Sequence record: MK295204
Length of the DNA: 64,000 nucleotides
Reading direction: 5' to 3' (one strand)
Source: Shigella phage vB_SdyM_006
Shown: piece by piece, positions 1 through 64,000 of the stretch
How the letters are laid out: every line of letters begins with the position of its first letter
Position numbering within the stretch: the first letter of the stretch is position 1
Position numbers and translations under genes: made by a program
Notes under the pieces: model-generated
Told to the model about the DNA's origin: nothing
What the model saw: only the letters and a program-made list of their open reading frames with translations
The model's database searches: none

Positions 1-580
1 CAGCCATCAGTAACTTCATGTTATTCATGTTGATAACAAATTTAAATGTTTCTGAAGATTCCCATTCACCTACTTCGATGGAAAATAAAACTTTTTCTAA
101 ACTAGAATCCACAGCTTTATTATAACCGTTAATCACAATTTTATTGTCTAATGATTCAATAGCAATAGTATCAGCACCAACAGCACGAGTCATTTTAGTG
201 ATTTGCTGGAGATCTTCAGCTTTTAATTCAAAAATAACGTCAGCAACAGGAAAACCAATCGGATTTTTCGGAACAACAATCGTACTTAAATCTGCTGTAG
301 CAAAAAATACTTCAGTTCGATCATTTTTAATGACAGCCACACGTTCGCGTTCATTATGGGTAATTGTCGCATCTTCACCAACAAGACTCAAAATAGATAA
401 AAATCCAGGTAAATCATAAATAGGCATTTCTGAATCGATTTCATCAGCAATAGTTGCATCAGCATAAATTGTCTTGTTAATAGCTCGGGTCATGATAAAA
501 TTGCCTGGTTTTAAAACAATACCAGGATTAATAGAACTAAAGTTTTTAAGAACAGTTAAAGTGTCTTTACTAAATTTCAT
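1..580 (-). CDS. 45: Sliding clamp gp45, N-terminal part (C-terminus lies beyond window start)
   Basis: Minus-strand translation from ATG near 580 reads MKFSKDTLTVLKNFSSINPGIVLKPGNFIMTRA..., closely matching T4 gp45 N-terminus; synteny 47-46-45.2-rpbA-45. Confidence 0.85.
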   Translation of the reverse strand, partial: MKFSKDTLTVLKNFSSINPGIVLKPGNFIMTRAINKTIYADATIADEIDSEMPIYDLPGFLSILSLVGEDATITHNERERVAVIKNDRTEVFFATADLSTIVVPKNPIGFPVADVIFELKAEDLQQITKMTRAVGADTIAIESLDNKIVINGYNKAVDSSLEKVLFSIEVGEWESSETFKFVINMNNMKLLMA

Positions 581-589
581 TATATTACC

Positions 590-916
590 TTATTTCAAAT
601 TTTTAATTACTATTGAGGCTGCTTTTAATAATACATCAGAAGTATCGATTTGATATTTCTCTTCAAGAATATCAGTTCCTGGAATTAACTTTGCGCCGTT
701 AGCAATGGCTGTTGTTTTATAATCTTTTAACCATTGAACATATTCTTTAGATACTTTTGAATCAAGGTCTTTATATAAAGAAAACCGTTGTTCTTTTGGT
801 AAAGAGAGGAATTTTGTTTTATGTTTTTCCGGTAATTGTGATACCCATGCTTGACGAATTGCATTTTTAAAATCTTTATCTTTGAGTTTAGTTTCTTTAA
901 TCATATACATCCTCAA
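590..916 (-). CDS. rpbA: RNA polymerase-binding protein RpbA-like (by position)
   Basis: 108-aa ORF between 45 and 46 as in T4; assignment by synteny only. Confidence 0.5.
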   Translation of the reverse strand: MRMYMIKETKLKDKDFKNAIRQAWVSQLPEKHKTKFLSLPKEQRFSLYKDLDSKVSKEYVQWLKDYKTTAIANGAKLIPGTDILEEKYQIDTSDVLLKAASIVIKNLK

Positions 917-1079
917 CAGTCCAGTAATTGTGTCTGTTATTCATAATTTTAGGAAGTTCGTCTCCGAACTTCTCTTCAAGTTGTTGTTTTGTAACCAGTA
1001 TTATATCATCTGAGTATCTATTGCAAAGATAATATTTTTTTATTTCTGGATAAGTTTCTAAATCTGTAAATAATCTCAT
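897..1079 (-). CDS. Small hypothetical protein (45.2 position)
   Basis: 60-aa ORF between 46 and rpbA, overlapping start/stop with neighbours. Confidence 0.4.
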   Translation of the reverse strand: MRLFTDLETYPEIKKYYLCNRYSDDIILVTKQQLEEKFGDELPKIMNNRHNYWTVEDVYD

Positions 1080-2761
1080 TGTTCTTCTTTAACTGTAAAT
1101 CGGCCAACTTTATTCATTATAATATGTCTATCATAATCTTGTGGATTATGGTCACTATGAGAAATAATAAACACGTTATGATCTTCCATTGAATTAAGAA
1201 TTGACATGATTCCTTTAGAAGCCTCAGAATCCATACTACCATCAAAAACTTCATCTAAAAACAACGTTTTTATATTAACACCAGATATCATCGATGCAAT
1301 ATCATGCCATGTAAATAAAATTGCCGAATCAATTCTTGCCTTTTCACCTTCACTAAACGAAAAATAAGAAAATGTTTCTCGTCCACGAGAATTAATAGTT
1401 TCTACAAATTCTTCGTTTAAAGTGACTTGATAATCAGCACCTAATTTAGATAAATGTTTATTCAGTTGTTTATTAAACAAAGGAATATATTTAGAAATTA
1501 TGGCGCCTTTAATACCAGAATCTTTTAACATCTCTGTTAAAATACCTCTATGATATTTTTCCATAACCATATCGGTTTTAAGTTTAACAATTTTATCAAG
1601 ATCTTTTAGTAAAGCTTCGATTTTATCTGTGTTATCGATTTTTTCTTTTGATGCTTGCTCTATTGCTGAATTTAATTTATCAACATTGCTTGACGCCTTT
1701 AATATTGATTCTGTAATAGACCGGATTTCCATGTTCAGTTCAGAAACTTTTCGTTCTTGCTGTCTAAACATATCAAGTTTGTGTTCAACGTCTTTAGACA
1801 TATCAGAAAGCTTATTTAAGGCATTATCACACTTAGTAATAGATTCTTTAATGACTGGGACTTTAGACGTTCCTTGAAGTTCCTGCATACATGTAGGACA
1901 TGCACCACCTTTATCATATAATGATACAACTCGTGTGTAATTATCCTTTTCAGCCTTGACTTTAGAAATAGCTTGAACAATTTTAGTCATAGATAATTGT
2001 GGATTATCGCCTAAAACTATTTCTGATAATTGTTTTTGCAATTCTTCTATTTTAGCTTTACCTTCTTGTATTTCAGAAAGTTGTTTATCTTTTAATTCTT
2101 GGTACCGTTCAATATTAGCAGAAGACATTTTTTCTTGAGATTCTGCAAATTCTTTTTGGACCTTTAATTGGGCATCAATAGAATCTTTTTTAGTATCAAC
2201 AATAGCAAGCTTTTGATTTAATTCTCTGATGTAAGTTTTATTAAGTTTATCCATCACCCCTAATGTGTTTACATTTAAAAGGTCTTCTACTAACCTACGT
2301 CTTTCCGGGGTCTTTTGTTGCATAAAAGGAATAAAGCCTGCAGTACCAAGGACAATTGTATTTTTAAACGTTTCCATATTCATTCCAATCATTTGTTCAA
2401 ACTTTTCTTGGAAATCTTTTACAGAAGCATCTTCGTCTAAAGGTTGTCCATTAACTTGGATTTCAAATACAGTTGGCTTTTGTCCTCGTTTAACATAATA
2501 TTCATCAGAGCCGTATTTAAACCACAAGTCAACTAATAATTCTTTTTTATTAAATGTGTTAACTAATAAACCCTTTTTAATAGGTCTAAATGGTTTTCCG
2601 AATAATGCAAAACATACTGCTTCTAGCATAGTACTTTTACCAGCACCATTTTTACCTGTAATAAGTGTTTTATGGTGTTGGTCTAATGAAATATCAATAG
2701 GAGATTGTCCTACTGATAATATGTTTTTGTATTTTACTCTAATTAATTTAAATTCTTTCAT
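1076..2761 (-). CDS. 46: Recombination endonuclease subunit gp46 (SbcC/Rad50-like ATPase)
   Basis: 561 aa; N-terminal Walker A GKNGAGKST, long coiled-coil middle, C-terminal signature/D-loop region; adjacent to gp47. Confidence 0.9.
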   Translation of the reverse strand: MKEFKLIRVKYKNILSVGQSPIDISLDQHHKTLITGKNGAGKSTMLEAVCFALFGKPFRPIKKGLLVNTFNKKELLVDLWFKYGSDEYYVKRGQKPTVFEIQVNGQPLDEDASVKDFQEKFEQMIGMNMETFKNTIVLGTAGFIPFMQQKTPERRRLVEDLLNVNTLGVMDKLNKTYIRELNQKLAIVDTKKDSIDAQLKVQKEFAESQEKMSSANIERYQELKDKQLSEIQEGKAKIEELQKQLSEIVLGDNPQLSMTKIVQAISKVKAEKDNYTRVVSLYDKGGACPTCMQELQGTSKVPVIKESITKCDNALNKLSDMSKDVEHKLDMFRQQERKVSELNMEIRSITESILKASSNVDKLNSAIEQASKEKIDNTDKIEALLKDLDKIVKLKTDMVMEKYHRGILTEMLKDSGIKGAIISKYIPLFNKQLNKHLSKLGADYQVTLNEEFVETINSRGRETFSYFSFSEGEKARIDSAILFTWHDIASMISGVNIKTLFLDEVFDGSMDSEASKGIMSILNSMEDHNVFIISHSDHNPQDYDRHIIMNKVGRFTVKEEQ

Positions 2762-3810
2762 TATGAGTTAACCGATTCAACATGTAGGCTTAAGGCATAT
2801 TTAAATAATATTTCTTTTTCGTCTTCAGACAAGCCTTCTAATGCATTGATATATTCTCGAATGATAGTTTCTAAACTTTCAACAACAATATCATCAGAGT
2901 CATCAACTTCAGGTCCATCTGTAGCTACTTTAGAAACAACCTTTAATGAATGGACTACGGATTCTAATTTAGATTCAAATTCTGTAAATTTATCATCCAT
3001 TTTATTAACAATAACACGAACAGCGATATCTTTATAATCTTCAGGGTTAATATCTGAAGGATATTGAACACGTTGGTGCCACATTGTTTTATTTTGAACA
3101 AACTCTACACTAGAATCTTTAGGGTTAAATATCCATACACCTCTAGGGTCATCCTCATCGCCAGCAGTAATTGAATATGGAGTTCCAATATATAATACAT
3201 TACCAGCTTCAGAAATCGTATGGAAGTGGCCTGAATAGACTTTATCATATTTTTTAAGAAAGTCTGGTTCTAGTCCATGGGATTTCATTCCTTTATAAAA
3301 ATAAAATCCGTTTAATTCCCAATGTCCAATACATATTTTAGCATTAGACTTTTTAATATGGTCTAAAATCTCTTTAGTGTTTTCATCGCACATCCAAGGA
3401 ATTAAATCAATTAATGTTCCTTCTATTTCGACTGTTGTTGGTTTATCATAAATTGTTATATTATCATGTTTTGATAATAATTCCGAAACCGAGTTAGGAT
3501 GGATTTTATTTTTGAAATGTAAATCATGATTACCAATAATAACATGCAAGTTAATACCAGCTTCTTTAAGTAAATCCACATTTTCTCTACTAAATTCCAT
3601 TGTGACATGTGTAATGGCTTTACGTACATCGAACCAATCACCAAATTGAATAACTTCTGTGATTTTGTTTTGTTTACAAATTTCGATAATTTGTTTTATT
3701 GAATCTCTTTGGATATTTTGAATCCAAGGGTCGTCTTTAGCGACCCCATAATGTAAATCACCTACAAATAAAATCATCATAATATCCTTGTCAATTAAAA
3801 TTGATACCAC
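2761..3810 (-). CDS. 47: Recombination endonuclease subunit gp47 (SbcD/Mre11-like phosphoesterase)
   Basis: Calcineurin-like phosphoesterase motifs (GDLHYG, GDWFD, GNHD); true start probably internal Met (MILFVGDLHYG, near 3777). Confidence 0.9.
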   Translation of the reverse strand: MVSILIDKDIMMILFVGDLHYGVAKDDPWIQNIQRDSIKQIIEICKQNKITEVIQFGDWFDVRKAITHVTMEFSRENVDLLKEAGINLHVIIGNHDLHFKNKIHPNSVSELLSKHDNITIYDKPTTVEIEGTLIDLIPWMCDENTKEILDHIKKSNAKICIGHWELNGFYFYKGMKSHGLEPDFLKKYDKVYSGHFHTISEAGNVLYIGTPYSITAGDEDDPRGVWIFNPKDSSVEFVQNKTMWHQRVQYPSDINPEDYKDIAVRVIVNKMDDKFTEFESKLESVVHSLKVVSKVATDGPEVDDSDDIVVESLETIIREYINALEGLSEDEKEILFKYALSLHVESVNS

Positions 3811-3995
3811 TTTTTAATTCGTGCATTATCAGCAATAACTTCTTCTTTACCAGAGAAATTATAAGGAACCTGTGTAGATATCATCTTTGCACTTTTTTTA
3901 TTAAGCTTTACAAAATAATCATTGCCAAATTCAAATAAAGAATCAGGCTTAAGTTTTTTAAATGTCGTCTTTAGTATCATTTTTAGCATCTTCAA
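3795..3995 (-). CDS. Hypothetical protein
   Basis: 66-aa ORF in early-gene orientation between 55 and 47. Confidence 0.4.
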   Translation of the reverse strand: MKMLKMILKTTFKKLKPDSLFEFGNDYFVKLNKKSAKMISTQVPYNFSGKEEVIADNARIKKWYQF

Positions 3996-4308
3996 TTATT
4001 TTAAATAAGGCTTTTCTTGATGTTTCATAACAATAGTCAAGAACTGCTTTATCTGTTGATTGTTTATAAATTTTACGAAGTTTACCTAAAGCATAAACAA
4101 ATTGTTCTTTATTACCTTTAAGTAAAGAATCTTCATAAAGTCCTTTTAAACGTTTAATTTCTCGTCGTTCTTTACGAAGAATAACGTCGGCCCGTTTTTT
4201 AGCTTCTTCAAAAAGTTTTTCTTCATAGTCTTTAACTTCAGGGTCTAATTGAGATAAAGAATCAATTTTTATTTCTTGATTAGTCATTATATTTCCATTC
4301 AAAATCAA
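3958..4308 (-). CDS. Hypothetical protein
   Basis: 116-aa charged/helical ORF; no recognised motif. Confidence 0.45.
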   Translation of the reverse strand: MILNGNIMTNQEIKIDSLSQLDPEVKDYEEKLFEEAKKRADVILRKERREIKRLKGLYEDSLLKGNKEQFVYALGKLRKIYKQSTDKAVLDYCYETSRKALFKIIEDAKNDTKDDI

Positions 4309-4483
4309 AATAAATATTAAAATCCTCTATAGTATAGAAATAAGAAAACTCTCCCTGTTCAACAGAGATTGTCTCATCATATACATTAGTCGGATCAATT
4401 AAAACTGGTATATTGTACTTCTCTTTTAATAGAAGCTTAATAAGATATGGTAATGCATTTATATCGTTATATTCTTCAATCAT
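4280..4483 (-). CDS. Hypothetical protein (start trimmed to internal Met)
   Basis: ORF track gives 4280-4588, overlapping gp55 by 113 nt; internal Met gives a short overlap typical of this genome. Confidence 0.35.
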
Positions 4484-5027
4484 CGGGGTTAGATTGAGTT
4501 TCTGCTTTAAGTAATTCATAAAAATCATCCAATGTCGGTCCTGTATCATCAGCCTTTTTTGACCCGCTAGATTTAACAGAACTTTCATAAGAGTTTAATT
4601 TATCATATATGTCTTGTATAAACGTTTCGTCTGCAATTTGAGATAAATCTGTATCAAATTCATCATAAACGTTATGGACAAAGTAGCTATATTTTATTGC
4701 CATTTCTTTTCGTTCTTTTTTAATACGCTGAACAAATGCATTAAAACAAGCCTTAGTGATGTAAGCATGTGGATTATTATATTTCTTCTCATCAAAGCCA
4801 TATAAACCTTTTATAGTAGCTTCAATACCGTCCCAATACATTTCTTGTTTCCAATCAGGTGTATATCCAGAAAAGTTATAACGATAGGAAAGGCCTTCAG
4901 CTATAAGCATAATAGCGCGTCCAATAGAATCAGGGATTTTTACCTGATAACCAGCATCATAACAGTCTTGTTTCCACTTACAAATTTCTTTATATAATTC
5001 TTTATTGTTAATATAATTATTCATCAA
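4476..5027 (-). CDS. 55: Late-transcription sigma factor gp55
   Basis: 183 aa (T4 gp55 is 185 aa); sequence resembles T4 gp55; T4-like position. Confidence 0.85.
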
Positions 5028-5040
5028 GAACCTCCAAGTT

Positions 5041-5235
5041 AATTATATACAAAAATAATATTTTGCATTTGCAATCAAGGAGCTGCGCTCCTTGATATTT
5101 TTATTATTTTATTAAGTTCTTTATATATTATATATAACTATTAAGTAATAAATTAGTAACTCTAGTAAATTAATTTATTAAAAGTCTAGTATATTCTATA
5201 TAACTATTAAGTAATAAATTAATAACTCTATGTTA
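5041..5235. repeat. Intergenic repeat module copy A: GC-clamp stem-loop (GGAGC-TGC-GCTCC) plus two copies of an AT-rich promoter-like unit
   Basis: Core unit tatataactattaagtaataaatta occurs twice here and twice at 40474-40664; the stem-loop plus T-run is shared by both loci. Confidence 0.7.
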
Positions 5236-6657
5236 CTATTTTCTGGTATGTTCTATCCAGTCTTTTACTATTTTTTGATCTTCTATATTATCAGGGTCTA
5301 ATTTTCTACCTAGTTTTCTTAGAAGATACATATAACGATATTTTTCTTTAGTAGTCATTTCGTATTGTTTTTGAAATGATAATCGCTTTCTTGTTTGTTT
5401 TGCTTTAGGAACTTCTAACATGTAATCAGTACAGATAGTAGCATTTTTAAAATACTTATCTTTTATATACTTTGCTAATCTCATATCAGGAACAAATAAA
5501 TTAACTTTTTTATTGCTTTTATTGACCCGGATATTAGTTCTTGCACATAATTGAAAAGCCGGTTCAAGATATTTTGATACTATATAAGCGTTAACTAATT
5601 CATCTTCTTCTAACCCTGCTGATATAGCAAGTTCTTTTAGTATAGGAATTTGCCATGGTAATGGGTTAAAGCTAAACATGACTACAACGTTCCTATAATC
5701 CGTATAGGAGTTTAATCCATGTGGGTTATATGGAACTTCAAGTCCTTTATTAAAACGCGCCCTGTATGAATTCCTGGTGTATATAAATGGCTCATCTCCA
5801 ATTAACCCGTCAAGAATATTTTTGATTCTGGAATAATTGGTTAAACCATCAATTTCTTTATCAGCATTATGTTTAGACCAAGAATTTTCAAACATAACGT
5901 TTATTTGGATTCTTGAAGTATTAGAATATTCTTTAAATACGAGTTTATCTTCTAGAGGTGATTTAACAAAATCCCATTTGTTAAAATATTTTAGAATTTT
6001 ACCAGTAAAAGTGTCTTCTATATTTGCTGCAGAAATAGTTACTTTATCAAAAACTTCCCAATCTTTACTAGACACGTCATTAATAAAATAGCATGTTGCG
6101 CCAGATTCCGTTTTAGATATTTTTGTTGGAATACCTTGTAATAAAGCTTTGTATAAAGGGAGTAAACTCACACAGATATCATCTAATTGGTTAATACCCT
6201 GTAATGCAAGTTCTTCTATTTCTTCTTTATATTTTTCATCTAAAATAAGATCTGATAATCCATCACTTATAGGAAGACAATATTTAAGGATTTCTTCTAA
6301 ATTATGAGAAAACGTAAATTTATTAAATGACACTAATTCTGGGACTTCATCAATATATAGACTAAATCCTTTGAACTTACTAAAATCCGTAATTGATAAC
6401 AATGCAGAATGAGTTATAAACAAAACATCTGCTTGTGTTTCTTCAATAGCTTTATTAACAGACTTTGAGCCAAGTTTATTGTCAGAATCAATTAATACCC
6501 CTTGTCCGCCCAACGAGCAAAAATAATCAAAGGATTGCTTAGACAAAAGCCTCGATATCGAGGCTATAATTGATTTTTCTTTTTTATTGACAATATTTTC
6601 TACAATGGCTTTAGTCTTTCCAGCAGCTGGAATTGCTTTTAAGACTTCAATTTTCAT
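5236..6657 (-). CDS. P-loop NTPase of unknown function
   Basis: 473 aa; Walker A-like AIPAAGKTKA near N-terminus and Walker B-like LYIDEV about 90 aa later; large C-terminal region with no recognised motif. Confidence 0.6.
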   Translation of the reverse strand: MKIEVLKAIPAAGKTKAIVENIVNKKEKSIIASISRLLSKQSFDYFCSLGGQGVLIDSDNKLGSKSVNKAIEETQADVLFITHSALLSITDFSKFKGFSLYIDEVPELVSFNKFTFSHNLEEILKYCLPISDGLSDLILDEKYKEEIEELALQGINQLDDICVSLLPLYKALLQGIPTKISKTESGATCYFINDVSSKDWEVFDKVTISAANIEDTFTGKILKYFNKWDFVKSPLEDKLVFKEYSNTSRIQINVMFENSWSKHNADKEIDGLTNYSRIKNILDGLIGDEPFIYTRNSYRARFNKGLEVPYNPHGLNSYTDYRNVVVMFSFNPLPWQIPILKELAISAGLEEDELVNAYIVSKYLEPAFQLCARTNIRVNKSNKKVNLFVPDMRLAKYIKDKYFKNATICTDYMLEVPKAKQTRKRLSFQKQYEMTTKEKYRYMYLLRKLGRKLDPDNIEDQKIVKDWIEHTRK

Positions 6658-6974
6658 TATTTAAATCCATTTGCACGTAATTTTTTATATTTACGAATAC
6701 CTTTTGTAGTAATTTCTGTAGGACCTTGGATATTAGGCTCGACACCAAATGCCTGAATACCAAAGTTATTTAGAATAGACTCTACCATAATTTCTCTAAT
6801 ACCTGTTTTAGAAATTTGGTGATGGTCTTTGTTAAGAGAGGAATGAAGCTTTTGTTCATGTATATCTAAAAATCTTGGAGTTACAATTTTATCTTCACTT
6901 AATAATTCTTCAGCGATAGGAAAAATATAATTTTTAATTTCATTGCGAAGTAACTTACTCATAATCATCTCCAA
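6657..6974 (-). CDS. Hypothetical protein
   Basis: 105-aa ORF translationally coupled to neighbours. Confidence 0.45.
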   Translation of the reverse strand: MEMIMSKLLRNEIKNYIFPIAEELLSEDKIVTPRFLDIHEQKLHSSLNKDHHQISKTGIREIMVESILNNFGIQAFGVEPNIQGPTEITTKGIRKYKKLRANGFK

Positions 6975-7233
6975 TATATTTTTTTAATCCAGATAAACCA
7001 CCAACTGATTTATCATTAATGAATATTTGTGGGTATATAATACTAAGGTTTTGTTTATTAAGCATTTTTGCTAGAGAAATAATTGTTTCTCTGTGATAAT
7101 CAAATCCTTCTGGTGTATTATATAGAACCGGGATAAAAGTGTACTCTAATTTATGTTCTTCACATAATCTAACAGCTTCTTTACATGAATAACAACGACC
7201 AACTTCTTCAGGAATGCCATAAATTATTATCAT
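6955..7233 (-). CDS. nrdH: Glutaredoxin-like protein (NrdH-type)
   Basis: 92 aa with CYSC active-site motif near N-terminus and glutaredoxin-fold pattern; adjacent to nrdG/nrdD. Confidence 0.75.
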   Translation of the reverse strand: MIIIYGIPEEVGRCYSCKEAVRLCEEHKLEYTFIPVLYNTPEGFDYHRETIISLAKMLNKQNLSIIYPQIFINDKSVGGLSGLKKYIGDDYE

Positions 7234-7466
7234 AAAAATTTAGTAAGGCCAACATTCATATAAAATCTATGTTTGATATTAGGACCTTTAACTTCAATTG
7301 CCATTTTGTCATAAATTATCCAAATATACTGATAATCTACATCAGAAGGGAGATTGAACATATTATTGTCTTCTAATTTAGCATTTAAAAATTTAATGCT
7401 TAAAAAGCCTAATCCAAAGTCACATTCTTCCCAACTTCGGATTCCTAGTTGTTCTTCAATTGTCAT
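7230..7466 (-). CDS. Hypothetical protein, paralog of the 7468-7710 ORF
   Basis: 78 aa; shares N-terminal G-I-x-S-W-E motif with the adjacent ORF. Confidence 0.45.
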   Translation of the reverse strand: MTIEEQLGIRSWEECDFGLGFLSIKFLNAKLEDNNMFNLPSDVDYQYIWIIYDKMAIEVKGPNIKHRFYMNVGLTKFL

Positions 7467-7467
7467 A

Positions 7468-7710
7468 TTATTCTCTTTCTAAAATAAATTTTTTAATATT
7501 GTAATCTATACCATCAGATTCTTCAACGTCTTTAACATTGAAGCCATCGCCATAATAAGTTATAGAATAATAATTAGGCAAATTTTCTGGTTTAGGAGGC
7601 AATCCAAATATGTTATTTTCTTTTAGGACAACACCACAAAAACATTCTTGTTCTCTATCAAACCAATCAGATTCCCAGCTTTCAATACCATAAGCATCAT
7701 CTAAAATCAT
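7468..7710 (-). CDS. Hypothetical protein, paralog of the 7230-7466 ORF
   Basis: 80 aa; YGIESWESDWF motif. Confidence 0.45.
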   Translation of the reverse strand: MILDDAYGIESWESDWFDREQECFCGVVLKENNIFGLPPKPENLPNYYSITYYGDGFNVKDVEESDGIDYNIKKFILERE

Positions 7711-7718
7711 AATAACCC

Positions 7719-8195
7719 CTAGTTATAGTTAACCCATTTATTATTAATTTTTCTATACATTTTTTGATTATCTGAACCACGATAAGGCTTATCAGTTGGT
7801 TTAGTATAGTCATACTTTCCATCTATAATAACATCAACATACTCTAAAAGCTCTAAGGCTTCTTCTGGGATATCATTAAATTCATATCCGGTCCAAAGCC
7901 ATACATCTTTCCCTGTTTGTTCTTTAACTTTTTTACAGATATCAATAACGGATTTAATGTTAGAACGATACAAAGGGTCGCCGCCTGTGATTGTTAAACC
8001 TTTAATATATGATTTATTAACCATAGAGATTAAATCGTCTAGAGTTGATTCTGTGAACTCCTGTCCATTACGCTGGTTCCAAGTAGACTTGTTATAGCAT
8101 TGTTCACATTTATGAGAACATCCAGTAACAAAAAGGACCGTTCTAAATCCTTCGCCGTTTAAAGAATCACATGGGACAAGTGATGCATAATTCAT
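7719..8195 (-). CDS. nrdG: Anaerobic ribonucleotide reductase activating protein NrdG (radical SAM)
   Basis: GCSHKCEQCYNKSTW cluster typical of NrdG; start trimmed to MNYASLVPCDS so the 8216-8230 hairpin lies upstream. Confidence 0.85.
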   Translation of the reverse strand: MNYASLVPCDSLNGEGFRTVLFVTGCSHKCEQCYNKSTWNQRNGQEFTESTLDDLISMVNKSYIKGLTITGGDPLYRSNIKSVIDICKKVKEQTGKDVWLWTGYEFNDIPEEALELLEYVDVIIDGKYDYTKPTDKPYRGSDNQKMYRKINNKWVNYN

Positions 8196-8210
8196 TTTAT
8201 TCTCCATACC

Positions 8211-8232
8211 AAAAAGGACCCGAAGGTCCTTA
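8211..8232 (-). terminator. GC-clamp tetraloop hairpin (GGACC-CGAA-GGTCC) followed by U-run on minus strand
   Basis: Read directly; sits between the 8234-8566 ORF and nrdG. Confidence 0.45.
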
Positions 8233-8233
8233 A

Positions 8234-8566
8234 TTAACAATAAGCGTAGCATTCATTAGATTTTTTCTTATATACAGAATCACTATTTGTCCAGTCAACA
8301 TCTTCGGGGTCAAAATAACATTCTGCATCTTCATATGAACTTTCTAATCTAAGAGCTTTATGGGCAATTAGACGTTTGTCAGAACGAGATATTTTAGCTT
8401 GAACATTTTTAACTTCGGAAGAGATTCCTTTCCAACGTTTAGGTTTATCAGAGTGAAAAATATTATTTGATACTTCTGTTTGACAGATATTACCACGTGG
8501 TTTTCTTGAAGTAACATCATAATAACCATTATTTTTAACAGTTTTTCTTCTAATAGTTTTACCCAT
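8234..8566 (-). CDS. Hypothetical basic protein
   Basis: 110 aa, lysine/arginine-rich N-terminus; inserted between nrdD and nrdG. Confidence 0.45.
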   Translation of the reverse strand: MGKTIRRKTVKNNGYYDVTSRKPRGNICQTEVSNNIFHSDKPKRWKGISSEVKNVQAKISRSDKRLIAHKALRLESSYEDAECYFDPEDVDWTNSDSVYKKKSNECYAYC

Positions 8567-8575
8567 ATTAATTCC

Positions 8576-8839
8576 TTATGCTAAATGTCTACTCAAATGC
8601 GAAAACCCATTATCTTCTAACTTTTTAATATTTCTTTCTAAAGAATCTTTGTCGTATACAAAATACCCATCATCGGCTTTTATAATAGTACTTTGGCCAG
8701 TTTCAGGGTCTCTTGCAATAGCCAAACCAATATGATGAAGGACTGTTGTATTAATAAAATACAAAAGACCTAAATCCGACATATCATTCCAGTCTAATTC
8801 TGGTTTTTCTGGAATAATATTAATTCCTCTTTGTTGCAT
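8576..8839 (-). CDS. Hypothetical protein
   Basis: 87-aa ORF between nrdD and nrdG. Confidence 0.45.
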   Translation of the reverse strand: MQQRGINIIPEKPELDWNDMSDLGLLYFINTTVLHHIGLAIARDPETGQSTIIKADDGYFVYDKDSLERNIKKLEDNGFSHLSRHLA

Positions 8840-8849
8840 ATATTAATCC

Positions 8850-9041
8850 TTAAAACAATTGGATTCGTTCTTCTAAAATATTTTCATATTCTATCATAGT
8901 GTTTAATTGAACTGTTAATAAAGCTTGTTCTTTTTCACTTAAAGAGTTAAACATGTCGGTCGTTCTAAAAGATGATAATTTATAAATTTTATCACTTAAT
9001 TCGGTCTTTTCATCAATTACTCGTTGTTGATGTGGTTGCAT
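8850..9041 (-). CDS. Hypothetical protein
   Basis: 63-aa ORF immediately after nrdD. Confidence 0.4.
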   Translation of the reverse strand: MQPHQQRVIDEKTELSDKIYKLSSFRTTDMFNSLSEKEQALLTVQLNTMIEYENILEERIQLF

Positions 9042-9084
9042 ATATTAATCCTTTATCAAATCCAGTGGCAGGATGCCATGGTAA

Positions 9085-10956
9085 TTAGTCTAATTTATCA
9101 TTTAATATTGGTTTAGCAATATGTTTTGTTCTATGGATAACTTCTTTTTGTTTACCTTCGTTAAACCCACGAGAAGCAGGATTTCCAAGATATCCACAGG
9201 TACGACGGACAACAGACATTTTCTTTACATCCATTTCACCACATTTTGGACATTTAAACCCATTTTCTGTAGGAATAAATTCTCCATGGAATTCACATGT
9301 AAAGCATTGGTCAACAGGAGTATTTGTTCCAAAATAATCTAGATTTTCTACAGCATAATCCCAGACCTGTTCTAATGCATCAAGATTATCCTTCATATTA
9401 GGGAGCTCAACATAAGAAATATGACCACCAGATGCAATACGGTGATAATCCTTTTCAAATTCAATTTTCTCAAATGGATTAACTTTACGTTCAACATCAA
9501 GATGGAAACTATTTGTGTACCAACCTTTATCTGTAATTCCTTTAACAGAACCAAATTCTGCTTTATCTAATTTGCAGAATCTGTGACATAAACTTTCTGC
9601 GGGAGTAGAATAAAGACTAAATGCATATCCAGTTTCTTCTTTCCATTTAGAAAGATAATAATTTATTTCTTTAAGAATATGTTTACCAAATTCTTGGGCT
9701 TCTTTATTATCAAATGGTTCATCATTAAAAATCAGTTTTAATGTTTCGTGTAAACCAATATATCCTAGCGAAATAGAACTTCGTCCATTTTTAAATAATG
9801 ATAATATTTCGTCATTAGGGTTCATACGAACACCAAAAGCGCCACCACAATATAAAATTGGAGCTACAGAAGCTTTTGCACCACGTAAAGAATCAATTCT
9901 AGTCATAAGAGCAGTATAACAGAGGCCAAGACGATCTCTCAATGATTGGATATATGATTCTTTAGATAAATTGTCACTACCTAATTCCAGGGCTATTCTA
10001 GGAAGATTTAATGTGACTACACCTAGATTATTGCGTCCATCTAAAATTTCTTTGCCATTTTCTTTATAGACACTTAAAAAAGATCTACACCCCATAGGAG
10101 AAACTGGGACCGAACTACCGGTTATTTCTTTATTAATTTTAGACGAAATAATATCTGGGTACATTCTTTTAGCTGAACATTCTAATGCTAATTTTTTAAT
10201 AAAATAATTAGGGTCTTCAGGTTTAAGATTAATTCCTTCTTCAATAAAGAAGACTAATTTAGGAAATATCGCAGTTACTTCATCTTTGCCTAAGCCTTTA
10301 ATTCTATTTTTAAGAATAGCTTCTTGGATAACTGTGCCGGCCCATGAAGTAGAAGTTCCAAAAGAAATAGTCACAAATGGCGTTTGTCCATTAGAGCTAA
10401 AAAGCGTATTTATTTCATATTCATACGCTTGGAAAGCGTCATAAACATCTTTTTCTGTCTTCTTCATAGCATAATCTTCCCAATCAGGAATACGCCATTC
10501 AAAAGCTTCATTAAGATGTTTTTGGTATGTAGCTTCTACGTAAGGCTCAAGAACAACATCAACATTTGCAAATGTTGTTCCACCATATTGATGAGAAGCA
10601 ACTTGGGCTGTGACTTGGGCCATAATTGCACAAGCTACACCAATTGATTTAGGTGTTTCTATTTCCGCGTTACCAAGCTTAAATCCATTTTCAAACATGC
10701 CTTTTAAATCAACTAAACAACAATTTGTAAAAGGCAGTGATACACTATAATCTAAGTCATGATAATGAATAATACCTTTGTCGTGTGCTTCTACGACATT
10801 AGAAGGCAATCTACTACGAGCCACGTACTTGGAAGCAATTCCGGCCAGTAAGTCACGTTGAGTAGGAAAGACACCATAGGGCTTGTTTGCATTTTCTGTA
10901 GAAAGTTCATTTGATTCACGATTACATACCTCATTAATTTGAGAAATTAAGTTCAT
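9085..10956 (-). CDS. nrdD: Anaerobic ribonucleoside-triphosphate reductase NrdD (glycyl radical enzyme)
   Basis: 623 aa; C-terminal glycyl radical motif RTCGYLG and Zn-ribbon CxxC pairs; continuous ORF with no intron interruption. Confidence 0.95.
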   Translation of the reverse strand: MNLISQINEVCNRESNELSTENANKPYGVFPTQRDLLAGIASKYVARSRLPSNVVEAHDKGIIHYHDLDYSVSLPFTNCCLVDLKGMFENGFKLGNAEIETPKSIGVACAIMAQVTAQVASHQYGGTTFANVDVVLEPYVEATYQKHLNEAFEWRIPDWEDYAMKKTEKDVYDAFQAYEYEINTLFSSNGQTPFVTISFGTSTSWAGTVIQEAILKNRIKGLGKDEVTAIFPKLVFFIEEGINLKPEDPNYFIKKLALECSAKRMYPDIISSKINKEITGSSVPVSPMGCRSFLSVYKENGKEILDGRNNLGVVTLNLPRIALELGSDNLSKESYIQSLRDRLGLCYTALMTRIDSLRGAKASVAPILYCGGAFGVRMNPNDEILSLFKNGRSSISLGYIGLHETLKLIFNDEPFDNKEAQEFGKHILKEINYYLSKWKEETGYAFSLYSTPAESLCHRFCKLDKAEFGSVKGITDKGWYTNSFHLDVERKVNPFEKIEFEKDYHRIASGGHISYVELPNMKDNLDALEQVWDYAVENLDYFGTNTPVDQCFTCEFHGEFIPTENGFKCPKCGEMDVKKMSVVRRTCGYLGNPASRGFNEGKQKEVIHRTKHIAKPILNDKLD

Positions 10957-11423
10957 TTTAAAGATTTCCTTAAAGCTTTTTTGTATCTTTTAGTTAACTC
11001 GGTTTTTGTATCTGTTTCTAGATATTCAAATCCGTGTAATACCATTTCTTCTATCATTTCTTCTTTAGACAACCGAGAAAACTCTTTAGATTTGTCTATT
11101 ATATACTGTGGATGGATAGGATTTTCACTGCTGTCTTTTTTTAAGTAAAATAAAAGGTTCTCCATCCAATTAATATATTCTACTTTAGATTTTAGTCCTG
11201 AACGATTAAATTTATGCTTCAACTGTCCTTCTGCTGCATTACATAAAGGGCATAATAATCCACGAACTCTTCCAGCTTCAGGACCAGATAACGCATGGTC
11301 ATGGTCCAAATGATTTTTTTGAACATCTTTATCTAATTCTAAACGACAAATACAACAAAGGCCCTTTTGGGCCTTATATAATTTTTCTTTTTCTTGTTTA
11401 AATGATTTTCCGGATAATAACAT
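10953..11423 (-). CDS. 49: Endonuclease VII (Holliday junction resolvase) gp49
   Basis: 156 aa, near-colinear with T4 endo VII (CCICRLELDKDVQKNHLDHDH..GLLCPLCNAAEGQ). Confidence 0.9.
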   Translation of the reverse strand: MLLSGKSFKQEKEKLYKAQKGLCCICRLELDKDVQKNHLDHDHALSGPEAGRVRGLLCPLCNAAEGQLKHKFNRSGLKSKVEYINWMENLLFYLKKDSSENPIHPQYIIDKSKEFSRLSKEEMIEEMVLHGFEYLETDTKTELTKRYKKALRKSLK

Positions 11424-11462
11424 TATAACCCCTATAATTTATCATATAGAGGTATTTATTAA

Positions 11463-11717
11463 TCACCAAACCAAATATTGTGGAGTCAGCTTTTTAGTAT
11501 ACTTAATAAGATTTCTTATTTGTTTTCTTGTAGGTTTAACATCAAAAACATTTAAAGCCACACGTTCATGTGGATATTCACCCACTTTAACTTTTAATGT
11601 CCATCCTAAAACTATATGTGGAGCCATTTTACAATAAGAAATTTGTACCTTTACCGGATTTTTAGCATCATTACTTGAATACTGTATAATTGATGGTGTA
11701 TTAATTTCATAGCTCAT
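11463..11717 (-). CDS. Hypothetical protein
   Basis: 84-aa ORF between nrdC and 49. Confidence 0.45.
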   Translation of the reverse strand: MSYEINTPSIIQYSSNDAKNPVKVQISYCKMAPHIVLGWTLKVKVGEYPHERVALNVFDVKPTRKQIRNLIKYTKKLTPQYLVW

Positions 11718-11865
11718 AGCTCATAGTTCACCTGTCTCATACCATTTTTGTTCTTGCTCATCTGTATCAAAGAAACCTTCAAGTCCAGTAGGAAGAGCAC
11801 CCGAAATTCTACTTAGAAGGCTATATAATTTTTCGTTTTGGTCTTCTAAATAAGCAATACGATCT

Positions 11866-12138
11866 TTATCGTTCATTAATATATTCCTTAAATTTATCAA
11901 ATCCACCAATAGATTTATCATCAATAAAAATCTGTGGCATTGTTAATCCAACTTCTGAGCGTCGGTTTAAACGTTGTACTAATTCATCAATAACTTGTTT
12001 ATTAAGAACAGGTCCTTCAGATTCTGAAACAGGAATAAAAGTATATTCGAGTTTTTTAACATCTGCTAATCGTTTAGCGTTAATACATGGAACACATTTA
12101 AAGTGTTTAGGGTCAAATCCGTAAATTTCTATTTTCAT
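11866..12138 (-). CDS. nrdC: Thioredoxin/glutaredoxin NrdC
   Basis: 90 aa with CVPC active site; resembles T4 NrdC. Confidence 0.8.
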   Translation of the reverse strand: MKIEIYGFDPKHFKCVPCINAKRLADVKKLEYTFIPVSESEGPVLNKQVIDELVQRLNRRSEVGLTMPQIFIDDKSIGGFDKFKEYINER

Positions 12139-12404
12139 TTAGATACTGCCATTCTTGTTAATACTGCAGGTAAAGTGAATAATGTAATACTTGGGTGGTC
12201 GACCCAATCGATTTCTTCTACTTCGCCATCATCATCTACAATAGTTTCTTTAAAGAAATCGGCTTCACGAAAATATTGACCTGCAACAGAAGAAAATTGT
12301 TCGCGATTAAGGCCATATTTAGCTAGGGTTTCATCAGAAACTTCTTCATTAGTTAAAACATCAATAGAATGAAAATATTTAGATTTTGTTCTTGTTACTT
12401 GCAT
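12135..12404 (-). CDS. Hypothetical acidic protein
   Basis: 89-aa ORF coupled to nrdC. Confidence 0.45.
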   Translation of the reverse strand: MQVTRTKSKYFHSIDVLTNEEVSDETLAKYGLNREQFSSVAGQYFREADFFKETIVDDDGEVEEIDWVDHPSITLFTLPAVLTRMAVSK

Positions 12405-12414
12405 ATAAATGACC

Positions 12415-12639
12415 TTATTTAATTAAAAAATTGACATAACGTTTACACACGGTATGGATAAAAATAAACACATTTGAAATGATAGTGAGAGTAAAAATTA
12501 ATGGCCACAACAATAAAAGTATAACAAAAGCCTGTACAGGGCTCTCGATATCCATTGTTTTTAATCTAGAATCAAATTTAAAACAAGCAGAAGCTATAAC
12601 GAAAGATACTACAATATAACTAATAATATACAATAGCAT
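12415..12639 (-). CDS. Small membrane protein
   Basis: 74 aa with two hydrophobic segments. Confidence 0.45.
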   Translation of the reverse strand: MLLYIISYIVVSFVIASACFKFDSRLKTMDIESPVQAFVILLLLWPLIFTLTIISNVFIFIHTVCKRYVNFLIK

Positions 12640-12652
12640 TTTATTTCCTCAA

Positions 12653-12832
12653 TTAAAAAGTCATTTTGCAATGTCGACATTTATATTTTAAGTCTTTATA
12701 TTGCCATGATACTAATTGCACCTGGTTTGTCCCACACCCCGGACAGTGCGGAATATTTTTAGAAGCATCTTCACGACGCTTCACCATTTCTTCTACTTTT
12801 TCCCAATTAATAATATCTTTATGAAGAACCAT
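12653..12832 (-). CDS. Small zinc-ribbon protein (below ORF-track size cut-off)
   Basis: My own translation: about 59 aa with CPGC ... CRHC; fills the gap between flanking ORFs. Confidence 0.4.
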   Translation of the reverse strand: MVLHKDIINWEKVEEMVKRREDASKNIPHCPGCGTNQVQLVSWQYKDLKYKCRHCKMTF

Positions 12833-12834
12833 TA

Positions 12835-13830
12835 TTATTCCTTAAAATTGTAGTAGCTTTTTACTTCTTGTAAATAAACATCATGGATAAACTTATTCCA
12901 AAATTCTGTATCAACCTGTTTAGGCATACCATTTTTAGCAGCAATTATTGCTTTCTTTTCAACATCATCTACAATTGCTTCTAAATTCTGTTGAACGAGT
13001 TTAAAATCGATTTTACCTTGTTTGATATCTAATATTTGTCCTGACATTTTTAATGGCATAACTAAATCGCCAGTATCATAGATTTCGGCTAATTGTACAC
13101 CTGCTCTATATGCATGGCTTAAAGCTTTCCAATCAATACCTTCATTAGCTTCTGCTTTACGAGCTCGTTCGCCATAATTTTGTTCTAGTTTAACAAGAAC
13201 TTTGTTGAATTCAGCATTAGTGAGTGTATCTTGGAATTTTCGGTCTAATAGGCTATAAAATGTTTGTTTACCCGTTTTTTCATTTTCTGTGCTTGTCCAG
13301 AATGCAACACTTGATTTAGGAAGAGCACCTTTCATATGTTCTAAACGAATTGGTGCTCCATTATCAAACACAGGACCCCAGTCATTTGAAACTTTTAACG
13401 CAGCTCTTAACGCAGCTAATCTTGAACCTTTTACACCGTATTTCGATGCCTGTTTACGAACATATCCTAAATAGGCCTTCATATTAGTTGTATAAAATCT
13501 CGAACGATTATCTCTAATAAACCGCCATACTTCTGGTAAATCAGAATGAATGACCATTTGGTCTGGTGCATGGATTAAATCAAGCGCTACGGTTTCACCA
13601 GATGCCGCTAGGTTTAAAAAGTATTTTAACGAATATAATTCATGATCAACATCATCTGAAGTGTTCTTAGATGACCCAGGATTGGTATTCATGTTAAAAT
13701 GCTCTTTAACACGACATGAAATAATACTTTTGGCATCTGGAATATAAATTTCTTTATAATCTAAATCCGATTCTGGAGTACTAGTTCCATATAAATGAGA
13801 ACCAAATAAAATTTTTGCTACAGATTTCAT
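12835..13830 (-). CDS. Pol-beta-superfamily nucleotidyltransferase-like protein
   Basis: 331 aa; N-terminal FGSHLYGTSTPESDLDY fits the GS-x(9-13)-DxD NTase motif, with a later ALDLIH acidic motif. Confidence 0.65.
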   Translation of the reverse strand: MKSVAKILFGSHLYGTSTPESDLDYKEIYIPDAKSIISCRVKEHFNMNTNPGSSKNTSDDVDHELYSLKYFLNLAASGETVALDLIHAPDQMVIHSDLPEVWRFIRDNRSRFYTTNMKAYLGYVRKQASKYGVKGSRLAALRAALKVSNDWGPVFDNGAPIRLEHMKGALPKSSVAFWTSTENEKTGKQTFYSLLDRKFQDTLTNAEFNKVLVKLEQNYGERARKAEANEGIDWKALSHAYRAGVQLAEIYDTGDLVMPLKMSGQILDIKQGKIDFKLVQQNLEAIVDDVEKKAIIAAKNGMPKQVDTEFWNKFIHDVYLQEVKSYYNFKE

Positions 13831-13832
13831 TA

Positions 13833-14306
13833 TTATTCCTGTTCTTGTAAAGAATTAATAGTATCATTATAAATTCGTTTAGCTTTTTCTTTGTCCGAAA
13901 CGTATCCAAAAAGATAATCTAAAGCTTCTTTCGAAATATCTTGATACTTCACTTTCCACTCTTTGTAGTATTCGGTCAATTGCTGGTCTTTTTTAAACAA
14001 TTCATCTAATAAAGGAATGACTTTTTTATAATGGAAAATACAGGTTCCAATAACTTCCGAAATGTATTCATCTTTAACAGGAGTGCCAGACGTAATTAAA
14101 TTATCTGTGATTTGTAAATTAAAGAACGCTGTTTTGCAATCTGATAACACTGGATTGTTAAAAGCATACAAGTCTTCACATAATTCAGTTATTCGTTTTT
14201 CTGCTTTCTTTTGTTTTGCTGACGGGTTAACAAGCCCACCGAATAATTGGATTGGAGGATATTTTGCAATATTAGAAATAAAAGTTCTTTGTAATTGTAA
14301 AGACAT
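13833..14306 (-). CDS. Hypothetical protein
   Basis: 157-aa ORF coupled to the upstream NTase gene. Confidence 0.5.
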   Translation of the reverse strand: MSLQLQRTFISNIAKYPPIQLFGGLVNPSAKQKKAEKRITELCEDLYAFNNPVLSDCKTAFFNLQITDNLITSGTPVKDEYISEVIGTCIFHYKKVIPLLDELFKKDQQLTEYYKEWKVKYQDISKEALDYLFGYVSDKEKAKRIYNDTINSLQEQE

Positions 14307-14315
14307 ACTTTATCC

Positions 14316-14534
14316 TTATAATAAAACCCATTTGCCATTGTAGTTATTATCATCATTATCTGTAGACACAATAAGATGATCACCGTCAGTCCAAAGTTTA
14401 ATTTTGTAAAGATCATCGCATATACGCCTAGCGTAGTAAATTCTGTTTTCTTCAATGCCATTAACTAAGTTATTATGGTCATCTTTATTACTAATACAGC
14501 CTAATTTAACTAATTGTGTCATTCTTTCATCCAT
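14316..14534 (-). CDS. Hypothetical protein
   Basis: 72-aa ORF. Confidence 0.4.
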   Translation of the reverse strand: MDERMTQLVKLGCISNKDDHNNLVNGIEENRIYYARRICDDLYKIKLWTDGDHLIVSTDNDDNNYNGKWVLL

Positions 14535-14752
14535 CCATACACAGAATATTTAATTTTAAAATCCATTTCTTCAGAATATGTATATGACTGTGTCATTCTA
14601 TTATACTCAACAACTATATCTTTAGCGTTTGGATTTGAAAAAATAGCTACAGGATTTAATCCCATAGCAGAATAAACAACATCACTTTTAAATTTATAAT
14701 CTAAGCCATTAACTTTGTATACTTTATTTTCTTTTAACATTGTGGTTCCCAT
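14519..14752 (-). CDS. Hypothetical protein
   Basis: 77-aa ORF. Confidence 0.4.
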   Translation of the reverse strand: MGTTMLKENKVYKVNGLDYKFKSDVVYSAMGLNPVAIFSNPNAKDIVVEYNRMTQSYTYSEEMDFKIKYSVYGWMKE

Positions 14753-15312
14753 TTTAAATTAAAGGCGTCCATTGCTGTGTTATCGGAGCTGCGAATAAGA
14801 ATTGGTTCTTTATCGTCTTCTTGTATTAATACAGTCTTATCTGTTAAATACAAAACTTTAAATTGTTTGCCTTTATTCGAAGTGATAACATCATCTTCTT
14901 TAAGTTGTACCCAAGAATAGCCTTTAGTTTCTTTTGACCAGGTCATATCGGATAAATTAATCGGATTATTATTTTTATAAACTGTCAAAATCATATTTGC
15001 AGGAATTATAATAGACCCTGAAGAAATAAACTCATATAAATTGACACCTTTAAAAGATGACATGATGTTCCCAAGAACAGCACCAGAGCTAAATTGTTTA
15101 GAAATCACGCTTATTGTATCTCTTAAAGGACTTACATAAATTACTTTGGCCTTAAGACGAAATGGAAGAGCAGTGTTTTGATATAAAGGGGCCCACATAT
15201 CTATAGGGTCTTTAATTGGCTTTTCTGATAAAATAATTTCAATTTGATCATCTTCTTTTAAATGAACCGCTGTTTTAGTTGTAGTTCCGTATTTACTTTG
15301 TAAAATAGCCAT
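14734..15312 (-). CDS. Hypothetical protein
   Basis: 192-aa ORF. Confidence 0.5.
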   Translation of the reverse strand: MAILQSKYGTTTKTAVHLKEDDQIEIILSEKPIKDPIDMWAPLYQNTALPFRLKAKVIYVSPLRDTISVISKQFSSGAVLGNIMSSFKGVNLYEFISSGSIIIPANMILTVYKNNNPINLSDMTWSKETKGYSWVQLKEDDVITSNKGKQFKVLYLTDKTVLIQEDDKEPILIRSSDNTAMDAFNLKWEPQC

Positions 15313-15482
15313 TATGCACCTTGATATACTTGTTCAATAATTAATTTAAGTTTTAATGCATCTTCTTTAGATAAAACAACAAGGTCATCATCTTGTTCAA
15401 TAATAAAATTATCGGTTTTATCTGAAATGCCTGCTTTAAAATCATCACTAATAAATTTATTTCCAATCCACATAATTTCTCC

Positions 15483-15500
15483 AAAAAAGGCCTTTCGGCC
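15483..15500 (-). terminator. Hairpin GGCC-TTTC-GGCC plus U-run on minus strand
   Basis: Read directly; just after the stop of the 15506-16228 gene. Confidence 0.45.
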
Positions 15501-15505
15501 TTGTA

Positions 15506-16228
15506 TTATTTAAATTCGATAAAGTTACAATGTTTGCCTTTAAAAGATTCATGGATTTCTTCAGTTAAAGATTTCTCACGTAATTCAATATCTTTTTTGA
15601 TATTAGTATGTTCTAAACGAGCTTTAAGTTTTCTTTGTGCAATCTTTTTAGGGATATAATCACAGAATAGCCAAACACCGCCAACAATAATGACAAACAC
15701 AAGACAACATACAACTGCAAATAGAATAGCACCTAGAATATAAGCACCGATTGTTAATCCAGTTCCAAGAGTAATACCATAATAAGTAAGAATATTAATT
15801 AATGCTGTTCCACCTAAAGAACCAAAAGCACCACATAAAGCAGCAATAAGGAATGTAAAGAACAAACTTCGACCTAATAAATTCCAGAAATACCCACAGA
15901 TGCTTTTTGGCATACTAGCTTTAGGTGTAATTAATTTAGTTAATTTATAGTGCCAAGTATCTTTTTTAATTTCAATTTTCGGTGCAACAGAAGATAATCT
16001 GATGTCAACAATATCATTACCCCAGATATGATACTCATTATCAATAACTTTAAAATCTGTATTAACAATATAGCCATTTGAAAATACAAAGATATCGTGT
16101 TTATTAGATTTAGCGAGTTCAATTAAATTATTTGCAATTATAGATGCTTCTTCTTTAGTGGCCCATTCAGAATTAATACGGTGCCATTTAGGAGTTTCGG
16201 TATTAATTAAAAGTTCAATAGTATACAT
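15506..16228 (-). CDS. Membrane protein (soluble N-domain plus two TM helices plus charged C-tail)
   Basis: 240 aa; long hydrophobic stretches LFFTFLIAALCGAFGSLGG and GAILFAVVCCLVFVIIVGGVWLF. Confidence 0.55.
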   Translation of the reverse strand: MYTIELLINTETPKWHRINSEWATKEEASIIANNLIELAKSNKHDIFVFSNGYIVNTDFKVIDNEYHIWGNDIVDIRLSSVAPKIEIKKDTWHYKLTKLITPKASMPKSICGYFWNLLGRSLFFTFLIAALCGAFGSLGGTALINILTYYGITLGTGLTIGAYILGAILFAVVCCLVFVIIVGGVWLFCDYIPKKIAQRKLKARLEHTNIKKDIELREKSLTEEIHESFKGKHCNFIEFK

Positions 16229-16446
16229 TATATTTCCTTAAAAGAGTTTAGTAAAGCTTTAAATCTACGAAGTTCATCAATATCTGCACCAGAAGTTATA
16301 ACACCACTAAATTCAAAAGCATAGTCAAATTCGTCTTTATATTTGTGTTGAATTAAAACTGTTTGACGACGATTTAACGGTCCATAATTAATAATGCGTT
16401 TTGTTCTAACAGGAACACCTTCGGTAATTTCAGTTTTTATTTCCAT
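16228..16446 (-). CDS. Hypothetical protein
   Basis: 72-aa ORF. Confidence 0.4.
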   Translation of the reverse strand: MEIKTEITEGVPVRTKRIINYGPLNRRQTVLIQHKYKDEFDYAFEFSGVITSGADIDELRRFKALLNSFKEI

Positions 16447-16708
16447 CTCGGTTCTCTAGCTCTGTCTCTGGTAAACAAGAAATGCCAGAAGAAGCGTTTT
16501 GATATGAGGCCATGACCCAACATGTCACTTTATACTCAGAATCTTTAATTTTAAAAATAGTTGGCTCATACTCAAACTTGTACCAGCCGGATTTAGATTT
16601 AAGGCTGATTGATGTTGTCTTTACATCTAAGACATCTAATGTTTTTTGTTTATCTTCGGCATAAGCACTAACAGATAAAGCAACTAACAAAGCAATTAAG
16701 TACTTCAT
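16430..16708 (-). CDS. Secreted/periplasmic small protein
   Basis: 92 aa with N-terminal signal peptide MKYLIALLVALSVSAYA. Confidence 0.5.
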   Translation of the reverse strand: MKYLIALLVALSVSAYAEDKQKTLDVLDVKTTSISLKSKSGWYKFEYEPTIFKIKDSEYKVTCWVMASYQNASSGISCLPETELENRDGNKN

Positions 16709-16915
16709 TTAAAGCCCTTTATTCTTAATAAAATGAGTATTCCATGTATTTGAATTGAATGCCCAGATTAAAATAGCAAGCCATCCAAAAACAGTCCATC
16801 CAAAAACAAAGTTAGCAATAAAAATAGAAGTCTTTGCACAATGATCTCTGTACCATGCCACAAAGAATGGTAAAAAATAAACAACAACTAAAGCTATCAG
16901 AGTTAAAAGTTCCAT
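16709..16915 (-). CDS. Small membrane protein (two TM)
   Basis: 68 aa, two hydrophobic helices. Confidence 0.45.
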   Translation of the reverse strand: MELLTLIALVVVYFLPFFVAWYRDHCAKTSIFIANFVFGWTVFGWLAILIWAFNSNTWNTHFIKNKGL

Positions 16916-17109
16916 TACTGTTCCTTTTTAATTAAACGAGATGCATAAGGAATTTCGTCATTAAATTTAATAAAACGTTCTTTTTCAATGAGAAGTCCAA
17001 GACCATAAACAACTATACCAGTTAAACCAGTATACATAACAATATACTCCATAGATTCAACAATAATTGTATCACCTATGTTAATAAGACCTAATTCTGA
17101 TAGCTTCAT
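16915..17109 (-). CDS. Small membrane protein
   Basis: 64 aa with one hydrophobic segment. Confidence 0.4.
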   Translation of the reverse strand: MKLSELGLINIGDTIIVESMEYIVMYTGLTGIVVYGLGLLIEKERFIKFNDEIPYASRLIKKEQ

Positions 17110-17110
17110 T

Positions 17111-17296
17111 TTAACCTCTATCTTTTAAAGATTGACGACGTTGGTCGTATTGATATTCTTGAACAAGACGTTCTATTTGTGACTGTGACAGAACTACACA
17201 ATCATGACCTTGGTCTAGCATATACGAACCAGATTCGGTAGATGTTACTCTTACATCTAAGTTTCTGTTTTTATTATCAACCAAATAAAAATGCAT
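17111..17296 (-). CDS. Hypothetical protein
   Basis: 61-aa ORF. Confidence 0.35.
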   Translation of the reverse strand: MHFYLVDNKNRNLDVRVTSTESGSYMLDQGHDCVVLSQSQIERLVQEYQYDQRRQSLKDRG

Positions 17297-17422
17297 TAAT
17301 CCTCCAGAAACTGCTTTTTATGTTTTTGTTTACGATTTGAATCTTGTTCACATTTCTTTTTATCTTTGTGAACTGAAGCACGATTAAAGTCGTGTTTAGC
17401 TACAAAATTATTTTGTTTCATA

Positions 17423-17686
17423 TTACCTCAACTGTGAGTCTTTAGAACCACGTCTGTTGTAATAAGATGTGGTTATAATATCATGACTTTCTTGACAAGT
17501 ACAACAATAATTACAATTTTTTATTATTTGTCTACGACGTTCAGGGATCTCTTCACCACAATCAAGACAGTATATATCATTATTTGAAGAAGAATTGAGC
17601 AGGCTTAACCTGGCCCACTCAATAGCATCTTTTATGATAGCTTCTTTAGTTGCAAAACTATCATCTGAAGGACCCCATCCGTTCAT
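17423..17686 (-). CDS. TraR/DksA-family C4 zinc-finger protein
   Basis: 87 aa; CLDCGEEIPERRRQIIKNCNYCCTC matches the CxxC-x17-CxxC DksA/TraR finger. Confidence 0.55.
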   Translation of the reverse strand: MNGWGPSDDSFATKEAIIKDAIEWARLSLLNSSSNNDIYCLDCGEEIPERRRQIIKNCNYCCTCQESHDIITTSYYNRRGSKDSQLR

Positions 17687-18001
17687 TTAAGCACCTATAA
17701 AAACCATCATTGCAGCAATAAGAACATTTTCATGAGAAGCCGATAAATCAAAAGTAAATGTAGTAGGGCCTACATGTTTAAGATTTTTATACGCAGCTGG
17801 GTTAAGATGTTCTTCAAAATTAATAGAAATATTGTGTTTGCTCATAATAGGTAAAGCTTGTTCAACGTTAAAACACGGATTAAAAATAATCCAAGAATCA
17901 CGAAGACGGATTTCAAAATTGTGCTTAAAGCAAACCACTTCCAGGCCTAATTTTTCTGCTACTTTTTTATTAAGATAAAATACATTTTCTGCACTAATCA
18001 T
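17687..18001 (-). CDS. Hypothetical protein
   Basis: 104-aa ORF. Confidence 0.45.
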   Translation of the reverse strand: MISAENVFYLNKKVAEKLGLEVVCFKHNFEIRLRDSWIIFNPCFNVEQALPIMSKHNISINFEEHLNPAAYKNLKHVGPTTFTFDLSASHENVLIAAMMVFIGA

Positions 18002-18570
18002 TTCTGCACCATAAAATTGTAAATAAATCGATAAACATCATCAGGGTTTTTCTGTTCCCAGATATCTAATTTTGGCTCATGGGAGACAATCTTCTGATAA
18101 TGATTGTGCACATTTAAATGATTTTGATGAAGCCAATTAACAAATGCTTGGCCAATTCGCTGAGTACCCTTATCAGCTTCTTTATCCCAATACATGTACC
18201 AATCATGCATGTCACAGTAATTTAAAAGTTTAGGGATGTCTTTTTGAAGAGAATCAATAAATTTTTGTTTTTCATGCGCAGATAATGCTTCGTAATCATC
18301 AAGAGTCATTGTGGGCTCACATTTTGTATTGCTGAATTTTAAAGCATCTACATACATATTAAAGGCTTTAACATTTTTATTTCCATTAAAACCTAAATCA
18401 TCAATGCAGACGGTTTTGACTTGTAGGTTATTAGTCAGAACAGAAATACTTCTGTTAGATGGATTCCAATGACTAACAACTTCATATTCAATAACATTTT
18501 TATTTTGGCCTGAAACACCAACATAAAACTTTTTACCGATATTTAAATCAGTCAGTTTAATACTAGACAT
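17998..18570 (-). CDS. Hypothetical protein (N-terminus resembles the 19228-19839 ORF)
   Basis: 190 aa; N-terminal K-L-x-DL-x-G-x-x-FYVG motif shared with the 19228-19839 product. Confidence 0.5.
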   Translation of the reverse strand: MSSIKLTDLNIGKKFYVGVSGQNKNVIEYEVVSHWNPSNRSISVLTNNLQVKTVCIDDLGFNGNKNVKAFNMYVDALKFSNTKCEPTMTLDDYEALSAHEKQKFIDSLQKDIPKLLNYCDMHDWYMYWDKEADKGTQRIGQAFVNWLHQNHLNVHNHYQKIVSHEPKLDIWEQKNPDDVYRFIYNFMVQK

Positions 18571-18803
18571 AAATCACCGTTTAAAGTTTTTAGAATGATA
18601 AGATTTATCTTGAGCAACTGGTAAGTCAAGAACGTCAGAAATACCAATTTTAGCTGGGCGAGCTGTCAGCCTATCTTGGACATCAACTTTCTTTTCAAAC
18701 TGACCAGCTAACAGGTAATATAAACGATCATTAGACATAATTCTCTCCATTTGTTTTAATGAGGCTATACTATTACAAAATATAGCCTTTGTACACTTAT
18801 TTT

Positions 18804-19226
18804 TTAGATTTTTTCAAAACCTGATTCGTCGCAATCATTTTCATCATAAAACACGGTGTACCCAAGTTTTATCATAGCTTGTAGAGTAGCATTCATGATA
18901 TCAATATTTTCTTCAGAATGGTTCATATTTAAATAAACATAAGCAGAATCACCTGTATGCTCTTTATACTCGTCTTCATTAATTGTCACAACAAAAATAG
19001 ATTTTGGTGATTTGTTTCGTGTAAAATACAGTCGAAAGCACTCTAAATTGTAAGCAATAAGTTCACAAATGGAATTAGTTTTATTTCTCACATTTAAAGA
19101 TTCAAATGAATCTTTAAAAATAGATGAATTTAATTCTTTAGATTCTAAATTGATGCAATCAATAATATCGTTTACTGCTTTGATTTTATCATCACAAAGA
19201 ATCAAAGCTCTAGAACACATTCCCAT
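18804..19226 (-). CDS. Hypothetical protein
   Basis: 140-aa ORF. Confidence 0.5.
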   Translation of the reverse strand: MGMCSRALILCDDKIKAVNDIIDCINLESKELNSSIFKDSFESLNVRNKTNSICELIAYNLECFRLYFTRNKSPKSIFVVTINEDEYKEHTGDSAYVYLNMNHSEENIDIMNATLQAMIKLGYTVFYDENDCDESGFEKI

Positions 19227-19227
19227 T

Positions 19228-19839
19228 TTATTGTCCCTCTACTTTTTTAGTCATGGAATCAAAAACTAAACCAACACTTTCATTCAAAACAGATTTTAAA
19301 GAATTAAACATCTGTCCATCATTCATATGACTCAACCGATCATAAGCGACCCAACCTGCATCATTAGTAAATGTACCCCATTCAGATTCAAAAAATGCAC
19401 GAACTTTCTCGATTTCTTCTTTAGTTGGCACTTTTAATCCAACAAAAGTGTCTTCTAATTTTTGTTCCAAGTTACGAGACGTTTCTCTGTATACTGCTTC
19501 TAAAGAACCAATAAGAATTGACGGATCACGAGTATACGCTAAAGCTTCTTCATAAGTATAAAATGAAAAGTGATTATTGTAACGAGAACGATCAGGATTA
19601 GGCATAATGATGTTCATATCTTGTAAAGAACGCTTAACAATTTGGTCTGGGTCATAAGGCGATTTACAATCTACCCACCAGGCCCATGCCTCAGTATATC
19701 TGAATTTTTCATTGTATGGCAAAGAAACAACGGTCAATTTAACTGCATTATTAATATTAGAACCACTAATAGTTTGACCATACCCAACATAAAAAGTAAA
19801 TCCAGGAACAAGGTCTTCAAACTTAACATTCTTAATCAT
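19228..19839 (-). CDS. Hypothetical protein (N-terminus resembles the 17998-18570 ORF)
   Basis: 203 aa; FTFYVGYGQ N-terminal motif. Confidence 0.5.
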   Translation of the reverse strand: MIKNVKFEDLVPGFTFYVGYGQTISGSNINNAVKLTVVSLPYNEKFRYTEAWAWWVDCKSPYDPDQIVKRSLQDMNIIMPNPDRSRYNNHFSFYTYEEALAYTRDPSILIGSLEAVYRETSRNLEQKLEDTFVGLKVPTKEEIEKVRAFFESEWGTFTNDAGWVAYDRLSHMNDGQMFNSLKSVLNESVGLVFDSMTKKVEGQ

Positions 19840-19868
19840 GATAATTCTCCTTTGATTTGATAAAGCTT

Positions 19869-19897
19869 ATAATATCATAGACCAAGGCAAAGTAAAC
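19869..19897 (-). promoter_or_regulatory. T4-type early promoter (minus strand): -35 GTTTAC, 17-nt spacer, -10 TATTAT, A-rich upstream
   Basis: Minus-strand reading GTTTACtttgccttggtctatgaTATTAT, about 30 nt upstream of the 19839 start codon and just after a terminator hairpin. Confidence 0.5.
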
Positions 19898-19914
19898 AAT
19901 TATTTTCATTTAAA

Positions 19915-19940
19915 ACCAAAAAAGGAACCTTTTGGTTCCT
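19915..19940 (-). terminator. Hairpin GGAACC-AAAA-GGTTCC followed by U6 on minus strand
   Basis: Read directly; after the stop of the 19940-20314 gene. Confidence 0.5.
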
Positions 19941-20314
19941 TATGATAACGATAACAAATACTTAGTCTTTTTACAAAGTGTCATAATTTCATCTAATGCA
20001 GATTGTCCTGCACTACAAGTCGAGTCGTAGATTTCTTCTCCTAAAGAAATTATTTTATCTAATATTTCTGTAGATGATTCTATTTTTGTTGGGAAATTTC
20101 TAGTGTAAGCACCACCACTCCCTAGATATATCTCAACAAATGTGTCTATTAATTCTGGCATATCTTCATAGAAATCTTCATATACTTTATGATGCGCATA
20201 GCTTTTTGTTTCGAAGTGATATGAGTGCATGTAAGAAGAACTTATTAAACATAATCCAATAAATTCACTATGCCTTGTAGACTTGGGTTTTACAAACGTA
20301 GAAAAATCATTCAT
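19940..20314 (-). CDS. Hypothetical protein
   Basis: 124-aa ORF. Confidence 0.5.
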   Translation of the reverse strand: MNDFSTFVKPKSTRHSEFIGLCLISSSYMHSYHFETKSYAHHKVYEDFYEDMPELIDTFVEIYLGSGGAYTRNFPTKIESSTEILDKIISLGEEIYDSTCSAGQSALDEIMTLCKKTKYLLSLS

Positions 20315-20609
20315 CGTGTACTAATTCCTTTTTAAGATTGTATACGTATTCTTGTGCTGCTGTTTTGCCATCTTCACTACATTTGTTATTTTGACAGTTT
20401 GTTTCTTCCCATTTGGTTCTAATGAAAGCATAAAACTGCTCAGATTCTTCTTTAGAAGGTTCTTTCAATTTACTGTACACAGACATGGCACCTTCAGCGT
20501 ATACATTAAAATATTTATCGTCTGATGCATACGCGCTAGAAAACCCAATGCATAGTGTTAAAACACATGCAATTATGCCAGGTGAAAAGTAATTTTTGAA
20601 CTCGGCCAT
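20307..20609 (-). CDS. Secreted/periplasmic small protein
   Basis: 100 aa; hydrophobic N-terminal segment ending AYASD (signal-peptide-like). Confidence 0.45.
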   Translation of the reverse strand: MAEFKNYFSPGIIACVLTLCIGFSSAYASDDKYFNVYAEGAMSVYSKLKEPSKEESEQFYAFIRTKWEETNCQNNKCSEDGKTAAQEYVYNLKKELVHDE

Positions 20610-20636
20610 AAGGCCTCCATTATTCTAGTAAATCAT

Positions 20637-20849
20637 TTAATGACTTATAATCTTAAATTTATAAATCATCTTGACTTCAGAGAAATAGTTGAGTAGCTTT
20701 TTATACTGCAAATAATCAGCATGACTTTGGGTTTTATCAAACTCAAGCTCTGCCATTTTTAAACACGGCTTAAATTCTCTTATATGAATACCTAGTTCTA
20801 ATGCTGACATATTTCTTAAAGTTTTTTTAGAAAGCATATCAATAGTCAT
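20637..20849 (-). CDS. Hypothetical protein
   Basis: 70-aa ORF after tk. Confidence 0.4.
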   Translation of the reverse strand: MTIDMLSKKTLRNMSALELGIHIREFKPCLKMAELEFDKTQSHADYLQYKKLLNYFSEVKMIYKFKIISH

Positions 20850-20870
20850 AAAATCTCCAGTCAGTTTATA

Positions 20871-21437
20871 TTATTTATTAAATTCAAAATAATGCTTACG
20901 ACAAAATGATTTGTACTTATCATCACCTCCTATTTCAATTGTGTCTCCTTCTTTAACTGCTTTTCCTGAAGGGCTACACTTTGCTGTATGGGTTGCTTTT
21001 CTTCCACACCAACAAACTGCTTTTAGTTCTTCTAATTTATCAGCCCAGGCTAATAAAGCAGCTGAGCCTTCAAACAATTCACCTTTAAAATCAGTTTTTA
21101 ACCCAAAGCACATAACTGGGATCTGATGATTGTCGACAATTTTTGTCAATTGAAGAACCTGAGCCTTTGTTAAAAATTGACATTCATCAATAAGAATAGC
21201 TGCATTGTTTGTACCAATACTTAAATAAAGATTATACAAATCAGTTTCTTTAGAAAATAAAATACACTGTTCTTTTATCCCAACCCTACTAGAAATAACA
21301 CCTTTATCACGAGTATCAATATCGGGTTTAAGAAGTAAACAACTCATTTTTTGCTCTTTATAATTATTATTAACGGATAACAATTTTAAAGATTTACCAG
21401 CTGCCATAGAACCATATACAAAATACAATTGAGCCAT
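20871..21437 (-). CDS. tk: Thymidine kinase
   Basis: P-loop YGSMAAGKS and C-terminal Zn cluster CWCGRKA...CRKH; start trimmed to MAQLYFVYGSM by alignment to the T4 Tk N-terminus. Confidence 0.9.
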   Translation of the reverse strand: MAQLYFVYGSMAAGKSLKLLSVNNNYKEQKMSCLLLKPDIDTRDKGVISSRVGIKEQCILFSKETDLYNLYLSIGTNNAAILIDECQFLTKAQVLQLTKIVDNHQIPVMCFGLKTDFKGELFEGSAALLAWADKLEELKAVCWCGRKATHTAKCSPSGKAVKEGDTIEIGGDDKYKSFCRKHYFEFNK

Positions 21438-21438
21438 A

Positions 21439-21651
21439 TTATTCCTTAATCCATTTAACCCAAAGAACACATTCTGCTTCTTTAGGTTTACCTGTTTTTG
21501 TTTTATAAGTATATACTACTTTGTGTTCTAAAAATTTAATAGGGTCTGTTAAGCCTACCCATGTCTTAGTTTCTCTAATAGATTCATGATGACTCAGAGA
21601 AATAAGGCGTCCTTCTTTTTCCATTTTAAATGGATGCGGTAAATGTGTCAT
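21439..21651 (-). CDS. Hypothetical protein
   Basis: 70-aa ORF immediately upstream of tk. Confidence 0.45.
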   Translation of the reverse strand: MTHLPHPFKMEKEGRLISLSHHESIRETKTWVGLTDPIKFLEHKVVYTYKTKTGKPKEAECVLWVKWIKE

Positions 21652-21767
21652 TCAAATGTACCTCTAAAAGCAAAAAATATACAAATAGCCAAAACTGGAA
21701 AAAGAATAACAGAAACTAAGGTATTAATAAACAATTCGCTAAGTAAAAATTCCATATTTGTTCCAAA

Positions 21768-22208
21768 TTATTTTAATTCTTTAAATCTCATTTTATCATG
21801 ACCATCTATTCGATAAGTCCCGTATTGTCCAACATTATCCACTATATTAACAACAATTTCACCATTGCAAACTCTAAATAGTCTAGCAAGTTTAGTCACT
21901 TCATACTTATTGATAATAAACTGGGGACCAAGAATGTCCCCATGAACTGCTCGATTACACCCAGAAACAAAAAATTTACCATTAGGAATAGATATAGAAT
22001 CAGAATGGTCAATTAAAGAATAAAATGTTGCTCCAAAGACACGTTTTTTAGGTTGCCAAACAATTTCTATATTTGACTTTTTGAGACCTGCATTTTCTAT
22101 CAAAGACCCAGATATTCCGTATAATTTAGGATTTACATATCCTGGGACTTCATACCATGAGAAAGTGCAAGAACTAAAAAATATAAGACATGCTAATAAG
22201 TATTTCAT
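21768..22208 (-). CDS. Secreted protein/lipoprotein of unknown function
   Basis: 146 aa; signal peptide MKYLLACLIFFSSC. Confidence 0.5.
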   Translation of the reverse strand: MKYLLACLIFFSSCTFSWYEVPGYVNPKLYGISGSLIENAGLKKSNIEIVWQPKKRVFGATFYSLIDHSDSISIPNGKFFVSGCNRAVHGDILGPQFIINKYEVTKLARLFRVCNGEIVVNIVDNVGQYGTYRIDGHDKMRFKELK

Positions 22209-22519
22209 TGATTTATCCCTGCAATGTATTTGTCCATTAATGCTCCTCTATATGTTTCACATATTTCGCTATTAGGCGCCTTTTCGCATAAAGAAGATAG
22301 TGAATTTGCTTTATTTTTTAAAGCAGATATTTTGTACTCCGCATCTTTTTTTGATTGTAAAAATCCTTCATGAAAAGAAGTGCTCAATTCAACAGATAAA
22401 ATATTGATACATTCTATATCATCACCACAAAAGTATTTTGCTACATCTATAGATTCTGACATATTATTAGATGCAATCACCGGAAATGTTACTAAAAATA
22501 ACAATAAAAGTTTTTTCAT
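22205..22519 (-). CDS. Secreted cysteine-containing small protein
   Basis: 104 aa; signal peptide MKKLLLLFLVTFPVIAS. Confidence 0.5.
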   Translation of the reverse strand: MKKLLLLFLVTFPVIASNNMSESIDVAKYFCGDDIECINILSVELSTSFHEGFLQSKKDAEYKISALKNKANSLSSLCEKAPNSEICETYRGALMDKYIAGINQ

Positions 22520-22522
22520 AAC

Positions 22523-23083
22523 TTACTCCATTGTGTTTCCTACAATAGAATTAGATTTAAGATATTCTGCAATTGTTCGAACTTCATAAGAATATGTTTG
22601 TCCAGGTTTATATTTCCAATTATAGCCGGCATTGTAGCTTGCCAAAGCTTTATTGATATCTCCTTTATGGACTTTTAACCAACTTTTAAGTTCTACATGG
22701 CTCCAATATGCAGAATTTCCTCTATCTAATAGTTCTTTAATTATATCAGAATCTGGCTTAGGAGTTCCGGCTAATTTAAGACGGTTCCTAACAGTTTTAA
22801 TATAATTTTGGAACATACCATAAGCATGGTGGTTTTTCCGGTAAACTACCAAATTTGGGTTCTCGTACCCAGAACTTTCTTTAAATGCTATAGCAGCAAA
22901 TATATACCCAAGATGCTCTTCATCTTTTTCAAAGTCTCTTGGTTCTCCGTTTTTGTTAAATTGTTGTCCAAAATGGTATGCATAATTTAGATTATCATAT
23001 TGTTCGTATGATAAATTATTAGGCAAATAAACTGCACTACAAGAAACCGAGACAAATAATAAAGCGATTAATAAATATTTCAA
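22523..23083 (-). CDS. Secreted lytic transglycosylase-like protein (SLT domain)
   Basis: 186 aa; signal peptide, then E-S ... GMFQ ... SYNAG motifs resembling the SLT catalytic signature. Confidence 0.6.
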   Translation of the reverse strand: MKYLLIALLFVSVSCSAVYLPNNLSYEQYDNLNYAYHFGQQFNKNGEPRDFEKDEEHLGYIFAAIAFKESSGYENPNLVVYRKNHHAYGMFQNYIKTVRNRLKLAGTPKPDSDIIKELLDRGNSAYWSHVELKSWLKVHKGDINKALASYNAGYNWKYKPGQTYSYEVRTIAEYLKSNSIVGNTME

Positions 23084-23499
23084 AATTTAATTACCTTTGT
23101 TGAAATTTTAGATGATAAACGTGTTGGATTAACTATAGCCATACGACATGTTAATCCATATGTTCCCTGTGTTCCTTCAGATGAAGTGAATCCAATCCAT
23201 AGTTTCCCATCTGTAATTTCTAACCTAGTAGGTCTATATTCGATATTAGGGTCTGGATTTTCTATAGGCATATCAGGCAATTTACAGTAGTCTAAAATAG
23301 ATTCCTTTGCCTGATATAATTTATTTAATAGACTAAAAATATCACTTAACGGAATTCCACGTTCTAAAGTCCTGTCAATAATATGACTTTGGAATTTAAT
23401 ATGGAACCCAGCGTTTTCTTGATTTAATTTTGAGTTAATTTCTGAGAAAGCATCAGCGAACTTCCTACGTGCTTTGGCTCGTTCTACATGAATGTTCAT
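23080..23499 (-). CDS. regB: Endoribonuclease RegB
   Basis: 139 aa; YRPTRLEITDGKLWIGFT ... CRMAIVNPTRL matches T4 RegB. Confidence 0.85.
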   Translation of the reverse strand: MNIHVERAKARRKFADAFSEINSKLNQENAGFHIKFQSHIIDRTLERGIPLSDIFSLLNKLYQAKESILDYCKLPDMPIENPDPNIEYRPTRLEITDGKLWIGFTSSEGTQGTYGLTCRMAIVNPTRLSSKISTKVIKF

Positions 23500-23897
23500 T
23501 AAATAGTCTCCAATTTTTTACCATAAAACTTATACCAATCAGGTTTTTGAGCGATTTTTTCATCTAATCTTGATTTAGATAAAGATATATCGTCTTCAGA
23601 CGGTGTATAATCATTATACCATTCTTTAGGAAAAATGAAATCAATTTTTTCAAAAGAAATGTTAAAGCCACGTTTTTTACATTCTTGGACTATCTGTTGT
23701 TGGCGAATTTCTAAAAATTTGAGTTTGTTATAAAAGAATTTGACATGACCTGTACCAAGGACGTAGTTGGCAGGAATTTTGACTGGTTTACCAAAAGCTT
23801 TTAAAGCCAAAGTAAACACACGTGGAAGTTCGCGATATTCAGCGATGAGATGTTGATCGGTAAGAAGTGCTGGGTCTAAAAGATTAATACGTGTCAT
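23499..23897 (-). CDS. denV: Endonuclease V (pyrimidine-dimer DNA glycosylase) DenV
   Basis: 132 aa; MTRINL..DQHL.AEYRELPRVF ... RLDEKIAQ.P.WYK.YGK near-colinear with T4 endo V. Confidence 0.9.
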   Translation of the reverse strand: MTRINLLDPALLTDQHLIAEYRELPRVFTLALKAFGKPVKIPANYVLGTGHVKFFYNKLKFLEIRQQQIVQECKKRGFNISFEKIDFIFPKEWYNDYTPSEDDISLSKSRLDEKIAQKPDWYKFYGKKLETI

Positions 23898-23949
23898 ATA
23901 TCCTCCATTAATTTAAGAATATACTAACACGTATTTTTATTAAAGTAAA

Positions 23950-24318
23950 CTAAATTGTATCAGTAAATGTTCTGTTAATTACATCTTCTTTCTGTTCATC
24001 AGTTAAAGAATTAAATCTAACAGCGTATCCAGAAACTCGGATAGTTAACTGTGGGTATTTTTCTGGATTTTCTCTTGCGTCTAATAACATTTCTTTGTTC
24101 AATACATTAACATTTAGATGCTGGCCACCTTCGATTCGTGGAGCAAATTCTAAAGCTAAATCTTTTTGAGTAGAATTACCAAATGAAGTCATTGGAACAA
24201 CTTCATCTTCTTTAAAATATTTTGATGCTAAAATTCTACAATTATTTGTTTCTGTATCTACTAAAAAGATTGTTCCATAAAAAGGACCAGAAACAAGTTG
24301 TCTTGCTTGAATTGACAT
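23950..24318 (-). CDS. Autonomous glycyl radical cofactor (GrcA/YfiD-like)
   Basis: 122 aa; [11 protein letters not shown] ... [31 protein letters not shown] closely matches E. coli GrcA including the RVSGY glycyl-radical motif. Confidence 0.85.
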
Positions 24319-24484
24319 TATTTTACCTCGTACATGTATGGATTAGTATCGTTAATATCTTTAACAAATCCATAGAATTTTTTATTGACATATAATGCAA
24401 TAGCATTTTTATGTTGGACCCATGCTAAATTATATAACTTATCAGAATTACCAAACGCACCTTTAGCTTCATTTAAAATCATAA

Positions 24485-24973
24485 TCAACACCCAATAAAA
24501 TATATAATAGGATAATAGCCAGTAAAAGCTATTGTACTTGTTAAAGCATCAATAAAATCAAAAGTGTTAAGTCCCATAGGTTCTTCAATAATAAAAATTG
24601 GAGAATTTAAACAACGGCCTCTAAAACGATTATGCCAACTTGGATTGGATAATGCTCTTCTGGAAGCTTTAATAAACTCTACACTTTTAATAGGTTTAAT
24701 GCCTGTCTTTTCAACATGGCCATTATATTTTAGTTTTGTGTCTAAAGCAGTATGCCCGATAATAAAAATATCTCTATGTGGATTTCTTAGTTTTTGTTCT
24801 AAAGCAAATTCTGATATTTGAGTAGATTTGTAAGTTTGACGTCCAAAATCAAGTTTGCATTGACGATATTCATAAACTACACTAAATATTGAACGTGTTA
24901 CCGTCCTCATTTTATTAGTATCATTTGCTTCACATTTATCTAAAAATTGTGTCATTAAATCATAGTAGTTCAT
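24485..24973 (-). CDS. Hypothetical protein
   Basis: 162-aa ORF; no recognised motif. Confidence 0.5.
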   Translation of the reverse strand: MNYYDLMTQFLDKCEANDTNKMRTVTRSIFSVVYEYRQCKLDFGRQTYKSTQISEFALEQKLRNPHRDIFIIGHTALDTKLKYNGHVEKTGIKPIKSVEFIKASRRALSNPSWHNRFRGRCLNSPIFIIEEPMGLNTFDFIDALTSTIAFTGYYPIIYFIGC

Positions 24974-25164
24974 TTGTTTCTCCTAATGGCCTTACTAGAT
25001 GAAATAGTAAGGCGTAGTGATAATTTAAGTTAAAATAGCCTTTTCTAATATTTCTGCTTTGGTCCAAGTAATGCCAAAACATTCCATTGGCGTTTTATCG
25101 TTAGTAAATAAATTGTTTACTAGTTGTTTGCACTCAATTTCTATGAGTTTTAAATCGGTTTCTG

Positions 25165-25347
25165 TCATAGATTTACTTCTTTAATTACAATTTTTTCGCT
25201 ATACCCAGGATAATCACATTTAATATAACTATCTTGGGATAATTTACTTTCAAACATCCAATCTTCTAATTGTTGTTCACCAGAACATGACATAAAGGCC
25301 ATAAACGATTCGGCTAAATGGTCATCAATCTCTATAGTAATTTGCAT
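25165..25347 (-). CDS. Hypothetical acidic small protein
   Basis: 60-aa ORF coupled to the M15 peptidase gene. Confidence 0.35.
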   Translation of the reverse strand: MQITIEIDDHLAESFMAFMSCSGEQQLEDWMFESKLSQDSYIKCDYPGYSEKIVIKEVNL

Positions 25348-25348
25348 A

Positions 25349-25720
25349 TTATCTCTTTAATTGGAAATGAGGACCATCTTTAAATGTTTTCCAATCACCA
25401 CCCCATTCTATAGCAATACCAAGTTCATTTGCTGCTTGTTTCATTGCTTTGGCAACGAGTTCAAATTTAGACCAATCTTGCCATGGGATAGCTTTATTAA
25501 CTAATGGTCCTAAGTCTACGGCTTCACCTGTCAAATGATAAGAATTCATAGTTTTAGAAACGCCTTTTCGGACATTTTCTTTTTGCTGTTCTACCGAACG
25601 TAGGCCTTCAATAACCATAAAATCTATCTCGGTTATTTGAATTGCTCGCTCTACAACTTTAACAAGCTCAGGTTTAACGCCTTTTAATCTATCTTTTGAT
25701 CTTTGTGATAATACGTACAT
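25349..25720 (-). CDS. M15-family L-alanyl-D-glutamate peptidase (T5-type endolysin)
   Basis: 123 aa; VKPEL.KV..RA...DF.V.EG.R ... SxHLTGEAVD ... WGGDW ... DGPHFQL aligns with the T5 endolysin / M15 zinc-peptidase signature. Confidence 0.75.
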   Translation of the reverse strand: MYVLSQRSKDRLKGVKPELVKVVERAIQITEIDFMVIEGLRSVEQQKENVRKGVSKTMNSYHLTGEAVDLGPLVNKAIPWQDWSKFELVAKAMKQAANELGIAIEWGGDWKTFKDGPHFQLKR

Positions 25721-25759
25721 AAGTTTCTCCTTTGTTTGCTTATGTACGTATTTATTAAA

Positions 25760-26209
25760 TTAGAAATCCTTATATCCTGGTGATAATTCACTAAGCATGT
25801 CTAAAAAGTGTTTAGAATCTGCAGCTAGCTCATCTTTGTTAACAGCCAATAGAATTGGTTCATTAAGTAGATTATACTTTTTAACCATTGCTTTAAAATA
25901 TGCTAAAAGATGATTATCAGTTTTTACTGATACATGGATATCGTCATCATAAGAATCAAACCCGTCATCATAAGTAGTATATCCATAAATGGTAAATACA
26001 ACATTTTTTAATTCTTCTAAAGGATTTTCTACATCAGGGAAATGCTTAGTTAATAAAGGTTTTAGACTTTCGCCATAAGAAGCAAGCACTTTATCTGTTA
26101 GTTCTAAAGTAATCTCACATTCAACCATGTCGTGTTTAATTCGTCCACCTTCTTCAAAATCACCAACTTCAGCAATTAAATCAAATAGTTCTTTATCGTT
26201 AATAATCAT
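25760..26209 (-). CDS. Hypothetical highly acidic protein
   Basis: 149 aa, roughly a quarter Asp/Glu. Confidence 0.5.
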   Translation of the reverse strand: MIINDKELFDLIAEVGDFEEGGRIKHDMVECEITLELTDKVLASYGESLKPLLTKHFPDVENPLEELKNVVFTIYGYTTYDDGFDSYDDDIHVSVKTDNHLLAYFKAMVKKYNLLNEPILLAVNKDELAADSKHFLDMLSELSPGYKDF

Positions 26210-26450
26210 TTTGTTTCCTTAAAATAGATGTACCATAATTAATATAATAAACATCATCTTTGTCTAAGCAACAGGTTCCAATAAAAATCTTATGGGTACA
26301 AGATTGCAATGAAGCTAATGCTTCTTTAAATGTTATTGCATTAACTACAGCAAGTTCATTTGTTAAGATGGTATGATTGCCTACATAAGCAAAATCATAT
26401 TCACTATTATTGATGACCCTAATAATAGTTGTTGGATGTATTTCGGTCAT
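26199..26450 (-). CDS. Hypothetical protein
   Basis: 83-aa ORF. Confidence 0.4.
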   Translation of the reverse strand: MTEIHPTTIIRVINNSEYDFAYVGNHTILTNELAVVNAITFKEALASLQSCTHKIFIGTCCLDKDDVYYINYGTSILRKQNDY

Positions 26451-26740
26451 TGAATTTTATCCTTAAACCGTTCTTGTGTCCATTCGTCAAGTCGTATAAT
26501 AAAGTCGTTATCAGTAGGGCCTATATATTTTTCTACTGCTAAAATATGAAGTTCTACTACAGAAGACGTATCATTATAAACAGCTTGGGCCAATTCTTCT
26601 AGAGACCCTTTAAATGCTCTAGAATAACATTGACCTAAAACACCTGAACTAATAAAAACTGGCTCAGTTTGTCGTTTTACAGATAAATTAGGATAAAAAT
26701 ATTTTACAAGATTAATAAACTCTTCAGTTAAGTCTGTCAT
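26447..26740 (-). CDS. Hypothetical protein
   Basis: 97-aa ORF coupled to nudE. Confidence 0.45.
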   Translation of the reverse strand: MTDLTEEFINLVKYFYPNLSVKRQTEPVFISSGVLGQCYSRAFKGSLEELAQAVYNDTSSVVELHILAVEKYIGPTDNDFIIRLDEWTQERFKDKIQ

Positions 26741-27147
26741 AAATCTAGTACCTTAATTAACAATTTAGCCTGGGATTTTGAGCAATATTTAGAGATATCA
26801 TTCAAATCAACCCATTTAAATTGGTCGTTTTCTGGGAATGTTTTACCATATTTAGTATACATACTAGTACATACACAGGTCTCAGCATCAGGAAAGTGTT
26901 CACTATCATATAAAAACAAATGCATGTTTTTGCCTTTATAATAAAAGTGTTCGCCCAAATCAATTAGTTCTTCAGGGTCTTTAACATCAAAATTTGTTTC
27001 TTCTTTAACTTCTCTTAAAGCGGCTTCTAATGCTGTTTCACCTTCATCAATATGGCCTTTAGGAATACCCCAATAAGGAGTATTTGTTGCATGGCATAAA
27101 AGGATTTGTTCGTTTTTTATAAAAATAATTCCAGATGAGATTTCCAT
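26737..27147 (-). CDS. nudE: Nudix hydrolase (NudE/e.1-like)
   Basis: 136 aa; Nudix box GHIDEGETALEAALREVKEETN. Confidence 0.85.
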   Translation of the reverse strand: MEISSGIIFIKNEQILLCHATNTPYWGIPKGHIDEGETALEAALREVKEETNFDVKDPEELIDLGEHFYYKGKNMHLFLYDSEHFPDAETCVCTSMYTKYGKTFPENDQFKWVDLNDISKYCSKSQAKLLIKVLDL

Positions 27148-27155
27148 TTTTATCC

Positions 27156-27377
27156 TTAATATTCAGCGTTATATAATCGAGACATAAGGTCTCTTAACAT
27201 TTTTGCTTCTTCATTAGATAGACTTAATGATTCGCGATAATTAATGTCACTTGGGATATCTGAATTATTTTTTAAAGTGTCAAATAAAACATCCATGCCA
27301 TGTTCTGTAAATTCTACATCCTCACAGAACAAATAATGATCACTAGATTCGCTAGTGATATGAAAAGCTATATACAT
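27156..27377 (-). CDS. Hypothetical acidic protein
   Basis: 73-aa ORF. Confidence 0.4.
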   Translation of the reverse strand: MYIAFHITSESSDHYLFCEDVEFTEHGMDVLFDTLKNNSDIPSDINYRESLSLSNEEAKMLRDLMSRLYNAEY

Positions 27378-27637
27378 TTTATATCCTCTATAATTGAAAG
27401 AGTGTAATTAAGACTATATTTAAATTGTGTGGATTCACTCCATGAGACATCTCCTCGATATCCATACATAGTATCATAAACTATAAGAACACGGTCAGCA
27501 CCATTATCTAATAAAAAGCCATAATAAATTGTAAATTGACGGTCTTTAACACTATTATAGATATAGCAGTCTTTATATCCTAAAGTGGTTTTTATTTTTA
27601 AGGTGCTTCCAATTTCAATTACTAAATTAGGGTTCAT
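27368..27637 (-). CDS. Hypothetical protein
   Basis: 89-aa ORF. Confidence 0.4.
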   Translation of the reverse strand: MNPNLVIEIGSTLKIKTTLGYKDCYIYNSVKDRQFTIYYGFLLDNGADRVLIVYDTMYGYRGDVSWSESTQFKYSLNYTLSIIEDIKCI

Positions 27638-27897
27638 TTTCTTTTGGCCTTTATATAATCGTTTATATTTTCTATGCGTTCTAATTCTTTTTCTTTTTTA
27701 ATAGACCTGTAATTAAACACATATTTTATGCCTTCATAAATGAAAATCATAATAGGTATAACTACCATTACAGAACTACATAGTAAAAATATTTGTCCTT
27801 TATTAAAATCTTCTGATAAAGTCTCGTCAATTAGTCCGGATATTAAAACTGCTATGCATGACCACATAAGCCAGATTACTAAAATTGTCTCAACCAT
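27634..27897 (-). CDS. Small membrane protein (two TM)
   Basis: 87 aa, two hydrophobic helices plus a charged tail. Confidence 0.45.
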   Translation of the reverse strand: MVETILVIWLMWSCIAVLISGLIDETLSEDFNKGQIFLLCSSVMVVIPIMIFIYEGIKYVFNYRSIKKEKELERIENINDYIKAKRK

Positions 27898-28163
27898 TAT
27901 AAATGTCCTCGCTTAGAGTTAATGTATGTCTCGACTTCTCTTTTTGTACGGTCAAAAGCTTCTTTTTGCTCATATACTTCTTGAGATTTTTTATATTGCT
28001 TATTAGCATTGATTTCTTTATAATTAGCAGCATATACGTAAATATAAAAGGCCCAGACCATAGGACAAATCATGGATGTAAATTTAGTATAAAACGGTTT
28101 GTTTACAATAGGATATAAACACCAAAAGAAGAACGTAAATATAATATAATTAGCCCAAATCAT
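27897..28163 (-). CDS. Small membrane protein (two TM)
   Basis: 88 aa, aromatic-rich hydrophobic helices. Confidence 0.45.
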   Translation of the reverse strand: MIWANYIIFTFFFWCLYPIVNKPFYTKFTSMICPMVWAFYIYVYAANYKEINANKQYKKSQEVYEQKEAFDRTKREVETYINSKRGHL

Positions 28164-28639
28164 TTTGTGTCTCCTTTAATTTCATCAAGAAAGTCAAAAT
28201 AAGCGTTAGGATAAAACAATAGAATAAATGGTGTCATTGCTAGCCCAATAGAATACAATATCATACTCAATAAATCTGTAGAATAATGTATAAAGAAAGG
28301 CCAAACTATTAAAATATACATCATTATCATAAAAATAGTGTTCATCATATAAATATTGGACAATTTATGCGGTACACTGTAATACCCGTTTTGGTATCTA
28401 TTGTTATTATTACTTAATGAAATTACAATATCACCTACCGTCTCTTTATCGAAACCTAAATTTATTGTTTCAAACATGACAAAGAGTCCTAAAACTATAC
28501 AACTTATTAAAAATAATAATGAATATGCAAACCCTGCTCCTGTGTTTGCCCACATATCAAATGAGAACAATGTATTTCCAGATAACACAAGTAAAAATAT
28601 AAAGACAACTTTGTTGATTTGAGATAATAAATAATTCAT
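28160..28639 (-). CDS. Polytopic membrane protein (about four TM)
   Basis: 159 aa with four hydrophobic segments. Confidence 0.5.
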   Translation of the reverse strand: MNYLLSQINKVVFIFLLVLSGNTLFSFDMWANTGAGFAYSLLFLISCIVLGLFVMFETINLGFDKETVGDIVISLSNNNNRYQNGYYSVPHKLSNIYMMNTIFMIMMYILIVWPFFIHYSTDLLSMILYSIGLAMTPFILLFYPNAYFDFLDEIKGDTK

Positions 28640-29127
28640 AATTTTTTCCTACATTGCATAATATATTCTTCAAGAAAAGTTAATTTATTTTCCAGAACGT
28701 CTAAATATTCTTTTTCAAAATTAAAAACAAATTCAATAAGGTCAACATTAGTATTAAAGCATTTTCTATAAGATTCAAAAGATGAAAAATAATGTGCATT
28801 ATCTACGCCAACAAAAAAAGTAATGGCTATATCATCCTTTTTAAAACCAAATAACACATTTGATGATTTTAATGTATCTTCAATTTGGTCAAACTGTATA
28901 ATTGTTTTATTTTTGTCGTCTTTATAAGAAGTAGAATAACACCATATGGATTTAAATGGGTACACTATATCATTTAAAGAACAGTGATTCAACAAGATAT
29001 TTTTTATAGCATTAGCTTTAGCTTCAGGCATATTAAATAGTGGAATCACATAAGAAGTATCGCTTAGTTTTGAATATTTAGAAATAGGGTCTACTAATCT
29101 TAGTACTTCATTAAGCCATTGTTGCAT
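28636..29127 (-). CDS. Hypothetical protein
   Basis: 163-aa ORF. Confidence 0.5.
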   Translation of the reverse strand: MQQWLNEVLRLVDPISKYSKLSDTSYVIPLFNMPEAKANAIKNILLNHCSLNDIVYPFKSIWCYSTSYKDDKNKTIIQFDQIEDTLKSSNVLFGFKKDDIAITFFVGVDNAHYFSSFESYRKCFNTNVDLIEFVFNFEKEYLDVLENKLTFLEEYIMQCRKKL

Positions 29128-29177
29128 TATAACCTCCTAGTAAAATGGGCCTTTCGGCCCATTAATCAGTTTACTGA

Positions 29178-29774
29178 TTATTTGTTAAAAGTATCAACAT
29201 ATAATTCGAGTTCAGACATATTAACCGAAACATTAGAGCTTTCTGTAAATGTGTCAACTTCTGTAATAATAGTATCAACATCTACTAATACATGGTCTGT
29301 AGAAGCCATTACATCTTCAGGTAATTTGATACCTAATGCATCAGTTTCTTTGTTCAATTTAATAACTTCTAAATTAGCTTTAATTTCTTCTAATTTATCA
29401 GCAAGTTCAACAACTTTTTCTGCGATCGTAATAATAGATTTTTTACGATTTTCAACTTCGGTTTCTAAAGCTTCACCCAATTTTTTATATTGCAAAGCAG
29501 CGATAAAATATGCTTTTGGCACGGCTTGTTCTTTGCTTTTTAAGAGACGAATATGGTCTTCTTTTAGTTTACTGTTTTTAAAGTGGTCTTGAGCCTTGGC
29601 TTTTAAGTGCTCAATGCTTTGAGTTGCAGTAATTTCAGCATGACGTAAACTGTCAATTTTATTGATGATTAACGTCGCAGCTTGGGTATAACGTTCTTCA
29701 GCAGATAAATTGCTTTTGAAGAAAGAAGTTAATTTAGTAGATACGAAGTTTTTAGCAGTTTTTAATAAGCTCAT
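29178..29774 (-). CDS. Coiled-coil protein
   Basis: 198 aa, heptad-rich helical N-terminal two-thirds and acidic C-terminus; the plus-strand 29119-29592 ORF is its low-complexity antisense. Confidence 0.5.
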   Translation of the reverse strand: MSLLKTAKNFVSTKLTSFFKSNLSAEERYTQAATLIINKIDSLRHAEITATQSIEHLKAKAQDHFKNSKLKEDHIRLLKSKEQAVPKAYFIAALQYKKLGEALETEVENRKKSIITIAEKVVELADKLEEIKANLEVIKLNKETDALGIKLPEDVMASTDHVLVDVDTIITEVDTFTESSNVSVNMSELELYVDTFNK

Positions 29775-30025
29775 TTTATTTCCTTACATGTATTAGTTTC
29801 AAAATCAACAATAATATTTTTACGTTCAATGCCAAGATTAATTAATTTAGAAATACATTGACCTTGGATTTTTTGGTCTTCTAAACCTTTAGAAACACTT
29901 TTAGATAATGCACTCCATGAAAAACAAATAACTATTAAAATAACACATCCAATTAAATATTTCATGATATACTCCATTTGTTTTGATGTGTCTATAGTAT
30001 TATAGATTTTTTGTGTTGTAAACAT
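29771..30025 (-). CDS. Small secreted protein
   Basis: 84 aa; internal Met followed by signal-peptide-like MKYLIGCVILIVICFSWSALS. Confidence 0.4.
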   Translation of the reverse strand: MFTTQKIYNTIDTSKQMEYIMKYLIGCVILIVICFSWSALSKSVSKGLEDQKIQGQCISKLINLGIERKNIIVDFETNTCKEIK

Positions 30026-30031
30026 TTATTT

Positions 30032-30487
30032 TTAATTTTTTGAAATTAATTTTCGACATTGGTTTATGTATGCTTTGCGCTGGTTGTCCTCTAATTTTTC
30101 TAGATACGCAGCTTTTTGATCTTTAAAATTAACTAATCTTTCACTTATCTTATTAAATGTATCAGATTTAAGATAAAATACAGATCTTTTAGATTTAAAT
30201 TCAAAATAAGCTATAACAGTTCTTGACACATTTTCTCCTGGCTTCACTTGTGTCCTAGTACTTAATGGAAAATTCAAGTACATTGCAGCTGTGTATTCAG
30301 CCAAGAAGAAAGTCACTTTATCGACGTTATATAAGAGCCAGGACAATATATCATCTTCATTGATATATCTAAATTCAGATTCAATTAAAAGCCTATACCG
30401 AAGATCTGAGACTTGACATTTGCCAGCTTCATAAGAAGGCTCAAAACTTTCTGTGATGACAGAAAGTTCATCTAAATTATAATTCAT
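30032..30487 (-). CDS. Paralog family member 3 of 3
   Basis: 151 aa; shares the Y-x-A-x-Y-L-NFPL core, F-Y-L-x-x-D and a C-terminal Y-I-x-x-C-R-K/N-x-I motif with the two upstream ORFs. Confidence 0.5.
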   Translation of the reverse strand: MNYNLDELSVITESFEPSYEAGKCQVSDLRYRLLIESEFRYINEDDILSWLLYNVDKVTFFLAEYTAAMYLNFPLSTRTQVKPGENVSRTVIAYFEFKSKRSVFYLKSDTFNKISERLVNFKDQKAAYLEKLEDNQRKAYINQCRKLISKN

Positions 30488-30950
30488 TTAGAGATTCCTT
30501 TATTTTATTTCTACATGATTCAATATAAGCTAAACGTTCAGAAGTTTTGATGGCTTCAATAAATTTGGTTCTTTTATTTTTAAAATCGTCAAACTCAGAA
30601 TATACACTATTGAAAAAATCAGCATCTAAATATACTACGTATTTTTTGTCGTCAAGCATAAATTCAGCTATAACCATACTAGTATATTTTGGGGCTTTTG
30701 AGCCAAGATATATTTTATTTAAACCTTTTAATGGAAAATTCCCGTATGTAGCATACTCGTAGTCAGCGCAATAAAATCTAACAGAACTTACATTATGGTA
30801 CATCCAATTGACAAAGTACTTAGTATACTGTTTATTTTTTCTACGTAAATCAGCAACTAAATATCCTGCTTCTTCTTCATCAAATAATGCAATAAAGTCA
30901 AAATTATTTTTCATGGGTATGACCTTTAATTTTACGACGACATTTTTCAA
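30477..30950 (-). CDS. Paralog family member 2 of 3
   Basis: 157 aa; same motifs (NFPL, YVVYLDAD, YIESCRNKIK). Confidence 0.5.
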   Translation of the reverse strand: MKNVVVKLKVIPMKNNFDFIALFDEEEAGYLVADLRRKNKQYTKYFVNWMYHNVSSVRFYCADYEYATYGNFPLKGLNKIYLGSKAPKYTSMVIAEFMLDDKKYVVYLDADFFNSVYSEFDDFKNKRTKFIEAIKTSERLAYIESCRNKIKESLNEL

Positions 30951-31374
30951 TATAGAAGTCTAATTCATTGGTATACTTAGAATTTACATAAATTTGTTTA
31001 TTTTTACTAAAACCTGAAATACCTTTTAAAACACCTTTGGCTTGATTATAGTCTATAAAGAACACATGTTCTTTATTATCGTACATAAATCTTAAAGCAA
31101 AAGTATCTTTATAGATATTAGATTCTTTTGTAACGATAGAATTAGTAGATTTATCAAGTGGCAAATTACATGCAAGAGCACAAGTATACTCACACTCATA
31201 TAATGTCACATAATTTGTATTAGTATACAAAAAATCTAGAATCTCATCAGAGGTCCAAGCTTTCTCAATATCATTTCCTAGAACACGTAGTTTCCAAAAA
31301 GTGGATTGACGTATATCAGCCCAGATAACATTATTATCTTTGCCTGCTTCAGGTCCTTTAAAAATATCAATCAT
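30904..31374 (-). CDS. Paralog family member 1 of 3
   Basis: 156 aa; same family (CNLPL, VFFIDYN, YIEKCRRKIK). Confidence 0.5.
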   Translation of the reverse strand: MIDIFKGPEAGKDNNVIWADIRQSTFWKLRVLGNDIEKAWTSDEILDFLYTNTNYVTLYECEYTCALACNLPLDKSTNSIVTKESNIYKDTFALRFMYDNKEHVFFIDYNQAKGVLKGISGFSKNKQIYVNSKYTNELDFYIEKCRRKIKGHTHEK

Positions 31375-31664
31375 TATATCCTCTCACAAAAAGCCCAATT
31401 AGCATGATAAACTGAAGCGCCTTTAGTATCATTCATGCACACTAAGTCTACAGGAGACACCACTCTATATAAAACAGGTTCTCCACCTAATGAACGCGCA
31501 GCTCTTCCGGCATAAATTTTAGCCAAACCTAAATCTTCAGTAAAGAAAACTCGGTCTAAATTTTTCTTACGTCCTTTTTCAGAAATAGTCTCAGTTGTTT
31601 CTGGTGGAAGTAACATATGTTCAATACCACATACAGAAGAAGAACCATGATAAAAAGTTTTCAT
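31374..31664 (-). CDS. Possible Arr/Tpt1-like mini ADP-ribosyltransferase
   Basis: 96 aa; N-terminal FYHGSS and downstream R-V-F-F-T ... YRVV-P resemble the rifampin ADP-ribosyltransferase (Arr) core as I remember it; not verified. Confidence 0.4.
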   Translation of the reverse strand: MKTFYHGSSSVCGIEHMLLPPETTETISEKGRKKNLDRVFFTEDLGLAKIYAGRAARSLGGEPVLYRVVSPVDLVCMNDTKGASVYHANWAFCERI

Positions 31665-31732
31665 TATAGACTCCGTTTTTAAATTATGTAGCTATTATAC
31701 ACACAATTTTTAATTTGTACATACTATAAACG

Positions 31733-31754
31733 AAAAAAGGAACCAAAAGGTTCC
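31733..31754 (-). terminator. Hairpin GGAACC-UUUU-GGUUCC plus U6 on minus strand
   Basis: Read directly; after the stop of the 31762-32178 ORF. Confidence 0.45.
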
Positions 31755-31761
31755 TTTAATT

Positions 31762-32178
31762 TTAGATACATCCACCACAAGAACTATGTCGCCAATCTTC
31801 TTCGTTAATATGTGGATAAAGAGCATATAAGATTTTTTCGATATCTTTAAATCCATGTCTTTTTAAAGACGAAACTAATGAGTTAGTATCGTGTTTCAAC
31901 ATTAATTGGACCCAACTTTCTGGACTTAACCCTGCTGTATAAGAATCCCATTCTTCAGACCAATTATCGTCAAAACGCCAGGTGTCATAAGATTTACGTG
32001 TATCAAATTCTTCATTACCTAAACCAGTTAGGCTAATTCCATCGATACTAATATTCCATTGTCCAAAGCATAGCGTTGGATAAGACCCAGTCCACTCTAC
32101 AAAAATTTTCATGTAATTCCTTATAAACATACCACAATTGCAGTTAAAAATATAAAAACCATAACAGGAACATACCAA
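31762..32178 (-). CDS. Hypothetical cysteine-rich protein
   Basis: 138-aa ORF (real start may be the internal MKIFVEW); Trp/acidic-rich with C-terminal SSCGGCI. Confidence 0.4.
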   Translation of the reverse strand: MVCSCYGFYIFNCNCGMFIRNYMKIFVEWTGSYPTLCFGQWNISIDGISLTGLGNEEFDTRKSYDTWRFDDNWSEEWDSYTAGLSPESWVQLMLKHDTNSLVSSLKRHGFKDIEKILYALYPHINEEDWRHSSCGGCI

Positions 32179-32230
32179 ATGGTTTTTATAGCATCATTAG
32201 GTTTTTCTGAGTCAAACATGATAATCTCGA

Positions 32231-32584
32231 TTAATAATAAATAGTATTCCCAACATAAATTTTGTTTGGATTTGTAATATTATTTAAAATTTGTAAATAT
32301 TCAACAGACACGCCAAGGTTCATAGCAATTTCGCTCAGTGTGTCATTAAATCGTACTGTATATGAAAATAAATTTGAATCACGATTAATTGACGCAGTTA
32401 AAAAATCAACAGAATTCAGAACTTCAAAAGTCATCGCTTTGTCGTTGCCACTATTAAAGCCAATACCACGCTTAAGAATAGAAACGATAGTTGTACCTTC
32501 ACCTGTTTCAGAAGCACCGATGATGTTACGTGTATCAACCATAAAACGTGATAAATCATCTGCAGAAGTTAAAATAATTTTCAT
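32231..32584 (-). CDS. LysM-domain protein
   Basis: 117 aa; C-terminal YTVRFNDTLSEIAMNLGVSVEYLQILNNITNPNKIYVGNTIYY fits the LysM consensus. Confidence 0.55.
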   Translation of the reverse strand: MKIILTSADDLSRFMVDTRNIIGASETGEGTTIVSILKRGIGFNSGNDKAMTFEVLNSVDFLTASINRDSNLFSYTVRFNDTLSEIAMNLGVSVEYLQILNNITNPNKIYVGNTIYY

Positions 32585-32593
32585 AGTATTTCC

Positions 32594-32986
32594 TTACCAA
32601 GAATAAGCAAAACCTGCACCAAGAGTAGAATTAGATTTGTTATCAAATGCACCAGACATTTTTAATGTTACATTTGTGTTTTCTGGATGAGCACCAAAAG
32701 CGACAGCTACAGCTGAACCAGATTTATAACCACCAACACCTAAGCCTAAAGAAATGGTTTTAGAAAAATCTAATGGAACATTATTCATAGCAGAAGCAGA
32801 AGCAAATCCAGCTTTTACTTGGTCCATTTTTCCGTCAACATCTTTAATATATCTATTCCAGGATTCATTTACAGTTCCTTCGTGAAAAGTATGATTAAGA
32901 TTTGGACTAATCCAATTATTATCTGATGCAATTGAACCAGAACTCAAAACTAATAATGAAGCCATAAAAATAAATTTTAAATTCAT
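32594..32986 (-). CDS. Small outer-membrane protein with YadA-like (trimeric autotransporter) C-terminal anchor
   Basis: 130 aa; signal peptide MNLKFIFMASLLVLSSGSIA, then GLGVGGYKSGSAVAVAFG ... NVTLKMSGAF ... GAGFAYSW ending in a C-terminal aromatic, resembling the YadA anchor beta-strand pattern. Confidence 0.55.
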   Translation of the reverse strand: MNLKFIFMASLLVLSSGSIASDNNWISPNLNHTFHEGTVNESWNRYIKDVDGKMDQVKAGFASASAMNNVPLDFSKTISLGLGVGGYKSGSAVAVAFGAHPENTNVTLKMSGAFDNKSNSTLGAGFAYSW

Positions 32987-33127
32987 AATTTTTTCCTTGT
33001 TTGTTTAAAGTAGAAACACTATATCATAGATTATATAAAAGCTAAATTTCTTTTATTTTAAAAACAAAAAAGGTCCAACATTTCTGTGGACCTTAAAAGC
33101 AACTTCTTTTATTATTTATTTTAAATT

Positions 33128-33204
33128 TGGTACACCTACGGGAATTCGAATCCCGGTTACACGCTCGAAAGGCGTGGGTCCTAGACCACTAGACGATAGG
33201 TGCA
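33128..33204 (-). tRNA. tRNA-Glu (anticodon UUC)
   Basis: Manual fold: acceptor GCACCUA/UAGGUGU, anticodon stem CACGC with loop CUUUCGA, T-loop UUCGAAU, encoded CCA. Confidence 0.7.
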
Positions 33205-33210
33205 TTAAAA

Positions 33211-33302
33211 TGGAGGAGAGTATGGGATTCGAACCCATGGAACAGCGTAACTGTCCAACGGTTTTCAAGACCGTCTCAATAATCCATCTCTGACAACTCT
33301 CC
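33211..33302 (-). tRNA. tRNA-Ser (anticodon UGA), class II
   Basis: Perfect acceptor GGAGAGU/ACUCUCC, anticodon loop CUUGAAA, long variable arm, T-loop UUCGAAU, CCA. Confidence 0.8.
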
Positions 33303-33309
33303 AATATAA

Positions 33310-33627
33310 TTAAAACAGTAGACTATAAACAGTACCTTTACAATCTATAGGTTGTGTTTTTGAATATTCTTTAAATAGATTTAAATAACCAATTTCTTCA
33401 GGTTCCCATTGTCCTTCTAAACCATAACATGAACAATGTGAGCCGTTAACTTCCCAAAATATATCATTACTATCTTTGAAGATTACAGTAGCATACCCAG
33501 AATAATCTTCATAATCGTAATATGCTAAAATGATTTCTTTGTCATTAAGTGAATCCATAGGGATTTGGAATTCATGACAGATGTCTTCTTTTGAAGTAAA
33601 CAGTTCCATAAACACATTAGTTTTCAT
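33310..33627 (-). CDS. Hypothetical protein between tRNA genes
   Basis: ORF track gives 33310-33720, but the N-terminal part overlaps tRNA-Asp; trimmed to internal Met (about 105 aa). Confidence 0.4.
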   Translation of the reverse strand: MKTNVFMELFTSKEDICHEFQIPMDSLNDKEIILAYYDYEDYSGYATVIFKDSNDIFWEVNGSHCSCYGLEGQWEPEEIGYLNLFKEYSKTQPIDCKGTVYSLLF

Positions 33628-33650
33628 ATCAATATCCTCAAAATTAATTT

Positions 33651-33726
33651 TGGCGGTCTTACCGAGAATCGAACTCGGTGCTGTTCCGTGACAGGGAACT
33701 ATGTTAACCAGGTACACCATAAGACC
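33651..33726 (-). tRNA. tRNA-Asp (anticodon GUC)
   Basis: Acceptor GGUCUUA/UAAGACC, anticodon stem GUUCC with loop CUGUCAC, T-loop UUCGAUU, CCA. Confidence 0.8.
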
Positions 33727-33756
33727 TTAAAAATGTACCCATCCGGCTTTCCAGTC

Positions 33757-33857
33757 TGGTGAAGGGTTGTCACCTCTAGTTTAAACCTGCTAGTCAAGTA
33801 ATAATTGCATATCGTCCAATTATCAAAACCGTCTAGGTTATATTACACCACTTCCTA
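33757..33857 (-). ncRNA. Possible small stable RNA in the tRNA cluster (not foldable as a canonical tRNA)
   Basis: About 100 nt between tRNA-Asp and tRNA-Gly, begins with tgg (CCA-like 3' end on minus) and contains local hairpins; T4 carries small stable RNAs in the equivalent position. Confidence 0.2.
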
Positions 33858-33919
33858 GAATACCGTCTAAGCGGACTTGATCGACGTAGATTACACCATA
33901 TACGTCTGATTGTGGAATT

Positions 33920-33993
33920 TGGAGCGATCTACGGGTATCGAACCCGTATCTTCTGGGTGGAAACCAGAAATAATAGCCATTATACTAAGATCG
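33920..33993 (-). tRNA. tRNA-Gly (anticodon UCC)
   Basis: Perfect acceptor GCGAUCU/AGAUCGC, anticodon stem UCUGG with loop UUUCCAC, T-loop UUCGAUA, CCA. Confidence 0.8.
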
Positions 33994-34615
33994 CATATTT
34001 ATTAATAAATCTTCTTGCTTGGGTATGACTTAATCCTATATGTTTAGCAAATTTATTTAAGTTACCTCTTATTGAAATATCAAATGATTTTAATATTTCT
34101 AATCTATAATTAATTTCGTCTTTTGACAATGTAGAGGCATTATTAATAGAAATTTTGTTTTTAGATATATCCGAATGTCTCTTATTTTTAAAACCAAACG
34201 AATTTTTCTTTTTGCTAAAATCATATAATCCGAGTCTAAGTCTTTTCTTAAATGTATTAACTTGTTTACTTATAGTTAATTTAGATTTTGGCAATGAATT
34301 TATATAATCCCAACCACCTTCACCACCAACTTTTAAATTATATGTATTTTTGCTTTTAACAAATTTTTCTGTAACTATTTTGGCTTCATGTATAAACATG
34401 TCATACTTATTTTTATGAAATTTTAAAATAGTTTTTTCAAAATTTTCTTTGCCATATTTTTCTATGGCTTTTTTCAAAATCTTACCTGAACCAAAATATC
34501 CATCTTCTAAATCTTTGGTTTTATGAACACCTATATAAATTTTATTATTTATTTTATTTTTAATTTTGTATGTATAATAAAACATTATAGCCTTATTTAT
34601 CTTTTGGTACTCCAT
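33980..34615 (-). CDS. GIY-YIG homing endonuclease (seg-like) inside the tRNA cluster
   Basis: 211 aa; N-terminal YTYKIKNKINNKIYIGVHKT ... GYFGSG is a GIY-YIG motif; lysine-rich C-terminal DNA-binding region. Confidence 0.75.
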   Translation of the reverse strand: MEYQKINKAIMFYYTYKIKNKINNKIYIGVHKTKDLEDGYFGSGKILKKAIEKYGKENFEKTILKFHKNKYDMFIHEAKIVTEKFVKSKNTYNLKVGGEGGWDYINSLPKSKLTISKQVNTFKKRLRLGLYDFSKKKNSFGFKNKRHSDISKNKISINNASTLSKDEINYRLEILKSFDISIRGNLNKFAKHIGLSHTQARRFINKYAILV

Positions 34616-34779
34616 TCTTTATTAGTTGCTTTATTAACAGCAGTAGAATAAGAATTTTTAATATCTTCTGTAACAGAATAGCCAGTTAACATAGTAGAAA
34701 TTAAAATAACATATCCAAGCATTAATAAAATACAAGATAAAAATCCTGCAATAATAAGAATTGTACCTAAAGTAGTCAT
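34597..34779 (-). CDS. Small membrane protein (trimmed from the 34597-34890 ORF, which overlaps a tRNA)
   Basis: Internal Met yields about 60 aa with one long hydrophobic helix. Confidence 0.35.
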   Translation of the reverse strand: MTTLGTILIIAGFLSCILLMLGYVILISTMLTGYSVTEDIKNSYSTAVNKATNKEWSTKR

Positions 34780-34798
34780 ATTGTTCTCACAAATTATT

Positions 34799-34875
34799 TG
34801 GTGACCCACCATGGAATCGAACCATGCTCCAACGCTTATGAGGCGTTCGCTTTCAACCAGTAAGCTAGAGGGCCT
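34799..34875 (-). tRNA. tRNA with anticodon CAU (Met or Ile2-type)
   Basis: Anticodon stem AACGC/GCGUU with loop CUCAUAA, T-arm CAUGG-UUCGAUU-CCAUG, CCA; acceptor has one mismatch. Confidence 0.65.
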
Positions 34876-34882
34876 TGCAATT

Positions 34883-34966
34883 GGTGGCACCGGGTAGACT
34901 CGAACTACCGAAGGCCGAAGCCTGGAGATTTACAGTCTCCTGTCATTGCCGCTAGACTACGATGCC
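34883..34966 (-). tRNA. tRNA-Tyr (anticodon GUA), class II
   Basis: Anticodon stem GGAGA/UCUCC with loop CUGUAAA, long variable arm, acceptor GGCAUCG/CGGUGCC, CCA. Confidence 0.7.
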
Positions 34967-35011
34967 TTTTCTTATCAATAACGACTAAAAATAATCGTTA
35001 TTAATCAGAAT

Positions 35012-35088
35012 TGGTACACACTACTGGATTCGAACCAGTGACCTACGGTTTAGAAGACCGTTGCTCTATCCATCTGAGCTAAGCATGC
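35012..35088 (-). tRNA. tRNA-Arg (anticodon UCU)
   Basis: Anticodon stem ACGGU/ACCGU with loop CUUCUAA, T-loop UUCGAAU, CCA; acceptor stem has three G-U pairs. Confidence 0.6.
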
Positions 35089-35089
35089 A

Positions 35090-35380
35090 TTATAAGTACT
35101 GTTTAATCAGTTCTTCGTTATTTTTAAAAAGAATAAAAATATTATCACGAACTTCAGTATCTGAGATATGCCATTTCATAGCATCAATTAAAATGTCTTT
35201 TGGGATCATATTATATAAATTATTTAGTAAAGCAATATTATTTATATCAATATCAACTTCAAATAATTCAAAAATACAACACGAAATAGAATCATAAAAA
35301 TCTTTAATGTCTATTTCATACTTAGACAAATTATTTATAAATTCTGTTTTAGCTTGTTCTGGATTATGTGCTTTAAACAT
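35090..35380 (-). CDS. Hypothetical protein
   Basis: 96-aa ORF between tRNA-Arg and tRNA-Trp. Confidence 0.45.
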   Translation of the reverse strand: MFKAHNPEQAKTEFINNLSKYEIDIKDFYDSISCCIFELFEVDIDINNIALLNNLYNMIPKDILIDAMKWHISDTEVRDNIFILFKNNEELIKQYL

Positions 35381-35402
35381 TTTTATTCCTATTATTCTAA
35401 AA

Positions 35403-35477
35403 TGGCAGGCTCTGTAGGAATCGAACCCACGTCTTCGGATTTGGAATCCGGTATTCTACCGACTGAACTAAGAACCT
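35403..35477 (-). tRNA. tRNA-Trp (anticodon CCA)
   Basis: Anticodon loop UUCCAAA, D-arm UAGUUCAGUCGGUAGAAU, T-loop UUCGAUU, CCA. Confidence 0.7.
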
Positions 35478-35478
35478 T

Positions 35479-35562
35479 TGGCGGGCAGTGTAGGATTCGA
35501 ACCTACGTCGTCAAATGACACGGATTAACAGTCCGCTGCTTAATCCACTCAGCCAACTACCC
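35479..35562 (-). tRNA. tRNA-Asn-like (anticodon GUU) with an unusually long variable arm
   Basis: Anticodon arm CGGACUGUUAAUCCG is nearly identical to E. coli tRNA-Asn, but the variable region is about 13 nt (GUCAUUUGACGAC), giving 84 nt. Confidence 0.55.
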
Positions 35563-35859
35563 AATAATTTTTGCATCTTCTGAATAACTAGAAATACTAC
35601 CCCATTCTGAAGTATTAAATGAAACTTTATTTCCGTTTTTGAACTCTATAACTATATTTATATTGTCAACAGAAATCTCATTATCAGATGATTCTCTTTC
35701 TGAGGTTTTTAAATATGTATCCATAGTTTCAATAGTCACTTCTTCTGTTTGAAGAAGAGGTGAATAGTACTCAGCTAAATAAACTTTATTTACAATATCA
35801 CCAAAAATAGTTTTAGCAATATCAGTTAATTTAGTTGTTTCTTTTAATAAATGTTTCAT
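35557..35859 (-). CDS. Hypothetical protein (start trimmed to internal Met)
   Basis: ORF track gives 35557-35898; about 100 aa from MKHLLKETT. Confidence 0.4.
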   Translation of the reverse strand: MKHLLKETTKLTDIAKTIFGDIVNKVYLAEYYSPLLQTEEVTIETMDTYLKTSERESSDNEISVDNINIVIEFKNGNKVSFNTSEWGSISSYSEDAKIIG

Positions 35860-35922
35860 AATATGTCCTTCACATGGAGTAGAAATTAATAATAACACAA
35901 ATAATATGAAAGCATTTCTGTT

Positions 35923-36276
35923 TTAATATTTGTGTTTTGTTTTTCTAACTAATGTAACCTGAAAAGGTGTTTCCATACAATATGTATGGACAACAGAATC
36001 TTTGTCACGATTATGATAATATGGATAATAAGCTACACGATAACCTTCACGCGTAAATCCTAATAGAACGCCAACACTTAGTCCTTTACCGCCACCTATA
36101 GATGAGTAAGAGACAATATCACCAGGACTAATATGATTACCGATCATATCGTGTTTAGGTGTCCCTTGCGTCAACTTGTGGTGCATTTCGTATAGTTCAG
36201 GGTCTGTCTTTAAAATTTCAGAAAAACCTAATTGGTTCTCTGCCTTAAACAGAGAAAAAGCTTCTTGAATTGTCAT
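35923..36276 (-). CDS. Hypothetical protein
   Basis: About 117 aa; the ORF-track start is a GTG one codon upstream. Confidence 0.45.
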   Translation of the reverse strand: MTIQEAFSLFKAENQLGFSEILKTDPELYEMHHKLTQGTPKHDMIGNHISPGDIVSYSSIGGGKGLSVGVLLGFTREGYRVAYYPYYHNRDKDSVVHTYCMETPFQVTLVRKTKHKY

Positions 36277-36416
36277 CACCAGCCCTCGTCTTCGCGTTCT
36301 TGATAATTATAATAAGTATCACGTTCTTCGCCGTTAGATTCTTTTTTGGATTGATTTTCAAAAAAACGTTGTAGTTCTCTTGCTTCTCGGATTTCTTTTT
36401 CTGTCATAGTATATCC

Positions 36417-36791
36417 TTACTCTATCTCTTTATGATCGCCCACTTTATATTTTTCTAAAGCTTCATCTTTAGATTTAGCTTCAATTTCGTATAAAATAGG
36501 AGTGTACCATTCGCCACAAAAAACCGAATCGTTTGAGTCTATTAAATCAGCATGTTTATCAATATACTCTTTGATATCGTCTGGGCTATCTAAAAATTCT
36601 AGACACTCTTCTTCGTATCCAACCAATTCAATAAAATGTTCTAATACTGCAATATAGTATTTTTTATTAAGGTGACTAGTATTTAATCTAAATACTCTTC
36701 CTGTTGGAGGAACAACAGGTCGTATTTCCATAAGACCTTTATCAATCATTTCTTTAATGATTGGAAGATCTTGGATTTCTGGCCGTTGCAT
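36417..36791 (-). CDS. Hypothetical protein
   Basis: 124-aa ORF. Confidence 0.5.
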   Translation of the reverse strand: MQRPEIQDLPIIKEMIDKGLMEIRPVVPPTGRVFRLNTSHLNKKYYIAVLEHFIELVGYEEECLEFLDSPDDIKEYIDKHADLIDSNDSVFCGEWYTPILYEIEAKSKDEALEKYKVGDHKEIE

Positions 36792-36809
36792 AATATTCCT
36801 TAAATTTAA

Positions 36810-37097
36810 TCACGAAATTGATTTTACAAAATTCGGAAAAAGATTTTTAATAATAAAAATATGGATTATTGCAGAAATACCTGCACCCATAATTAGCACT
36901 ACAAATCCTAAAATAAGCCCAGCCATCATAGCATATTGCATATCTTCAGGAACACTCATAGCCCGTTCGTATTCAGAAAAGAATTTCTTTTGGACTAACC
37001 AATCATAAATAAACCAAAAATATAACCCGCATGAGCTTCCTACTAAAGTCAGCCAATAAATAAACCCAACAAAATTTTTAGTGCTCTCATTTTTCAT
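36810..37097 (-). CDS. Membrane protein (two TM)
   Basis: 95 aa with two hydrophobic helices. Confidence 0.45.
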   Translation of the reverse strand: MKNESTKNFVGFIYWLTLVGSSCGLYFWFIYDWLVQKKFFSEYERAMSVPEDMQYAMMAGLILGFVVLIMGAGISAIIHIFIIKNLFPNFVKSIS

Positions 37098-37129
37098 AAT
37101 CTATTTCTCACAATTTTTGTTAACGAAAC

Positions 37130-37342
37130 TTAATAACCAAGTTCTTCAATAAAACCATCTAAGGACCAATTGTATTTCATTTCTGATTTACTGTAAACAA
37201 ATATTTTAGAGTTTTCAATTTTATCATAATCTTCTGGATTAACGTTGTTTGATAATGGGCACACTAATTTTAAGCATTCAATATTAGATGCAAATCCAAC
37301 AAATAAAAAATCAAGGTCTTTTAAAGAATAGATTTTAATCAT
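37130..37342 (-). CDS. Hypothetical protein
   Basis: 70-aa ORF. Confidence 0.4.
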   Translation of the reverse strand: MIKIYSLKDLDFLFVGFASNIECLKLVCPLSNNVNPEDYDKIENSKIFVYSKSEMKYNWSLDGFIEELGY

Positions 37343-37774
37343 TTAACTAATCTGCTTCAAAGGTTGAGTGATAATAGGTTTATCAACAAAATACACTTTC
37401 ATTTCATCGAAAACACGAATAAAATCATAATCATATTGTACAGGCTCACCAAGAATAGTTTGTAAAGCTTTTAATAAATTACTACTTGGAAAATATTTGT
37501 CTACAAATTCTTGAGAAATTTTTGATTCTGAAAGTAATTTATCTAAATTTGTTCTAATACCATCTTCAATGTCATAAAAATCTTCATTACAAAGATCTTC
37601 GCCACCATGATAACTTGGCTTAAAGATCATAAGAACATTTGAGAACATAGTCACTTCTTCTAGAGTGAGGCCATCAAAATACTGGGTAGAAAAATCATCT
37701 GCGTCATTTTCCCAAGTAGTAACAGAAATTAAATATCCTGATTTAACATTTAAGCCATTAATTAATTCTTTCAT
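37343..37774 (-). CDS. Hypothetical acidic protein
   Basis: 143-aa ORF. Confidence 0.5.
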   Translation of the reverse strand: MKELINGLNVKSGYLISVTTWENDADDFSTQYFDGLTLEEVTMFSNVLMIFKPSYHGGEDLCNEDFYDIEDGIRTNLDKLLSESKISQEFVDKYFPSSNLLKALQTILGEPVQYDYDFIRVFDEMKVYFVDKPIITQPLKQIS

Positions 37775-37846
37775 TTTATATACCGTGTTGTTTAAAAGAA
37801 TTTAATCATATACAAGAATATTTTTATGCGATTAAAAACCAAAAAA

Positions 37847-37865
37847 GAGACCGAAGTCTCTTTTT
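37847..37865 (-). terminator. Hairpin GAGAC-CGAA-GUCUC flanked by A/T runs (terminator-like in both orientations)
   Basis: Read directly; between the 37883-38161 and 37343-37774 ORFs. Confidence 0.4.
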
Positions 37866-37882
37866 AATTAGTTAGTATGGTT

Positions 37883-38161
37883 TTATAAAGTGCTCTTTAA
37901 AGCCTTTTCTATATCTTTTGAATTAAGATTAACTTCTGTTTTGGCCACTATAGCTTTAGAAATATTAAATTTCTTAAATTTTGAAGAATTTAAAATAGTT
38001 TTTAAATCTTTAGCTTCTATGACATCTACAACGTCATTTTCGTTTTTACTTCCAATAATTACAGCACGATAGCCTTCAATTTCATCATATTTAGAAAATC
38101 TATATTGGAATTCTACACTAAAATCTTTAGATTCATTCAAAAATTCATCAAATGTTTTCAT
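37883..38161 (-). CDS. Internal-protein-like (capsid-targeted) protein
   Basis: 92 aa; N-terminus MKTFDEFLNE matches the T4 internal-protein capsid-targeting sequence MKTYQEFIAE. Confidence 0.55.
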   Translation of the reverse strand: MKTFDEFLNESKDFSVEFQYRFSKYDEIEGYRAVIIGSKNENDVVDVIEAKDLKTILNSSKFKKFNISKAIVAKTEVNLNSKDIEKALKSTL

Positions 38162-38222
38162 TTTTAATCTCTGGTGTTTAAATTTATAAGTATTATATCA
38201 CAATTTTTATGATTGTAAACTG

Positions 38223-38495
38223 TTATTTTAAATATTGGACCATTTTATCTACCATATCATCATCTCTGACATTAAACAAATAATCTACTTCTTTGCTATT
38301 TTTCAGTATTTGCCATTCACCTGCACGATGTCGAACAAAAGTATATGCTCCTGATTTGAATGAATCACTACTAATTTTTTTGACATGTTTTATCTTAAGG
38401 CCTTCAACCTCGGCCCATGCCACAATTTGTTGGGCTGGGGTTAATCCATAATTTTTACGCTTAACTTCTGTTATGAATTCATTAAATGTTTTCAT
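38223..38495 (-). CDS. Internal-protein-like (capsid-targeted) protein, IPI position next to 57B
   Basis: 90 aa; N-terminus MKTFNEFITE matches the capsid-targeting sequence; same position as T4 ipI. Confidence 0.6.
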   Translation of the reverse strand: MKTFNEFITEVKRKNYGLTPAQQIVAWAEVEGLKIKHVKKISSDSFKSGAYTFVRHRAGEWQILKNSKEVDYLFNVRDDDMVDKMVQYLK

Positions 38496-38555
38496 TTTTC
38501 AATTATTCCTCTTTAGTGGTTTAAACATACTATCGTCTTAAATTACGTATGTAAA

Positions 38556-39232
<677 letters not shown>

Positions 39233-39252
<20 letters not shown>

Positions 39253-39892
39253 GTTTTACCTTTTTTTGAAAAATTTCTAAAGAATCATTATTTTCAATAA
39301 CAATATCACCTTCTAAAATAGGGAGGTCTTGTTCAGTGATATGGTCATCATTTGTAATTGTATTTTTTTTAATATGGATAATTTTACCTTTATTGTTTCG
39401 AACAGTATCAATTTCATGTACTTGTCGACAATCAGTAATAATAACAACATGACTTCTAGGGATTAATTTATCAATGTAATTGAAAACCATATCTACCCAG
39501 TACATTTTATCCATGCTTACAACAATATCAGTTCCAAGGGTCTGTAGGAACTTTCGAATTGTAAATTCATTATTATTTATAATAGGGATTTCTGGTATAT
39601 CACCTTTAAGACCATGACTTTTTAAATATCGAATACAGCGAATCATATAATCTTCGAATTGTTCTTGTGTCATATTTAATTTATATTCGCGATCAATGCC
39701 ATGTCCGTCAAAGTCATCATAGGTCAATTCAAACCCATTATAGTTTTGCCAATTTATAGACAAAGTGAATTTTAGATAATCGGCAAAAGCCATAGTGTGT
39801 GAAGTAATATTATTTTCTTCACAAATATCTTCAATAAATTTAGCACATGTATCTTTTCCGGAACGTTTTTTACCGGTCAAACCAATAATCAT
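39233..39892 (-). CDS. 1: Deoxynucleoside monophosphate kinase gp1
   Basis: 219 aa; P-loop GLTGKKRSGKDT and overall resemblance to T4 gp1. Confidence 0.85.
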
Positions 39893-39894
39893 AA

Positions 39895-40473
39895 TTACCT
39901 CATAGAAGGATGTAAGTTTCTACCTATTGAAATAGCGGAGTCTTGAATAGACGGACGAGATACTATAATTTTATTATTTTTCTCTATTTCGAAATATTTA
40001 AAGTTAAATACAACAGTCATATAAACCGCTGGGTCACCTTCGTTATCATAACCATATTCTATATCAGATATAGAAGAAGGCCAAGCGCCATAATAGTTAA
40101 ATGATATTAAGGATTCTTTTTTATCATTATCTAATATATGTAATATCAGTCCTTCAGGTTGTCCAGATGGGTCCCAGGCGGTATTATTATGGGTGATATA
40201 GTTATTAATTGATAACATCCATTTGTATATCTCTACGTAAGAGAGGAGTTCCTCGTCTAATAAAACTTTAGCTACTAATTCTCCATGTTCAAGTGTAGAA
40301 CCTGGTAAATTAGATCTACCAAGTCCTTTTGTTCCTAAAGGAACTTCAGTAATAGGTATTCTAACATCAGGAAGTGTAAAGCTTTGGACATTTAATGTAA
40401 ACGCTTCAGTTAATTTACTATCTGGTATATCAATTCTAAAATTTGTAGAATTTGTTTGATTAAAAAAACTCAT
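39895..40473 (-). CDS. 3: Tail completion / tube terminator protein gp3
   Basis: 192 aa; assigned by synteny (1-3-2-4). Confidence 0.65.
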   Translation of the reverse strand: MSFFNQTNSTNFRIDIPDSKLTEAFTLNVQSFTLPDVRIPITEVPLGTKGLGRSNLPGSTLEHGELVAKVLLDEELLSYVEIYKWMLSINNYITHNNTAWDPSGQPEGLILHILDNDKKESLISFNYYGAWPSSISDIEYGYDNEGDPAVYMTVVFNFKYFEIEKNNKIIVSRPSIQDSAISIGRNLHPSMR

Positions 40474-40664
40474 ATTAGTTTCCTTGTTTTATTAATTTAT
40501 TAAAAGTATAGTATATTCTATATAACTATTAAGTAATAAATTAATAACTATATGTTACTATTTCTAAAGAAATCTGGAGCTGCGCTCCAGAATTTTTATT
40601 ATTTTATTAAGTTCTTTATATATTATATATAACTATTAAGTAATAAATTAATAACTGTACGTTA
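40474..40664. repeat. Intergenic repeat module copy B: promoter-like unit, stem-loop (GGAGC-TGC-GCTCC) plus T-run, second promoter-like unit
   Basis: Same building blocks as 5041-5235 but in a different order. Confidence 0.7.
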
Positions 40665-41483
40665 TTATCTTTTCCAAACTTTAGAAGCTGCAAATCTTGA
40701 ACCTTGAGACATAAATTGCTGAGTAGGCATAAAAATAATATTAGACCAATCTTGTGGTTTAACTTCTATTATAGGGCCTTTAATATGTCCAGGTAAATAA
40801 GCTTTTATCATCTGATCAGAACCATGCATTCCTCTAACACTACTCCAATTAATTTTTAATTTAGTTTTAGAAGAAATGTTACTTGTAGAAGAAAATCTTT
40901 TTAATAGTTCTTCTAAAAATGCTTGTCTGGCTTTAGGTGGTATATAATGAAGATTTAATCCATATAATAATTGATTTCCGTTTCCAGCAGTTTTAGCACC
41001 TAAGAAAATGATCAATGGAAACTTATCCCAATACGGGAGAGTATCTTTATTTTTGGCATCATAAACATAAGTATAAATTTTACCGATTTCTGGTACTTTA
41101 GTTGTTTTTGTTCTTACACCAGTTTTTATAGTTTCTTTAAACCATTTTATAGATTTATTATTAACAGCTGCGCCTTCATTTCTTATTTTTTTCTTTAAAG
41201 TACTTCTAAAGTCATTTACAATTGCAAGTTCACGTTCTCTACGTGATAATTTATGTTTAGATTTACCTTTAATAGCTTCGACTTCTAATGCTTCTTTTAT
41301 TTTATCAGAATACCGACTCATTGCTGATGTGAATGTGCTATATTTTATTCCTTTATATTCAGCAAACTTTTTAGAAGACACAGTTCTTCTAACTTTAGCA
41401 AATTCAACACCTAATTTAATCCAATCTTGTGCTGTTTTAGGTAAAGACATTTCTTCTTCAATTTCAAATATCATCCTTTCCAC
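40665..41483 (-). CDS. 2: DNA end-protector protein gp2
   Basis: 272 aa (T4 gp2 is 274 aa); synteny. Confidence 0.7.
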   Translation of the reverse strand: MERMIFEIEEEMSLPKTAQDWIKLGVEFAKVRRTVSSKKFAEYKGIKYSTFTSAMSRYSDKIKEALEVEAIKGKSKHKLSRRERELAIVNDFRSTLKKKIRNEGAAVNNKSIKWFKETIKTGVRTKTTKVPEIGKIYTYVYDAKNKDTLPYWDKFPLIIFLGAKTAGNGNQLLYGLNLHYIPPKARQAFLEELLKRFSSTSNISSKTKLKINWSSVRGMHGSDQMIKAYLPGHIKGPIIEVKPQDWSNIIFMPTQQFMSQGSRFAASKVWKR

Positions 41484-41920
41484 CCCATGGTCTTTAAAGA
41501 CCTTTCTGTCACTATTTTAAATTTGATATTCATTTTATCCGCTAATTTTTGGGCCGCTTTCCATTTATCACTATTAACCTGGAATGTGTATATTTCTTCC
41601 ATAAATCTTTTTTTAGCCTTAACAGTAATATTAGCAGGTGGTCTAGGTTGTTGGGTTTCTTTAAATGGTTTTACTTCAAATAGAAATTCTTGTCCACTTT
41701 TGAATTTAGCCCAAAAATCCATAAAATATCTTCTTTTTTTGCCATCTGCATTACTAAAGTATGGAATTACGACTTCTTCAGAATTCCACCTAATACAATC
41801 TGGGTTATTATCAAGCCACTTCATAAAAAAGTGTTCCCAAGATGACCTATATGTAATTTTTCTCCAATCACCTTTATATTTGTCTTTATGAACTGGCAAG
41901 TATTTTCCTTTATAAGCCAT
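41471..41920 (-). CDS. 4: Head completion protein gp4
   Basis: 149 aa (T4 gp4 is 150 aa); divergent from gene 53 as in T4. Confidence 0.7.
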   Translation of the reverse strand: MAYKGKYLPVHKDKYKGDWRKITYRSSWEHFFMKWLDNNPDCIRWNSEEVVIPYFSNADGKKRRYFMDFWAKFKSGQEFLFEVKPFKETQQPRPPANITVKAKKRFMEEIYTFQVNSDKWKAAQKLADKMNIKFKIVTERSLKTMGWKG

Positions 41921-41933
41921 AAGTCCACTCCTT

Positions 41934-41941
41934 TATAAATA
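41934..41941 (+). promoter_or_regulatory. Late promoter TATAAATA for gene 53
   Basis: Exact TATAAATA about 30 nt upstream of the gene 53 ATG. Confidence 0.6.
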
Positions 41942-41951
41942 CATATAATAA

Positions 41952-41959
41952 TATTTATA
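41952..41959 (-). promoter_or_regulatory. Late promoter TATAAATA (minus strand) for gene 4
   Basis: Plus-strand tatttata is TATAAATA on minus, about 30 nt upstream of the gene 4 start. Confidence 0.5.
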
Positions 41960-41971
41960 ATAGGGGGTTTT

Positions 41972-42523
41972 ATGATTTTTTCCTTTTTTGATCCTGTAGA
42001 ATATAGAGGAAAACTAACAACCAATATATTCAGAAACTATAAAGTTTATATAAAAAGAGTTTTATCTAATTATAAACTTAAAACATACTATATTTCTGGC
42101 TCACCGAGACCAGAAGAACTTGCTAATGCATTATATGGTAATCCACAACTATATTGGGTCTTATTAATGATCAATGACAATTATGACCCATTCCATGGCT
42201 GGATTAAAGGACAAGAAGCCTCATATCAGAGCGCTATACAACGCTATGAGAACGCAGGAGGACAACAAGTACTATACCATATAGATAATAATGGTGAACG
42301 TTATTATAACCTAGTAGAAGATCCTGATAACCCAGGCCTTTGGTACGATAAAGGCGATAAAGATATGGAACACTTGCAATATAATGGGCCTTTAGCTGCT
42401 ATAGATATTCTTGAAGATTCAATTCTTAAAAACGAAGAACGACGAGAAATAAAAATAATTGACCCTAAAGAAATTCAATCTTTTATTAGTGCAATTATTA
42501 GAGAGATGGAAAAAACACTATGA
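41972..42523 (+). CDS. 53: Baseplate wedge protein gp53
   Basis: 183 aa; MIFSFFDPVEY ... YYISGSPRPEELANALYGNPQLYWVLLMINDNYDP near-colinear with T4 gp53. Confidence 0.85.
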   Translation: MIFSFFDPVEYRGKLTTNIFRNYKVYIKRVLSNYKLKTYYISGSPRPEELANALYGNPQLYWVLLMINDNYDPFHGWIKGQEASYQSAIQRYENAGGQQVLYHIDNNGERYYNLVEDPDNPGLWYDKGDKDMEHLQYNGPLAAIDILEDSILKNEERREIKIIDPKEIQSFISAIIREMEKTL

Positions 42524-44250
42524 ATATCCAAAATTCTTATATCCAACCATTTTTTGGTGTTGTTGAAGATCGAATGGACCCTAAGAAATTAGGACGTGTC
42601 AGAGTTAGAATATATGGAGATCACCCTTTTTCTAAAACTAAAGGTGACGTGGCTGGTTTAGAAACTGAAGATTTATTATGGTTCCAAGTATTATTACCAG
42701 CAACATCTGCTACTGAATCCGGTGTTGGTAATTCTCCAACTGGTATATTAGAAGGCTCTTCAGTTTTTGGCCTATATTTAGACAAATATAAAACTTCAGG
42801 AATTGTTTTAGGGACTTGGGCTGGGATAAGAACAGAAATGCCTAACTACACAGAAGGTTTTTCCGACCCAAATCAACAGTACCCTACTAAACTTGGGAAT
42901 GATTTAAATGATTTATCTCTAGGTGGAAGAATAGGTAAAGAATCTATTGTTAACGTAATTCAAAATGATAATAGAGAAACTGCACCGAACCCATCAAATA
43001 TACCTGCAGGCGAAGAACCTGAAAATAACAGCCCAGAATTGACAATAGAAAAAATGTTACAACGTGACGAAGGCTTACGTTTACGTTGGTACCCAGATAA
43101 TGGATATGCATCTATTGGTATAGGACATTTAATTAAAGCCCAGAAAACATCAGACCCAGATTTAATTAATAAATGGATTTCAGAACTTGTCGGAAGAAAA
43201 GTAACAAACGGAACCATAACAATGGATGAATGTATGTCCATTTTTAAATCTGATATTAAAAAAGTTAAAGATGGAATAGTTAAGCACCCTACTATTGGTC
43301 CGATCTACAAAAAATGTAATGCTTCTAGGAAAATGGCTTTAGAGAACATGGCATATCAAATGGGACTAGGTGGATTAGCTAAATTTAAAAAAACTTTGAG
43401 ATACATGGAAGAAGAAAAATGGGAAGACGCTTATATAAATCTCCAACAATCACTTTGGTTTAGACAAACTAAAGGACGAGCATCAAGGGTTTCTTTGATT
43501 ATTCGTAATGGTAATTTAGAATCATACGGCGAAAAGACCCCTAGTGCCGCTAGGGCGTTCTCTTTACAAAAGAATATAAACATAGAACCTGAAGATCCTT
43601 TTGTCCCTAGCGACTCTAGGGTTATGTTTGAAGAACCTAAAACAGATTATAATAGCCAATACCCATATAATAAAACCTTTGGAACAGAATCAGGTATGAT
43701 TCAAGAATTTGACGATACACCTGGTGCCGAACGTTATAGACTAACACATACTTCAGGAACATACCAAGAAATTTCTCCAGATGGAAGAAATGTACAAAAA
43801 ATAATTGGGGACAATTATAAAATAGTCCAACAAGACGACCATATATTAGTCCAAGGCGATGTTAAACTTGTTATTGGCGGTAATTCTAATGTTTACATTA
43901 TGGGGTCATTAAACCAAACAATTGATGGAAGTATAAATCAAACTGTTAGAGGAAATGTTGTTCAACATGTAGAAGGTAATGTTAAAGCGACAATAGACCA
44001 AACGGCCGATATTCTTGTTAAAGAAGAAGCTATGATAACAGTTGAAAAAGATTTAACAGTTAATGCAAATCAAAATGCGGAAATTAATGTTAAAGAAAAA
44101 GCCACGGTTAATGCAGAAAATATTTCTGTTAACGCAGAGAAGACTATGAAGTTTAAAGCTGAAGATGTTGATTTTAGTGCAGTTAAAACATTTTCTGTTG
44201 ATTCTGGTGTTCTTACTAAAATTACAGGTGCTAATGTACAGGTGGGATAA
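42520..44250 (+). CDS. 5: Baseplate hub / cell-puncturing device with lysozyme domain gp5
   Basis: 576 aa; N-terminal OB domain (FFGVVEDRMDPKKLGRVRVRIYG), lysozyme domain (LQRDEGLRLRWYPDNGYASIGIGHLI) and C-terminal beta-helix repeats. Confidence 0.9.
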   Translation: MNIQNSYIQPFFGVVEDRMDPKKLGRVRVRIYGDHPFSKTKGDVAGLETEDLLWFQVLLPATSATESGVGNSPTGILEGSSVFGLYLDKYKTSGIVLGTWAGIRTEMPNYTEGFSDPNQQYPTKLGNDLNDLSLGGRIGKESIVNVIQNDNRETAPNPSNIPAGEEPENNSPELTIEKMLQRDEGLRLRWYPDNGYASIGIGHLIKAQKTSDPDLINKWISELVGRKVTNGTITMDECMSIFKSDIKKVKDGIVKHPTIGPIYKKCNASRKMALENMAYQMGLGGLAKFKKTLRYMEEEKWEDAYINLQQSLWFRQTKGRASRVSLIIRNGNLESYGEKTPSAARAFSLQKNINIEPEDPFVPSDSRVMFEEPKTDYNSQYPYNKTFGTESGMIQEFDDTPGAERYRLTHTSGTYQEISPDGRNVQKIIGDNYKIVQQDDHILVQGDVKLVIGGNSNVYIMGSLNQTIDGSINQTVRGNVVQHVEGNVKATIDQTADILVKEEAMITVEKDLTVNANQNAEINVKEKATVNAENISVNAEKTMKFKAEDVDFSAVKTFSVDSGVLTKITGANVQVG

Positions 44251-46313
44251 TGAATTATTACGATAAAATAGATGAAGTTGTCTCAAACTTCGCCCATCCA
44301 TGTGAAGGTGAAGTGCCAGATGGGTTCTATAGACGTGTTAAGTGGGAACTGTATAATCCATCAAAAGAAAATAAAGGCCCAGGAAATGGCGAAGAGTGGG
44401 ACACAGAGATAATTAAAATAGGGACTAGATTATACGATCAAAACCCTTTTGGGCATAAATCTGAAGAATTTCCAGAACCGCCAGTAGAAGGTGAAGGAGA
44501 AAAATGTAAATTCTGGTCTAAAAAAATAGGTGTTTGTTTTACAACTCAAAAAGAATTATCTGATTATGTAGAATCTATTGGGTCCAAACTTTTACCTGGT
44601 AATGATTGGTATGGTGCGGATTTATCAAAATCACATTTATTTAAAACAGCAAATGAATATAACATGTATCGTATAGAAAATGCCGGCGGGACTTGGACTA
44701 AATTAGGTCCTTCTATAGATAAACGAACTATGTTAATGGTTGATAAAGATTATAATATTTTAATTAATTATGATGGGGTTGAAGGGTCTAGGTCTGCTTA
44801 CTTAAAACACTATGAAGATAAACCTTGTACTTATGTTGGTATTCGCTTAAATCTTGATATTGATTTAAGTGTCCCGGGTATACCAGAATCAGAACCACCT
44901 ACAATAGGAAGTTTACCACCAGAATTACCAGCATTAATATTTGCTGCTAGAAGTTTACCCGCAATAGGTTGTATTCCATTTAAGGCTAAATTTCCTTATA
45001 ATGGGTTATCACAAGCAATAGTTGAAGCATGGAATGAATCAAGGCGTTCATTTAAATTAATGTGGGCCAATATTCCAGGACTACCTGAAGGTGAAGGTTC
45101 AATTTGGAGTACAATGTATTCTGGCGTGTCTATTGCTATGGAAGAACTTGGTAATGCGGCTTTAAGTATGTGCCAATACGTGCAACAAATGGCATGGAAC
45201 GCATTTAAAGAAATTATTTCGCAGGCTCTTAATATAGTTGGTGCTGGTTGGGATTTATTAAAATCATTTATCCCTAAAGTTACTATTCTTGGAATAACTT
45301 TTGATATTGAAGATATTTGTACTTCTGGTGATGGTTTACAAAAATTAAAAGATGCTTTTTCTAATTTTGATACAGAAAAAATAATAGAAAGTATATATGC
45401 ATTTATTGGAAGTGCTTACGAATATTCTGTAGAATATGTAAAAGTATTTTCTCGTGACTTAATAGATGCGTTAACAGATTTATATGATTATTTGTGGTAT
45501 GTGTTGATGACAGCAGGTGTTGCTTTATGTAAGACCCTTGTTAATTTAGCAGAAATCTGGTCTATCCCACCATGGATTCCAAACCCTTTATGGAATGTAG
45601 TTATTGCTGTAAAAGAGTTAATGAAACAAATAGAACCTTTAGATATGATTCTTAAAGGTGGATTTCCTGGTTTTACGGCATCAGATTTGTATTATATGGT
45701 TGAACGAGAAGTTAAAAAAGTTATAGACGAAACTTATGCAAAAATAGAATCATTTAAAAACCAAGCCATAGCTTTATGGGAACAAGTAAAAGAAGCTAAA
45801 GATAATTGGCAGCGAGAATCAATAGGATTTAAACAATATCTTAAAGGCATGTATGGTGCTGTAACTGAAGAGCTCACAAAACAAAAAGAAGCCTTAGTTA
45901 AACAGGCTAAAGATATATACGAATCATTATTGGCAAAATATGAAGCATTAAATATAAATATAGATACACTCAAAGCTTCTGTTTCTAATGTCTTAGAACT
46001 TGCATTAAATGAATTAAGACAGCTTCCTTTAGTGGCTCAAATAGAACAACTTTTATCATTAATAGGTTCATCTCTAGATGAAATGATAACAACTATTAAA
46101 AATGGTATAACTGGCGCACAAACGTTATACAAAAATTTTACAGATGGAAGCAGATCATTAAAAGATATATGTAAGTACATATTCAGCCAAATATCTACAT
46201 TATCATTGAGTAAAGTAACACAATGGATTAATAAATTATTGAGCATATTTGGATTAGAAATAAAGTTTCCTGAACTAGAATTGTGTATACCATACGTAAA
46301 ATACGAGGAATAA
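44250..46313 (+). CDS. Large protein of unknown function between gene 5 and gene 6
   Basis: 687-aa uninterrupted ORF, start overlaps gp5 stop (TAATG); cysteine-containing N-terminal region, hydrophobic central segments, coiled-coil C-terminus; no PAAR-like motif seen. Confidence 0.7.
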   Translation: MNYYDKIDEVVSNFAHPCEGEVPDGFYRRVKWELYNPSKENKGPGNGEEWDTEIIKIGTRLYDQNPFGHKSEEFPEPPVEGEGEKCKFWSKKIGVCFTTQKELSDYVESIGSKLLPGNDWYGADLSKSHLFKTANEYNMYRIENAGGTWTKLGPSIDKRTMLMVDKDYNILINYDGVEGSRSAYLKHYEDKPCTYVGIRLNLDIDLSVPGIPESEPPTIGSLPPELPALIFAARSLPAIGCIPFKAKFPYNGLSQAIVEAWNESRRSFKLMWANIPGLPEGEGSIWSTMYSGVSIAMEELGNAALSMCQYVQQMAWNAFKEIISQALNIVGAGWDLLKSFIPKVTILGITFDIEDICTSGDGLQKLKDAFSNFDTEKIIESIYAFIGSAYEYSVEYVKVFSRDLIDALTDLYDYLWYVLMTAGVALCKTLVNLAEIWSIPPWIPNPLWNVVIAVKELMKQIEPLDMILKGGFPGFTASDLYYMVEREVKKVIDETYAKIESFKNQAIALWEQVKEAKDNWQRESIGFKQYLKGMYGAVTEELTKQKEALVKQAKDIYESLLAKYEALNINIDTLKASVSNVLELALNELRQLPLVAQIEQLLSLIGSSLDEMITTIKNGITGAQTLYKNFTDGSRSLKDICKYIFSQISTLSLSKVTQWINKLLSIFGLEIKFPELELCIPYVKYEE

Positions 46314-46314
46314 A

Positions 46315-48234
46315 ATGGATTTAATTAAGAAACAAATAAACAGTATTCCTGAAGTATACACTTCAGCTACTTTTGACGAAATAAAAAATGATTGGATTAA
46401 CTGGTTAAGAGGGCAAGATGAATTTAAAGACTATGATTTTAAAGGTTCTAGATTAAATGTTCTTTTAGATTTATTATCTTATAATGTCCTTTATATCCAA
46501 CAATTTAGTAATTCTGCTTTATATGAATCGTTTATAAGAACAGCTTCTTTAAGGTCTTCAGTTGTTCAGGCTGCACAAGACATGGGATATTTTCCATCTT
46601 CTATGACTGCCGCTGAATGTTCTATAATGTTAGAATGTACGCATAAATTAAAACCACAAAGTATTAAAATCCCAAGAGGTACTAAATTTTTAGCTTCATC
46701 TAAAGATGGCCCAACTCAGCCTTATAACTTTGTGGTAAAAGAAGACGTTAACGTTGTAAAAAGTAAAGACGACAAATATTACCCTATAATTAACTTAGTC
46801 CAAGGGCGTGTTGTTAGAACTGAATTAGAATACGACCCAAATCAACAGATTTTGATTCGTGATAAATTTATGGATAGACACACAGTTAGGGTTATGGTTA
46901 ATGGTGTTAAATGGGAAGACTGGACAGAAAAATCAATTGTTAATATCTCCGGAACAAGCCATGTGTTTTATATGAGAGAAACAATTGACGAATACACCGA
47001 ACTATTTTTTGGTGAAGGCCAAGCAGATTATTCTATTGTTGATGGAAGTTTACAAAGTAATTATATTGGTGGGTTAAAACCTGTTGCTGGAAGTAATATT
47101 GTAATTGAATATATTAGAACAGATGGCGGCAAAGCTAATGGGTCTATTAACTTTAGCTATGCTGATACATTGCAATACGTTTCTGTTGTTAATATAATAG
47201 AAAATTATGATGAAACAGAAGATTATATTGGCGCTTTTGGTGGCGGTGATCCTGAAGATATCGAAAGAATTCGTGAACTTGGCCCTATAAAACGAGAATC
47301 TCAACGCCGTTGTGTAACAGCAACAGATTATGAGTCATTCGTTTCAGAAAGATTTGGGCCTATTGTCCAGGCTGTTCAATGTTTTACAGATAGAGATAAA
47401 CCTGGTTATGCATTTATTGCTATAAAGCCAAAAGAAGGTTTAAGATTATCATCTGTGCAAAGAGAAGATATTCAGAATTACCTTAAAGAATACAATATTT
47501 CTACCATAACACCTAGTATTATGTCTCCTAATTATATGTTCTTAAAACATAAAGTTAAAGTTACATATTCTATGAACAAACTTTCTGAATCTGAGCAATG
47601 GTTAAAAGGTAAAATCATTGACCAAATTGACACATATTATAAAGATGAAGTAGAAATATTTAACAAAAGTTTTCATAAATCTAAAATGTTAACTTATGTT
47701 GATGATGCTGATATTTCTATATTAGGTTCTTCTGCCGAAATAACAATGGTTAGAGAACTAGAAAATTTCTTTAAAACTCCTATGTCTGGTGTAAAATATA
47801 ATAATAAAATATTACCACGTGGTCTTATTAGTAATGTATTTGAATACACAGTTAATGATGAGCTATCGTATGGTGTTAGATTAGCTTCAACTGAGCCTAA
47901 AGGCGATTTAAAAGAAGGTAAAATTGTTATAGGTCCATTTAGACAAGGAGATATTAAAATAAGTCCTTATTTGGGAACTGATTTTGAAAAATTAAAAACA
48001 ACAGATACAAGAAATAGTTATTTTGTTGTTGGTAAAATAATCCATGAAGAGGATTATATCTATTGGGACCTTGGACAATTAAATGTGACAAGTGATAAAT
48101 TTTTAGTCCCGAGTATAGAATTATACGGAACTCCAGGAGATTCTAATATCTTTACAAAAGATGGGTCATTAATTGTATTTGAAAATAATTTAAGACCCGA
48201 ATACACAGAAATTATTATGGAGCCTATAGCTTAA
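46315..48234 (+). CDS. 6: Baseplate wedge protein gp6
   Basis: 639 aa (T4 gp6 is 660 aa); synteny. Confidence 0.8.
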   Translation: MDLIKKQINSIPEVYTSATFDEIKNDWINWLRGQDEFKDYDFKGSRLNVLLDLLSYNVLYIQQFSNSALYESFIRTASLRSSVVQAAQDMGYFPSSMTAAECSIMLECTHKLKPQSIKIPRGTKFLASSKDGPTQPYNFVVKEDVNVVKSKDDKYYPIINLVQGRVVRTELEYDPNQQILIRDKFMDRHTVRVMVNGVKWEDWTEKSIVNISGTSHVFYMRETIDEYTELFFGEGQADYSIVDGSLQSNYIGGLKPVAGSNIVIEYIRTDGGKANGSINFSYADTLQYVSVVNIIENYDETEDYIGAFGGGDPEDIERIRELGPIKRESQRRCVTATDYESFVSERFGPIVQAVQCFTDRDKPGYAFIAIKPKEGLRLSSVQREDIQNYLKEYNISTITPSIMSPNYMFLKHKVKVTYSMNKLSESEQWLKGKIIDQIDTYYKDEVEIFNKSFHKSKMLTYVDDADISILGSSAEITMVRELENFFKTPMSGVKYNNKILPRGLISNVFEYTVNDELSYGVRLASTEPKGDLKEGKIVIGPFRQGDIKISPYLGTDFEKLKTTDTRNSYFVVGKIIHEEDYIYWDLGQLNVTSDKFLVPSIELYGTPGDSNIFTKDGSLIVFENNLRPEYTEIIMEPIA

Positions 48235-51200
48235 TGAAAGCACCTAAAGTTACTAGTCTAAGAATAATAAAATTATCAGCAAACCAGGTTCATGTTAAAT
48301 GGGACCCAGTAGGAAGTAATTTTTATTATTTTGTCGAACTAGCAGAAACAAGAAATAACGGAACTCAGGTTCCGTTAGACAAATTACAATGGCAAAGCCT
48401 GAATTATAGCTCAGATAATGACCGATTTATTAGTATTGGAATAACTCCTAATACCCATTATATGATTAGAGTTTCAGTAAGGGCTAAAGGGTTTGAACAA
48501 TCTGACTGGGCTTATACAGAAGAATTTTTAACATTTAAAACTAATGCGTATTCTTTTGATCATATGAAGGAGTTTACACTATCTGAGAAATTTATTAGTG
48601 AAAAGTTTATTAATAACAACGTGAATTATGTGAATTTTAATACAGATCAGTTATTGGCTTCATTGATGTCTGAAGATTTCCAGTTTACAGCAAAATATAG
48701 CGATGTGTCTCAGGTTTCTAATAAAATTTTAAAAGAAGCTAATTTCCATGAAATACAAGGAACACCTGAAGGCATAACAAGGGTATGTTCTGATATAAAC
48801 CGGGTTATGCCTGCTGAAATGGATGGCGTTTTATATCTGTTTGAGAGATTCCAAAATGTTGTTAAGGTGTCTAATGATAAAGGCCAAACATGGAAGTATT
48901 ATAAAGCTTTAGATGACCGTGTAGGCAATCCAGTTTCTAAGACATGTATTTACCAATCAGATACAACATCGTACGTACTAGGATATGATAGAGTGTTTTA
49001 TGGACGTAGAAGTTCTGATGTTAGATGGTCTGATGACCAACACAGATTCTCAGAAACTGATTTAACATTTGCTAAAATCGGTGATACTTTAAATTTAGGA
49101 TTTGATGTTGAAGTATTCGGAACATTATCGTTTTTGCCTGGTAACGTAACAAGGTTTGCAGAAGCTATTGCAGCAAGCAATGGTTTTTTATACATCGCAG
49201 GTAAAAACAATCTTAGATTTTTAGATTTACAAAATGCTAAAGTTGATATGGACGAAGGGTCTATATCATACGGTAAAAAAATGTTTGATGAGAAAACCAT
49301 TAAAATAACAAGTAATGAAAATATTGTTGTTAAAAAGATGGATATCCTTAATGGCGAATTATATGTTTTGGTGACAGGCGAAGTTAAAAAATATTTTGAT
49401 GACCCTACTAATCCTAAAAATGTTATAGATTCTAAAGACAAAGGTGTCTACAAATTAGTTGATGGTTCATTTGTTAGAGTTTTTGGCAATAATAAAGAAG
49501 AACTTAGAAAAATAGAACATGAATATACTAATATGTCTACAGATGGTAAAGAACTCTTTATTAGTTATGCCAATTTTAAATACACTGAATACACTAAAGA
49601 CGATAATCTAGAAAATGGTATAAAGTATATAAAAACTGAAAGTGGATTATCTGATAAACACTATCATATGGGTTCTATTAGAACATCTGACGGCGATAAT
49701 TGGAAAGCATATTATATGAGTTATTATGCAGAACCTTGGTTTACATGGATGAATAGAACTAAAACCAGGGTGTGGATTAATAATGATAATAGACCTGTTG
49801 TTATATACCCATCAAAAACATACACAAAAATAATCGATACCGTTGGTCCAACAGGTGAAGACCGGGTTGTCAAAGAAGTTTGGGATAAAGGCCATGGCAC
49901 ATTTTATTGCAAGAATGTATTCTTTGAAGGGTTTAAACAATATTCTGGTGGGGTTTTAATTCATAAAAGTTCTGGCGAAATAGTTGGTTATTATGAATAC
50001 AATTATCGTGTTCGTGATAACGCTCAGATTATATGGATACCTAAACTTATTTGTCTAGAAGCAACTTTGCAAAATCAAGTTCACCCAGAAATATGGGAAC
50101 CAAAACATAATGAAGGTGAAAAAGACCCAGATTTAAGGCCTTTATTAAACACAATGATTCCAGATAGTTATCTATTACAAAATAGTAATTTTGAAAAATT
50201 CTGTGAGTATTATCTCCAATTTTTATCAGATGGTAAAAATACACATTACAATAAATTACTAAATTTAATACGTAATAAGTACCCAAGAGAAACTGATTCT
50301 GTTGAATACTTGTGGTCTGAAATAAATAAGCGAAACATTTATTTAGACAAAGAAAAAAGAGATCAAGTTATTAGATTTTTTGAATCAAGAAAATCAGACT
50401 TCTATAGTACAAAAGGGACTGAGGCAAGTTATAAATTCCTGTTTAAATTATTATATAATGAAGACGTTGAAATAGAAATAGAATCTAATTCTGGGTTAGA
50501 ATACGACATCGTTGTTTATTCCGATAATATTAACGAAGACATAGTTGGAAGAACAATATACACCCCAACTGGTCGATGTAATGTTACATATATCGAAAGA
50601 GAATACTCTGAAGGTAAATTACAATGGCGTATGACGATTCATAATATGATAGGACGCTTTTTGGTTGGCCAGAATGTTTTAGGCGAACGTAGTGATTTTA
50701 AAGGTCAAATAATCCAAGGTATAAAAGGAAAGGAAATATTATCTAATAAAGAAGACCTAGCTAATAGATCAAGAAGCTATTATGTTATGAAAATAAAATC
50801 TAAACTACCAACTTCTAGATATTCTTCTGATGTTTTGAGATTTGTTCATCCTGTTGGATTTGGATTTATTGGAATAACTCTATTAACAATGTTTATTAAT
50901 TCTGGGTTATCATTAAAACATTCTGAAACTATAATTAATAAATTAATAACATATAGATATGATTCTGGATATCCTTTAGTTTGGCCTGATAGAGTAGCAA
51001 TATTAAAAAATGATATCATAGAGCGAGACCCTGTAACAGGTGATGCATTATATACTTTGCATCCTAAAGCTGGTGAAGATTTTGATATCCCGGATGATTA
51101 TGATAAAAATGAAGGATTCATTGGTCCAGAAAAACCGTATACAAATATGGCTGAGTATTTAAAAAATGTTCCTCCTTCTAAAAGGAGAAATCATTATAGT

Positions 51201-51341
51201 CCTTTATTTGACCAATCTGGATTAACTTATTCTATATTCAGAGATATGACTACGTTGCTTATTCAAAGAGATAAATATAGATATAAAGATAATATTAATA
51301 ATCCAAGAGACCCTGAAAATCCTACACAGGAGAAAGTATAA
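48234..51341 (+). CDS. 7: Baseplate wedge protein gp7
   Basis: 1035 aa (T4 gp7 is 1032 aa); synteny. Confidence 0.85.
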   Translation: MKAPKVTSLRIIKLSANQVHVKWDPVGSNFYYFVELAETRNNGTQVPLDKLQWQSLNYSSDNDRFISIGITPNTHYMIRVSVRAKGFEQSDWAYTEEFLTFKTNAYSFDHMKEFTLSEKFISEKFINNNVNYVNFNTDQLLASLMSEDFQFTAKYSDVSQVSNKILKEANFHEIQGTPEGITRVCSDINRVMPAEMDGVLYLFERFQNVVKVSNDKGQTWKYYKALDDRVGNPVSKTCIYQSDTTSYVLGYDRVFYGRRSSDVRWSDDQHRFSETDLTFAKIGDTLNLGFDVEVFGTLSFLPGNVTRFAEAIAASNGFLYIAGKNNLRFLDLQNAKVDMDEGSISYGKKMFDEKTIKITSNENIVVKKMDILNGELYVLVTGEVKKYFDDPTNPKNVIDSKDKGVYKLVDGSFVRVFGNNKEELRKIEHEYTNMSTDGKELFISYANFKYTEYTKDDNLENGIKYIKTESGLSDKHYHMGSIRTSDGDNWKAYYMSYYAEPWFTWMNRTKTRVWINNDNRPVVIYPSKTYTKIIDTVGPTGEDRVVKEVWDKGHGTFYCKNVFFEGFKQYSGGVLIHKSSGEIVGYYEYNYRVRDNAQIIWIPKLICLEATLQNQVHPEIWEPKHNEGEKDPDLRPLLNTMIPDSYLLQNSNFEKFCEYYLQFLSDGKNTHYNKLLNLIRNKYPRETDSVEYLWSEINKRNIYLDKEKRDQVIRFFESRKSDFYSTKGTEASYKFLFKLLYNEDVEIEIESNSGLEYDIVVYSDNINEDIVGRTIYTPTGRCNVTYIEREYSEGKLQWRMTIHNMIGRFLVGQNVLGERSDFKGQIIQGIKGKEILSNKEDLANRSRSYYVMKIKSKLPTSRYSSDVLRFVHPVGFGFIGITLLTMFINSGLSLKHSETIINKLITYRYDSGYPLVWPDRVAILKNDIIERDPVTGDALYTLHPKAGEDFDIPDDYDKNEGFIGPEKPYTNMAEYLKNVPPSKRRNHYSPLFDQSGLTYSIFRDMTTLLIQRDKYRYKDNINNPRDPENPTQEKV

Positions 51342-52348
51342 TGGATTCAGTAGAATTATATAGATCGGTTGTTACATCAAAGTTTAGAACCGGTAAATTA
51401 TTAAGTTTTTATGATGCAATAGGTGATTCAGAGGCCAAAACTACAATTTATGTTGGTTTTGGCCGACAGGAACCTTGGGCTGATAACGAAAAAGATATTG
51501 GATTCGCTCCACCTTATCCAATAGATGATGTATCAGGTGTTTCTGATATGTGGACACATATGATAGGTTTAATGAAGGTTGATAAAAGTTTAGTTGACGC
51601 TTTAATTCCTAGACGTGATTGGGGAGATTCAAGATATCCTAACCCAAGAACATTTAATATTGGTGATATTGTAGTTACAAATAGTGCGCCATATAATCAG
51701 ACTGATATAGGCGATGGGTGGAAAGTTTACCGAGTTATTGATATCCCAAAAACTGGTGTGTGTTCGATAAGCAATATTAAAGATAAAGAAGAATGCATTA
51801 AATTAGGTGGAACTTGGACACCATCTTACGAATCTGTGTTTCCACCAAAAGGACGTGGTGATGCTGAAAAAGGTGGATTAGTGGATATGGAAGATGGATA
51901 TCTATGGGAATATCTTTATACTATTCCACCTGATGTATCTATTAATAGATGTACAAACGAATATATTGTTGTTCCAACTCCAGATGAATTAGGACAAGAC
52001 CTAGAGCGCTGGGGATATGAAGACAATTTATCGTGGCAACAAAACGATAATAATCTTGTTTACAGACTTAAAGTTGTCACATTACGTTTTAGAGCGTTTA
52101 TGGATTCTGTATATTTTCCAGAAGCTTCATGGCCAGGGAATAATGGGTTCAGACAAATATGTGTTGTTATTAATCCATTAGAAAAGAAACAATTTCCAAA
52201 TGATAAAAATGTTAAAGCAACTAAAAACTATTATCGAGTATCTCAAGTAGAACGACACTCAGGTGAAATGATTTATTTAGAAAACAGGCCTCCTATAACA
52301 AGGTCAATAGATCAAACAGAACTTATTGATTTAGTTTTCAGTTTTTAA
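51341..52348 (+). CDS. 8: Baseplate wedge protein gp8
   Basis: 335 aa (T4 gp8 is 334 aa); synteny. Confidence 0.85.
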   Translation: MDSVELYRSVVTSKFRTGKLLSFYDAIGDSEAKTTIYVGFGRQEPWADNEKDIGFAPPYPIDDVSGVSDMWTHMIGLMKVDKSLVDALIPRRDWGDSRYPNPRTFNIGDIVVTNSAPYNQTDIGDGWKVYRVIDIPKTGVCSISNIKDKEECIKLGGTWTPSYESVFPPKGRGDAEKGGLVDMEDGYLWEYLYTIPPDVSINRCTNEYIVVPTPDELGQDLERWGYEDNLSWQQNDNNLVYRLKVVTLRFRAFMDSVYFPEASWPGNNGFRQICVVINPLEKKQFPNDKNVKATKNYYRVSQVERHSGEMIYLENRPPITRSIDQTELIDLVFSF

Positions 52349-52352
52349 ATTA

Positions 52353-52374
52353 GGAGACTTCGGTCTCCTTTTTT
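52353..52374 (+). terminator. Rho-independent terminator: GGAGAC-UUCG-GUCUCC plus U6
   Basis: Read directly, immediately after the gp8 stop and before the gene 9 late promoter. Confidence 0.6.
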
Positions 52375-52375
52375 G

Positions 52376-52383
52376 TATAAATA
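52376..52383 (+). promoter_or_regulatory. Late promoter TATAAATA for gene 9
   Basis: Exact TATAAATA about 24 nt upstream of the gene 9 ATG. Confidence 0.6.
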
Positions 52384-52406
52384 AGGATATATAACGAGGA
52401 CTCAAT

Positions 52407-53258
52407 ATGCAAGAATTCAAAACACTTATTGACACCGGTATTAAAGGAAATTCTTCAACTGGGGATATTTTATACGACGGTGGCGAAAAACTAAATATCA
52501 ATATGAACAATATCTATAATACTTTTGGTGATTATAGATTATTTGATGAAACACTTCAAGGCCAAGGAAAACAGAAACTTCATGCCACTGGGTATTACCA
52601 AAAACATACAAGAATGTATTATTTAGATACTCCTGAAGGCATAGAAATGGGTTCACTTCATGATGTTGATACAAGTTCAGGTAAATTAGATATTAAACTT
52701 CCAGCTGCTAAATTGGGCGAAGGAATTGTCATTATCAATAGTAATGGGTCTTTAAGTAAAGACACCCCTGTAATATTATCTGCTTTTGGTTCTGATACTA
52801 TTTTAGGTCATGGTGCAAGATTATCACTTGAAATGCCTAAAACAAAAACTACACTATGGTGCACACGTCAAGACCAAGGTATTGGTGTATGGGAATACAG
52901 AATAGAATCTATGTTTGGCAATCATCAACTTGCTGTAGATTCTGACTTATTACTAGATACATCCGAAAAAACCATAGAACTTGGAAACGTTGACCACTAC
53001 AATACAATAAAACTACTTCTACATGGTGTATCTCAAAACCAAAAGTCGTTTAAAAGCTCAGAAATGTTGATATCTATTTTACATTCTTCAGGCGAAGTTT
53101 ATAAAACAGAATACGCAGTTTTAAAAAATAATGGAGATTTGTTTTCAATAGATTTTGTTATAGATTCTGGAATTTTAAAGGCTAAAGTAAAATCATTATC
53201 AGGAAACGTAGCTTTTTCTATTAAATCTATTGGAACTATTAAGGTAGGAGCCGTATGA
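52407..53258 (+). CDS. 9: Baseplate protein gp9 (long tail fibre socket)
   Basis: 283 aa (T4 gp9 is 288 aa); synteny. Confidence 0.8.
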   Translation: MQEFKTLIDTGIKGNSSTGDILYDGGEKLNINMNNIYNTFGDYRLFDETLQGQGKQKLHATGYYQKHTRMYYLDTPEGIEMGSLHDVDTSSGKLDIKLPAAKLGEGIVIINSNGSLSKDTPVILSAFGSDTILGHGARLSLEMPKTKTTLWCTRQDQGIGVWEYRIESMFGNHQLAVDSDLLLDTSEKTIELGNVDHYNTIKLLLHGVSQNQKSFKSSEMLISILHSSGEVYKTEYAVLKNNGDLFSIDFVIDSGILKAKVKSLSGNVAFSIKSIGTIKVGAV

Positions 53259-54991
53259 TACAAGTAATTAATATTGGTAATACTGTCGATGACGGGACTG
53301 GCGACTATTTACGTAAAGGTGGCCAAAAAACAAACGCAAACTTTAAAGAAATATATCATGAATTAGGCGATGATAAAATCCTACATTCTGCCGGAGCATG
53401 GAAAACATTTACTGCCAAATCTGGTGCTTTAACACCGTCTTTTGGACAATCTTTGGCTCTAAATACATTAGAAGGCCCAATAAACATAACTTTACCTAAA
53501 GGAACTGCATCTGATTATAATAAAGTTATTAGAATTAGAGATGTGTGGAATTCTTGGGAAAAGTCTCCTGTTAACGTGATTGCATCTAAAGGCGATACAA
53601 TAAAAGGTTCTTCGGGTTCTAAGAAATTTGACAAGAACTTAATGGACTTAGAATTAGTATATTGTGCTCCTGGGCGTTGGGAATATGTAGAAAATAAACG
53701 TGTTGATAGATTAACAAATCCTAATATGTCAACTGTTATTAAAAGAAGTATTATTGCTAAGCAAGGTCAAAAAGATTTTTTAGATATTTTCAATGGCAAT
53801 TTATATAATACACGTAATTTTGATGTTTATCGTCGTGGTAACATTTTGTACTATGGTGATAATTCATTTGATAAAGCAAATGCTGATTACGGATCTCCAG
53901 ACGGAGCTTCTAATATTAAAGCACTTGATGGCAAAAATGTTAGATTAAAAGATGCGTGTGAAGCAGGTGACGTAATTACTTTTATTTCGTTTTTAGACGG
54001 AATTGATTCCTGGAAAAGTTCTTATAATAGAAAAATTGTGGCTTTAGTTGATAAGGCTTTAAGTTCAGAAAAAACAATCCCAGGTCGATTAATATCGGTC
54101 GATTTTACAAAATGGCCACTTGAGATATCAATGAATGATTTTGGGTTCTTTGACGGTGAATCTGCGAATCCATATGCATTAGAAGTTCTTGTGAATGGTG
54201 TTCAGTATACTCAATTAAACGATGCAAACACTGCGACAATGACCGGTGATTATGAATTTAAAATGGTTAACGGTAAAATAGAATCTATTGTCTTCCATAC
54301 AAGATTGGCTCATAATGATAATATTGTTCTACGCTGGTTCAATAATGACATAGGAACAACTCTTCCTATTGAAGAAATAACAGCTATAACAGACCAAATG
54401 TACGTTGCTTCAGAAACTGTAAGGGTTTCAAATAGAATAGCGTATACTGATACTGATAATCCTTCTCAGAAAACTAAAATTTCTATTGATGACGATGGCG
54501 ATTATAAAGTAAATAATGTGTCTAAAATGTTTGACTTATTTTATCCTATTGGGACAATTTATGAAAATGCTCATAATGCAGCGAATCCGGCTACATATAT
54601 GGGTATAGGAACATGGGTAAGATATGCAGAAGGTATGACAACGGTTGGTTGGAACTCTGATTCAAATGATAAAAATTTCCATTATAATAATTCGGATTTA
54701 AATGCCCAAGGTATTCCATCTAAAACAGCTGGTGGTAAAGTTGGTAAAGCATTTATTGCTTTAGAAAAAGCAAATCTTCCTGGAACCGAAACTAATGAAG
54801 AAGTTCTTATTAAAGACAAGAATGGGACTATTATTATTGGTGGGTGTCAATTTGACCCTGATGATGAAGGTCCTGGATATGATAAGTATAGAGAAGATAA
54901 AGCAACAATTGGGGTTAAATCAGATTATGGACGAGAATTTAGTTTAATTCAACCGTCTATTACTACGTATAAATGGATAAGGGTAGCATAA
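53255..54991 (+). CDS. 10: Baseplate wedge protein gp10
   Basis: 578 aa (T4 gp10 is 602 aa); synteny. Confidence 0.8.
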   Translation: MIQVINIGNTVDDGTGDYLRKGGQKTNANFKEIYHELGDDKILHSAGAWKTFTAKSGALTPSFGQSLALNTLEGPINITLPKGTASDYNKVIRIRDVWNSWEKSPVNVIASKGDTIKGSSGSKKFDKNLMDLELVYCAPGRWEYVENKRVDRLTNPNMSTVIKRSIIAKQGQKDFLDIFNGNLYNTRNFDVYRRGNILYYGDNSFDKANADYGSPDGASNIKALDGKNVRLKDACEAGDVITFISFLDGIDSWKSSYNRKIVALVDKALSSEKTIPGRLISVDFTKWPLEISMNDFGFFDGESANPYALEVLVNGVQYTQLNDANTATMTGDYEFKMVNGKIESIVFHTRLAHNDNIVLRWFNNDIGTTLPIEEITAITDQMYVASETVRVSNRIAYTDTDNPSQKTKISIDDDGDYKVNNVSKMFDLFYPIGTIYENAHNAANPATYMGIGTWVRYAEGMTTVGWNSDSNDKNFHYNNSDLNAQGIPSKTAGGKVGKAFIALEKANLPGTETNEEVLIKDKNGTIIIGGCQFDPDDEGPGYDKYREDKATIGVKSDYGREFSLIQPSITTYKWIRVA

Positions 54992-55611
54992 TGAAGAACA
55001 ATAACGTATCACATTCGTCTCCTAATTCTAGTGAAATATATTATGAAGTTCATAATGATACATTAGCAGGTAATAGGGTTCCACTAGGAACCCAAGATAC
55101 AAGACAGTCAAGTTTAAACACATACCAACCTAATGTGCAGGCTGCTATAGACGATCTTAAGGGATCGTTTTTACCTTTAAACACATTAATCTATAACTCT
55201 GATGGAGAAAACCCACAGGGAGCTTCTCAAGTGGATTTTATAGATTTTAGTGGGACCGTTGAAGGAACTGGACCTACTATTGTCCAAGTTTTTGGCCTGC
55301 CCGTAACAGTTAATGGTGGTGATACCGCATCTGAAGTTACAGCAGCGTTCGAAAAACTTGCACAAGACTTGGTTTCTAAAAATCAGTATTTTTCTTTTGT
55401 ACAAAAAGAAACTGAGACTAGACTGACAATCAAATATATCGATTATAGAGACCATGATGCTATAAATATGTATAGTAATGGTATTAATGTATCAACAGAA
55501 CTTCAATCTCCAGCTAAATATGGATATGGGACTTGGGTTAAATTAGGTGTTAAAAATGAAACCTTAGGAGATACAGAATTACCAGTCCATATATTCAAAA
55601 GGATAGCATGA
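54973..55611 (+). CDS. 11: Baseplate wedge protein gp11 (short-tail-fibre attachment)
   Basis: 212 aa; VFGLPV ... GYGTW motifs shared with T4 gp11; an alternative start at 54991 overlaps the gp10 stop. Confidence 0.85.
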   Translation: MDKGSIMKNNNVSHSSPNSSEIYYEVHNDTLAGNRVPLGTQDTRQSSLNTYQPNVQAAIDDLKGSFLPLNTLIYNSDGENPQGASQVDFIDFSGTVEGTGPTIVQVFGLPVTVNGGDTASEVTAAFEKLAQDLVSKNQYFSFVQKETETRLTIKYIDYRDHDAINMYSNGINVSTELQSPAKYGYGTWVKLGVKNETLGDTELPVHIFKRIA

Positions 55612-56954
55612 TGCAAAATACATATAAACATATAAGTGACAGTTCGTCTTTTGTCACTTTTAATCCAGCCAATACACAGTGGGACCAATCTATTAAAGAT
55701 GTCCAGACTGCTTTATCAAAAATTGGTTCATGGGCTATGATAGGTAAAGGATTACCTATCTCAACAGAAACATTAAACGGGATAATTAGAACTGCAACTC
55801 GTGATGAAGTTCTAAAAGGTTTAGGTTCAGGAGCGGTGACACCTAAATATTTAGAAGAACGTCTAGCTCATCCTCAAGCAACAGAATCCGTTTTAGGATT
55901 AACTAAATATGCTAATAATTCTGAAACACTAGCTGGGTCCATTAATAATAAGGCTGTTGTTCCTACTGGATTAAAACATACATTAGATTCTAGAACTTCT
56001 ACTGAAGGAAGAACTGGGTTAATTAAGATATCTTCTTTAGCCGCAGCGGCACAAGGTATTGATGACACAACGGCTATGACTCCTAAAAAAGTCAAACATG
56101 CTATAAACCAATTATCCCCGTCTTATGGTGTTGCAACAGAAAAAAATAGTGGGACCGTTAATATTGCGTCTATAGGGCAAGTTGCCCAAGGTCAAGCACA
56201 TGACGGTATTGCAGTTTCTCCTAAAGGTTTTATTTCAACTAGGGCCACAGAAACACAAGTTGGTACAACTAAAATAGCTAATGTTGCTCAAACTAAAGCC
56301 ATGACTGATGGGACTGTTGTTATTTCCCCTAAAAATTTGGCTCAACTTAAAGCATCAGATTCTGAATTTGGATTAGTTAAAACCACAACAACTATAGGCA
56401 ATTCTGGTGCCAATCTTGCACTAAGTCCTATGGCTCCAGTTGTCCCTAATACAAGAACCGTAAACAATAAGCCTTTAACAGGCAATATTGTTTTAAGCGC
56501 TGATGACGTAGGTGCATACTCTAAATCACAAGTATGGACTAAAACAGAATCCGATGCAAGGTATATGCCTAAAACAGATATTCCAAAACAGTCATTTTAT
56601 ACTTATTTTGATGCATGGGATTTAGGTGGTAAATATCCGATTGGGCGTGGCGGTTATTGGGCAGATATAGGCCAAACTAGATTACCATTTGGTGAATATA
56701 CACGACTACAATTTAATCTGACATTAAAAAATACATCAGATCTTAGACCGTTTGTGTTAAGAATATGGCAAAATGGAACATTAATAAAAGAACATTCTAG
56801 ATTTATAGGTTACCCAAACAATTATGATTTTACAGATAGATTATTAATTAATGGCAAATTTAAAGCTGGGGATATTATTAGGGCAGAAGCCACAGCCAAT
56901 GGTGGTCCTAATTACAGATATAATTTAAGTACATGGTACCTATTATTCACATAA
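55608..56954 (+). CDS. 12: Short tail fibre protein gp12 with divergent C-terminal domain
   Basis: 448 aa; N-terminus MMQNTYKHISD ... KISSL ... DDTTAMTP matches T4 gp12; C-terminal 130 aa or so do not resemble the T4 receptor-binding tip. Confidence 0.85.
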   Translation: MMQNTYKHISDSSSFVTFNPANTQWDQSIKDVQTALSKIGSWAMIGKGLPISTETLNGIIRTATRDEVLKGLGSGAVTPKYLEERLAHPQATESVLGLTKYANNSETLAGSINNKAVVPTGLKHTLDSRTSTEGRTGLIKISSLAAAAQGIDDTTAMTPKKVKHAINQLSPSYGVATEKNSGTVNIASIGQVAQGQAHDGIAVSPKGFISTRATETQVGTTKIANVAQTKAMTDGTVVISPKNLAQLKASDSEFGLVKTTTTIGNSGANLALSPMAPVVPNTRTVNNKPLTGNIVLSADDVGAYSKSQVWTKTESDARYMPKTDIPKQSFYTYFDAWDLGGKYPIGRGGYWADIGQTRLPFGEYTRLQFNLTLKNTSDLRPFVLRIWQNGTLIKEHSRFIGYPNNYDFTDRLLINGKFKAGDIIRAEATANGGPNYRYNLSTWYLLFT

Positions 56955-56963
56955 GGAAATATA

Positions 56964-58700
56964 ATGGATAAAATAGAATTACTTCCACTGCCATTTGTTG
57001 ATGGCCCAATTAAAGACCAAACACAGATAGAATGGATTTTAAATAAAAAAGAATGTTTAACCGGAGCATCTAAATACGGTAAATCGGACGGGGTCCTTAA
57101 TAGGGTCCCAGCACAATTATATGAAAATATCAAAACGCTTGAAGAAAATGACTCATTATTACATGGGCAAGTAAATGAATTGATTGATTCTGTAGATACT
57201 ATTAATGAATCATTAGAAATTGGTAACAATAAAGATTTAATAAAAACAATTATTGAAACCAAAGAACGAGCTGATATATTTGAAAGCGTTATACAAAGCA
57301 ATTCTGATGACATTTTTAGCTTAGACGAAGATATTGTAGATCTGAAGGGAGAAGTTGGTATTCATAATCCTATTGATACTGTAAAAAGAACACTTCGTGA
57401 TGACACATTATGGATTAAACGTGAAATGGGTTCTTATCCAGGCCAAGACATTAATGGACAGTCTTCTCAAGAATCTTTAGGAAGCGGTATGAAAAGACGT
57501 ATTATCGATACTGCAACACAAACAGTTGATAATACTAAAAGAATATCTGCGTTAGAAAAAACATGGAGCGATTCTGATGTTGGTAGTTTAACTATTGAAG
57601 TTGGTAAATTAAGAACTGAACTTGGTAATTCTTCTGATCAAGAATATTTGTCTGTATATAAACGACTTTCTGTTATTGAAGATAACGTAGATAAAGGTAG
57701 TGAAGTCATTAGTGATATTATGACTAAAATAGGTTCTGGTAACATTTCTGAAGCTGTTAATGAAAATAGTTCAGAAATAACTAAACTTAATGAGGAAGTT
57801 CTAGGCACGTCTGGAGTAAAAACTAGAGTATCACGTATAGAAACTAAAATTGGAAATGACACTACACCGTTTACTATTCTTTATGATATAAGTAAAAACA
57901 CAGAAGGATTAAAAGATTTAAATACGACAGTCGGTGCTGACACAAGTTCAGGTCTTCGTGGACAAGTTGCATGGATTCAAACACAAGTTGGCCTTGGAGA
58001 CGAACCACCTGCTCCAGGAACGGTTTTGTCTAAAATAGACTTGTTAACAAATAGCACTAATGAACTTAGTATAGATGTCCAAAATCTCCAATCTGAAGTA
58101 GGTAATAATAAAACTGGTATTAAGGGAACCGTTATTCAATTAGTTAAGGCTATTGAAGGAACTGATCCTGAAGGCACAACGGTTAAAGAAATAGGAATTC
58201 AAAAAGCTACTGAAGATATGTATGAAGTTTATGACAAAGGCATGCCTTTACCTCCAGAAGATGGTAAAGCTTATATATGCCGTTATAAAACTTGGTATGC
58301 TATTCCTACTTCTCTTGGTGTGTTTACAGCAAATTATAATAAAACTGTTGAAGAAGGTCTTAATGATGTTGCAATAACTGATACAGTGATAACTAAGCTA
58401 TGTGAACTCACTGATGGCAAAATCTCTATATTTGATACAGGATATTATGAGATAGATTTTGAATCACTTATCCCTAAAGAGTTTTCCGAAAGAAAAATTA
58501 AATTTAGTTTATTTAAAAATGAAGAAGCTTTTTTTGAAACAAGCGATTTAATTTCTACTAATAATTCTAATGTGTTTAAAGAATCAACTATAGTAGAAAT
58601 AGCGGAAAACGATAATATTTCTATTAAAGTAGAATCACTTGATTCAGATTTTTCTGAAATAACGTTTGGAATTAAAATACAAGTAAAACCACTTATATAA
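56964..58700 (+). CDS. wac: Fibritin (whisker antigen control, Wac) with extra C-terminal domain
   Basis: 578 aa; N-terminus LPLPFVDGP ... matches T4 fibritin; coiled-coil body; foldon-like motif PEDGKAYICRYKTWYAIP followed by about 125 extra residues. Confidence 0.85.
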   Translation: MDKIELLPLPFVDGPIKDQTQIEWILNKKECLTGASKYGKSDGVLNRVPAQLYENIKTLEENDSLLHGQVNELIDSVDTINESLEIGNNKDLIKTIIETKERADIFESVIQSNSDDIFSLDEDIVDLKGEVGIHNPIDTVKRTLRDDTLWIKREMGSYPGQDINGQSSQESLGSGMKRRIIDTATQTVDNTKRISALEKTWSDSDVGSLTIEVGKLRTELGNSSDQEYLSVYKRLSVIEDNVDKGSEVISDIMTKIGSGNISEAVNENSSEITKLNEEVLGTSGVKTRVSRIETKIGNDTTPFTILYDISKNTEGLKDLNTTVGADTSSGLRGQVAWIQTQVGLGDEPPAPGTVLSKIDLLTNSTNELSIDVQNLQSEVGNNKTGIKGTVIQLVKAIEGTDPEGTTVKEIGIQKATEDMYEVYDKGMPLPPEDGKAYICRYKTWYAIPTSLGVFTANYNKTVEEGLNDVAITDTVITKLCELTDGKISIFDTGYYEIDFESLIPKEFSERKIKFSLFKNEEAFFETSDLISTNNSNVFKESTIVEIAENDNISIKVESLDSDFSEITFGIKIQVKPLI

Positions 58701-58705
58701 TTTAA

Positions 58706-58727
58706 GGACCTTCGGGTCCTTTTTTTG
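58706..58727 (+). terminator. Rho-independent terminator: GGACC-UUCG-GGUCC plus U7
   Basis: Read directly, immediately after the wac stop. Confidence 0.6.
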
Positions 58728-58736
58728 GAGTAAATT

Positions 58737-59663
58737 ATGGCTGGATATAACGCATATAATCCTAAAGAATTAAAAGATGTTATCTTAAGACGTTTAGGAG
58801 CACCAATTATTAACGTAGAAGTAACAGAAGATCAAATCTATGACTGTATTCAAAGGGCTTTAGAACTATACGGAGAATACCACTTTGATGGGCTTAATAA
58901 AACATACCAAACATTTTACGTTGGAGAAGACGAAACCTATACAAAAGGAGTTTTTGATTTACACCCATCGGTTTTTGCTGTTACACAAATAGTTCGAACT
59001 AATGTTGGTTCTATAACATCAATGGATGGCAATGCAACTTATCCCTGGTTTACAGATTTTTTAATGGGTATGGCTGGCATAAATGGTGGGATGGGTTCTT
59101 CTTGTAATAAATTTTATGGTCCTAATGCCTTTGGAGCAGACCTTGGATATTTTACACAGTTAATGCAATACAGAAGTATGATGCAAGACATGTTATCTCC
59201 ACTTCCAGATTATTGGCAAAACTCTGATACAAACCAATTAAAAGTCATGGGTAATTTTAAACCAGGCGATATTATTATATGTGAAGTTTATGTTAAATCG
59301 TATATCGATGTTCCTGATAATATGGGTGCAACATCTGGGTACGCTTGGGCTGGCGGTTGTGAAGATGAAGGAAGTGCTTCGGATATATATGATAATCCAT
59401 ATAAGAAGTTGACAGGATATACTGCTGGCGACGATTCACAAGTCCATCAAGGTTCATATAACAATAGATGGGTCAAAGATTATTCGACAACATTAGTTAA
59501 AGAATTAAATGGACAAATCTTAGCTAAACATCAAGGCATGCAATTAGCTGGTGGTGTTACCGTTGATGGTATTCGTTTAATAGAAGAAGCTAGAGAAGAA
59601 AAAAGACTTCTAAGAGAAGAACTAGAATTATTAGACGGGCCAGTTGGAATACTAATAGGATAA
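58737..59663 (+). CDS. 13: Neck protein gp13
   Basis: 308 aa (T4 gp13 is 309 aa); synteny. Confidence 0.8.
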
Positions 59664-59666
59664 ATT

Positions 59667-60410
59667 ATGTATGATAGTAGCTTATTTGCAAAATTAGAAA
59701 ATGATTCTGGTTATCATAAAACAAATGAGAGTCAGATACTGAACCCTTATGTCAATTTTATGAAGCACGGAAACACACAAGAATTAGCTGATGTTTTAGT
59801 TCAAGAAACAATACAAATGAGAGGTTTAGAATTATATTATATTCCTAGAGAATACGCTAATTTAGACCTTTTATTTGGAGAAGATCCAAATTCTAAATTT
59901 ACTAAAGCTTGGAAATTTGCAGCATATTTAGATTCATATGAAGGGTATTCCGGTGACAACTCTTTTATTTCGTCTTTTGGGTATCAAGTTAATGACCAAG
60001 TTAAATTCATTATAAATCCATCTTTGTTCAAGCATCAAGTTAATGGTAAAGAACCTATTGAAGGCGATTTAATTTATTTTCCTATGGACAATTCATTATT
60101 CGAAATAAATTGGGTCGAACCGTATACACCGTTTTATCAAGTTGGAAAAAATGCACAACGCCAAATCGTAGCAGAGAAATTCATTTATTCTGGTGAAGAA
60201 CTGAATCCTGAATTACAAAGAAATGAAGGAATAGAAATAGATGAGTTTAGTGTTTTAGACTTAGAACCAGTTAAAAACTTAGATGGCTTAGCTGACATTA
60301 CATCAGACGAATACTCAGAAGTTAAGCAGATTAATAGTGAAGCCAAAGAATTCGTTCAACCATATTATGTTGGGACTGGGCGAGGAACGCCGTTTGATGA
60401 CTTTGAATAA
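59667..60410 (+). CDS. 14: Neck protein gp14
   Basis: 247 aa (T4 gp14 is 256 aa); synteny. Confidence 0.8.
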
Positions 60411-60495
60411 ATAAGTATATAAACAAATTAAATGATGGGGGTGGGTTATTTTTGGACACTGGTACAATAGCTCGTTAAGAAGGTACATAGTATTA

Positions 60496-61281
60496 ATGGG
60501 AGATTTATTCTCTCATGTTTCTGTTGCCAGGATACGAGATGATAAAATAAAATATATAAGAGTTCCTATTACATATAAATCTAAAGAAAGATTTGTTCAA
60601 GTATTAAATAAATATACAAACCCTTCTAGTCAAGAAAATATTGCTAAAGTCGAAACAGTTTTACCACGAATGAATTTAAACCTTGTTGATATGATGTATA
60701 ATTCTGGGTATAAAACTTCTCAAGCTAATAGAACCATGTCTAGAGAAAATGGGTTAAGAACATATTCTCAATACGCGCCAACGGCTTTTAAGATGATATT
60801 TGAATTAGGAATATACACTAGAAATCAGGACGATATGTTTCAAATTGTTGAGCAGATTCTTCCTTATTTCCAGCCACATTTTAATACAACAATTACAGAA
60901 ATGCATACAAATCCTATTAAAAAATTTGATAGAGATATAAGAATAGCGTTCCAAAGTGTTGCTATTGATGAAACACCAGATGGTGATGTTAATACAAGAA
61001 GACATATAGAATGGTCTATTATGTTTGAAGTTAATGGATGGATTTATCCACCTGTTGCTGACATTAAAGGCGAAATTAAAACAGTATATGTTAATTTCTT
61101 TAATGAGAAAGTAGAACTTACTCCTGAAGGAGAATTTGAAGAATTCGAAGAATTTGAATCAGTAGATCACCAGGTAGTCCCAGATGACGTTCAGGAAGCG
61201 GATTGGGATGGAGAAAGTGTTACTACATATTCTAGAAATAAGCCTATTCCTGTTGATCCTGATAAGCCTAAACCGAGGTAA
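60496..61281 (+). CDS. 15: Tail sheath stabiliser / tail terminator gp15
   Basis: 261 aa (T4 gp15 is 272 aa); synteny. Confidence 0.8.
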
Positions 61282-61283
61282 TT

Positions 61284-63534
<2,251 letters not shown>

Positions 63535-63564
63535 TAAATACTATAAACAAATGAGGATAAATCA

Positions 63565-64000
63565 ATGGCATCGACATTACTTTCACCTGGAGTTGAATCT
63601 AGGGAAACTAGCGTACAATCTACGATTGTCAGAAACGCTACAGGAAGAGCGGCTCTTGCAGGTAAATTTGCATGGGGTCCAGCGTTCCAAGTTGTACAAA
63701 TTACAAATGAAGTAGAATTAGTTGACACTTTTGGTGGCCCTAATAATGATACAGCAGATTATTTTATTAGTGCTATGAACTTTTTACAGTACGGTAATGA
63801 TTTACGTGTTGTAAGGGCTGTTGACACAAAAAATGCTAAAAATGCTTCACCATTATTTGGACAAATTAAATCTAAAATCGTTTCAGGTGGTTCTAACTAC
63901 ACTGTAGGCGATAAAGTTGTTGTAAAATACAATAATAAAACTATTGAAGAAGACGGTATTGTTACACAAGTTGCTAGTGATACTAAAAAAATTGAGAAGA
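63565..64000 (+). CDS. 18: Tail sheath protein gp18, N-terminal part (continues beyond window end)
   Basis: My translation MASTLLSPGVESRETSVQSTIVRNATGRAALAGKFAWGPAFQ ... AMNFLQYGNDLRVVRAVD matches the T4 gp18 N-terminus; GAGGA RBS upstream. Confidence 0.9.
   Translation, partial: MASTLLSPGVESRETSVQSTIVRNATGRAALAGKFAWGPAFQVVQITNEVELVDTFGGPNNDTADYFISAMNFLQYGNDLRVVRAVDTKNAKNASPLFGQIKSKIVSGGSNYTVGDKVVVKYNNKTIEEDGIVTQVASDTKKIEK

Follow-up and report, generated by a model that had tools for sequence, protein, structure and literature searches.

A long-form RlaP-family nucleotidyltransferase gene in phage phiP4-3, the ortholog of T4 nrdC.11, and its candidate role in phage tRNA repair

Which kind of nucleotidyltransferase (NTase) is encoded between nrdC and tk in phage phiP4-3, and on what does it act? 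The question is raised by an open reading frame (ORF) at positions 12835..13830, on the minus strand, of a 64,000-nucleotide stretch of phage DNA. This whole stretch, called the window below, is a 100% match to Proteus phage phiP4-3 (MG696114.1). The ORF runs from ATG to TAA, encodes 331 amino acids and fills the interval exactly. In GenBank it is phiP43_198, labelled 'thioredoxin'; this label, carried by NrdC.11-type proteins in many records including that of phiP4-3, is wrong. The gene is placed between nrdC (11881-12129) and the genes rI.-1/rI/rI.1 (19946-20834) and tk (20874-21437). A preliminary description of the DNA, which proposed a Pol-beta-type NTase in the nrdC-tk region, had thus located it correctly. 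The gene and its start signal are as follows:

12835..13830, minus strand: coding sequence of the NrdC.11 ortholog, 331 aa plus TAA stop (ORF list, MG696114.1 match, PF10127, PHROG 388)
13836..13840, minus strand: Shine-Dalgarno sequence AGGAA, read from the sequence, 5 nt upstream of the NTase ATG

The AGGAA falls within the 3' end of the upstream ORF, and only 2 nt separate the NTase ORF from each adjacent ORF (upstream stop at 13833-13835, downstream start at 12832). This tight packing suggests co-transcription with the neighbours and possibly translational coupling. A sigma-70 promoter scan found 31 sites compared with 31.6 in shuffled sequence; as the sites are no commoner than in shuffled DNA, the scan was uninformative on the transcription unit. 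The upstream neighbour, a 157-aa ORF of PHROG 3576, is not homologous to T4 MobD.1 and has no match in Pfam or PADLOC. An nrdC.2-like zinc ribbon gene also adjoins the NTase gene, and nrdC lies nearby.

Judged by its sequence, the gene product belongs to the RlaP family. Pfam PF10127 (RlaP) scored 49.9 bits over the whole protein (cut-off 23; E = 4.5e-13), the match being limited to HMM positions 25-142 of 249, and RlaP was the only sequence family above threshold. PHROG 388, 'nucleotidyltransferase', matched over the full length (E = 6e-113), and all homologs, close and distant, carry a precomputed PF10127 assignment. Homologs were found by tblastn in 1559 phage records, 1444 of which cover at least 80% of the length. 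An exhaustive HMMER search gave 3274 clusters at 50% identity with E ≤ 1e-3 and 723 with E ≤ 1e-30. As homologs number in the thousands, a chance ORF was rejected: the gene is real and already catalogued, and it reads as a long-form RlaP-family Pol-beta NTase.

The superfamily examples given in the preliminary description, cGAS/DncV-like and CCA-adding enzymes, turned out not to fit, and both identities were rejected for want of family or structural support. The protein had no match in NCBIfam or PADLOC, none to CD-NTase/SMODS families in Pfam at E ≤ 1 and none to the Pfam PolyA_pol head (PF01743). CD-NTase, cGAS and OAS did not occur among the top 50-60 structural neighbours, nor CCA enzymes among the structural neighbours listed. 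For aminoglycoside and lincosamide NTases (KNTase-like) and for MNT (PF01909), we found neither a family HMM above threshold nor a close structural match.

The preliminary description had left open whether the gene corresponds to a conserved T4 nrdC.x gene. Sequence identity and synteny answer this question, showing that the ORF at 12835..13830 is the phiP4-3 ortholog of T4 nrdC.11. T4 NrdC.11 (NP_049709.1, 336 aa) is 59.7% identical to the phiP4-3 protein over the full length, and its gene occupies the same place between nrdC and rI/tk. Its PF10127 match has the same limits (residues 7-134 to HMM 24-142), and it carries the same insertion, described below. The immediate neighbours differ: in T4, nrdC.11 directly follows the homing endonuclease gene mobD and precedes nrdC.10. 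In phiP4-3, nrdC.11 has been kept while the window lacks nrdC.1 and nrdC.3-nrdC.10. T4 NrdC.11 has previously been listed in the RlaP family, in PF10127 sequence similarity network (SSN) cluster 5, as an 'RlaP of unknown function' (PMC12776372).

The active-site pattern GS-x(9-13)-DxD, on which the NTase call had originally been based, was confirmed: the protein has MKSVAKILFGSHLYGTSTPESDLDYKE at its N-terminus, with G10-S11, ten residues and D22-L-D24 (residues 10-24). The domains and motifs map as follows:

13480..13830, minus strand: N-terminal Pol-beta NTase domain, about residues 1-117
13759..13803, minus strand: hG[GS]-x10-DxD motif with G10, S11, D22 and D24 (sequence; conservation)
13639..13656, minus strand: DDVDHE, residues 59-64, which holds D62
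13153..13437, minus strand: subfamily-specific insertion, about residues 132-226 (alignment, in-silico deletion, AF2, conservation)
12838..13152, minus strand: C-terminal helical domain, residues 227-331, which goes together with helix 118-131
13105..13134, minus strand: DWKALSHAYR motif with D233, W234, K235, H239 and R242 (conservation)

G10, S11, D22 and D24 are 100% conserved among 146 diverse cluster representatives, and the motif has the signature of the nucleotide- and metal-binding loop with the first two catalytic carboxylates. D62 is probably the third. It is D in 140/146 and E in 6/146 representatives, so that an acidic residue is present in 146/146; it is invariant in a second alignment and sits on beta strand 61-67 of the AlphaFold (AF2) model. 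D60 is conserved in 97% of the representatives. Loss of the third acidic residue, or identity with a well-characterised conserved T4 protein, had been put forward as possible arguments against the NTase call. Since the third carboxylate is kept and T4 nrdC.11, which is conserved, is poorly characterised, neither argument applies.

Beyond the N-terminal motif, about 250 residues had been described as devoid of recognised motifs. This is only partly right: the stretch includes D62 and K235/H239/R242, and PHROG 388 spans the protein from end to end. In the 146 representatives K235 and H239 are each conserved at 99% and R242 at 100%, and K235 and R242 remain invariant even when short RlaPs are aligned. 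This basic patch of the DWKALSHAYR motif, common to short RlaPs, may bind either the NTP or the 3' end of the RNA.

The AF2 model (pLDDT 93.7) consists of the NTase domain and a helical bundle with a long terminal helix (308-327); as modelled, the C-terminal helical domain resembles a HEPN or KNTase-C four-helix bundle. NTases were the best structural neighbours in the PDB, which, together with the PF10127 score and the conserved GS...DxD...D set, supports the Pol-beta NTase call. In a PDB set that does not contain the P. fluorescens RlaP (PfRlaP), Foldseek returned nothing at E ≤ 1e-3, and sequence searches with the single protein and with a 111-sequence profile returned nothing meaningful. 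A search of BFVD returned only other phage NTases.

Repair of tRNA by T4 Pnk and Rnl1 was the first RNA repair system described. Nucleases of the RloC type, which excise the wobble base, have been proposed to defeat this repair, and damage of this type is thought to be beyond phage repair. RlaP, a name given by Burroughs and Aravind (2016), from whom the idea of a repair role is cited in PMC12776372, has been predicted to restore RloC-removed nucleotides ahead of ligation (PMC7824862). Because this idea is already in the literature (PMC7824862, PMC12776372), the window provides supporting context for it, not a discovery.

The biochemical evidence comes from a December 2025 preprint on the RlaPs of P. 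fluorescens and P. aeruginosa, which attach 1-2 NMPs to RNA 3'-OH ends, accept neither DNA nor protein, prefer Mn2+ and, on a mimic of anticodon-cleaved tRNA, favour the 5' half (PMC12776372). Given that bacterial RlaPs extend RNA 3'-OH ends in vitro, the 'unknown substrate' of the preliminary description has been narrowed, and the substrate question is no longer fully open. The bacterial proteins share the Pfam family and the triad of acidic residues with the phiP4-3 protein. An N-terminal NTase domain and a C-terminal helical domain occur in both, as predicted by the model for phiP4-3; in the PfRlaP crystal structure, the last helix packs back on the NTase domain. There are also differences. 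Phage NrdC.11 falls into SSN cluster 5 and bacterial RlaP into cluster 1a (PMC12776372), and, unlike bacterial RlaP, the phiP4-3 protein has an insertion of 85-95 aa with conserved basic motifs of its own. The Pseudomonas RlaPs are encoded in rtcB-rlaP-rtcA operons (PMC12776372), whereas the phiP4-3 gene is not adjacent to a ligase gene; the bacterial partner is RtcB, while the predicted phage partner is the 5'-phosphate ligase Rnl1.

We lean towards the view that the phiP4-3 protein is a metal-dependent, template-independent RNA 3'-terminal NTase and that it acts with Pnk and Rnl1 as the third, nucleotide-restoring enzyme of phage tRNA repair. D22, D24 and D62 would hold two divalent metal ions, probably Mn2+, and the NTP. 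An RNA 3'-OH end would sit in the cleft between the NTase and helical domains, lined by K235/H239/R242 and the basic insertion flanks, and NrdC.11 would add one or two NMPs to this end. During infection, phage Pnk would heal the ends of a host-cleaved tRNA, NrdC.11 would restore the lost nucleotide, such as a wobble base cut out by RloC-type anticodon nucleases, and Rnl1 would seal the break. Such repair is non-templated, and the authors of the bacterial study therefore concede that only a fraction of the products would carry the right base (PMC12776372).

We infer that the phage protein shares the activity of bacterial RlaPs, that its target is tRNA and that it serves in counter-defence. The T4 nrdC.11-mobD.3 region can be deleted in the laboratory (PMC9825161), as would be expected of an accessory gene with the proposed counter-defence role. 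If NrdC.11 does restore the lost nucleotide, T4-like phages already carry an answer to RloC, and an accessory gene that is nearly universal in enterobacterial T4-like phages gains a function.

What the present analysis itself shows is the ORF, its orthology and family, a two-domain fold with conserved catalytic residues, the insertion and, in relatives, a linkage to RNA-repair genes. The phiP4-3 genome encodes both proposed partners, Rnl1 at record positions 27953-29071 and Pnk at 31363-32361, with the NTase gene at 120128-121123. The neighbourhood of the NTase gene contains no RNA ligase, the gene association from which the RlaP family takes its name; small ORFs, the nrdC.2-like zinc ribbon and nrdC occur there instead. 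Neither in phiP4-3 nor in T4 do rnlA and pseT lie beside nrdC.11, and in phiP4-3 the distance is roughly 75-90 kb on the circular genome.

Long-form relatives on IMG/VR contigs, 38-44% identical to the phiP4-3 NTase, are encoded close to genes for RNA-end processing. The order on contig L067 is NTase, RNA ligase, Pnk. On L061 the NTase gene is followed by one ORF, an HD gene and an RNA ligase gene, with a kinase further on, and L072 has an Rnl1-like gene as well as a kinase gene, further on, that immediately precedes the NTase gene. An RNA_ligase gene lies three genes upstream of the NTase on the marine contigs L010-L013, and RtcB and Thg1 each occur twice within 6 kb of long-form NTase genes on IMG/VR contigs. 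Directly downstream of the NTase gene, 10 loci (one a duplicate) have an HD phosphohydrolase gene, which in L061 comes one gene later. Among named phages, Sinorhizobium phage phiM19 has an annotated 2'-5' RNA ligase gene and an RNA ligase gene flanking that of NrdC.11, and the gene for the short RlaP of Gordonia phage Trax has Pnk, RNA ligase and Ro-like protein genes nearby, along with tRNA genes.

NrdC.11 and Rnl1 homologs were counted by genus in 50,697 phage records. In these raw genus-level counts, which ignore phylogeny, the two numbers are nearly identical (NrdC.11/Rnl1): Escherichia 607/638, Klebsiella 286/287, Shigella 82/82, Aeromonas 75/77, Acinetobacter 69/69, Vibrio 59/57 and Enterobacter 56/56. 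T4-like cyanophages, which have gp32, are absent from both genus lists. Phages of Streptomyces and Campylobacter have Rnl1 homologs, yet these genera are not among the top NrdC.11 genera.

An RNA 3'-end NTase might have a different job, namely CCA-type rebuilding of the acceptor ends of phage or host tRNAs, or RNA tailing that alters stability or blocks aminoacylation. We regard this as possible, though on the whole improbable. The window carries 9 tRNA genes, and bacterial RlaPs, which show no NTP specificity, also label tRNAs and rRNAs of full length when given total RNA (PMC12776372). The class II CCA-adding enzyme (E. coli Cca), with an NTase head and an HD domain, belongs to the same superfamily and is likewise a template-independent RNA 3'-end NTase. 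The NrdC.11-like gene followed by an HD gene in many environmental phages resembles a split version of this NTase+HD arrangement, and the best NCBIfam matches of the HD proteins, weak and far below cut-off, are to the HD part of Cca models. However, the phiP4-3 gene has no adjacent HD gene, and its product does not match the head, neck or body of CCA enzymes in sequence, which agrees with the PolyA_pol and structural searches above. RlaPs add 1-2 nt of any kind, not CCA, and, given both ends, the bacterial enzymes favoured the broken anticodon-loop end (PMC12776372). Moreover, the relatives have ligase and Pnk genes as neighbours, and these enzymes are required to mend internal breaks but not to rebuild a 3' end.

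It is very unlikely that the protein nucleotidylylates a non-RNA substrate, such as a small molecule in the manner of aminoglycoside and lincosamide NTases, or a protein, as do MntA (which AMPylates HEPN toxins), DrrA and GlnE, so as to inactivate, for instance, a host toxin or an antibiotic-like compound. The fold matches are generic (9-13% identity, Foldseek E > 1e-3), RlaP is the sole sequence family above threshold, the gene neighbourhoods of relatives point to RNA-end functions, and bacterial RlaPs left proteins and DNA unlabelled (PMC12776372). Kanamycin nucleotidyltransferase, the minimal NTase + HEPN pair and Hailong HalB, which act on aminoglycosides, on HEPN toxins and in dATP oligomerisation, respectively, resemble the phiP4-3 protein at the level of the fold only (9-16% identity, Foldseek E > 1e-3) and have no family HMM match in common with it. 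Synthesis of a signalling or decoy oligonucleotide against host immune signalling, of the HalB oligodeoxyadenylate or CD-NTase/OAS type, is hardly plausible: the likeness is confined to the shared NTase core, PADLOC and the SMODS and CD-NTase models of Pfam gave no match, and the genes that keep company with it in relatives encode ligase, Pnk and HD proteins, not sensors or effectors.

The insertion at about residues 132-226 could change the substrate. We consider it unlikely that it gives T4-type NrdC.11 a substrate choice other than that of bacterial RlaPs, selecting particular cleaved tRNAs and selectively restoring the excised wobble nucleotide; a quite different target (host tRNA tailing or a decoy oligonucleotide) is less likely still. 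Selective restoration would turn the two-enzyme T4 tRNA repair into a three-enzyme pathway that reverses RloC-type damage; with a different target, the variable core of the insertion would be expected to track host defences.

The insertion is what sets T4-type proteins apart from short RlaPs, in that they have about 85-95 additional residues. The short RlaPs of Gordonia phage Trax (gp88, 244 aa) and Bacillus phage CM1 (ORF31, 253 aa) are about 25% identical to the phiP4-3 protein, share G10, S11, D22, D24, D62, K235 and R242 with it and match PF10127 end to end; they have no equivalent of residues 132-226. When these residues were removed in silico, the PF10127 match of the phiP4-3 protein extended from HMM positions 25-142 to 25-178 and rose to 56.9 bits. 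HMM positions 179-249 remained unmatched by sequence; the corresponding region is helical in the AF2 model. Searched by themselves, neither the insertion nor the C-terminal 104 aa had a significant Pfam match. The insertion flanks are invariant and basic, KYGVKGSRL (130-138) and YGERARKA (219-226). They enclose a variable, fast-evolving core (141-218), a three-stranded beta meander by AF2 secondary structure, which is 34% identical to the SJ_PmiM copy, compared with 81-88% in the flanking regions.

At window positions 12835–13830 on the minus strand lies an ORF of 331 aa, running from ATG to TAA, with AGGAA 5 nt upstream of its ATG. This nucleotidyltransferase (NTase) gene is tightly packed between both neighbouring ORFs:

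13833–14306, minus strand: upstream ORF, 157 aa; stop 2 nt ahead of the NTase ATG
12653–12832, minus strand: downstream ORF, 59 aa; start 2 nt past the NTase stop

Homologs abundant in tblastn, protein-word and HMMER searches show the ORF to be a real gene. They occurred in 1559 of 50,697 phage records by tblastn (1444 with at least 80% coverage), and a word-indexed protein search returned 2760 relatives. An exhaustive HMMER search of 1.84 billion cluster representatives gave 3274 clusters at E ≤ 1e-3, of which 723 reached E ≤ 1e-30; among the 150 best, almost every protein measured 300–350 aa.

The protein is a member of RlaP (Pfam PF10127, 'RNA repair pathway DNA polymerase beta family'), a family in which the bacterial proteins lengthen RNA at 3'-OH ends. 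PF10127 matched residues 8–134 (HMM positions 25–142 of 249) with 49.9 bits against a cut-off of 23; the generic NTP_transf_2 model stayed below threshold, and PHROG 388, 'nucleotidyltransferase', spanned the whole protein (E = 6e-113). Residues 9–25, FGSHLYGTSTPESDLDY, contain G10-S11, ten residues and D22-x-D24, identical to the sequence in which the preliminary description had recognised the GS/DxD spacing of a Pol-beta NTase. In an alignment of 111 sequences, reaching down to ~25% identity, G10, G15, S21, D22, D62, G78, G220, K235, H239, A240 and R242 were invariant. A second alignment of 146 sequences (145 representatives of 50%-identity clusters, at least 290 aa long, and the window protein) showed 100% conservation of G10, S11, D22, D24, Y131 and R242, with D60 conserved at 97% and K235, H239 and R222 at 99%. 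As 140 of these 146 sequences have D and the other 6 have E at position 62, the third catalytic carboxylate, whose absence the preliminary description had named as refuting, is present throughout. The gene is conserved, looks expressed and encodes the Pol-beta catalytic set in full. Its reading as a Pol-beta NTase is supported, yet the gene, presented as having no assigned substrate, is already catalogued as T4 nrdC.11, of the RlaP family.

CDS phiP43_198 of Proteus phage phiP4-3 (MG696114.1; Straboviridae, Bragavirus) encodes exactly the window protein (100% identity). T4 proteins were placed in the window by local tblastn:

10956–11423: gp49
11881–12129: nrdC
12656–12811: nrdC.2, C-terminal half
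12850–13830: nrdC.11, 59.7% identity over 335 residues
19946–21437: rI.-1, rI, rI.1 and tk

These positions identify the gene as the nrdC.11 ortholog; its location in the nrdC–tk hyperplastic region is as the preliminary description had placed it. T4 nrdC.1, nrdC.3–nrdC.10 and mobD had no counterpart in the window by the same search; judged by these alignments, nrdC.11 is among the few genes of the nrdC–tk block retained in phiP4-3. The nrdC.11–mobD.3 segment is dispensable, having been lost from a viable genome-reduced T4 (PMC9825161). In the T4 record, nrdC.11 (NP_049709.1) is annotated 'nucleotidyltransferase'. Its RefSeq translation (NC_000866.4; comparison locus L003, 13436–14446) contains an X (…SDLPDXWKF…), so an ambiguous base lies inside nrdC.11 of that record. 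phiP43_198 is labelled 'thioredoxin' in GenBank and 'nucleotidyltransferase' in the RefSeq copy. The protein has no thioredoxin similarity; the label looks like a propagated error that arose from the gene's name, nrdC.11, and is shared by dozens of further records of T4-like phages and UniRef names.

An AlphaFold2 model from the 111-sequence alignment (mean pLDDT 93.7, pTM 0.84) predicts a two-domain fold, in which a Pol-beta NTase domain is joined to a helical domain resembling HEPN or KNTase-C and a conserved basic patch points toward the NTase domain. The modelled NTase core comprises strands 2–9, 23–30, 44–46 and 61–67 and short helices; D22 and D24 lie at the start of the second strand, D62 lies on strand 61–67, and residues 118–131 and 227–327 are helical. 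No close solved relative was found in the PDB copies searched, which lack the PfRlaP crystal structure. The published RlaP crystal structure has an N-terminal NTase domain and a C-terminal helical domain, the last helix of which packs onto the NTase domain (PMC12776372).

PF10127 is matched end to end by two short RlaPs, Gordonia phage Trax gp88 (244 aa) and Bacillus phage CM1 ORF31 (253 aa), which in alignment lack the region of window-protein residues ~132–226. Common to both forms are G10, S11, D22, D24, D62, K235 and R242. In-silico removal of residues 132–226 extended the PF10127 match from HMM positions 25–142 (49.9 bits) to 25–178 (56.9 bits). In the model, this subfamily-specific insertion consists of a helix (135–151), a three-stranded meander (176–183, 187–194, 197–200) and a second helix (205–227). 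Its flanks are basic and nearly invariant (QAxKYGxKGSR, 127–137; YGxRARxA, 219–226), and its core shows low conservation among the 146 sequences. We speculate that an insertion so built could serve as a module for RNA recognition or specificity. The NTase of Proteus phage SJ_PmiM (locus L096, 2047–3039) is 72% identical overall to that of phiP4-3, distributed as follows:

Residues 1–131: 81% identity, dN/dS ~0.14
Residues 141–218 (window 13177–13410), insertion core: 34% identity, dN/dS ~0.54 (dS saturating)
Residues 219–331: 88% identity, dN/dS ~0.10

NTase dS was high gene-wide (~0.75–0.9). Between the same phages, gp32 and Rnl1 are 100% identical and Pnk 98%. Because nrdC (89%) and the upstream ORF (85%) are diverged, as the NTase is, the nrdC–tk interval looks, from sequence comparison, like a recombinant patch with the insertion core as a fast-evolving module inside it.

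In a December 2025 preprint (PMC12776372), two RlaPs from Pseudomonas, with genes lying between rtcB and rtcA, were characterised. They label RNA, with no labelling of genomic or synthetic DNA or of proteins, and add 1–2 NMPs onto RNA 3'-OH ends, with any NTP or dATP accepted as donor and Mn2+ or Co2+ working best (PMC12776372). Their preferred target in an anticodon-cleaved tRNA mimic was the 3' end of the 5' half, and they partly rescued aminoacylation of a tRNA from which one loop nucleotide had gone missing ahead of ligation (PMC12776372). T4 NrdC.11 fell into a separate similarity-network cluster (cluster 5) and was termed an RlaP 'of unknown function' (PMC12776372). Iyer et al. give the prediction that RlaP puts back nucleotides removed by RloC-type nucleases ahead of ligation (PMC7824862). 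The RNA-repair hypothesis for this gene is already in print; our additions are small, namely the delineation of the insertion with its fast-evolving core, the NTase–HD pair in environmental phages, the genus-level co-occurrence with Rnl1 and the widespread 'thioredoxin' misannotation.

We consider that the phage enzyme probably extends RNA 3'-OH ends ahead of the T4-type repair pair Pnk and Rnl1. A healed 3'-OH end would be bound in the cleft, and one or two nucleotides would be added, with D22, D24 and D62 holding two metals. Pnk and Rnl1 would thereby be enabled to repair tRNAs short of a nucleotide, as after RloC-type damage. In phiP4-3, Rnl1 (phiP43_041) and Pnk (phiP43_048) are encoded outside the window, which itself holds a tRNA cluster:

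33128–35562, minus strand: nine tRNA genes (Glu, Ser, Asp, Gly, Met, Tyr, Arg(tct), Trp, Asn)

tRNA-Lys, the classical PrrC target, is not among these nine. Across the phage collection, genus-level homolog counts were nearly equal for NrdC.11 and Rnl1, a suggestive co-occurrence in statistics that ignore phylogeny:

Escherichia: NrdC.11 607, Rnl1 638
Klebsiella: NrdC.11 286, Rnl1 287
Shigella: NrdC.11 82, Rnl1 82
Aeromonas: NrdC.11 75, Rnl1 77
Acinetobacter: NrdC.11 69, Rnl1 69
Vibrio: NrdC.11 59, Rnl1 57
Enterobacter: NrdC.11 56, Rnl1 56

Synechococcus phages, 378 of which have gp32, were absent from both lists.

Long-form relatives are also linked with ligase, Pnk and HD genes. We called and scanned the flanking ORFs of 35 diverse IMG/VR loci with long-form NTases 38–44% identical to the window protein; RtcB and Thg1 each appeared twice, and three loci were arranged as follows:

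L067: NTase, RNA ligase (PF09414), Pnk
L061: NTase, one ORF, HD, RNA ligase, farther on an AAA_33 kinase
L072: AAA_33 kinase directly before the NTase; Rnl1-like gene present

An HD-domain gene (~170 aa) immediately followed the NTase in ten loci (one a duplicate), and one gene later in L061. Positions in nine of the ten and in L061 are:

L077: 6914–7426
L078: 6932–7465
L080: 6920–7399
L082: 6068–6580
L084: 6903–7418
L088: 6926–7450
L092: 6909–7418
L093: 6926–7423
L095: 3322–3900
L061: 7740–8231

The best NCBIfam similarities of these HD proteins were to the HD part of CCA-adding/repair enzymes, all far below cut-off, and the conserved pair resembles, in split form, the NTase + HD architecture of the CCA enzyme; in phiP4-3 the NTase has no adjacent HD gene. 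This analogy and the broad RNA labelling by bacterial RlaPs are the only points in favour of another role at RNA 3' ends, CCA-type repair or RNA tailing, which we hold to be unlikely. Nucleotidylylation of small molecules or proteins, as by KNTase or MntA, has its sole basis in generic fold matches and is highly improbable. An HD phosphohydrolase would be a plausible source of the 3'-OH needed by an RlaP. Elsewhere, marine contigs with a 327-aa homolog carry an RNA_ligase gene three genes upstream, and in Sinorhizobium phage phiM19 'NrdC.11' has an annotated 2'-5' RNA ligase on one side and an RNA ligase on the other. In Gordonia phage Trax, genes for Pnk, RNA ligase and a Ro-like protein are found close to the short RlaP, as is a tRNA cluster. 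Both short RlaPs (342 records) and Trax-type RNA ligases (296 records) are concentrated among mycobacteriophages.

Other genes were noticed in the window. The 59-aa ORF encodes a CxxC...CxxC zinc ribbon (PHROG 1474), 65% identical to the C-terminal half of T4 NrdC.2, with weak matches to the PADLOC candidate PDC-S64 (E = 3e-4) and to SprT and IS1595 zinc ribbons. The 157-aa ORF belongs to PHROG 3576 (unknown function) and had no Pfam or PADLOC match; homology to T4 MobD.1 was rejected, the two not being related. In T2, a 149-aa ORF overlaps the NTase start. A 240-aa predicted membrane protein (15506–16228, minus strand; PHROG 944) shows weak sub-threshold similarity to a SAVED-fused 2TM effector domain (Saf_2TM, E = 0.004) and to PspB. 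The nrdD ORF (9085–10956, minus strand) has a 4-nt overlap with the stop of gp49 (endonuclease VII) and is 623 aa long by mechanical ORF call; the GenBank CDS has 1944 nt and 647 aa (record 122995–124938), and the C-terminal end therefore differs.

Follow-up and report, generated by a model that had tools for sequence, protein, structure and literature searches.

Two genes lying 0.7 kb apart in Shigella phage vB_SdyM_006 (sequence record MK295204) encode proteins of roughly 200 residues that open on similar sequences, which raises the question of whether the two proteins are related and over how much of their length. The original prediction, made on a 64,000-nucleotide stretch of this genome (hereafter the window), took them for possible diverged paralogs on either side of a single unrelated ORF. 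Both ORFs are present on the minus strand as it described them: positions 17998..18570 encode a 190-residue protein (P1) and positions 19228..19839 a 203-residue protein (P2), with start codons ~1.3 kb apart. The segment between them, however, holds two minus-strand ORFs rather than one, the first encoding 140 residues (18804..19226, matching phrog_15323) and the second 58 residues (18574..18750, matching phrog_15157). Only 3 nt separate the stop codon of the 58-residue ORF from the P1 start codon, which makes co-transcription of the two probable.

The window belongs to a T4-like phage of the genus Bragavirus, and positions 17000-21500 share 99.1% identity with Proteus phage phiP4-3. All genes around the P1/P2 stretch lie on the minus strand in the order denV, regB, vs, tk, rI, a DUF5856 gene (rI.-1-like), P2, the 140-residue ORF, the 58-residue ORF, P1, a NinX-like gene, and a DksA-like gene, with imm further on. 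We take this stretch to be one variable (“hyperplastic”) early region of T4-type genomes. Consensus scans and inspection of the sequence place two putative regulatory elements ahead of P2 (19869..19941, minus strand): a terminator-like hairpin (19941-19922), then a candidate promoter of the form GTTTAC-N16-TATTAT with a TG upstream (19896-19869), which is presumably of the T4 early type. The annotation of phage Pm5461 carries a promoter at the equivalent position. A PADLOC scan of the proteins returned zero defence-system matches.

P2 can be placed without difficulty. Its residues 5-105 (19525..19827, minus strand) match the Pfam family Phage_g100 (PF23772) at 87.9 bits (E 1.2e-24, profile positions 2-104 of 105), well over the gathering threshold of 27 bits, and they also match phrog_2978 and phrog_20970, the latter along the full length of P2 (E 9e-107). 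All of the family motifs are retained in P2, namely F-E/x-D-x-x-P-G...Y..YG, S-L-x-D-M-N/G, Y-N-x-N, and the C-terminal F-Y..-D/E-A..-Y/F. Orthologues of P2 occur in Proteus, Morganella, and Providencia phages, and one more homologue search by word index turned up nothing beyond close orthologues of the Morganella type. In a tblastn search with S16 gp62 as query, Phage_g100 appears in 223 phage records, mostly from Klebsiella, Enterobacter, Salmonella, and Serratia phages and in just three cases from Escherichia phages. In S16, CHI14, 92A1, and SJ_PmiM/Pm5461, the g100 gene is the next one after rI.-1/DUF5856, as P2 is here; in FBB1 it comes after rI and a 50-residue ORF, and the DUF5856 annotation is absent. 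The proteins of S16, CHI14, 92A1, and FBB1 are 131-148 residues long. Family members are acidic (pI 4.6-6), which argues against DNA binding. The family owes its name to g100 of Yersinia phage phiR1-RT, a protein that was flagged by a toxicity screen yet proved non-toxic under pBAD control (PMC6893735). P2 is the regular g100 copy of its phage and belongs to an already catalogued family.

The AlphaFold2 model of P2 (pLDDT 81) predicts six β-strands in the g100 domain (residues 15-19, 32-37, 42-45, 52-60, 63-71, and 91-93) followed by a capping helix (residues 96-104). Beyond this domain, residues 106-203 (19228..19524, minus strand) are modeled as a helical extension with helices at 106-131, 140-152, 154-170, and 174-202, and the mean pLDDT of 10-residue blocks across residues 141-200 is 88-92. 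By tblastn, this extension occurs in 12 records only, all of them Bragavirus, Gualtarvirus, and Providencia phage relatives. The extension accompanies the g100 domain in Proteus, Morganella, and Providencia phages, and P2 thereby differs from members elsewhere, which are short-tailed (131-148 residues; for example S16 gp62 and CHI14 gp108) and relative to which it has ~100 extra helical residues.

P1 is 100% identical to vB_SdyM_006 gp080, and its counterpart in phiP4-3 is gp229. Its C-domain (residues 88-190; 17998..18309, minus strand) matches phrog_36657 (E 2.5e-58), a family that exists as a stand-alone 103-residue gene in Pm5461 (gp084) and in PM2. In both phages the tblastn match to P1 is limited to residues 88-190, at 79.6% identity. 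These homologs resemble P1 in their ~80% identity to this part and in their position after the 58-residue gene; unlike P1, they have no N-terminal domain and start at the methionine equivalent to Met88. When the DNA is aligned with that of Pm5461, the segment for the P1 N-domain stands out as an indel with clean, in-frame boundaries. In SJ_PmiM, the P1 orthologue is SJ_225 (P0002; 210 residues), whose N-domain is strongly unlike that of P1, and nucleotide identity between the window and SJ_PmiM is 40-68% in the N-segment and 72-86% in the downstream C-domain segment. Sister phages thus display three states: the C-domain alone, or the C-domain joined to either of two very different N-modules.

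The C-domain itself has few relatives. An exhaustive profile search with P1 and P0002 against 1.84 billion representatives recovered only P1 and the 103-residue C-domain protein as relatives, and a related-locus search with the C-domain alignment found only phiP4-3 and Pm5461. Three long repeat proteins from the larger search (one of low complexity, one with eight MBD stretches, and one with a Big_2 repeat) were rejected as spurious because, as Pfam scans indicate, their scores sum weak matches over many repeats. We also rejected the SdhE/Sdh5 flavinylation factor as an identity for the C-domain: the match, the only one in the NCBIfam scan, scores 16.2 bits against a cut-off of 120 (E 0.0076) and covers only profile positions 31-66 of 88, and E. 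coli SdhE entries in the PDB match over 31 residues at E 0.6-0.9. P1 has no counterpart to the N-terminal portion of SdhE, where the RGxxE motif lies. The C-terminal halves of P1 and P2 show no relationship in an hhalign comparison (probability 0.2%). Any kinship between the two proteins is thus a matter of their N-terminal domains.

There, the sequence pattern proposed in the original prediction fits P1 residues 5-22 (KLTDLNIGKKFYVGVSGQ) exactly, but it accommodates P2 only with a one-residue gap. P2 residues 6-22 (KFEDLVPGFTFYVGYGQ) contain one residue fewer after FYVG (FYVGYGQ), so the literal pattern fails; once the gap is allowed, the two proteins agree at 10 of 17 positions. The best Smith-Waterman alignment pairs P1 residues 1-33 with P2 residues 2-39 across a four-residue gap and scores 52, a value that shuffling reaches in 2 of 5000 trials for the N-domains alone and in 28 of 5000 for the full-length proteins. 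Among the 464 six-frame ORFs of the window, P1 and P2 are each other's best matches, although by a narrow margin (52 versus 46-49). BLASTP reports no match between them, likely because its heuristic seeding skips so short a motif, and the full Smith-Waterman comparison with shuffles was used in its place. Taken alone, the empty BLASTP result and a Smith-Waterman score barely above those of other ORFs would fit a chance resemblance, in which unrelated domains of two AT-rich phage ORFs begin, by coincidence, with a similar short N-terminal motif of hydrophobic and glycine residues.

Searches of family databases with P1 leave some room for this explanation. Full-length P1 has no Pfam match at E values up to 1. 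Residues 1-90 do have a best Pfam match, to Phage_g100, at 15.4 bits (E 0.041), which covers profile positions 2-66 only and falls below the 27-bit gathering score. The best PHROG match of the P1 N-domain is likewise to the P2 family (phrog_20970; E 0.0057), below threshold, and a broader g100 profile gives P1 8.4 bits, at about the 99.9th percentile of shuffles. Because the Pfam match is sub-threshold, we refer to the P1 N-domain (residues 1 to ~85; 18316..18570, minus strand) as g100-like and not as a family member. Several independent lines nevertheless converge on g100, beginning with its position at the top of both the Pfam and the PHROG results. A hidden Markov model built from eight P2-family N-domains, with P1 and SJ_225 left out, ranks P1 second among the 464 window ORFs (E 7.7e-4; the following ORF has E 0.39). 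The same model scores the P1 N-terminus at 17.5 bits, whereas none of 5000 shuffles exceeds 9.7. The 140-residue ORF between the two genes is unrelated to the g100 domain (E 2.7 with the g100 model).

Comparison with P2 orthologues from other phages extends the similarity beyond the motif. Against Pm5461 gp087, P1 reaches a Smith-Waterman score of 69 (z 9.1; 2 of 20000 shuffles as high), and the alignment runs to P1 residue ~74, with VCIDDLGF opposite VCIDKNGF. When the N-domains of P1 and SJ_225 are combined into a profile, hhalign aligns it with the P2-family N-domains at a probability of 96-96.6% (E 4e-9 to 6e-10) across P1 residues 1-82 and P2 residues 2-105, in 79-82 columns. This alignment includes a second motif, AFNMYVDALKF in P1 versus FSFYTYEEALAY. 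As a single sequence, the P1 N-domain reaches a probability of just 36% over 33 residues, and the full-domain alignment consequently relies on SJ_225 as a bridge. The SJ_225 N-domain matches that of P1 weakly (BLASTP E 1e-3), that of P2 at E 7e-5 (BLASTP), and the Phage_g100 profile at E 0.01 over positions 3-104.

Within the aligned region, P1 keeps the DL..G..FYVG and AF..Y.DALKF motifs and lacks the SLxDMN...YNxN segment, which SJ_225 has in degenerate form only. The P1 N-domain is ~24 residues shorter than a regular g100 copy, and its gene lies ~1.3 kb downstream of P2, with two genes in between, and not directly behind the rI.-1/DUF5856 gene. The AlphaFold2 model of P1 was built from three sequences, and the SJ_225 row may have biased its N-domain (pLDDT 74-87) towards the g100 fold; the C-terminal half is unreliable (pLDDT <55). 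In this model, strands are predicted at residues 14-19, 27-31, 41-45, 51-55, and 67-70 and a helix at residues 73-80, and these elements correspond one to one, and in the same order, to those of P2, except that the P2 strand at residues 63-71 and the following loop are absent. A Foldseek search of the BFVD with the P1 model returned, after P1 itself, a 199-residue protein (E 1e-5) and A0A192YBJ9 (E 6e-5). A0A192YBJ9 corresponds to gp083 of Morganella phage MP1, a PF23772 protein and a confirmed P2 orthologue; the 199-residue protein is a probable P2 orthologue, probably SJ_222, which has this length. The Foldseek output comes without alignment ranges, and its rmsd values of 15-22 Å are high because two domains are superposed at once. 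The models thus point to a common g100 fold in P1 and P2, a predicted barrel of five to six strands with a capping helix at its C-terminal end.

Pairwise alignment, profile alignment, and structure prediction, the checks that the original prediction had recommended, all indicate that the N-domains are related. Since the similarity extends to residues 62-82, it is not restricted to the first 20 residues, the outcome that had been named as evidence against a relationship. The idea of diverged paralogs therefore holds for the N-domain, well past residue 20, and does not hold for the whole length of proteins with unrelated C-terminal halves. Chance is largely refuted by these converging lines, from the z score of 9.1 with Pm5461 gp087 and the hhalign probability of 96% to the agreement in predicted element order and the confirmed and probable P2 orthologues at the top of the Foldseek results; even allowing for the low database scores, we consider it improbable.

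A recent partial gene conversion or recombination event, in which one gene received no more than the 5′ end of the other and only the first ~20 codons are related, would suit two genes this close together in a recombination-prone region, where sister phages differ by insertion or deletion of the N-domain segment. The DNA argues otherwise. The 5′ ends of P1 and P2 share no repeat of at least 18 nt; across the aligned motif they agree at only 27 of 54 nt, and for at most 11 nt in a row. In addition, the P1 N-domain has Smith-Waterman scores of 63-69 with P2 orthologues from other Bragaviruses but only 52 with the P2 of its own genome, which indicates an old divergence and not a recent conversion. 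We regard such an event as very improbable. Hardly credible at all is a shared N-terminal signal, such as a capsid-targeting or export peptide, on otherwise unrelated proteins: T4-type phages do equip variable proteins with recurring short targeting sequences at the N terminus, with the leader of the T4 internal proteins as precedent, and P1 and P2 are most alike within their first ~20 residues, but FYVG forms the first strand of the predicted barrel in both models, the similarity continues far beyond a leader, the segment belongs to a 105-residue globular Pfam domain conserved in the 223 phage records, and an early-type promoter candidate precedes the gene in a neighborhood that is neither late nor structural.

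We therefore favor the reading that P1 and P2 are partial paralogues, which share one N-domain, carry different tails, and arose through domain duplication and shuffling in the hyperplastic early region; this reading is in our judgment likely to be correct. P1 would then be a chimera in which a g100-like N-domain precedes an unrelated, Bragavirus-specific helical C-domain. A g100 barrel of the Bragavirus type may have been duplicated long ago and the copy joined in frame to a phrog_36657 gene. The P1 N-domain bears no resemblance to distant g100 proteins in the Smith-Waterman comparison. Once fused, the barrel of P1 would have diverged fast and lost the best-conserved loop motifs of the family (SLxDMN and YNxN). 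Pm5461 and PM2 would either have lost the P1-type N-domain or never have acquired it.

What the shared domain does can be addressed only in outline. Our preferred guess makes the g100 barrel a small protein-binding module, SH3/Tudor-like in fold, that belongs to acidic, cytoplasmic proteins of early infection and might dock onto a host or phage protein. The variable helical tails could serve as effector or oligomerization parts, with the barrel of P1 as an optional add-on to its C-domain, and both proteins may be non-essential early accessory proteins. The acidic pI, the early-type promoter, the non-toxic behavior of phiR1-RT g100, and the weak barrel fold matches described below are the observations that we counted towards a binding module. 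A more specific proposal is that the barrel is an exchangeable targeting module that steers different helical effectors to the same host factor. If so, P1 and P2 would be two effectors against one target, and an arms race with host defence would explain why the P1 N-module has diverged rapidly, been lost, or been replaced from one sister Bragavirus to another; we think this unlikely.

The P2 family was known, and what is new is P1 as a divergent, sub-threshold g100-like protein in a new fusion. For annotation, this means that a hypothetical protein lacking a family assignment (vB_SdyM_006 gp080, phiP4-3 gp229) can be described as a g100-like N-domain followed by a phrog_36657 C-domain. To Phage_g100, P1 adds a truncated and highly divergent branch, whose missing parts show what the barrel can do without. 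The locus also illustrates, cleanly and on a small scale, how a domain can be gained or lost in frame within a hyperplastic region of a T4-type phage. Domain sharing between P1 and P2 is ordinary shuffling for this region of the genome and reveals neither a function nor a new type of system.

Comparison with proteins of known structure does not place the g100 domain in a family. The N-domain profile, run against PDB sequences, found nothing below E 0.9, and fold comparison with solved structures gave no significant match. The weak fold matches are to SH3/Tudor-like barrels: the RDM15 Tudor domain (7de9), the tandem Tudor domain of UHRF1, the N-domain of eIF5A, and DUF1653 (3be3). These matches to the g100 domain are non-significant, with no sequence similarity and no common motif, and they indicate a fold class only, not membership in any of these families. 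Another parallel lies in genome organization. PeSL promoter/terminator cassettes and modular gene shuffling are known in the hyperplastic regions of T4-type phages, and the present locus resembles PeSL-type cassettes in the putative hairpin and early promoter upstream of P2 and in the presence or absence of a module among sister phages. It differs from them in the unit that is shuffled, which here is an in-frame protein domain inside an ORF and not a whole gene cassette.

In the SJ_PmiM phage, whose orthologue of the 190-aa P1 protein (17998-18570, minus strand) has a strongly different N-domain, the sequence TGAAATG stands at both ends of the N-domain module (2480-2800 of locus L002; window equivalent 18310-18573). 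In the sister Proteus phage Pm5461, where the P1 C-domain is a stand-alone 103-aa gene, the junction reads TGAATATG (2493-2503 of locus L003). Deletion or insertion of the whole N-domain, in frame and via microhomology, would account for these short boundary sequences in the two phages.

The start of the helical C-domain, YEALSAHEKQKFIDSLQKDIPKLLNYCDMH (P1 residues 92-122, window 18205-18297), displays a likeness to helices of Escherichia coli SdhE/YgfY. The SdhE match of the C-domain has an E-value of 0.0076 in NCBIfam, and its sequence matches in the PDB are to SdhE chains only, at E-values of 0.6-0.9. Since the P1 matches begin at position 31 of the 88 in the SdhE profile, the N-terminal part of SdhE, which carries the RGxxE motif, is without a counterpart in P1. 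The likeness may be due to chance or may be a remnant.

The profile built from P1 and its SJ_PmiM orthologue, SJ_225, also matched P0010, a eukaryote-type protein of 1316 aa with eight matched MBD stretches, at an E-value of 7e-6. P0010 owes this score to its repeated FRSKKDALRYIETGD, which resembles FYSKDDAMKYIENP of SJ_225; as a relative of the two phage proteins it was judged an artefact of scores summed over repeats.

Elsewhere in the window, a 122-aa ORF (23950-24318, minus strand) carries the phiP4-3 annotation of an autonomous glycyl-radical cofactor (GrcA/YfiD-like) and is distinct from the full-length nrdD at 9085-10956. Phage genes of the GrcA/YfiD-like type are already known from T4. 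A tRNA cluster at 33128-35562 on the minus strand comprises nine genes (Glu, Ser, Asp, Gly, Met, Tyr, Arg, Trp, and Asn). Around 42000 the GC and AT skews both reverse sign, which fits a change from minus-strand to plus-strand coding.

Upstream of P2, the 203-aa Phage_g100-domain protein, the minus strand within 19869-19941 holds a terminator-like hairpin, AAGGAACCAAAAGGTTCCTT, which overlaps the DUF5856 stop codon and is followed by a T-run. After the hairpin, within the same interval and in front of P2, lies a putative early-type promoter (GTTTAC...TATTAT). This arrangement is the same as the terminator-plus-promoter cassette typical of T4-type variable regions.

Follow-up and report, generated by a model that had tools for sequence, protein, structure and literature searches.

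The nearest described counterparts of the genes analysed here are vs.1 and vs of bacteriophage T4. T4 Vs.1, entered as ORF 61.4 in a 1986 record, is encoded after regB and carries a signal peptide and SLT motifs. The SLT similarity of vs.1 was already published by Nolan et al. in 2006, tracing to earlier analysis of the T4 genome (PMC1524935), and the literature searched yielded no biochemical characterisation of the T4 or phiP4-3 protein. T4 Vs, encoded directly after vs.1, has a signal peptide and four invariant cysteines, and the 1986 record names its reading frame only 'ORF 60.9'. Alleles of vs change the plating of T4 on valS(ts) hosts, an effect that favours a real, cytoplasmic link to valyl-tRNA synthetase (ValRS) in vivo, and the size of the tau factor is about 10 kDa. 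A cytoplasmic valyl-tRNA-synthetase-binding factor has been attributed to gene vs (Müller & Marchin, according to the citing text in PMC8076793). No statement on the localisation of Vs was found in the literature searched.

Three further systems invite comparison. EtgA of the EPEC type III secretion system resembles Vs.1 in size, and the E-S and Y-N-A-G regions of the two proteins can be aligned; the solved chain, 8urn, is an EscI-EtgA fusion of 189 aa. EtgA has a Sec signal, and the small partner protein that stimulates it, EscI, would parallel Vs. Vs.1 differs in being the product of an early phage gene with no secretion apparatus nearby, and the sequence similarity is marginal. T4 Spackle (gp61.3) is a small, helical, early protein with a signal peptide that acts on a peptidoglycan-cleaving enzyme, the gp5 lysozyme, which it inhibits. 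Spackle is given as periplasmic in T4 tables (10.1101/2025.11.20.689424). The Tgl protein of kayviruses has transglycosylase motifs and a signal peptide, is secreted by the host, is preceded by an early-type promoter and has been proposed to help the endolysin; like Vs.1, it lies outside the holin-endolysin pair (PMC7150955). The two differ in that Tgl acts in a Gram-positive host and was examined by experiment; Vs.1 is known from sequence. We know of no sequence relationship between Tgl and Vs.1.

The regB-linked gene block and its conservation

The window, a 64,000-nucleotide stretch of Shigella phage vB_SdyM_006 (MK295204) with a GC content of ~31%, contains three consecutive minus-strand ORFs at exactly the coordinates given in a preliminary description of this DNA, and these correspond to CDSs gp240, gp239 and gp238 of RefSeq NC_055737. 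Positions 21600–23600 match Proteus phage phiP4-3 (Bragavirus, Straboviridae) at 100% identity, and other Proteus T4-like phages share ~87% identity over the same interval. The features of the block are as follows.

22523–23083, minus strand: vs.1 orthologue (gp240), 186 aa, with a TTG start overlapping the regB TGA stop
23033–23083, minus strand: predicted signal peptide of Vs.1, aa 1–17, MKYLLIALLFVSVSCSA↓VY, by rule-based scan
22616–22918, minus strand: SLT domain of Vs.1, aa 56–156, the stretch matched by Pfam PF01464
22877–22879, minus strand: Glu69 codon GAA of Vs.1, predicted catalytic Glu of the E-S motif (KESSG)
22205–22519, minus strand: vs orthologue (gp239), 104 aa, annotated 'valyl tRNA synthetase modifier'
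22472–22519, minus strand: predicted signal peptide of Vs, aa 1–16, MKKLLLLFLVTFPVIA↓SN, by rule-based scan
21768–22208, minus strand: ORF1 (gp238), 146 aa, phrog_4957, with an ATG start in the ATGA that holds the vs stop
22158–22208, minus strand: predicted signal peptide of ORF1, aa 1–17, MKYLLACLIFFSSCTFS↓WY, by rule-based scan
21648–21755, minus strand: hydrophobic ORF of 35 aa, unannotated in RefSeq, matching phrog_30893 (E 1.9e-19)

The genes are tightly packed. The regB stop and the vs.1 start have TTGA at 23080–23083 in common, the gap between vs.1 and vs is 3 nt, and vs shares its last 4 nt (ATGA) with ORF1. Upstream lie regB (23080–23499) and denV (23499–23897), and downstream a DUF7202 gene, tk (20871–21470) and the gene for the RI antiholin (20307–20609). 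The order regB, vs.1, vs is the same in T4, in which the vs.1 start differs from the TTG that is fused here to the regB stop. RNA-gene and composition checks revealed no RNA genes and no compositional anomaly. The block is made up of the T4 vs.1 and vs orthologues plus one lineage-restricted, uncharacterised family, and is ordinary for T4-like phages. This orthology in regB synteny had escaped the preliminary description, as had the 2006 publication of the SLT similarity (PMC1524935) and the 'valyl tRNA synthetase modifier' label on the middle ORF, which is at odds with a signal peptide.

T4 lacks ORF1, and its vs gene has the macrodomain gene tk.4 immediately behind it. ORF1 lies between vs and tk.4 in Tegunavirus, Karamvirus, Gelderlandvirus and Jiaodavirus, in which the order regB, vs.1, vs, ORF1 is kept. 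The family to which it belongs, phrog_4957, consists of proteins of ~125–146 aa of uncharacterised function and was found in 232 phage records; its profile recovered 21 clusters among 1.84 billion representative proteins. Two cysteines are conserved without exception in the ORF1 alignment, and the predicted fold is a beta-sandwich that would contain one disulfide. One further match to the ORF1 profile is a protein of 3291 aa in which parts of the profile recur many times.

Linkage of the genes was examined in 70 IMG/VR loci containing a Vs.1 relative, 51 of which are T4-like. In every one of the 51, vs lies downstream of vs.1 on the same strand; the distance from the vs.1 stop to the vs start is between −3 and +4 nt in 43 of them, and vs is 0.5–1.2 kb from vs.1 in the other 8, an arrangement shared with the Slopekvirus phage phiKp_3. 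In 22 loci ORF1 comes after vs, with a 4-nt overlap in 20. The gene 3' of vs varies by genus while the vs.1-vs pair is kept, which suggests a shared function. Vs.1 occurs without Vs in 19 contigs of ~152–162 kb that resemble the Kuttervirus locus, and in a Felixounavirus. These Felixounavirus and Kuttervirus-type genomes with Vs.1 but no Vs led us to reject the idea that Vs is an obligatory partner of Vs.1.

Vs.1, the transglycosylase-like protein

The Vs.1 encoded here shares 45% full-length identity with T4 Vs.1 and matches phrog_600 (E 9e-57); tblastn found relatives in 1948 phage records. The preliminary description had taken this largest ORF for an SLT-type lytic transglycosylase and had proposed an SLT profile search as a check. 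When the search was run, Vs.1 scored 23.2 bits against Pfam SLT (PF01464), above the gathering threshold of 21.3, and the domain was matched by all ten diverse Vs.1 homologues examined, with a best E of 7e-7. The ES, GMFQ and SYNAG motifs named in that description are indeed present and conserved across Straboviridae, Felixounavirus and Kuttervirus: in an alignment spanning the three groups (A5), E69-S70 is invariant, and there is little or no variation at G89-M-F-Q92, S149-Y-N-A-G153 and Y164. Searching the PDB directly with the Vs.1, Vs and ORF1 sequences gave no meaningful match. A search of the PDB with the Vs.1 family profile recovered one solved relative, EtgA (8urn, E 2.6e-4), as the best match, and the predicted catalytic Glu of Vs.1 was aligned with the Glu of the EtgA AWNES motif. 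Judged by its sequence, Vs.1 is a predicted SLT, or family-1, lytic transglycosylase with the complete motif set, as the preliminary description had supposed.

The genomic setting of vs.1 resembles neither of two familiar contexts for such enzymes. The annotated endolysin of phiP4-3 is a separate Peptidase_M15_4 protein encoded ~2.3 kb upstream, and Vs.1 departs from a canonical holin-endolysin cassette in having its own predicted signal peptide and in the lack of a late-promoter motif: TATAAATA does not occur on the coding strand anywhere from 20 to 35 kb. Secretion-machine transglycosylases are encoded with a trans-envelope apparatus; the neighbours of vs.1 are regB, denV, tk and rI.

Signal peptides and the Vs family

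We searched for signal peptides with a rule-based scan of our own that calls a basic n-region, an uncharged hydrophobic h-region and a small-x-small cleavage site. The n-h-c architecture, with small residues at −3 and −1, was detected in Vs.1, Vs and ORF1. In sets of homologues the scan passed 10 of 10 Vs.1, 32 of 32 Vs and 13 of 16 ORF1 proteins, the three failures being N-terminally truncated gene calls. It likewise passed Vs.1 in 68 of the 70 IMG/VR loci, Vs in 51 of 51 and ORF1 in 22 of 22, against a background of 18 among 632 other coding-strand ORFs of at least 100 aa from the same loci (2.8%). The signal sequences themselves diverge, with 31 distinct versions in Vs.1, 34 in Vs and 15 in ORF1, and the architecture is retained; turnover of sequence under a constant architecture is the pattern predicted by selection for export. 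These comparisons confirm that the predicted signal peptides on all three ORFs are not due to chance, and the claim of three adjacent ORFs with signal peptides is borne out by the scan, the homologue families and the 70 loci alike.

A lipoprotein reading of ORF1 (FSSC) and Vs.1 (VSC) was considered and rejected. Both strings fit a loose PROSITE-like pattern only, and neither protein has a lipobox of the form [LVI][ASTVI][GAS]C that is conserved among orthologues. The Cys is absent in most orthologues, in which the sites are of the AXA↓W type, and this was the ground for the rejection. The sites in the ORF1 homologues read ..NA↓W or ..SA↓W, the Trp being invariant, and Cys14 is not conserved. 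Compared with T4 Vs.1, whose predicted mature N-terminus is SEHTFSNVQLDNMR, the signal peptide of the phiP4-3 protein is distinguished by a Cys within this loose, non-conserved lipobox-like string. The invariant cysteines of Vs and ORF1 all fall within the mature parts.

Vs matches phrog_1256 (E 6e-29), and a family profile built from the Vs of the window, T4 Vs and four other members recovered 33 proteins, all tagged PF26829. The Vs encoded here is only 25% identical to T4 Vs; all four cysteines are conserved between the two and invariant throughout a 32-member alignment. The N-terminus of T4 Vs reads MTKILVLCIGLISFSASASA↓D, with predicted cleavage after ASA that would give a mature protein of 11.0 kDa beginning DTSYTEIR... 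The mature proteins differ in charge, T4 Vs being basic (pI 8.9) and phiP4-3 Vs acidic (pI 4.8), and ValRS binding has been described for the T4 protein only. In six Vs homologues from other genera (alignment A2) a G-C lipobox, for example L-S-G-C, replaces the AXA site. An AF2 model of Vs (pLDDT 84) contains helices at residues 15–31, 35–55, 60–74 and 84–102, and a structural search with this model found no solved structure that was specifically similar. An HdeA-like reading of Vs was discarded as a chance match: the Pfam hit (E 0.057) is below threshold and was seen in 1 of 32 family members.

The cytoplasmic annotation of Vs conflicts with its predicted signal peptide. The label is cytoplasmic everywhere, and every member examined shows the features expected for export. 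Together, the signal peptide, the lipobox variants, the four cysteines and the divergence and charge difference argue for a predicted periplasmic location of Vs, and the ValRS-binding role described for T4 would be topologically hard to reconcile with an exported architecture. We tentatively suggest, as a possibility that we hold with some doubt, that the Vs family consists of disulfide-bonded periplasmic proteins, lipid-anchored in some lineages, that work with Vs.1 on the envelope. Were this so, the ValRS link would belong to another gene or arise after cell breakage, and the need of T4 for vs in minimal medium would be an envelope phenotype, not a translation phenotype. A periplasmic Vs would mean that a fifty-year-old functional assignment needs revisiting, and would allow direct tests of what an early, holin-independent transglycosylase does for T4-like phages.

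Expression, T4 phenotypes and the role of the block

The preliminary description had placed export of these proteins in early infection. This timing could not be read from local promoters: a sigma-70 promoter scan returned background numbers (29 found, 32.6 expected), and MotA-box-like sites were marginally enriched (28 found, 20.4 expected). It does hold for the orthologues, as a time-resolved omics study of T4 assigns vs and vs.1 to the early class for RNA and the middle class for protein, with both proteins detected by mass spectrometry (PMC9697503 supplement).

A T4 transposon preprint indicates that vs and vs.1 both matter for fitness, particularly in minimal medium (10.1101/2025.11.20.689424). 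Transposon counts after competition in LB were 26.6 for vs and 22.6 for vs.1, far below those of neighbouring genes (regB, 179; tk.4, 290; vs.3, 652). In M9, vs was the most depleted gene (log2FC −2.19, adjusted p given as 0, a rounded value), and the preprint calls its biological role unknown; vs.1 had a log2FC of −0.87 (p 0.0055, adjusted p 0.155) (10.1101/2025.11.20.689424). The defect common to the two genes could be due to polarity of vs.1 insertions on vs.

We think it fairly probable that the block is the phiP4-3 version of the T4 regB-vs.1-vs cluster with one extra gene, a pre-replicative unit with three Sec-exported periplasmic products. Under this interpretation vs.1, vs and ORF1 would be co-transcribed before replication, with the timing that was shown for the T4 orthologues. 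The Sec pathway would export the three proteins, and signal peptidase I would cleave them at SCSA↓VY (Vs.1), VIA↓SN (Vs) and TFS↓WY (ORF1). In the periplasm, Vs.1 would cleave the MurNAc-GlcNAc bond to leave 1,6-anhydroMurNAc ends and so loosen or remodel the sacculus independently of the holin. It may thereby complement the endolysin, an M15 peptidase and not a muramidase, much as the secreted kayvirus Tgl complements LysK. Vs would fold as a four-helix bundle with two local disulfides, C31-C37 and C78-C87, and may serve in the periplasmic pathway of Vs.1 as a partner or modulator, rather than on the cytoplasmic valyl-tRNA synthetase. ORF1 would be an accessory periplasmic protein. Overall, Vs probably acts alongside Vs.1 in an early exported, envelope-remodelling block.

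The annotation of Vs may nonetheless be correct, in which case Vs would be the cytoplasmic tau that binds or modifies ValRS, its N-terminus would go unused or Vs would be exported in part, and only Vs.1 and ORF1 would be periplasmic. The RefSeq and PHROG label 'valyl tRNA synthetase modifier' speaks for this, as does the closeness of the 11.0-kDa mature T4 Vs to the size of tau. The biochemical literature in the citing text of PMC8076793 agrees with it, as does the conditional need for T4 vs in minimal medium, for which the preprint authors propose a nutrient-related effect (10.1101/2025.11.20.689424). We nevertheless regard a cytoplasmic Vs as unlikely. The signal peptide is kept in 32 of 32 homologues and 51 of 51 loci despite the turnover of its sequence, the six A2 members with a lipobox imply lipid anchoring outside the cytoplasm, and four invariant cysteines suit an oxidising compartment. 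Moreover, 25% identity and a shift of pI from 8.9 to 4.8 would be odd for the ligand of a highly conserved housekeeping enzyme, and the 1986 T4 record has only 'ORF 60.9' for the gene. Rather less likely still, in our estimate, is that Vs, ORF1 or both are immunity-like periplasmic inhibitors that restrain Vs.1 until lysis, in the manner of Spackle and the gp5 lysozyme. Such a role would fit the strict adjacency of vs.1 and vs with overlapping or abutting codons, the small size and the predicted disulfides and periplasmic location of Vs and ORF1, and the phenotype common to vs and vs.1 mutants. It predicts, however, that vs.1 mutants are neutral or suppress the vs defect, and vs.1 insertions are themselves depleted; Vs.1 also occurs alone in two other phage groups, and the Vs and ORF1 models are unlike known lysozyme or transglycosylase inhibitors among the structural matches listed.

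The block could also protect the infected envelope, through superinfection exclusion or resistance to lysis from without, instead of aiding lysis. Other early periplasmic or membrane proteins of T4 have such roles, Spackle is given as periplasmic in the T4 tables (10.1101/2025.11.20.689424), and the antiholin RI is encoded nearby at 20307–20609. An active transglycosylase would, however, weaken the wall and not reinforce it, Spackle is absent among the structural matches listed, and the T4 transposon defect arises in ordinary single-phage competition, so that we judge a protective role improbable. That AT-rich DNA gave rise to the ORFs or their signal peptides by chance is hardly credible. A GC content of ~31% does favour N-termini rich in Leu, Ile, Phe and Lys, but the families are conserved and score strongly against profiles, signal peptides are called far more often than at the 2.8% background rate, and the T4 orthologues were detected by mass spectrometry (PMC9697503 supplement).

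The preliminary description had listed three further ORFs of the window as secreted. Those at 16430–16708 and 20307–20609 pass the scan, and the latter is the RI antiholin. The third, at 29771–30025, fails when read from its longest start; a start at the internal Met21 (MKYLIGCVILIVICFSWSA) gives an N-terminus that looks like a signal peptide by eye. The hydrophobic 35-aa ORF at 21648–21755, which lies directly downstream of ORF1 within the annotation gap between gp237 and gp238, is a possible candidate for a fourth envelope-directed product.

Predicted exported and lytic products in the window

The features considered in this section are as follows.
32594-32986, (-) strand: YadA_anchor ORF of 130 aa with a signal peptide, from the signal-peptide scan and Pfam and PHROG matches
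29771-30025, (-) strand: candidate exported ORF, its N-terminus read by eye from Met21
~25349-25720 (7750-8121 of sequence stretch L001), (-) strand: annotated endolysin of 123 aa, Peptidase_M15_4

The predicted signal peptide of the 32594-32986 ORF is MNLKFIFMASLLVLSSGSIA|SD, and the Pfam YadA_anchor match scored 47.3 bits against a threshold of 22.7. The ORF also resembles the C-termini of phage adhesin/tail PHROGs. Its product resembles a trimeric-autotransporter anchor in miniature, encoded by the phage, and is probably an outer-membrane protein.

The preliminary description had counted 29771-30025 among the secreted ORFs. Translated from its longest start, this ORF did not pass the signal-peptide scan, whereas from the internal Met21 its N-terminus, MKYLIGCVILIVICFSWSA|LS, is signal-peptide-like by eye. 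Because the signal-peptide-like N-terminus begins there, Met21 may be the true start.

The phiP4-3 endolysin matches Peptidase_M15_4 (E 1e-14) and, in contrast to that of T4, is not an e-type muramidase.

ORF1, its neighbor and the slot after vs.1

Two further features concern the region downstream of vs.1.
21648-21755, (-) strand: hydrophobic 35-aa ORF directly 3' of ORF1, with a phrog_30893 match
3065-3505 of L009 (Aeromonas phage 50AhydR13PP): lipoprotein of 146 aa, MKKSIAAILALSIYGC..., flanked by vs.1 and by tk.4, the macrodomain gene

The small ORF carries no annotation in RefSeq NC_055737; it matches phrog_30893 (E 1.9e-19) and probably encodes a genuine small membrane protein. The Aeromonas phage lipoprotein is unrelated, yet fills the vs.1-tk.4 interval, and a Vs gene was not evident among the L009 ORFs inspected by eye. 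Exported proteins appear to gather in this interval.

In the ORF1 family profile, positions 108-135 matched P0063, a metagenomic protein of 3291 aa, 29 times over; P0063 may be a repeat protein with a short motif in common, or a low-complexity artefact.

Gene junctions and T4 counterparts of vs and vs.1

One short element lies at the vs.1-vs junction.
22526-22529, (-) strand: vs Shine-Dalgarno GGAG, from the sequence

This GGAG is made by the final vs.1 codons, ATG GAG TAA. RegB cuts at the GGAG motif, and regB lies just upstream of vs.1-vs, its TGA stop overlapping the TTG start of vs.1 in the TTGA at 23080-23083.

In X04567.1, the original T4 sequence record of 1986, vs.1 is named 'ORF 61.4' and the later 'vs' (5399-5746) only 'ORF 60.9', which indicates that ORF 60.9 was assigned to the genetic vs locus after 1986. 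The discussion by the authors of the HIDEN-SEQ preprint covers vs only, not vs.1; in their tables, T4 transposon mutants of vs and vs.1 are 7- to 30-fold rarer than those of flanking non-essential genes, with a further drop for both in M9 medium (10.1101/2025.11.20.689424).

Follow-up and report, generated by a model that had tools for sequence, protein, structure and literature searches.

The window, a stretch of 64,000 nucleotides of Shigella phage vB_SdyM_006 (MK295204), carries a gene in the interval where phage T4 encodes lysozyme e whose product is, with a probability of roughly 0.85 judged from sequence comparison, the phage endolysin, an M15C peptidase of the EndoRB49/EndoRB43 type. 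The gene begins within a predicted RNA hairpin whose 5' arm overlaps a late-promoter-like box, and modelling of this leader makes a timing gate of the T4 gene e type the somewhat favored reading. The identification of the enzyme is mainly a correct re-identification: the endolysin of Proteus T4-like phages, as of RB43 and RB49, is an M15C peptidase and not lysozyme e. The architecture of the leader is a modest, testable addition, suggesting that regulatory logic can outlive the gene that it regulates. The features of the locus are collected in Table 1.

Table 1. Position of the M15 gene, its leader elements and associated genes in the window
Feature	Position	Strand	Details
M15C zinc peptidase CDS (putative endolysin)	25349..25720, including stop	-	123 aa; ATG start, TAA stop
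Predicted active site of the M15 protein			predicted Zn ligands H62, D69, H118; predicted catalytic D115; conserved Trp W110
Late-promoter-like box	25749..25756	-	AATAAATA; T4 consensus TATAAATA at -13..-6
Predicted start-site RNA hairpin	25710..25752	-	14 perfect pairs; 15-nt loop 25738-25724
Hairpin 5' arm	25752-25739	-	AAUACGUACAUAAG
Hairpin 3' arm	25723-25710	-	CUUAUGUACGUAUU
Shine-Dalgarno (SD) sequence	25727..25732	-	AAGGAG, exposed in the hairpin loop
nudE homologue (NUDIX)	26737..27147	-	upstream synteny anchor
denV homologue (endonuclease V)	23499..23897	-	downstream synteny anchor
Lysozyme domain in gp5 (ORF 42520..44250)	43039..43527	+	41% identical to T4 e, E 1e-35
rI homologue (lysis-inhibition antiholin)	20307..20609	-	sole other T4 lysis-system gene in the window

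The M15 protein

The preliminary description had proposed a 123-residue protein that shares four motifs with the T5 endopeptidase. The reading frame from ATG to TAA was confirmed and contains all four motifs, VKPELVKV at residues 15-22, SYHLTGEAVD at 60-69, WGGDW at 106-110 and DGPHFQL at 115-121. Membership in the M15 family was borne out by matches far beyond chance in Pfam, PHROG and the PDB. The protein scored 55.3 bits against Pfam PF13539 (Peptidase_M15_4; cut-off 25, E 1e-14) and matched PHROG 465, 'endolysin', with an E value of 1.4e-66. Among solved structures, the L-alanyl-D-glutamate endopeptidases 23ri_A and 8q2g_A matched at E~1e-37, and further matches were obtained to Serratia ChiX (1.9e-33) and to the T5 enzyme 2mxz (1.4e-24). 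The entry 23ri_A is the endolysin of GEC-3S, an RB49-like phage, identical across 120 aligned residues, and 8q2g_A has nearly the same sequence.

The five active-site residues listed in Table 1 were invariant in an alignment with seven relatives from T4-like, Vequintavirinae and T5-like phages, and they align with those of the solved structures. Catalysis requires the corresponding tryptophan, W109 in the RB49 enzyme and W114 in the T5 enzyme (PMC10487532). The 11-residue Ca2+-binding loop of T5 is absent from the M15 protein, where an 11-column gap against the T5-like sequence lies between the Trp and the catalytic Asp. Identity amounts to 39% with the T5-like enzyme, to 54-60% with RB49-like and Vequintavirinae enzymes and to 50-55% with EndoRB49 and EndoRB43. 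Because the loop is missing, the protein was filed with the RB49/RB43/ChiX subtype, and the RB49 and RB43 enzymes are without Ca2+ regulation (PMC10487532). The earlier label "T5-type" was therefore appropriate to the family and the motifs but not to the subtype; by its sequence, the protein is T5-like at the family level and of the predicted Ca2+-independent EndoRB49/EndoRB43/ChiX subtype. EndoRB49, EndoRB43 and EndoT5 were all found by NMR to cleave L-Ala-D-Glu linkages (PMC8140593), and from homology to these assayed enzymes we infer the same specificity for the M15 protein.

The pI of the M15 protein is predicted to be 9.4, and its mass is 14 kDa. A signal peptide, a SAR domain and a transmembrane segment were looked for and none was found in it (maximum Kyte-Doolittle value 1.16 over 19 residues); its N-terminus, MYVLSQRSKDRLKG, is polar. 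A single-sequence AlphaFold model was poor (pLDDT 58) and was set aside. The TAA codon lies one base from the ATG of a 60-residue acidic reading frame (25165..25347, PHROG 13846; site 25345..25351, minus strand), a spacing that suggests translational coupling. In PM2 and Pm5461, an annotated 152-residue reading frame takes the place of the 60-residue one downstream of the endolysin gene.

The gene e interval and the lysis partners

The 5 kb around the M15 gene share 97.6% identity with Proteus phage phiP4-3 (Bragavirus, Straboviridae), in which the absence of e and the lysis partners were assessed genome-wide in place of the window's own full genome. Along the direction of transcription, the T4 order is nudE-e-ipIII-ipII-denV-vs.8...vs.3-regB-vs.1, and that of the window is nudE, three small ORFs, the M15 gene, four small ORFs, a vs.6/GrcA-like gene, denV, regB and the vs.1 homologue. 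Since the nudE...denV order is common to T4 and the window, the interval is the same, and the earlier placement of the gene between denV and nudE holds. The M15 gene occupies the T4 gene e interval, although nudE is not its immediate neighbor, the three small ORFs lying between them. The vs.6 homologue (23950..24318, minus strand), which encodes a GrcA-like glycyl-radical protein (Pfam Gly_radical, 9e-17), separates the endolysin block from denV, at the place of ipII and ipIII in T4. Nine tRNA genes are clustered at 33131..35562 (minus strand), upstream of e.x-like ORFs, as in T4.

No e-like reading frame is present, as had been claimed. When the T4 e protein was compared by tblastn with the window and with the entire phiP4-3 genome, where a canonical e elsewhere was sought, the gp5 domain was the sole match and no free e was found. 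The accompanying claim that the only lysozyme domain of the window is the one in gp5 was correct for the T4-lysozyme family; however, the window has a second domain related to the lysozyme fold, an SLT lytic-transglycosylase domain (Pfam 5e-5) in the vs.1 homologue (22523..23083, minus strand), which has a TTG start and a signal peptide. In T4, vs.1 is a conserved gene (PMC1524935) that is present alongside e, and the endolysin is therefore a different protein.

Both the window and the complete phiP4-3 genome contain one copy of the M15 gene, and its product is the only free, signal-less wall hydrolase encoded by phiP4-3. The annotation of that phage places the holin at gp014, the spanins at gp043/044, rI at gp234 and rIII at gp058; judged from this phage, the window includes none of holin t, the spanins and rIII.

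Predicted late box and hairpin in the leader of the M15 gene

The box AATAAATA starts 36 nt upstream of the M15 ATG and shares its final four bases with the beginning of the hairpin's 5' arm. T4 late promoters carry TATAAATA at -13..-6 (PMC1524935), and the window box is the A(-13) variant rather than the perfect consensus. An A at -13 is the commonest variant of T4 late promoters, found at 9 of 50 sites (PMC2988020), and the A(-13) late box is common in other T4-like phages (PMC1524935). The late transcript is predicted to start at the A at 25743.

The M15 AUG (25720-25718) lies inside the 3' arm of the hairpin; in the Bragavirus hairpin the AUG alone is sequestered, the SD staying exposed. 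The predicted free energy of the hairpin was -15.8 kcal/mol (z -6.8), and none of 200 dinucleotide shuffles was as stable. The predicted probability that the AUG is paired was 1.00, ranking first among the 113 ORFs of the window, while the minimum free energy ranked third. Opening of the region from -18 to +12 in the read-through RNA was calculated to cost 16.6 kcal/mol, the second highest of the 113 values (median 6.8, sd 3.1). The predicted late RNA keeps 5 of the 14 bases of the 5' arm and would open at a cost of 3.1 kcal/mol. The sequence GGAG is the cleavage motif of RegB (PMC3014915); the SD in the loop, AAGGAG, contains it and regB lies 2 kb downstream, and it may be speculated that the exposed GGAG is an additional RegB target.

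Other signals were sought around the gene. A scan of 23000-30000 detected no terminator-like site on the minus strand between 27339 and the M15 gene. A sigma-70 promoter scan of the same region gave 32 hits vs. 41.7 in shuffles and was hence uninformative. The Rfam scan returned tRNAs only, with no known RNA family at the M15 leader. In the Pm5461 record, the annotated promoters consist of early-type -10 boxes and thus give no help regarding late ones. The motif WATAAATA occurs 26 times in the window against 40.9 expected, and 99 of 100 shuffles had at least as many occurrences. This suggests selection against stray late-promoter boxes, and the depletion makes the correctly placed boxes more meaningful.

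Leaders of related genes and of other genes in the window

M15 genes upstream of regB and/or denV were found in the Bragavirus phages phiP4-3, PM2, Pm5461 and SJ_PmiM, in Providencia phage PSTCR6 and in Morganella phage Mm5; the same region also holds M15 genes in Gualtarvirus PSTRCR_127, Krischvirus GEC-3S, RB43 and Slopekvirus Miro. In each of the 11 T4-like M15 genes examined, a sample drawn, not exhaustively, from Bragavirus, PSTCR6, Mm5, Gualtarvirus, Krischvirus, Pseudotevenvirus and Slopekvirus, the predicted start-site hairpin has its 5' arm overlapped by a late box. The box starts at -32 to -36, or in the RB43 group at -47 to -49. For all of these genes, the predicted opening cost was 12-17 kcal/mol in the read-through RNA and 3-6 kcal/mol in the late RNA.

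The stem sequences of the 11 genes are lineage-specific, and the lineage-specific stems include the first codons of the M15 genes themselves. The Bragavirus phages have the box AATAAATA and the hairpin of the window, with a G.U pair in PM2 and a C.A mismatch in SJ_PmiM at the same pair, the mismatch weakening the stem to a dG of -10. Providencia phage PSTCR6 has the perfect box TATAAATA in the register of the window, and Mm5 has the box CATAAATA with an unrelated stem that buries the SD. In PSTRCR_127 the box is AATAAATA and the stem is formed from the gene's own first codons, and in GEC-3S the box is TCTAAATA and the stem buries both SD and AUG. RB43 and Miro, with the boxes CGTAAATA and CATAAATA, have a terminator-like hairpin together with an outer stem that pairs the SD. 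The hairpin z-scores were modest in two lineages, about -1.9 in the RB49-like GEC-3S and about -2.4 in PSTRCR_127. A strict compensatory double substitution was not seen within any of the lineages, the Bragavirus stem included.

Gene e of T4 is reportedly subject to translational control, described by McPheeters et al. in 1986. By the same computation as above, its read-through RNA required 18.2 kcal/mol for opening and its two late RNAs 2.6-4.9 kcal/mol. The mechanism of a late promoter within a hairpin is experimentally established for T4 e, soc, 49 and I-TevI (PMC3014915). In the window, the gp49 (endonuclease VII) homologue (10953..11423; leader 11394..11493, minus strand) has AATAAATA at 11460-11453 and, after it, a 9-bp hairpin in which the SD is paired. 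This layout mirrors the control of T4 gene 49 and serves as an internal positive control; it also supports AATAAATA as a working late box here.

About 104-114 distinct non-T4-like loci, with M15 enzymes 52-67% identical, served as controls. Raw opening energies are not comparable across genomes, since among the 114 distinct start regions of the controls, whose phages are GC-richer, 31 reach at least 11.8 kcal/mol, and within-window ranks and shuffle z-scores were therefore used. The shuffle z-scores of the control loci were centered on 0 (mean 0.11, sd 1.58). At most 2 chance matches to a late box were found at the ~110 control loci, neither of them with a hairpin. One control clade of small non-T4 phages or prophages (L109-L125 and L134, on IMG/VR contigs of 15-71 kb) carries a hairpin that is GC-rich and terminator-like, with a U-run ending directly at the M15 ATG (AACCCTCA....TGAGGGTTTTTTTATG), with z-scores of -2.8 to -5.2; on the model, this hairpin is probably a different gating of the same endolysin gene. 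Strong hairpins thus occur outside the T4-like phages as well, and what sets these phages apart is the combination of box and hairpin. Two IMG/VR scans yielded almost exclusively small contigs of non-T4 type, useful as controls, and one further T4-like locus.

Structured start sites were also observed at other genes. The denV leader (23868..23967, minus strand) places its start site in a hairpin of ~20 bp and -22 kcal/mol, and strong denV hairpins that sequester the SD or AUG, with differing sequences, are also found in T4 (L002, ~6073-6172), PM2 (L003), PSTRCR_127 (L008) and PSTCR6 (L005). In the window, T4 and PM2, an upstream GTTTAC element resembling a -35 sequence is accompanied by a -10-like box inside the 5' arm; as modelled, this would be the same design of a promoter inside an inhibitory hairpin, with an early-type promoter. 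The start region of the rI homologue is unusually structured, requiring 14.3 kcal/mol to open. The gene at 41471..41920 (minus strand), which lies beside back-to-back TATAAATA boxes at 41934/41959, requires 17.1 kcal/mol and ranks first of 113.

Proposed function and timing

The M15 protein would be a single-domain, cytoplasmic, Zn2+-dependent endolysin that is made late and builds up in the cytoplasm. Since it has no secretion signal, it would accumulate there and gain access to the wall only once a T-type holin opens the inner membrane, an event presumably timed by the RI/RIII lysis-inhibition system. The enzyme would then cut the stem peptide at L-Ala-D-Glu, and the spanins would break the outer membrane afterwards and complete lysis. 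The T4 lysis system would be otherwise unchanged, the wall-cutting enzyme alone being non-orthologous. Early transcripts reading through from upstream would fold the 14-bp hairpin and, with the AUG buried, remain untranslated. RNA polymerase carrying gp55 would start at AATAAATA, at ~25743 inside the 5' arm, and the resulting RNA, lacking the hairpin, would be translated. The role in lysis, the activity of the promoter and the occlusion of translation are what we infer from these arrangements.

An accessory peptidase of wall remodelling or secretion, similar to ChiX, would leave lysis to another hydrolase such as the vs.1 homologue or gp5. ChiX is indeed a close structural relative of the M15 protein by the E value given above, the signal-peptide SLT protein is encoded 2.3 kb downstream of the M15 gene, and gp5 has its lysozyme domain. 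However, T4 possesses both vs.1 and gp5, yet its lysis requires e. Furthermore, lytic activity has been demonstrated for the phage endolysins that are the closest homologues of the M15 protein (PMC8140593, PMC10487532), phiP4-3 encodes no other free wall hydrolase devoid of a signal, and the late box and predicted gate fit a lysis gene; an accessory role is accordingly very improbable. A VanY-like D-Ala-D-Ala carboxypeptidase that trims stem peptides is suggested by the Pfam descriptions of PF13539 and PF02557, which name a carboxypeptidase, and by a weak VanY match (E 0.005). The score of that match, 17 bits, is below the gathering score of 25, and the bond cleaved by the RB49-type relatives has been determined as L-Ala-D-Glu (PMC8140593), leaving this activity scarcely credible.

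The inverted repeat at the start of the M15 gene might have nothing to do with gating and be a chance AT-rich palindrome, an element of RNA stability or processing, or a recombination joint left by gene exchange. The exposed SD and the lack of a compensatory double change within the Bragavirus stem are in keeping with such an origin, as are the hairpins that precede endolysin genes in some non-T4 phages. Against it stand the failure of all 200 shuffles to match the stability of the hairpin and the finding of different stems at the same place, each under a late box, in every T4-like lineage examined. Moreover, the leader copies the proven design of T4 e, 49, soc and I-TevI (PMC3014915), and a repeat without a gating function is rather unlikely.

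For the preferred reading, a gate on the M15 gene, the wider question is whether the e "timer" belongs to the slot rather than to the enzyme. The chances appear evenly balanced that it is under selection as a property of the endolysin slot, kept or rebuilt on the non-orthologous M15 genes of at least three apparently separate T4-like enzyme lineages, namely those of the Proteus/Providencia/Morganella phages, the RB49/Gualtarvirus group and the RB43/Slopekvirus group. If this is true, early synthesis even of a signal-less endolysin would be strongly counter-selected.

Relatives and age of the exchange

The phiP4-3 homologue, KNT81_gp248 (YP_010093702.1), is 99.2% identical to the M15 protein and annotated "endolysin", and a published alignment of M15_C L,D-peptidases includes YP_010093702.1 and the Pm5461 homologue (PMC10487532). 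The M15 endolysin of the window is consequently already known and not a discovery. A review of 2010 listed RB43, RB49 and others with "no apparent gene e", and replacement endolysin genes were not examined there (PMC3014915). Given this list and the characterization of EndoRB49 and EndoRB43, the replacement of e by an M15 gene in T4-like phages is established, and it is documented for RB43 and RB49. In the literature searched, a leader of box plus hairpin was not described for the phages lacking e, which were explicitly left out. In a paper of 2026, enzymes of the M15A and CHAP types from other Proteus phages were called the first characterized (PMC13461873).

That the lysis enzyme had been swapped as a module, as the preliminary description held, agrees with an M15 gene in the e interval and no free e, but the exchange is old and common to several T4-like genera. 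The M15 gene has a GC content of 0.36 and a GC3 of 0.22, the same as its neighbors; a recent horizontal acquisition was rejected because of the equal GC3. In a rough neighbor-joining tree without support values, the T4-like M15 enzymes formed three groups, and those of the Proteus, Providencia and Morganella phages nested among enzymes of small non-T4 phages. The closest non-T4 relative in GenBank is that of Proteus siphovirus Pm34 (65%). Several exchanges of the endolysin gene are plausible from these sequence relationships.

The O-acetylated peptidoglycan of Proteus resists lysozymes (PMC6783866). Bragavirus endolysins would be candidates for use against Proteus, where an enzyme that cuts a peptide bond could be useful. 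The argument for adaptation to Proteus is weakened because an enzyme of this type is also found in RB43 and RB49, which are phages of E. coli, and because gp5 retains its lysozyme domain.

Comparison with known systems

EndoRB49 and EndoRB43 have the same single-domain M15C build as the M15 protein, with 120-130 residues, the Zn triad, the catalytic Asp and the Trp and without the Ca2+ loop, and they likewise come from T4-like phages devoid of e, where their genes lie in the same general region upstream of regB; they differ in that the window enzyme belongs to another lineage of the rough neighbor-joining tree. EndoT5 (PDB 2mxz, 8p3a) shares the family, the fold and the motifs SxHxxGxAxD and DxxH, but has, between the Trp and the catalytic Asp, an 11-residue regulatory loop that binds Ca2+ (PMC10487532). 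The endolysin gene of T5-like phages comes directly after the holin gene and has neither late box nor hairpin. ChiX of Serratia marcescens (PDB 5opz) has the same motifs and, like the M15 protein, no Ca2+ loop. It is a bacterial protein, paired with a holin-like protein in chitinase secretion (ChiWXYZ) and not in phage lysis.

Lysozyme e of T4 has the role predicted for the M15 protein, the same nudE...denV interval, the same partners (holin T, RI, RIII and the spanins) and apparently the same leader design. The two enzymes are not homologous, e being a muramidase that acts on the glycan strand and the M15 protein a predicted metallopeptidase of the stem peptide. In the early read-through RNA of T4, a hairpin covers the initiation region of e, as predicted for the M15 gene, and because the late box of T4 e lies in the 5' arm, the late RNA is made without that arm. 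The T4 leader differs in having two boxes and the SD in the stem, whereas the M15 leader has one box and, in the predicted stem, the AUG.
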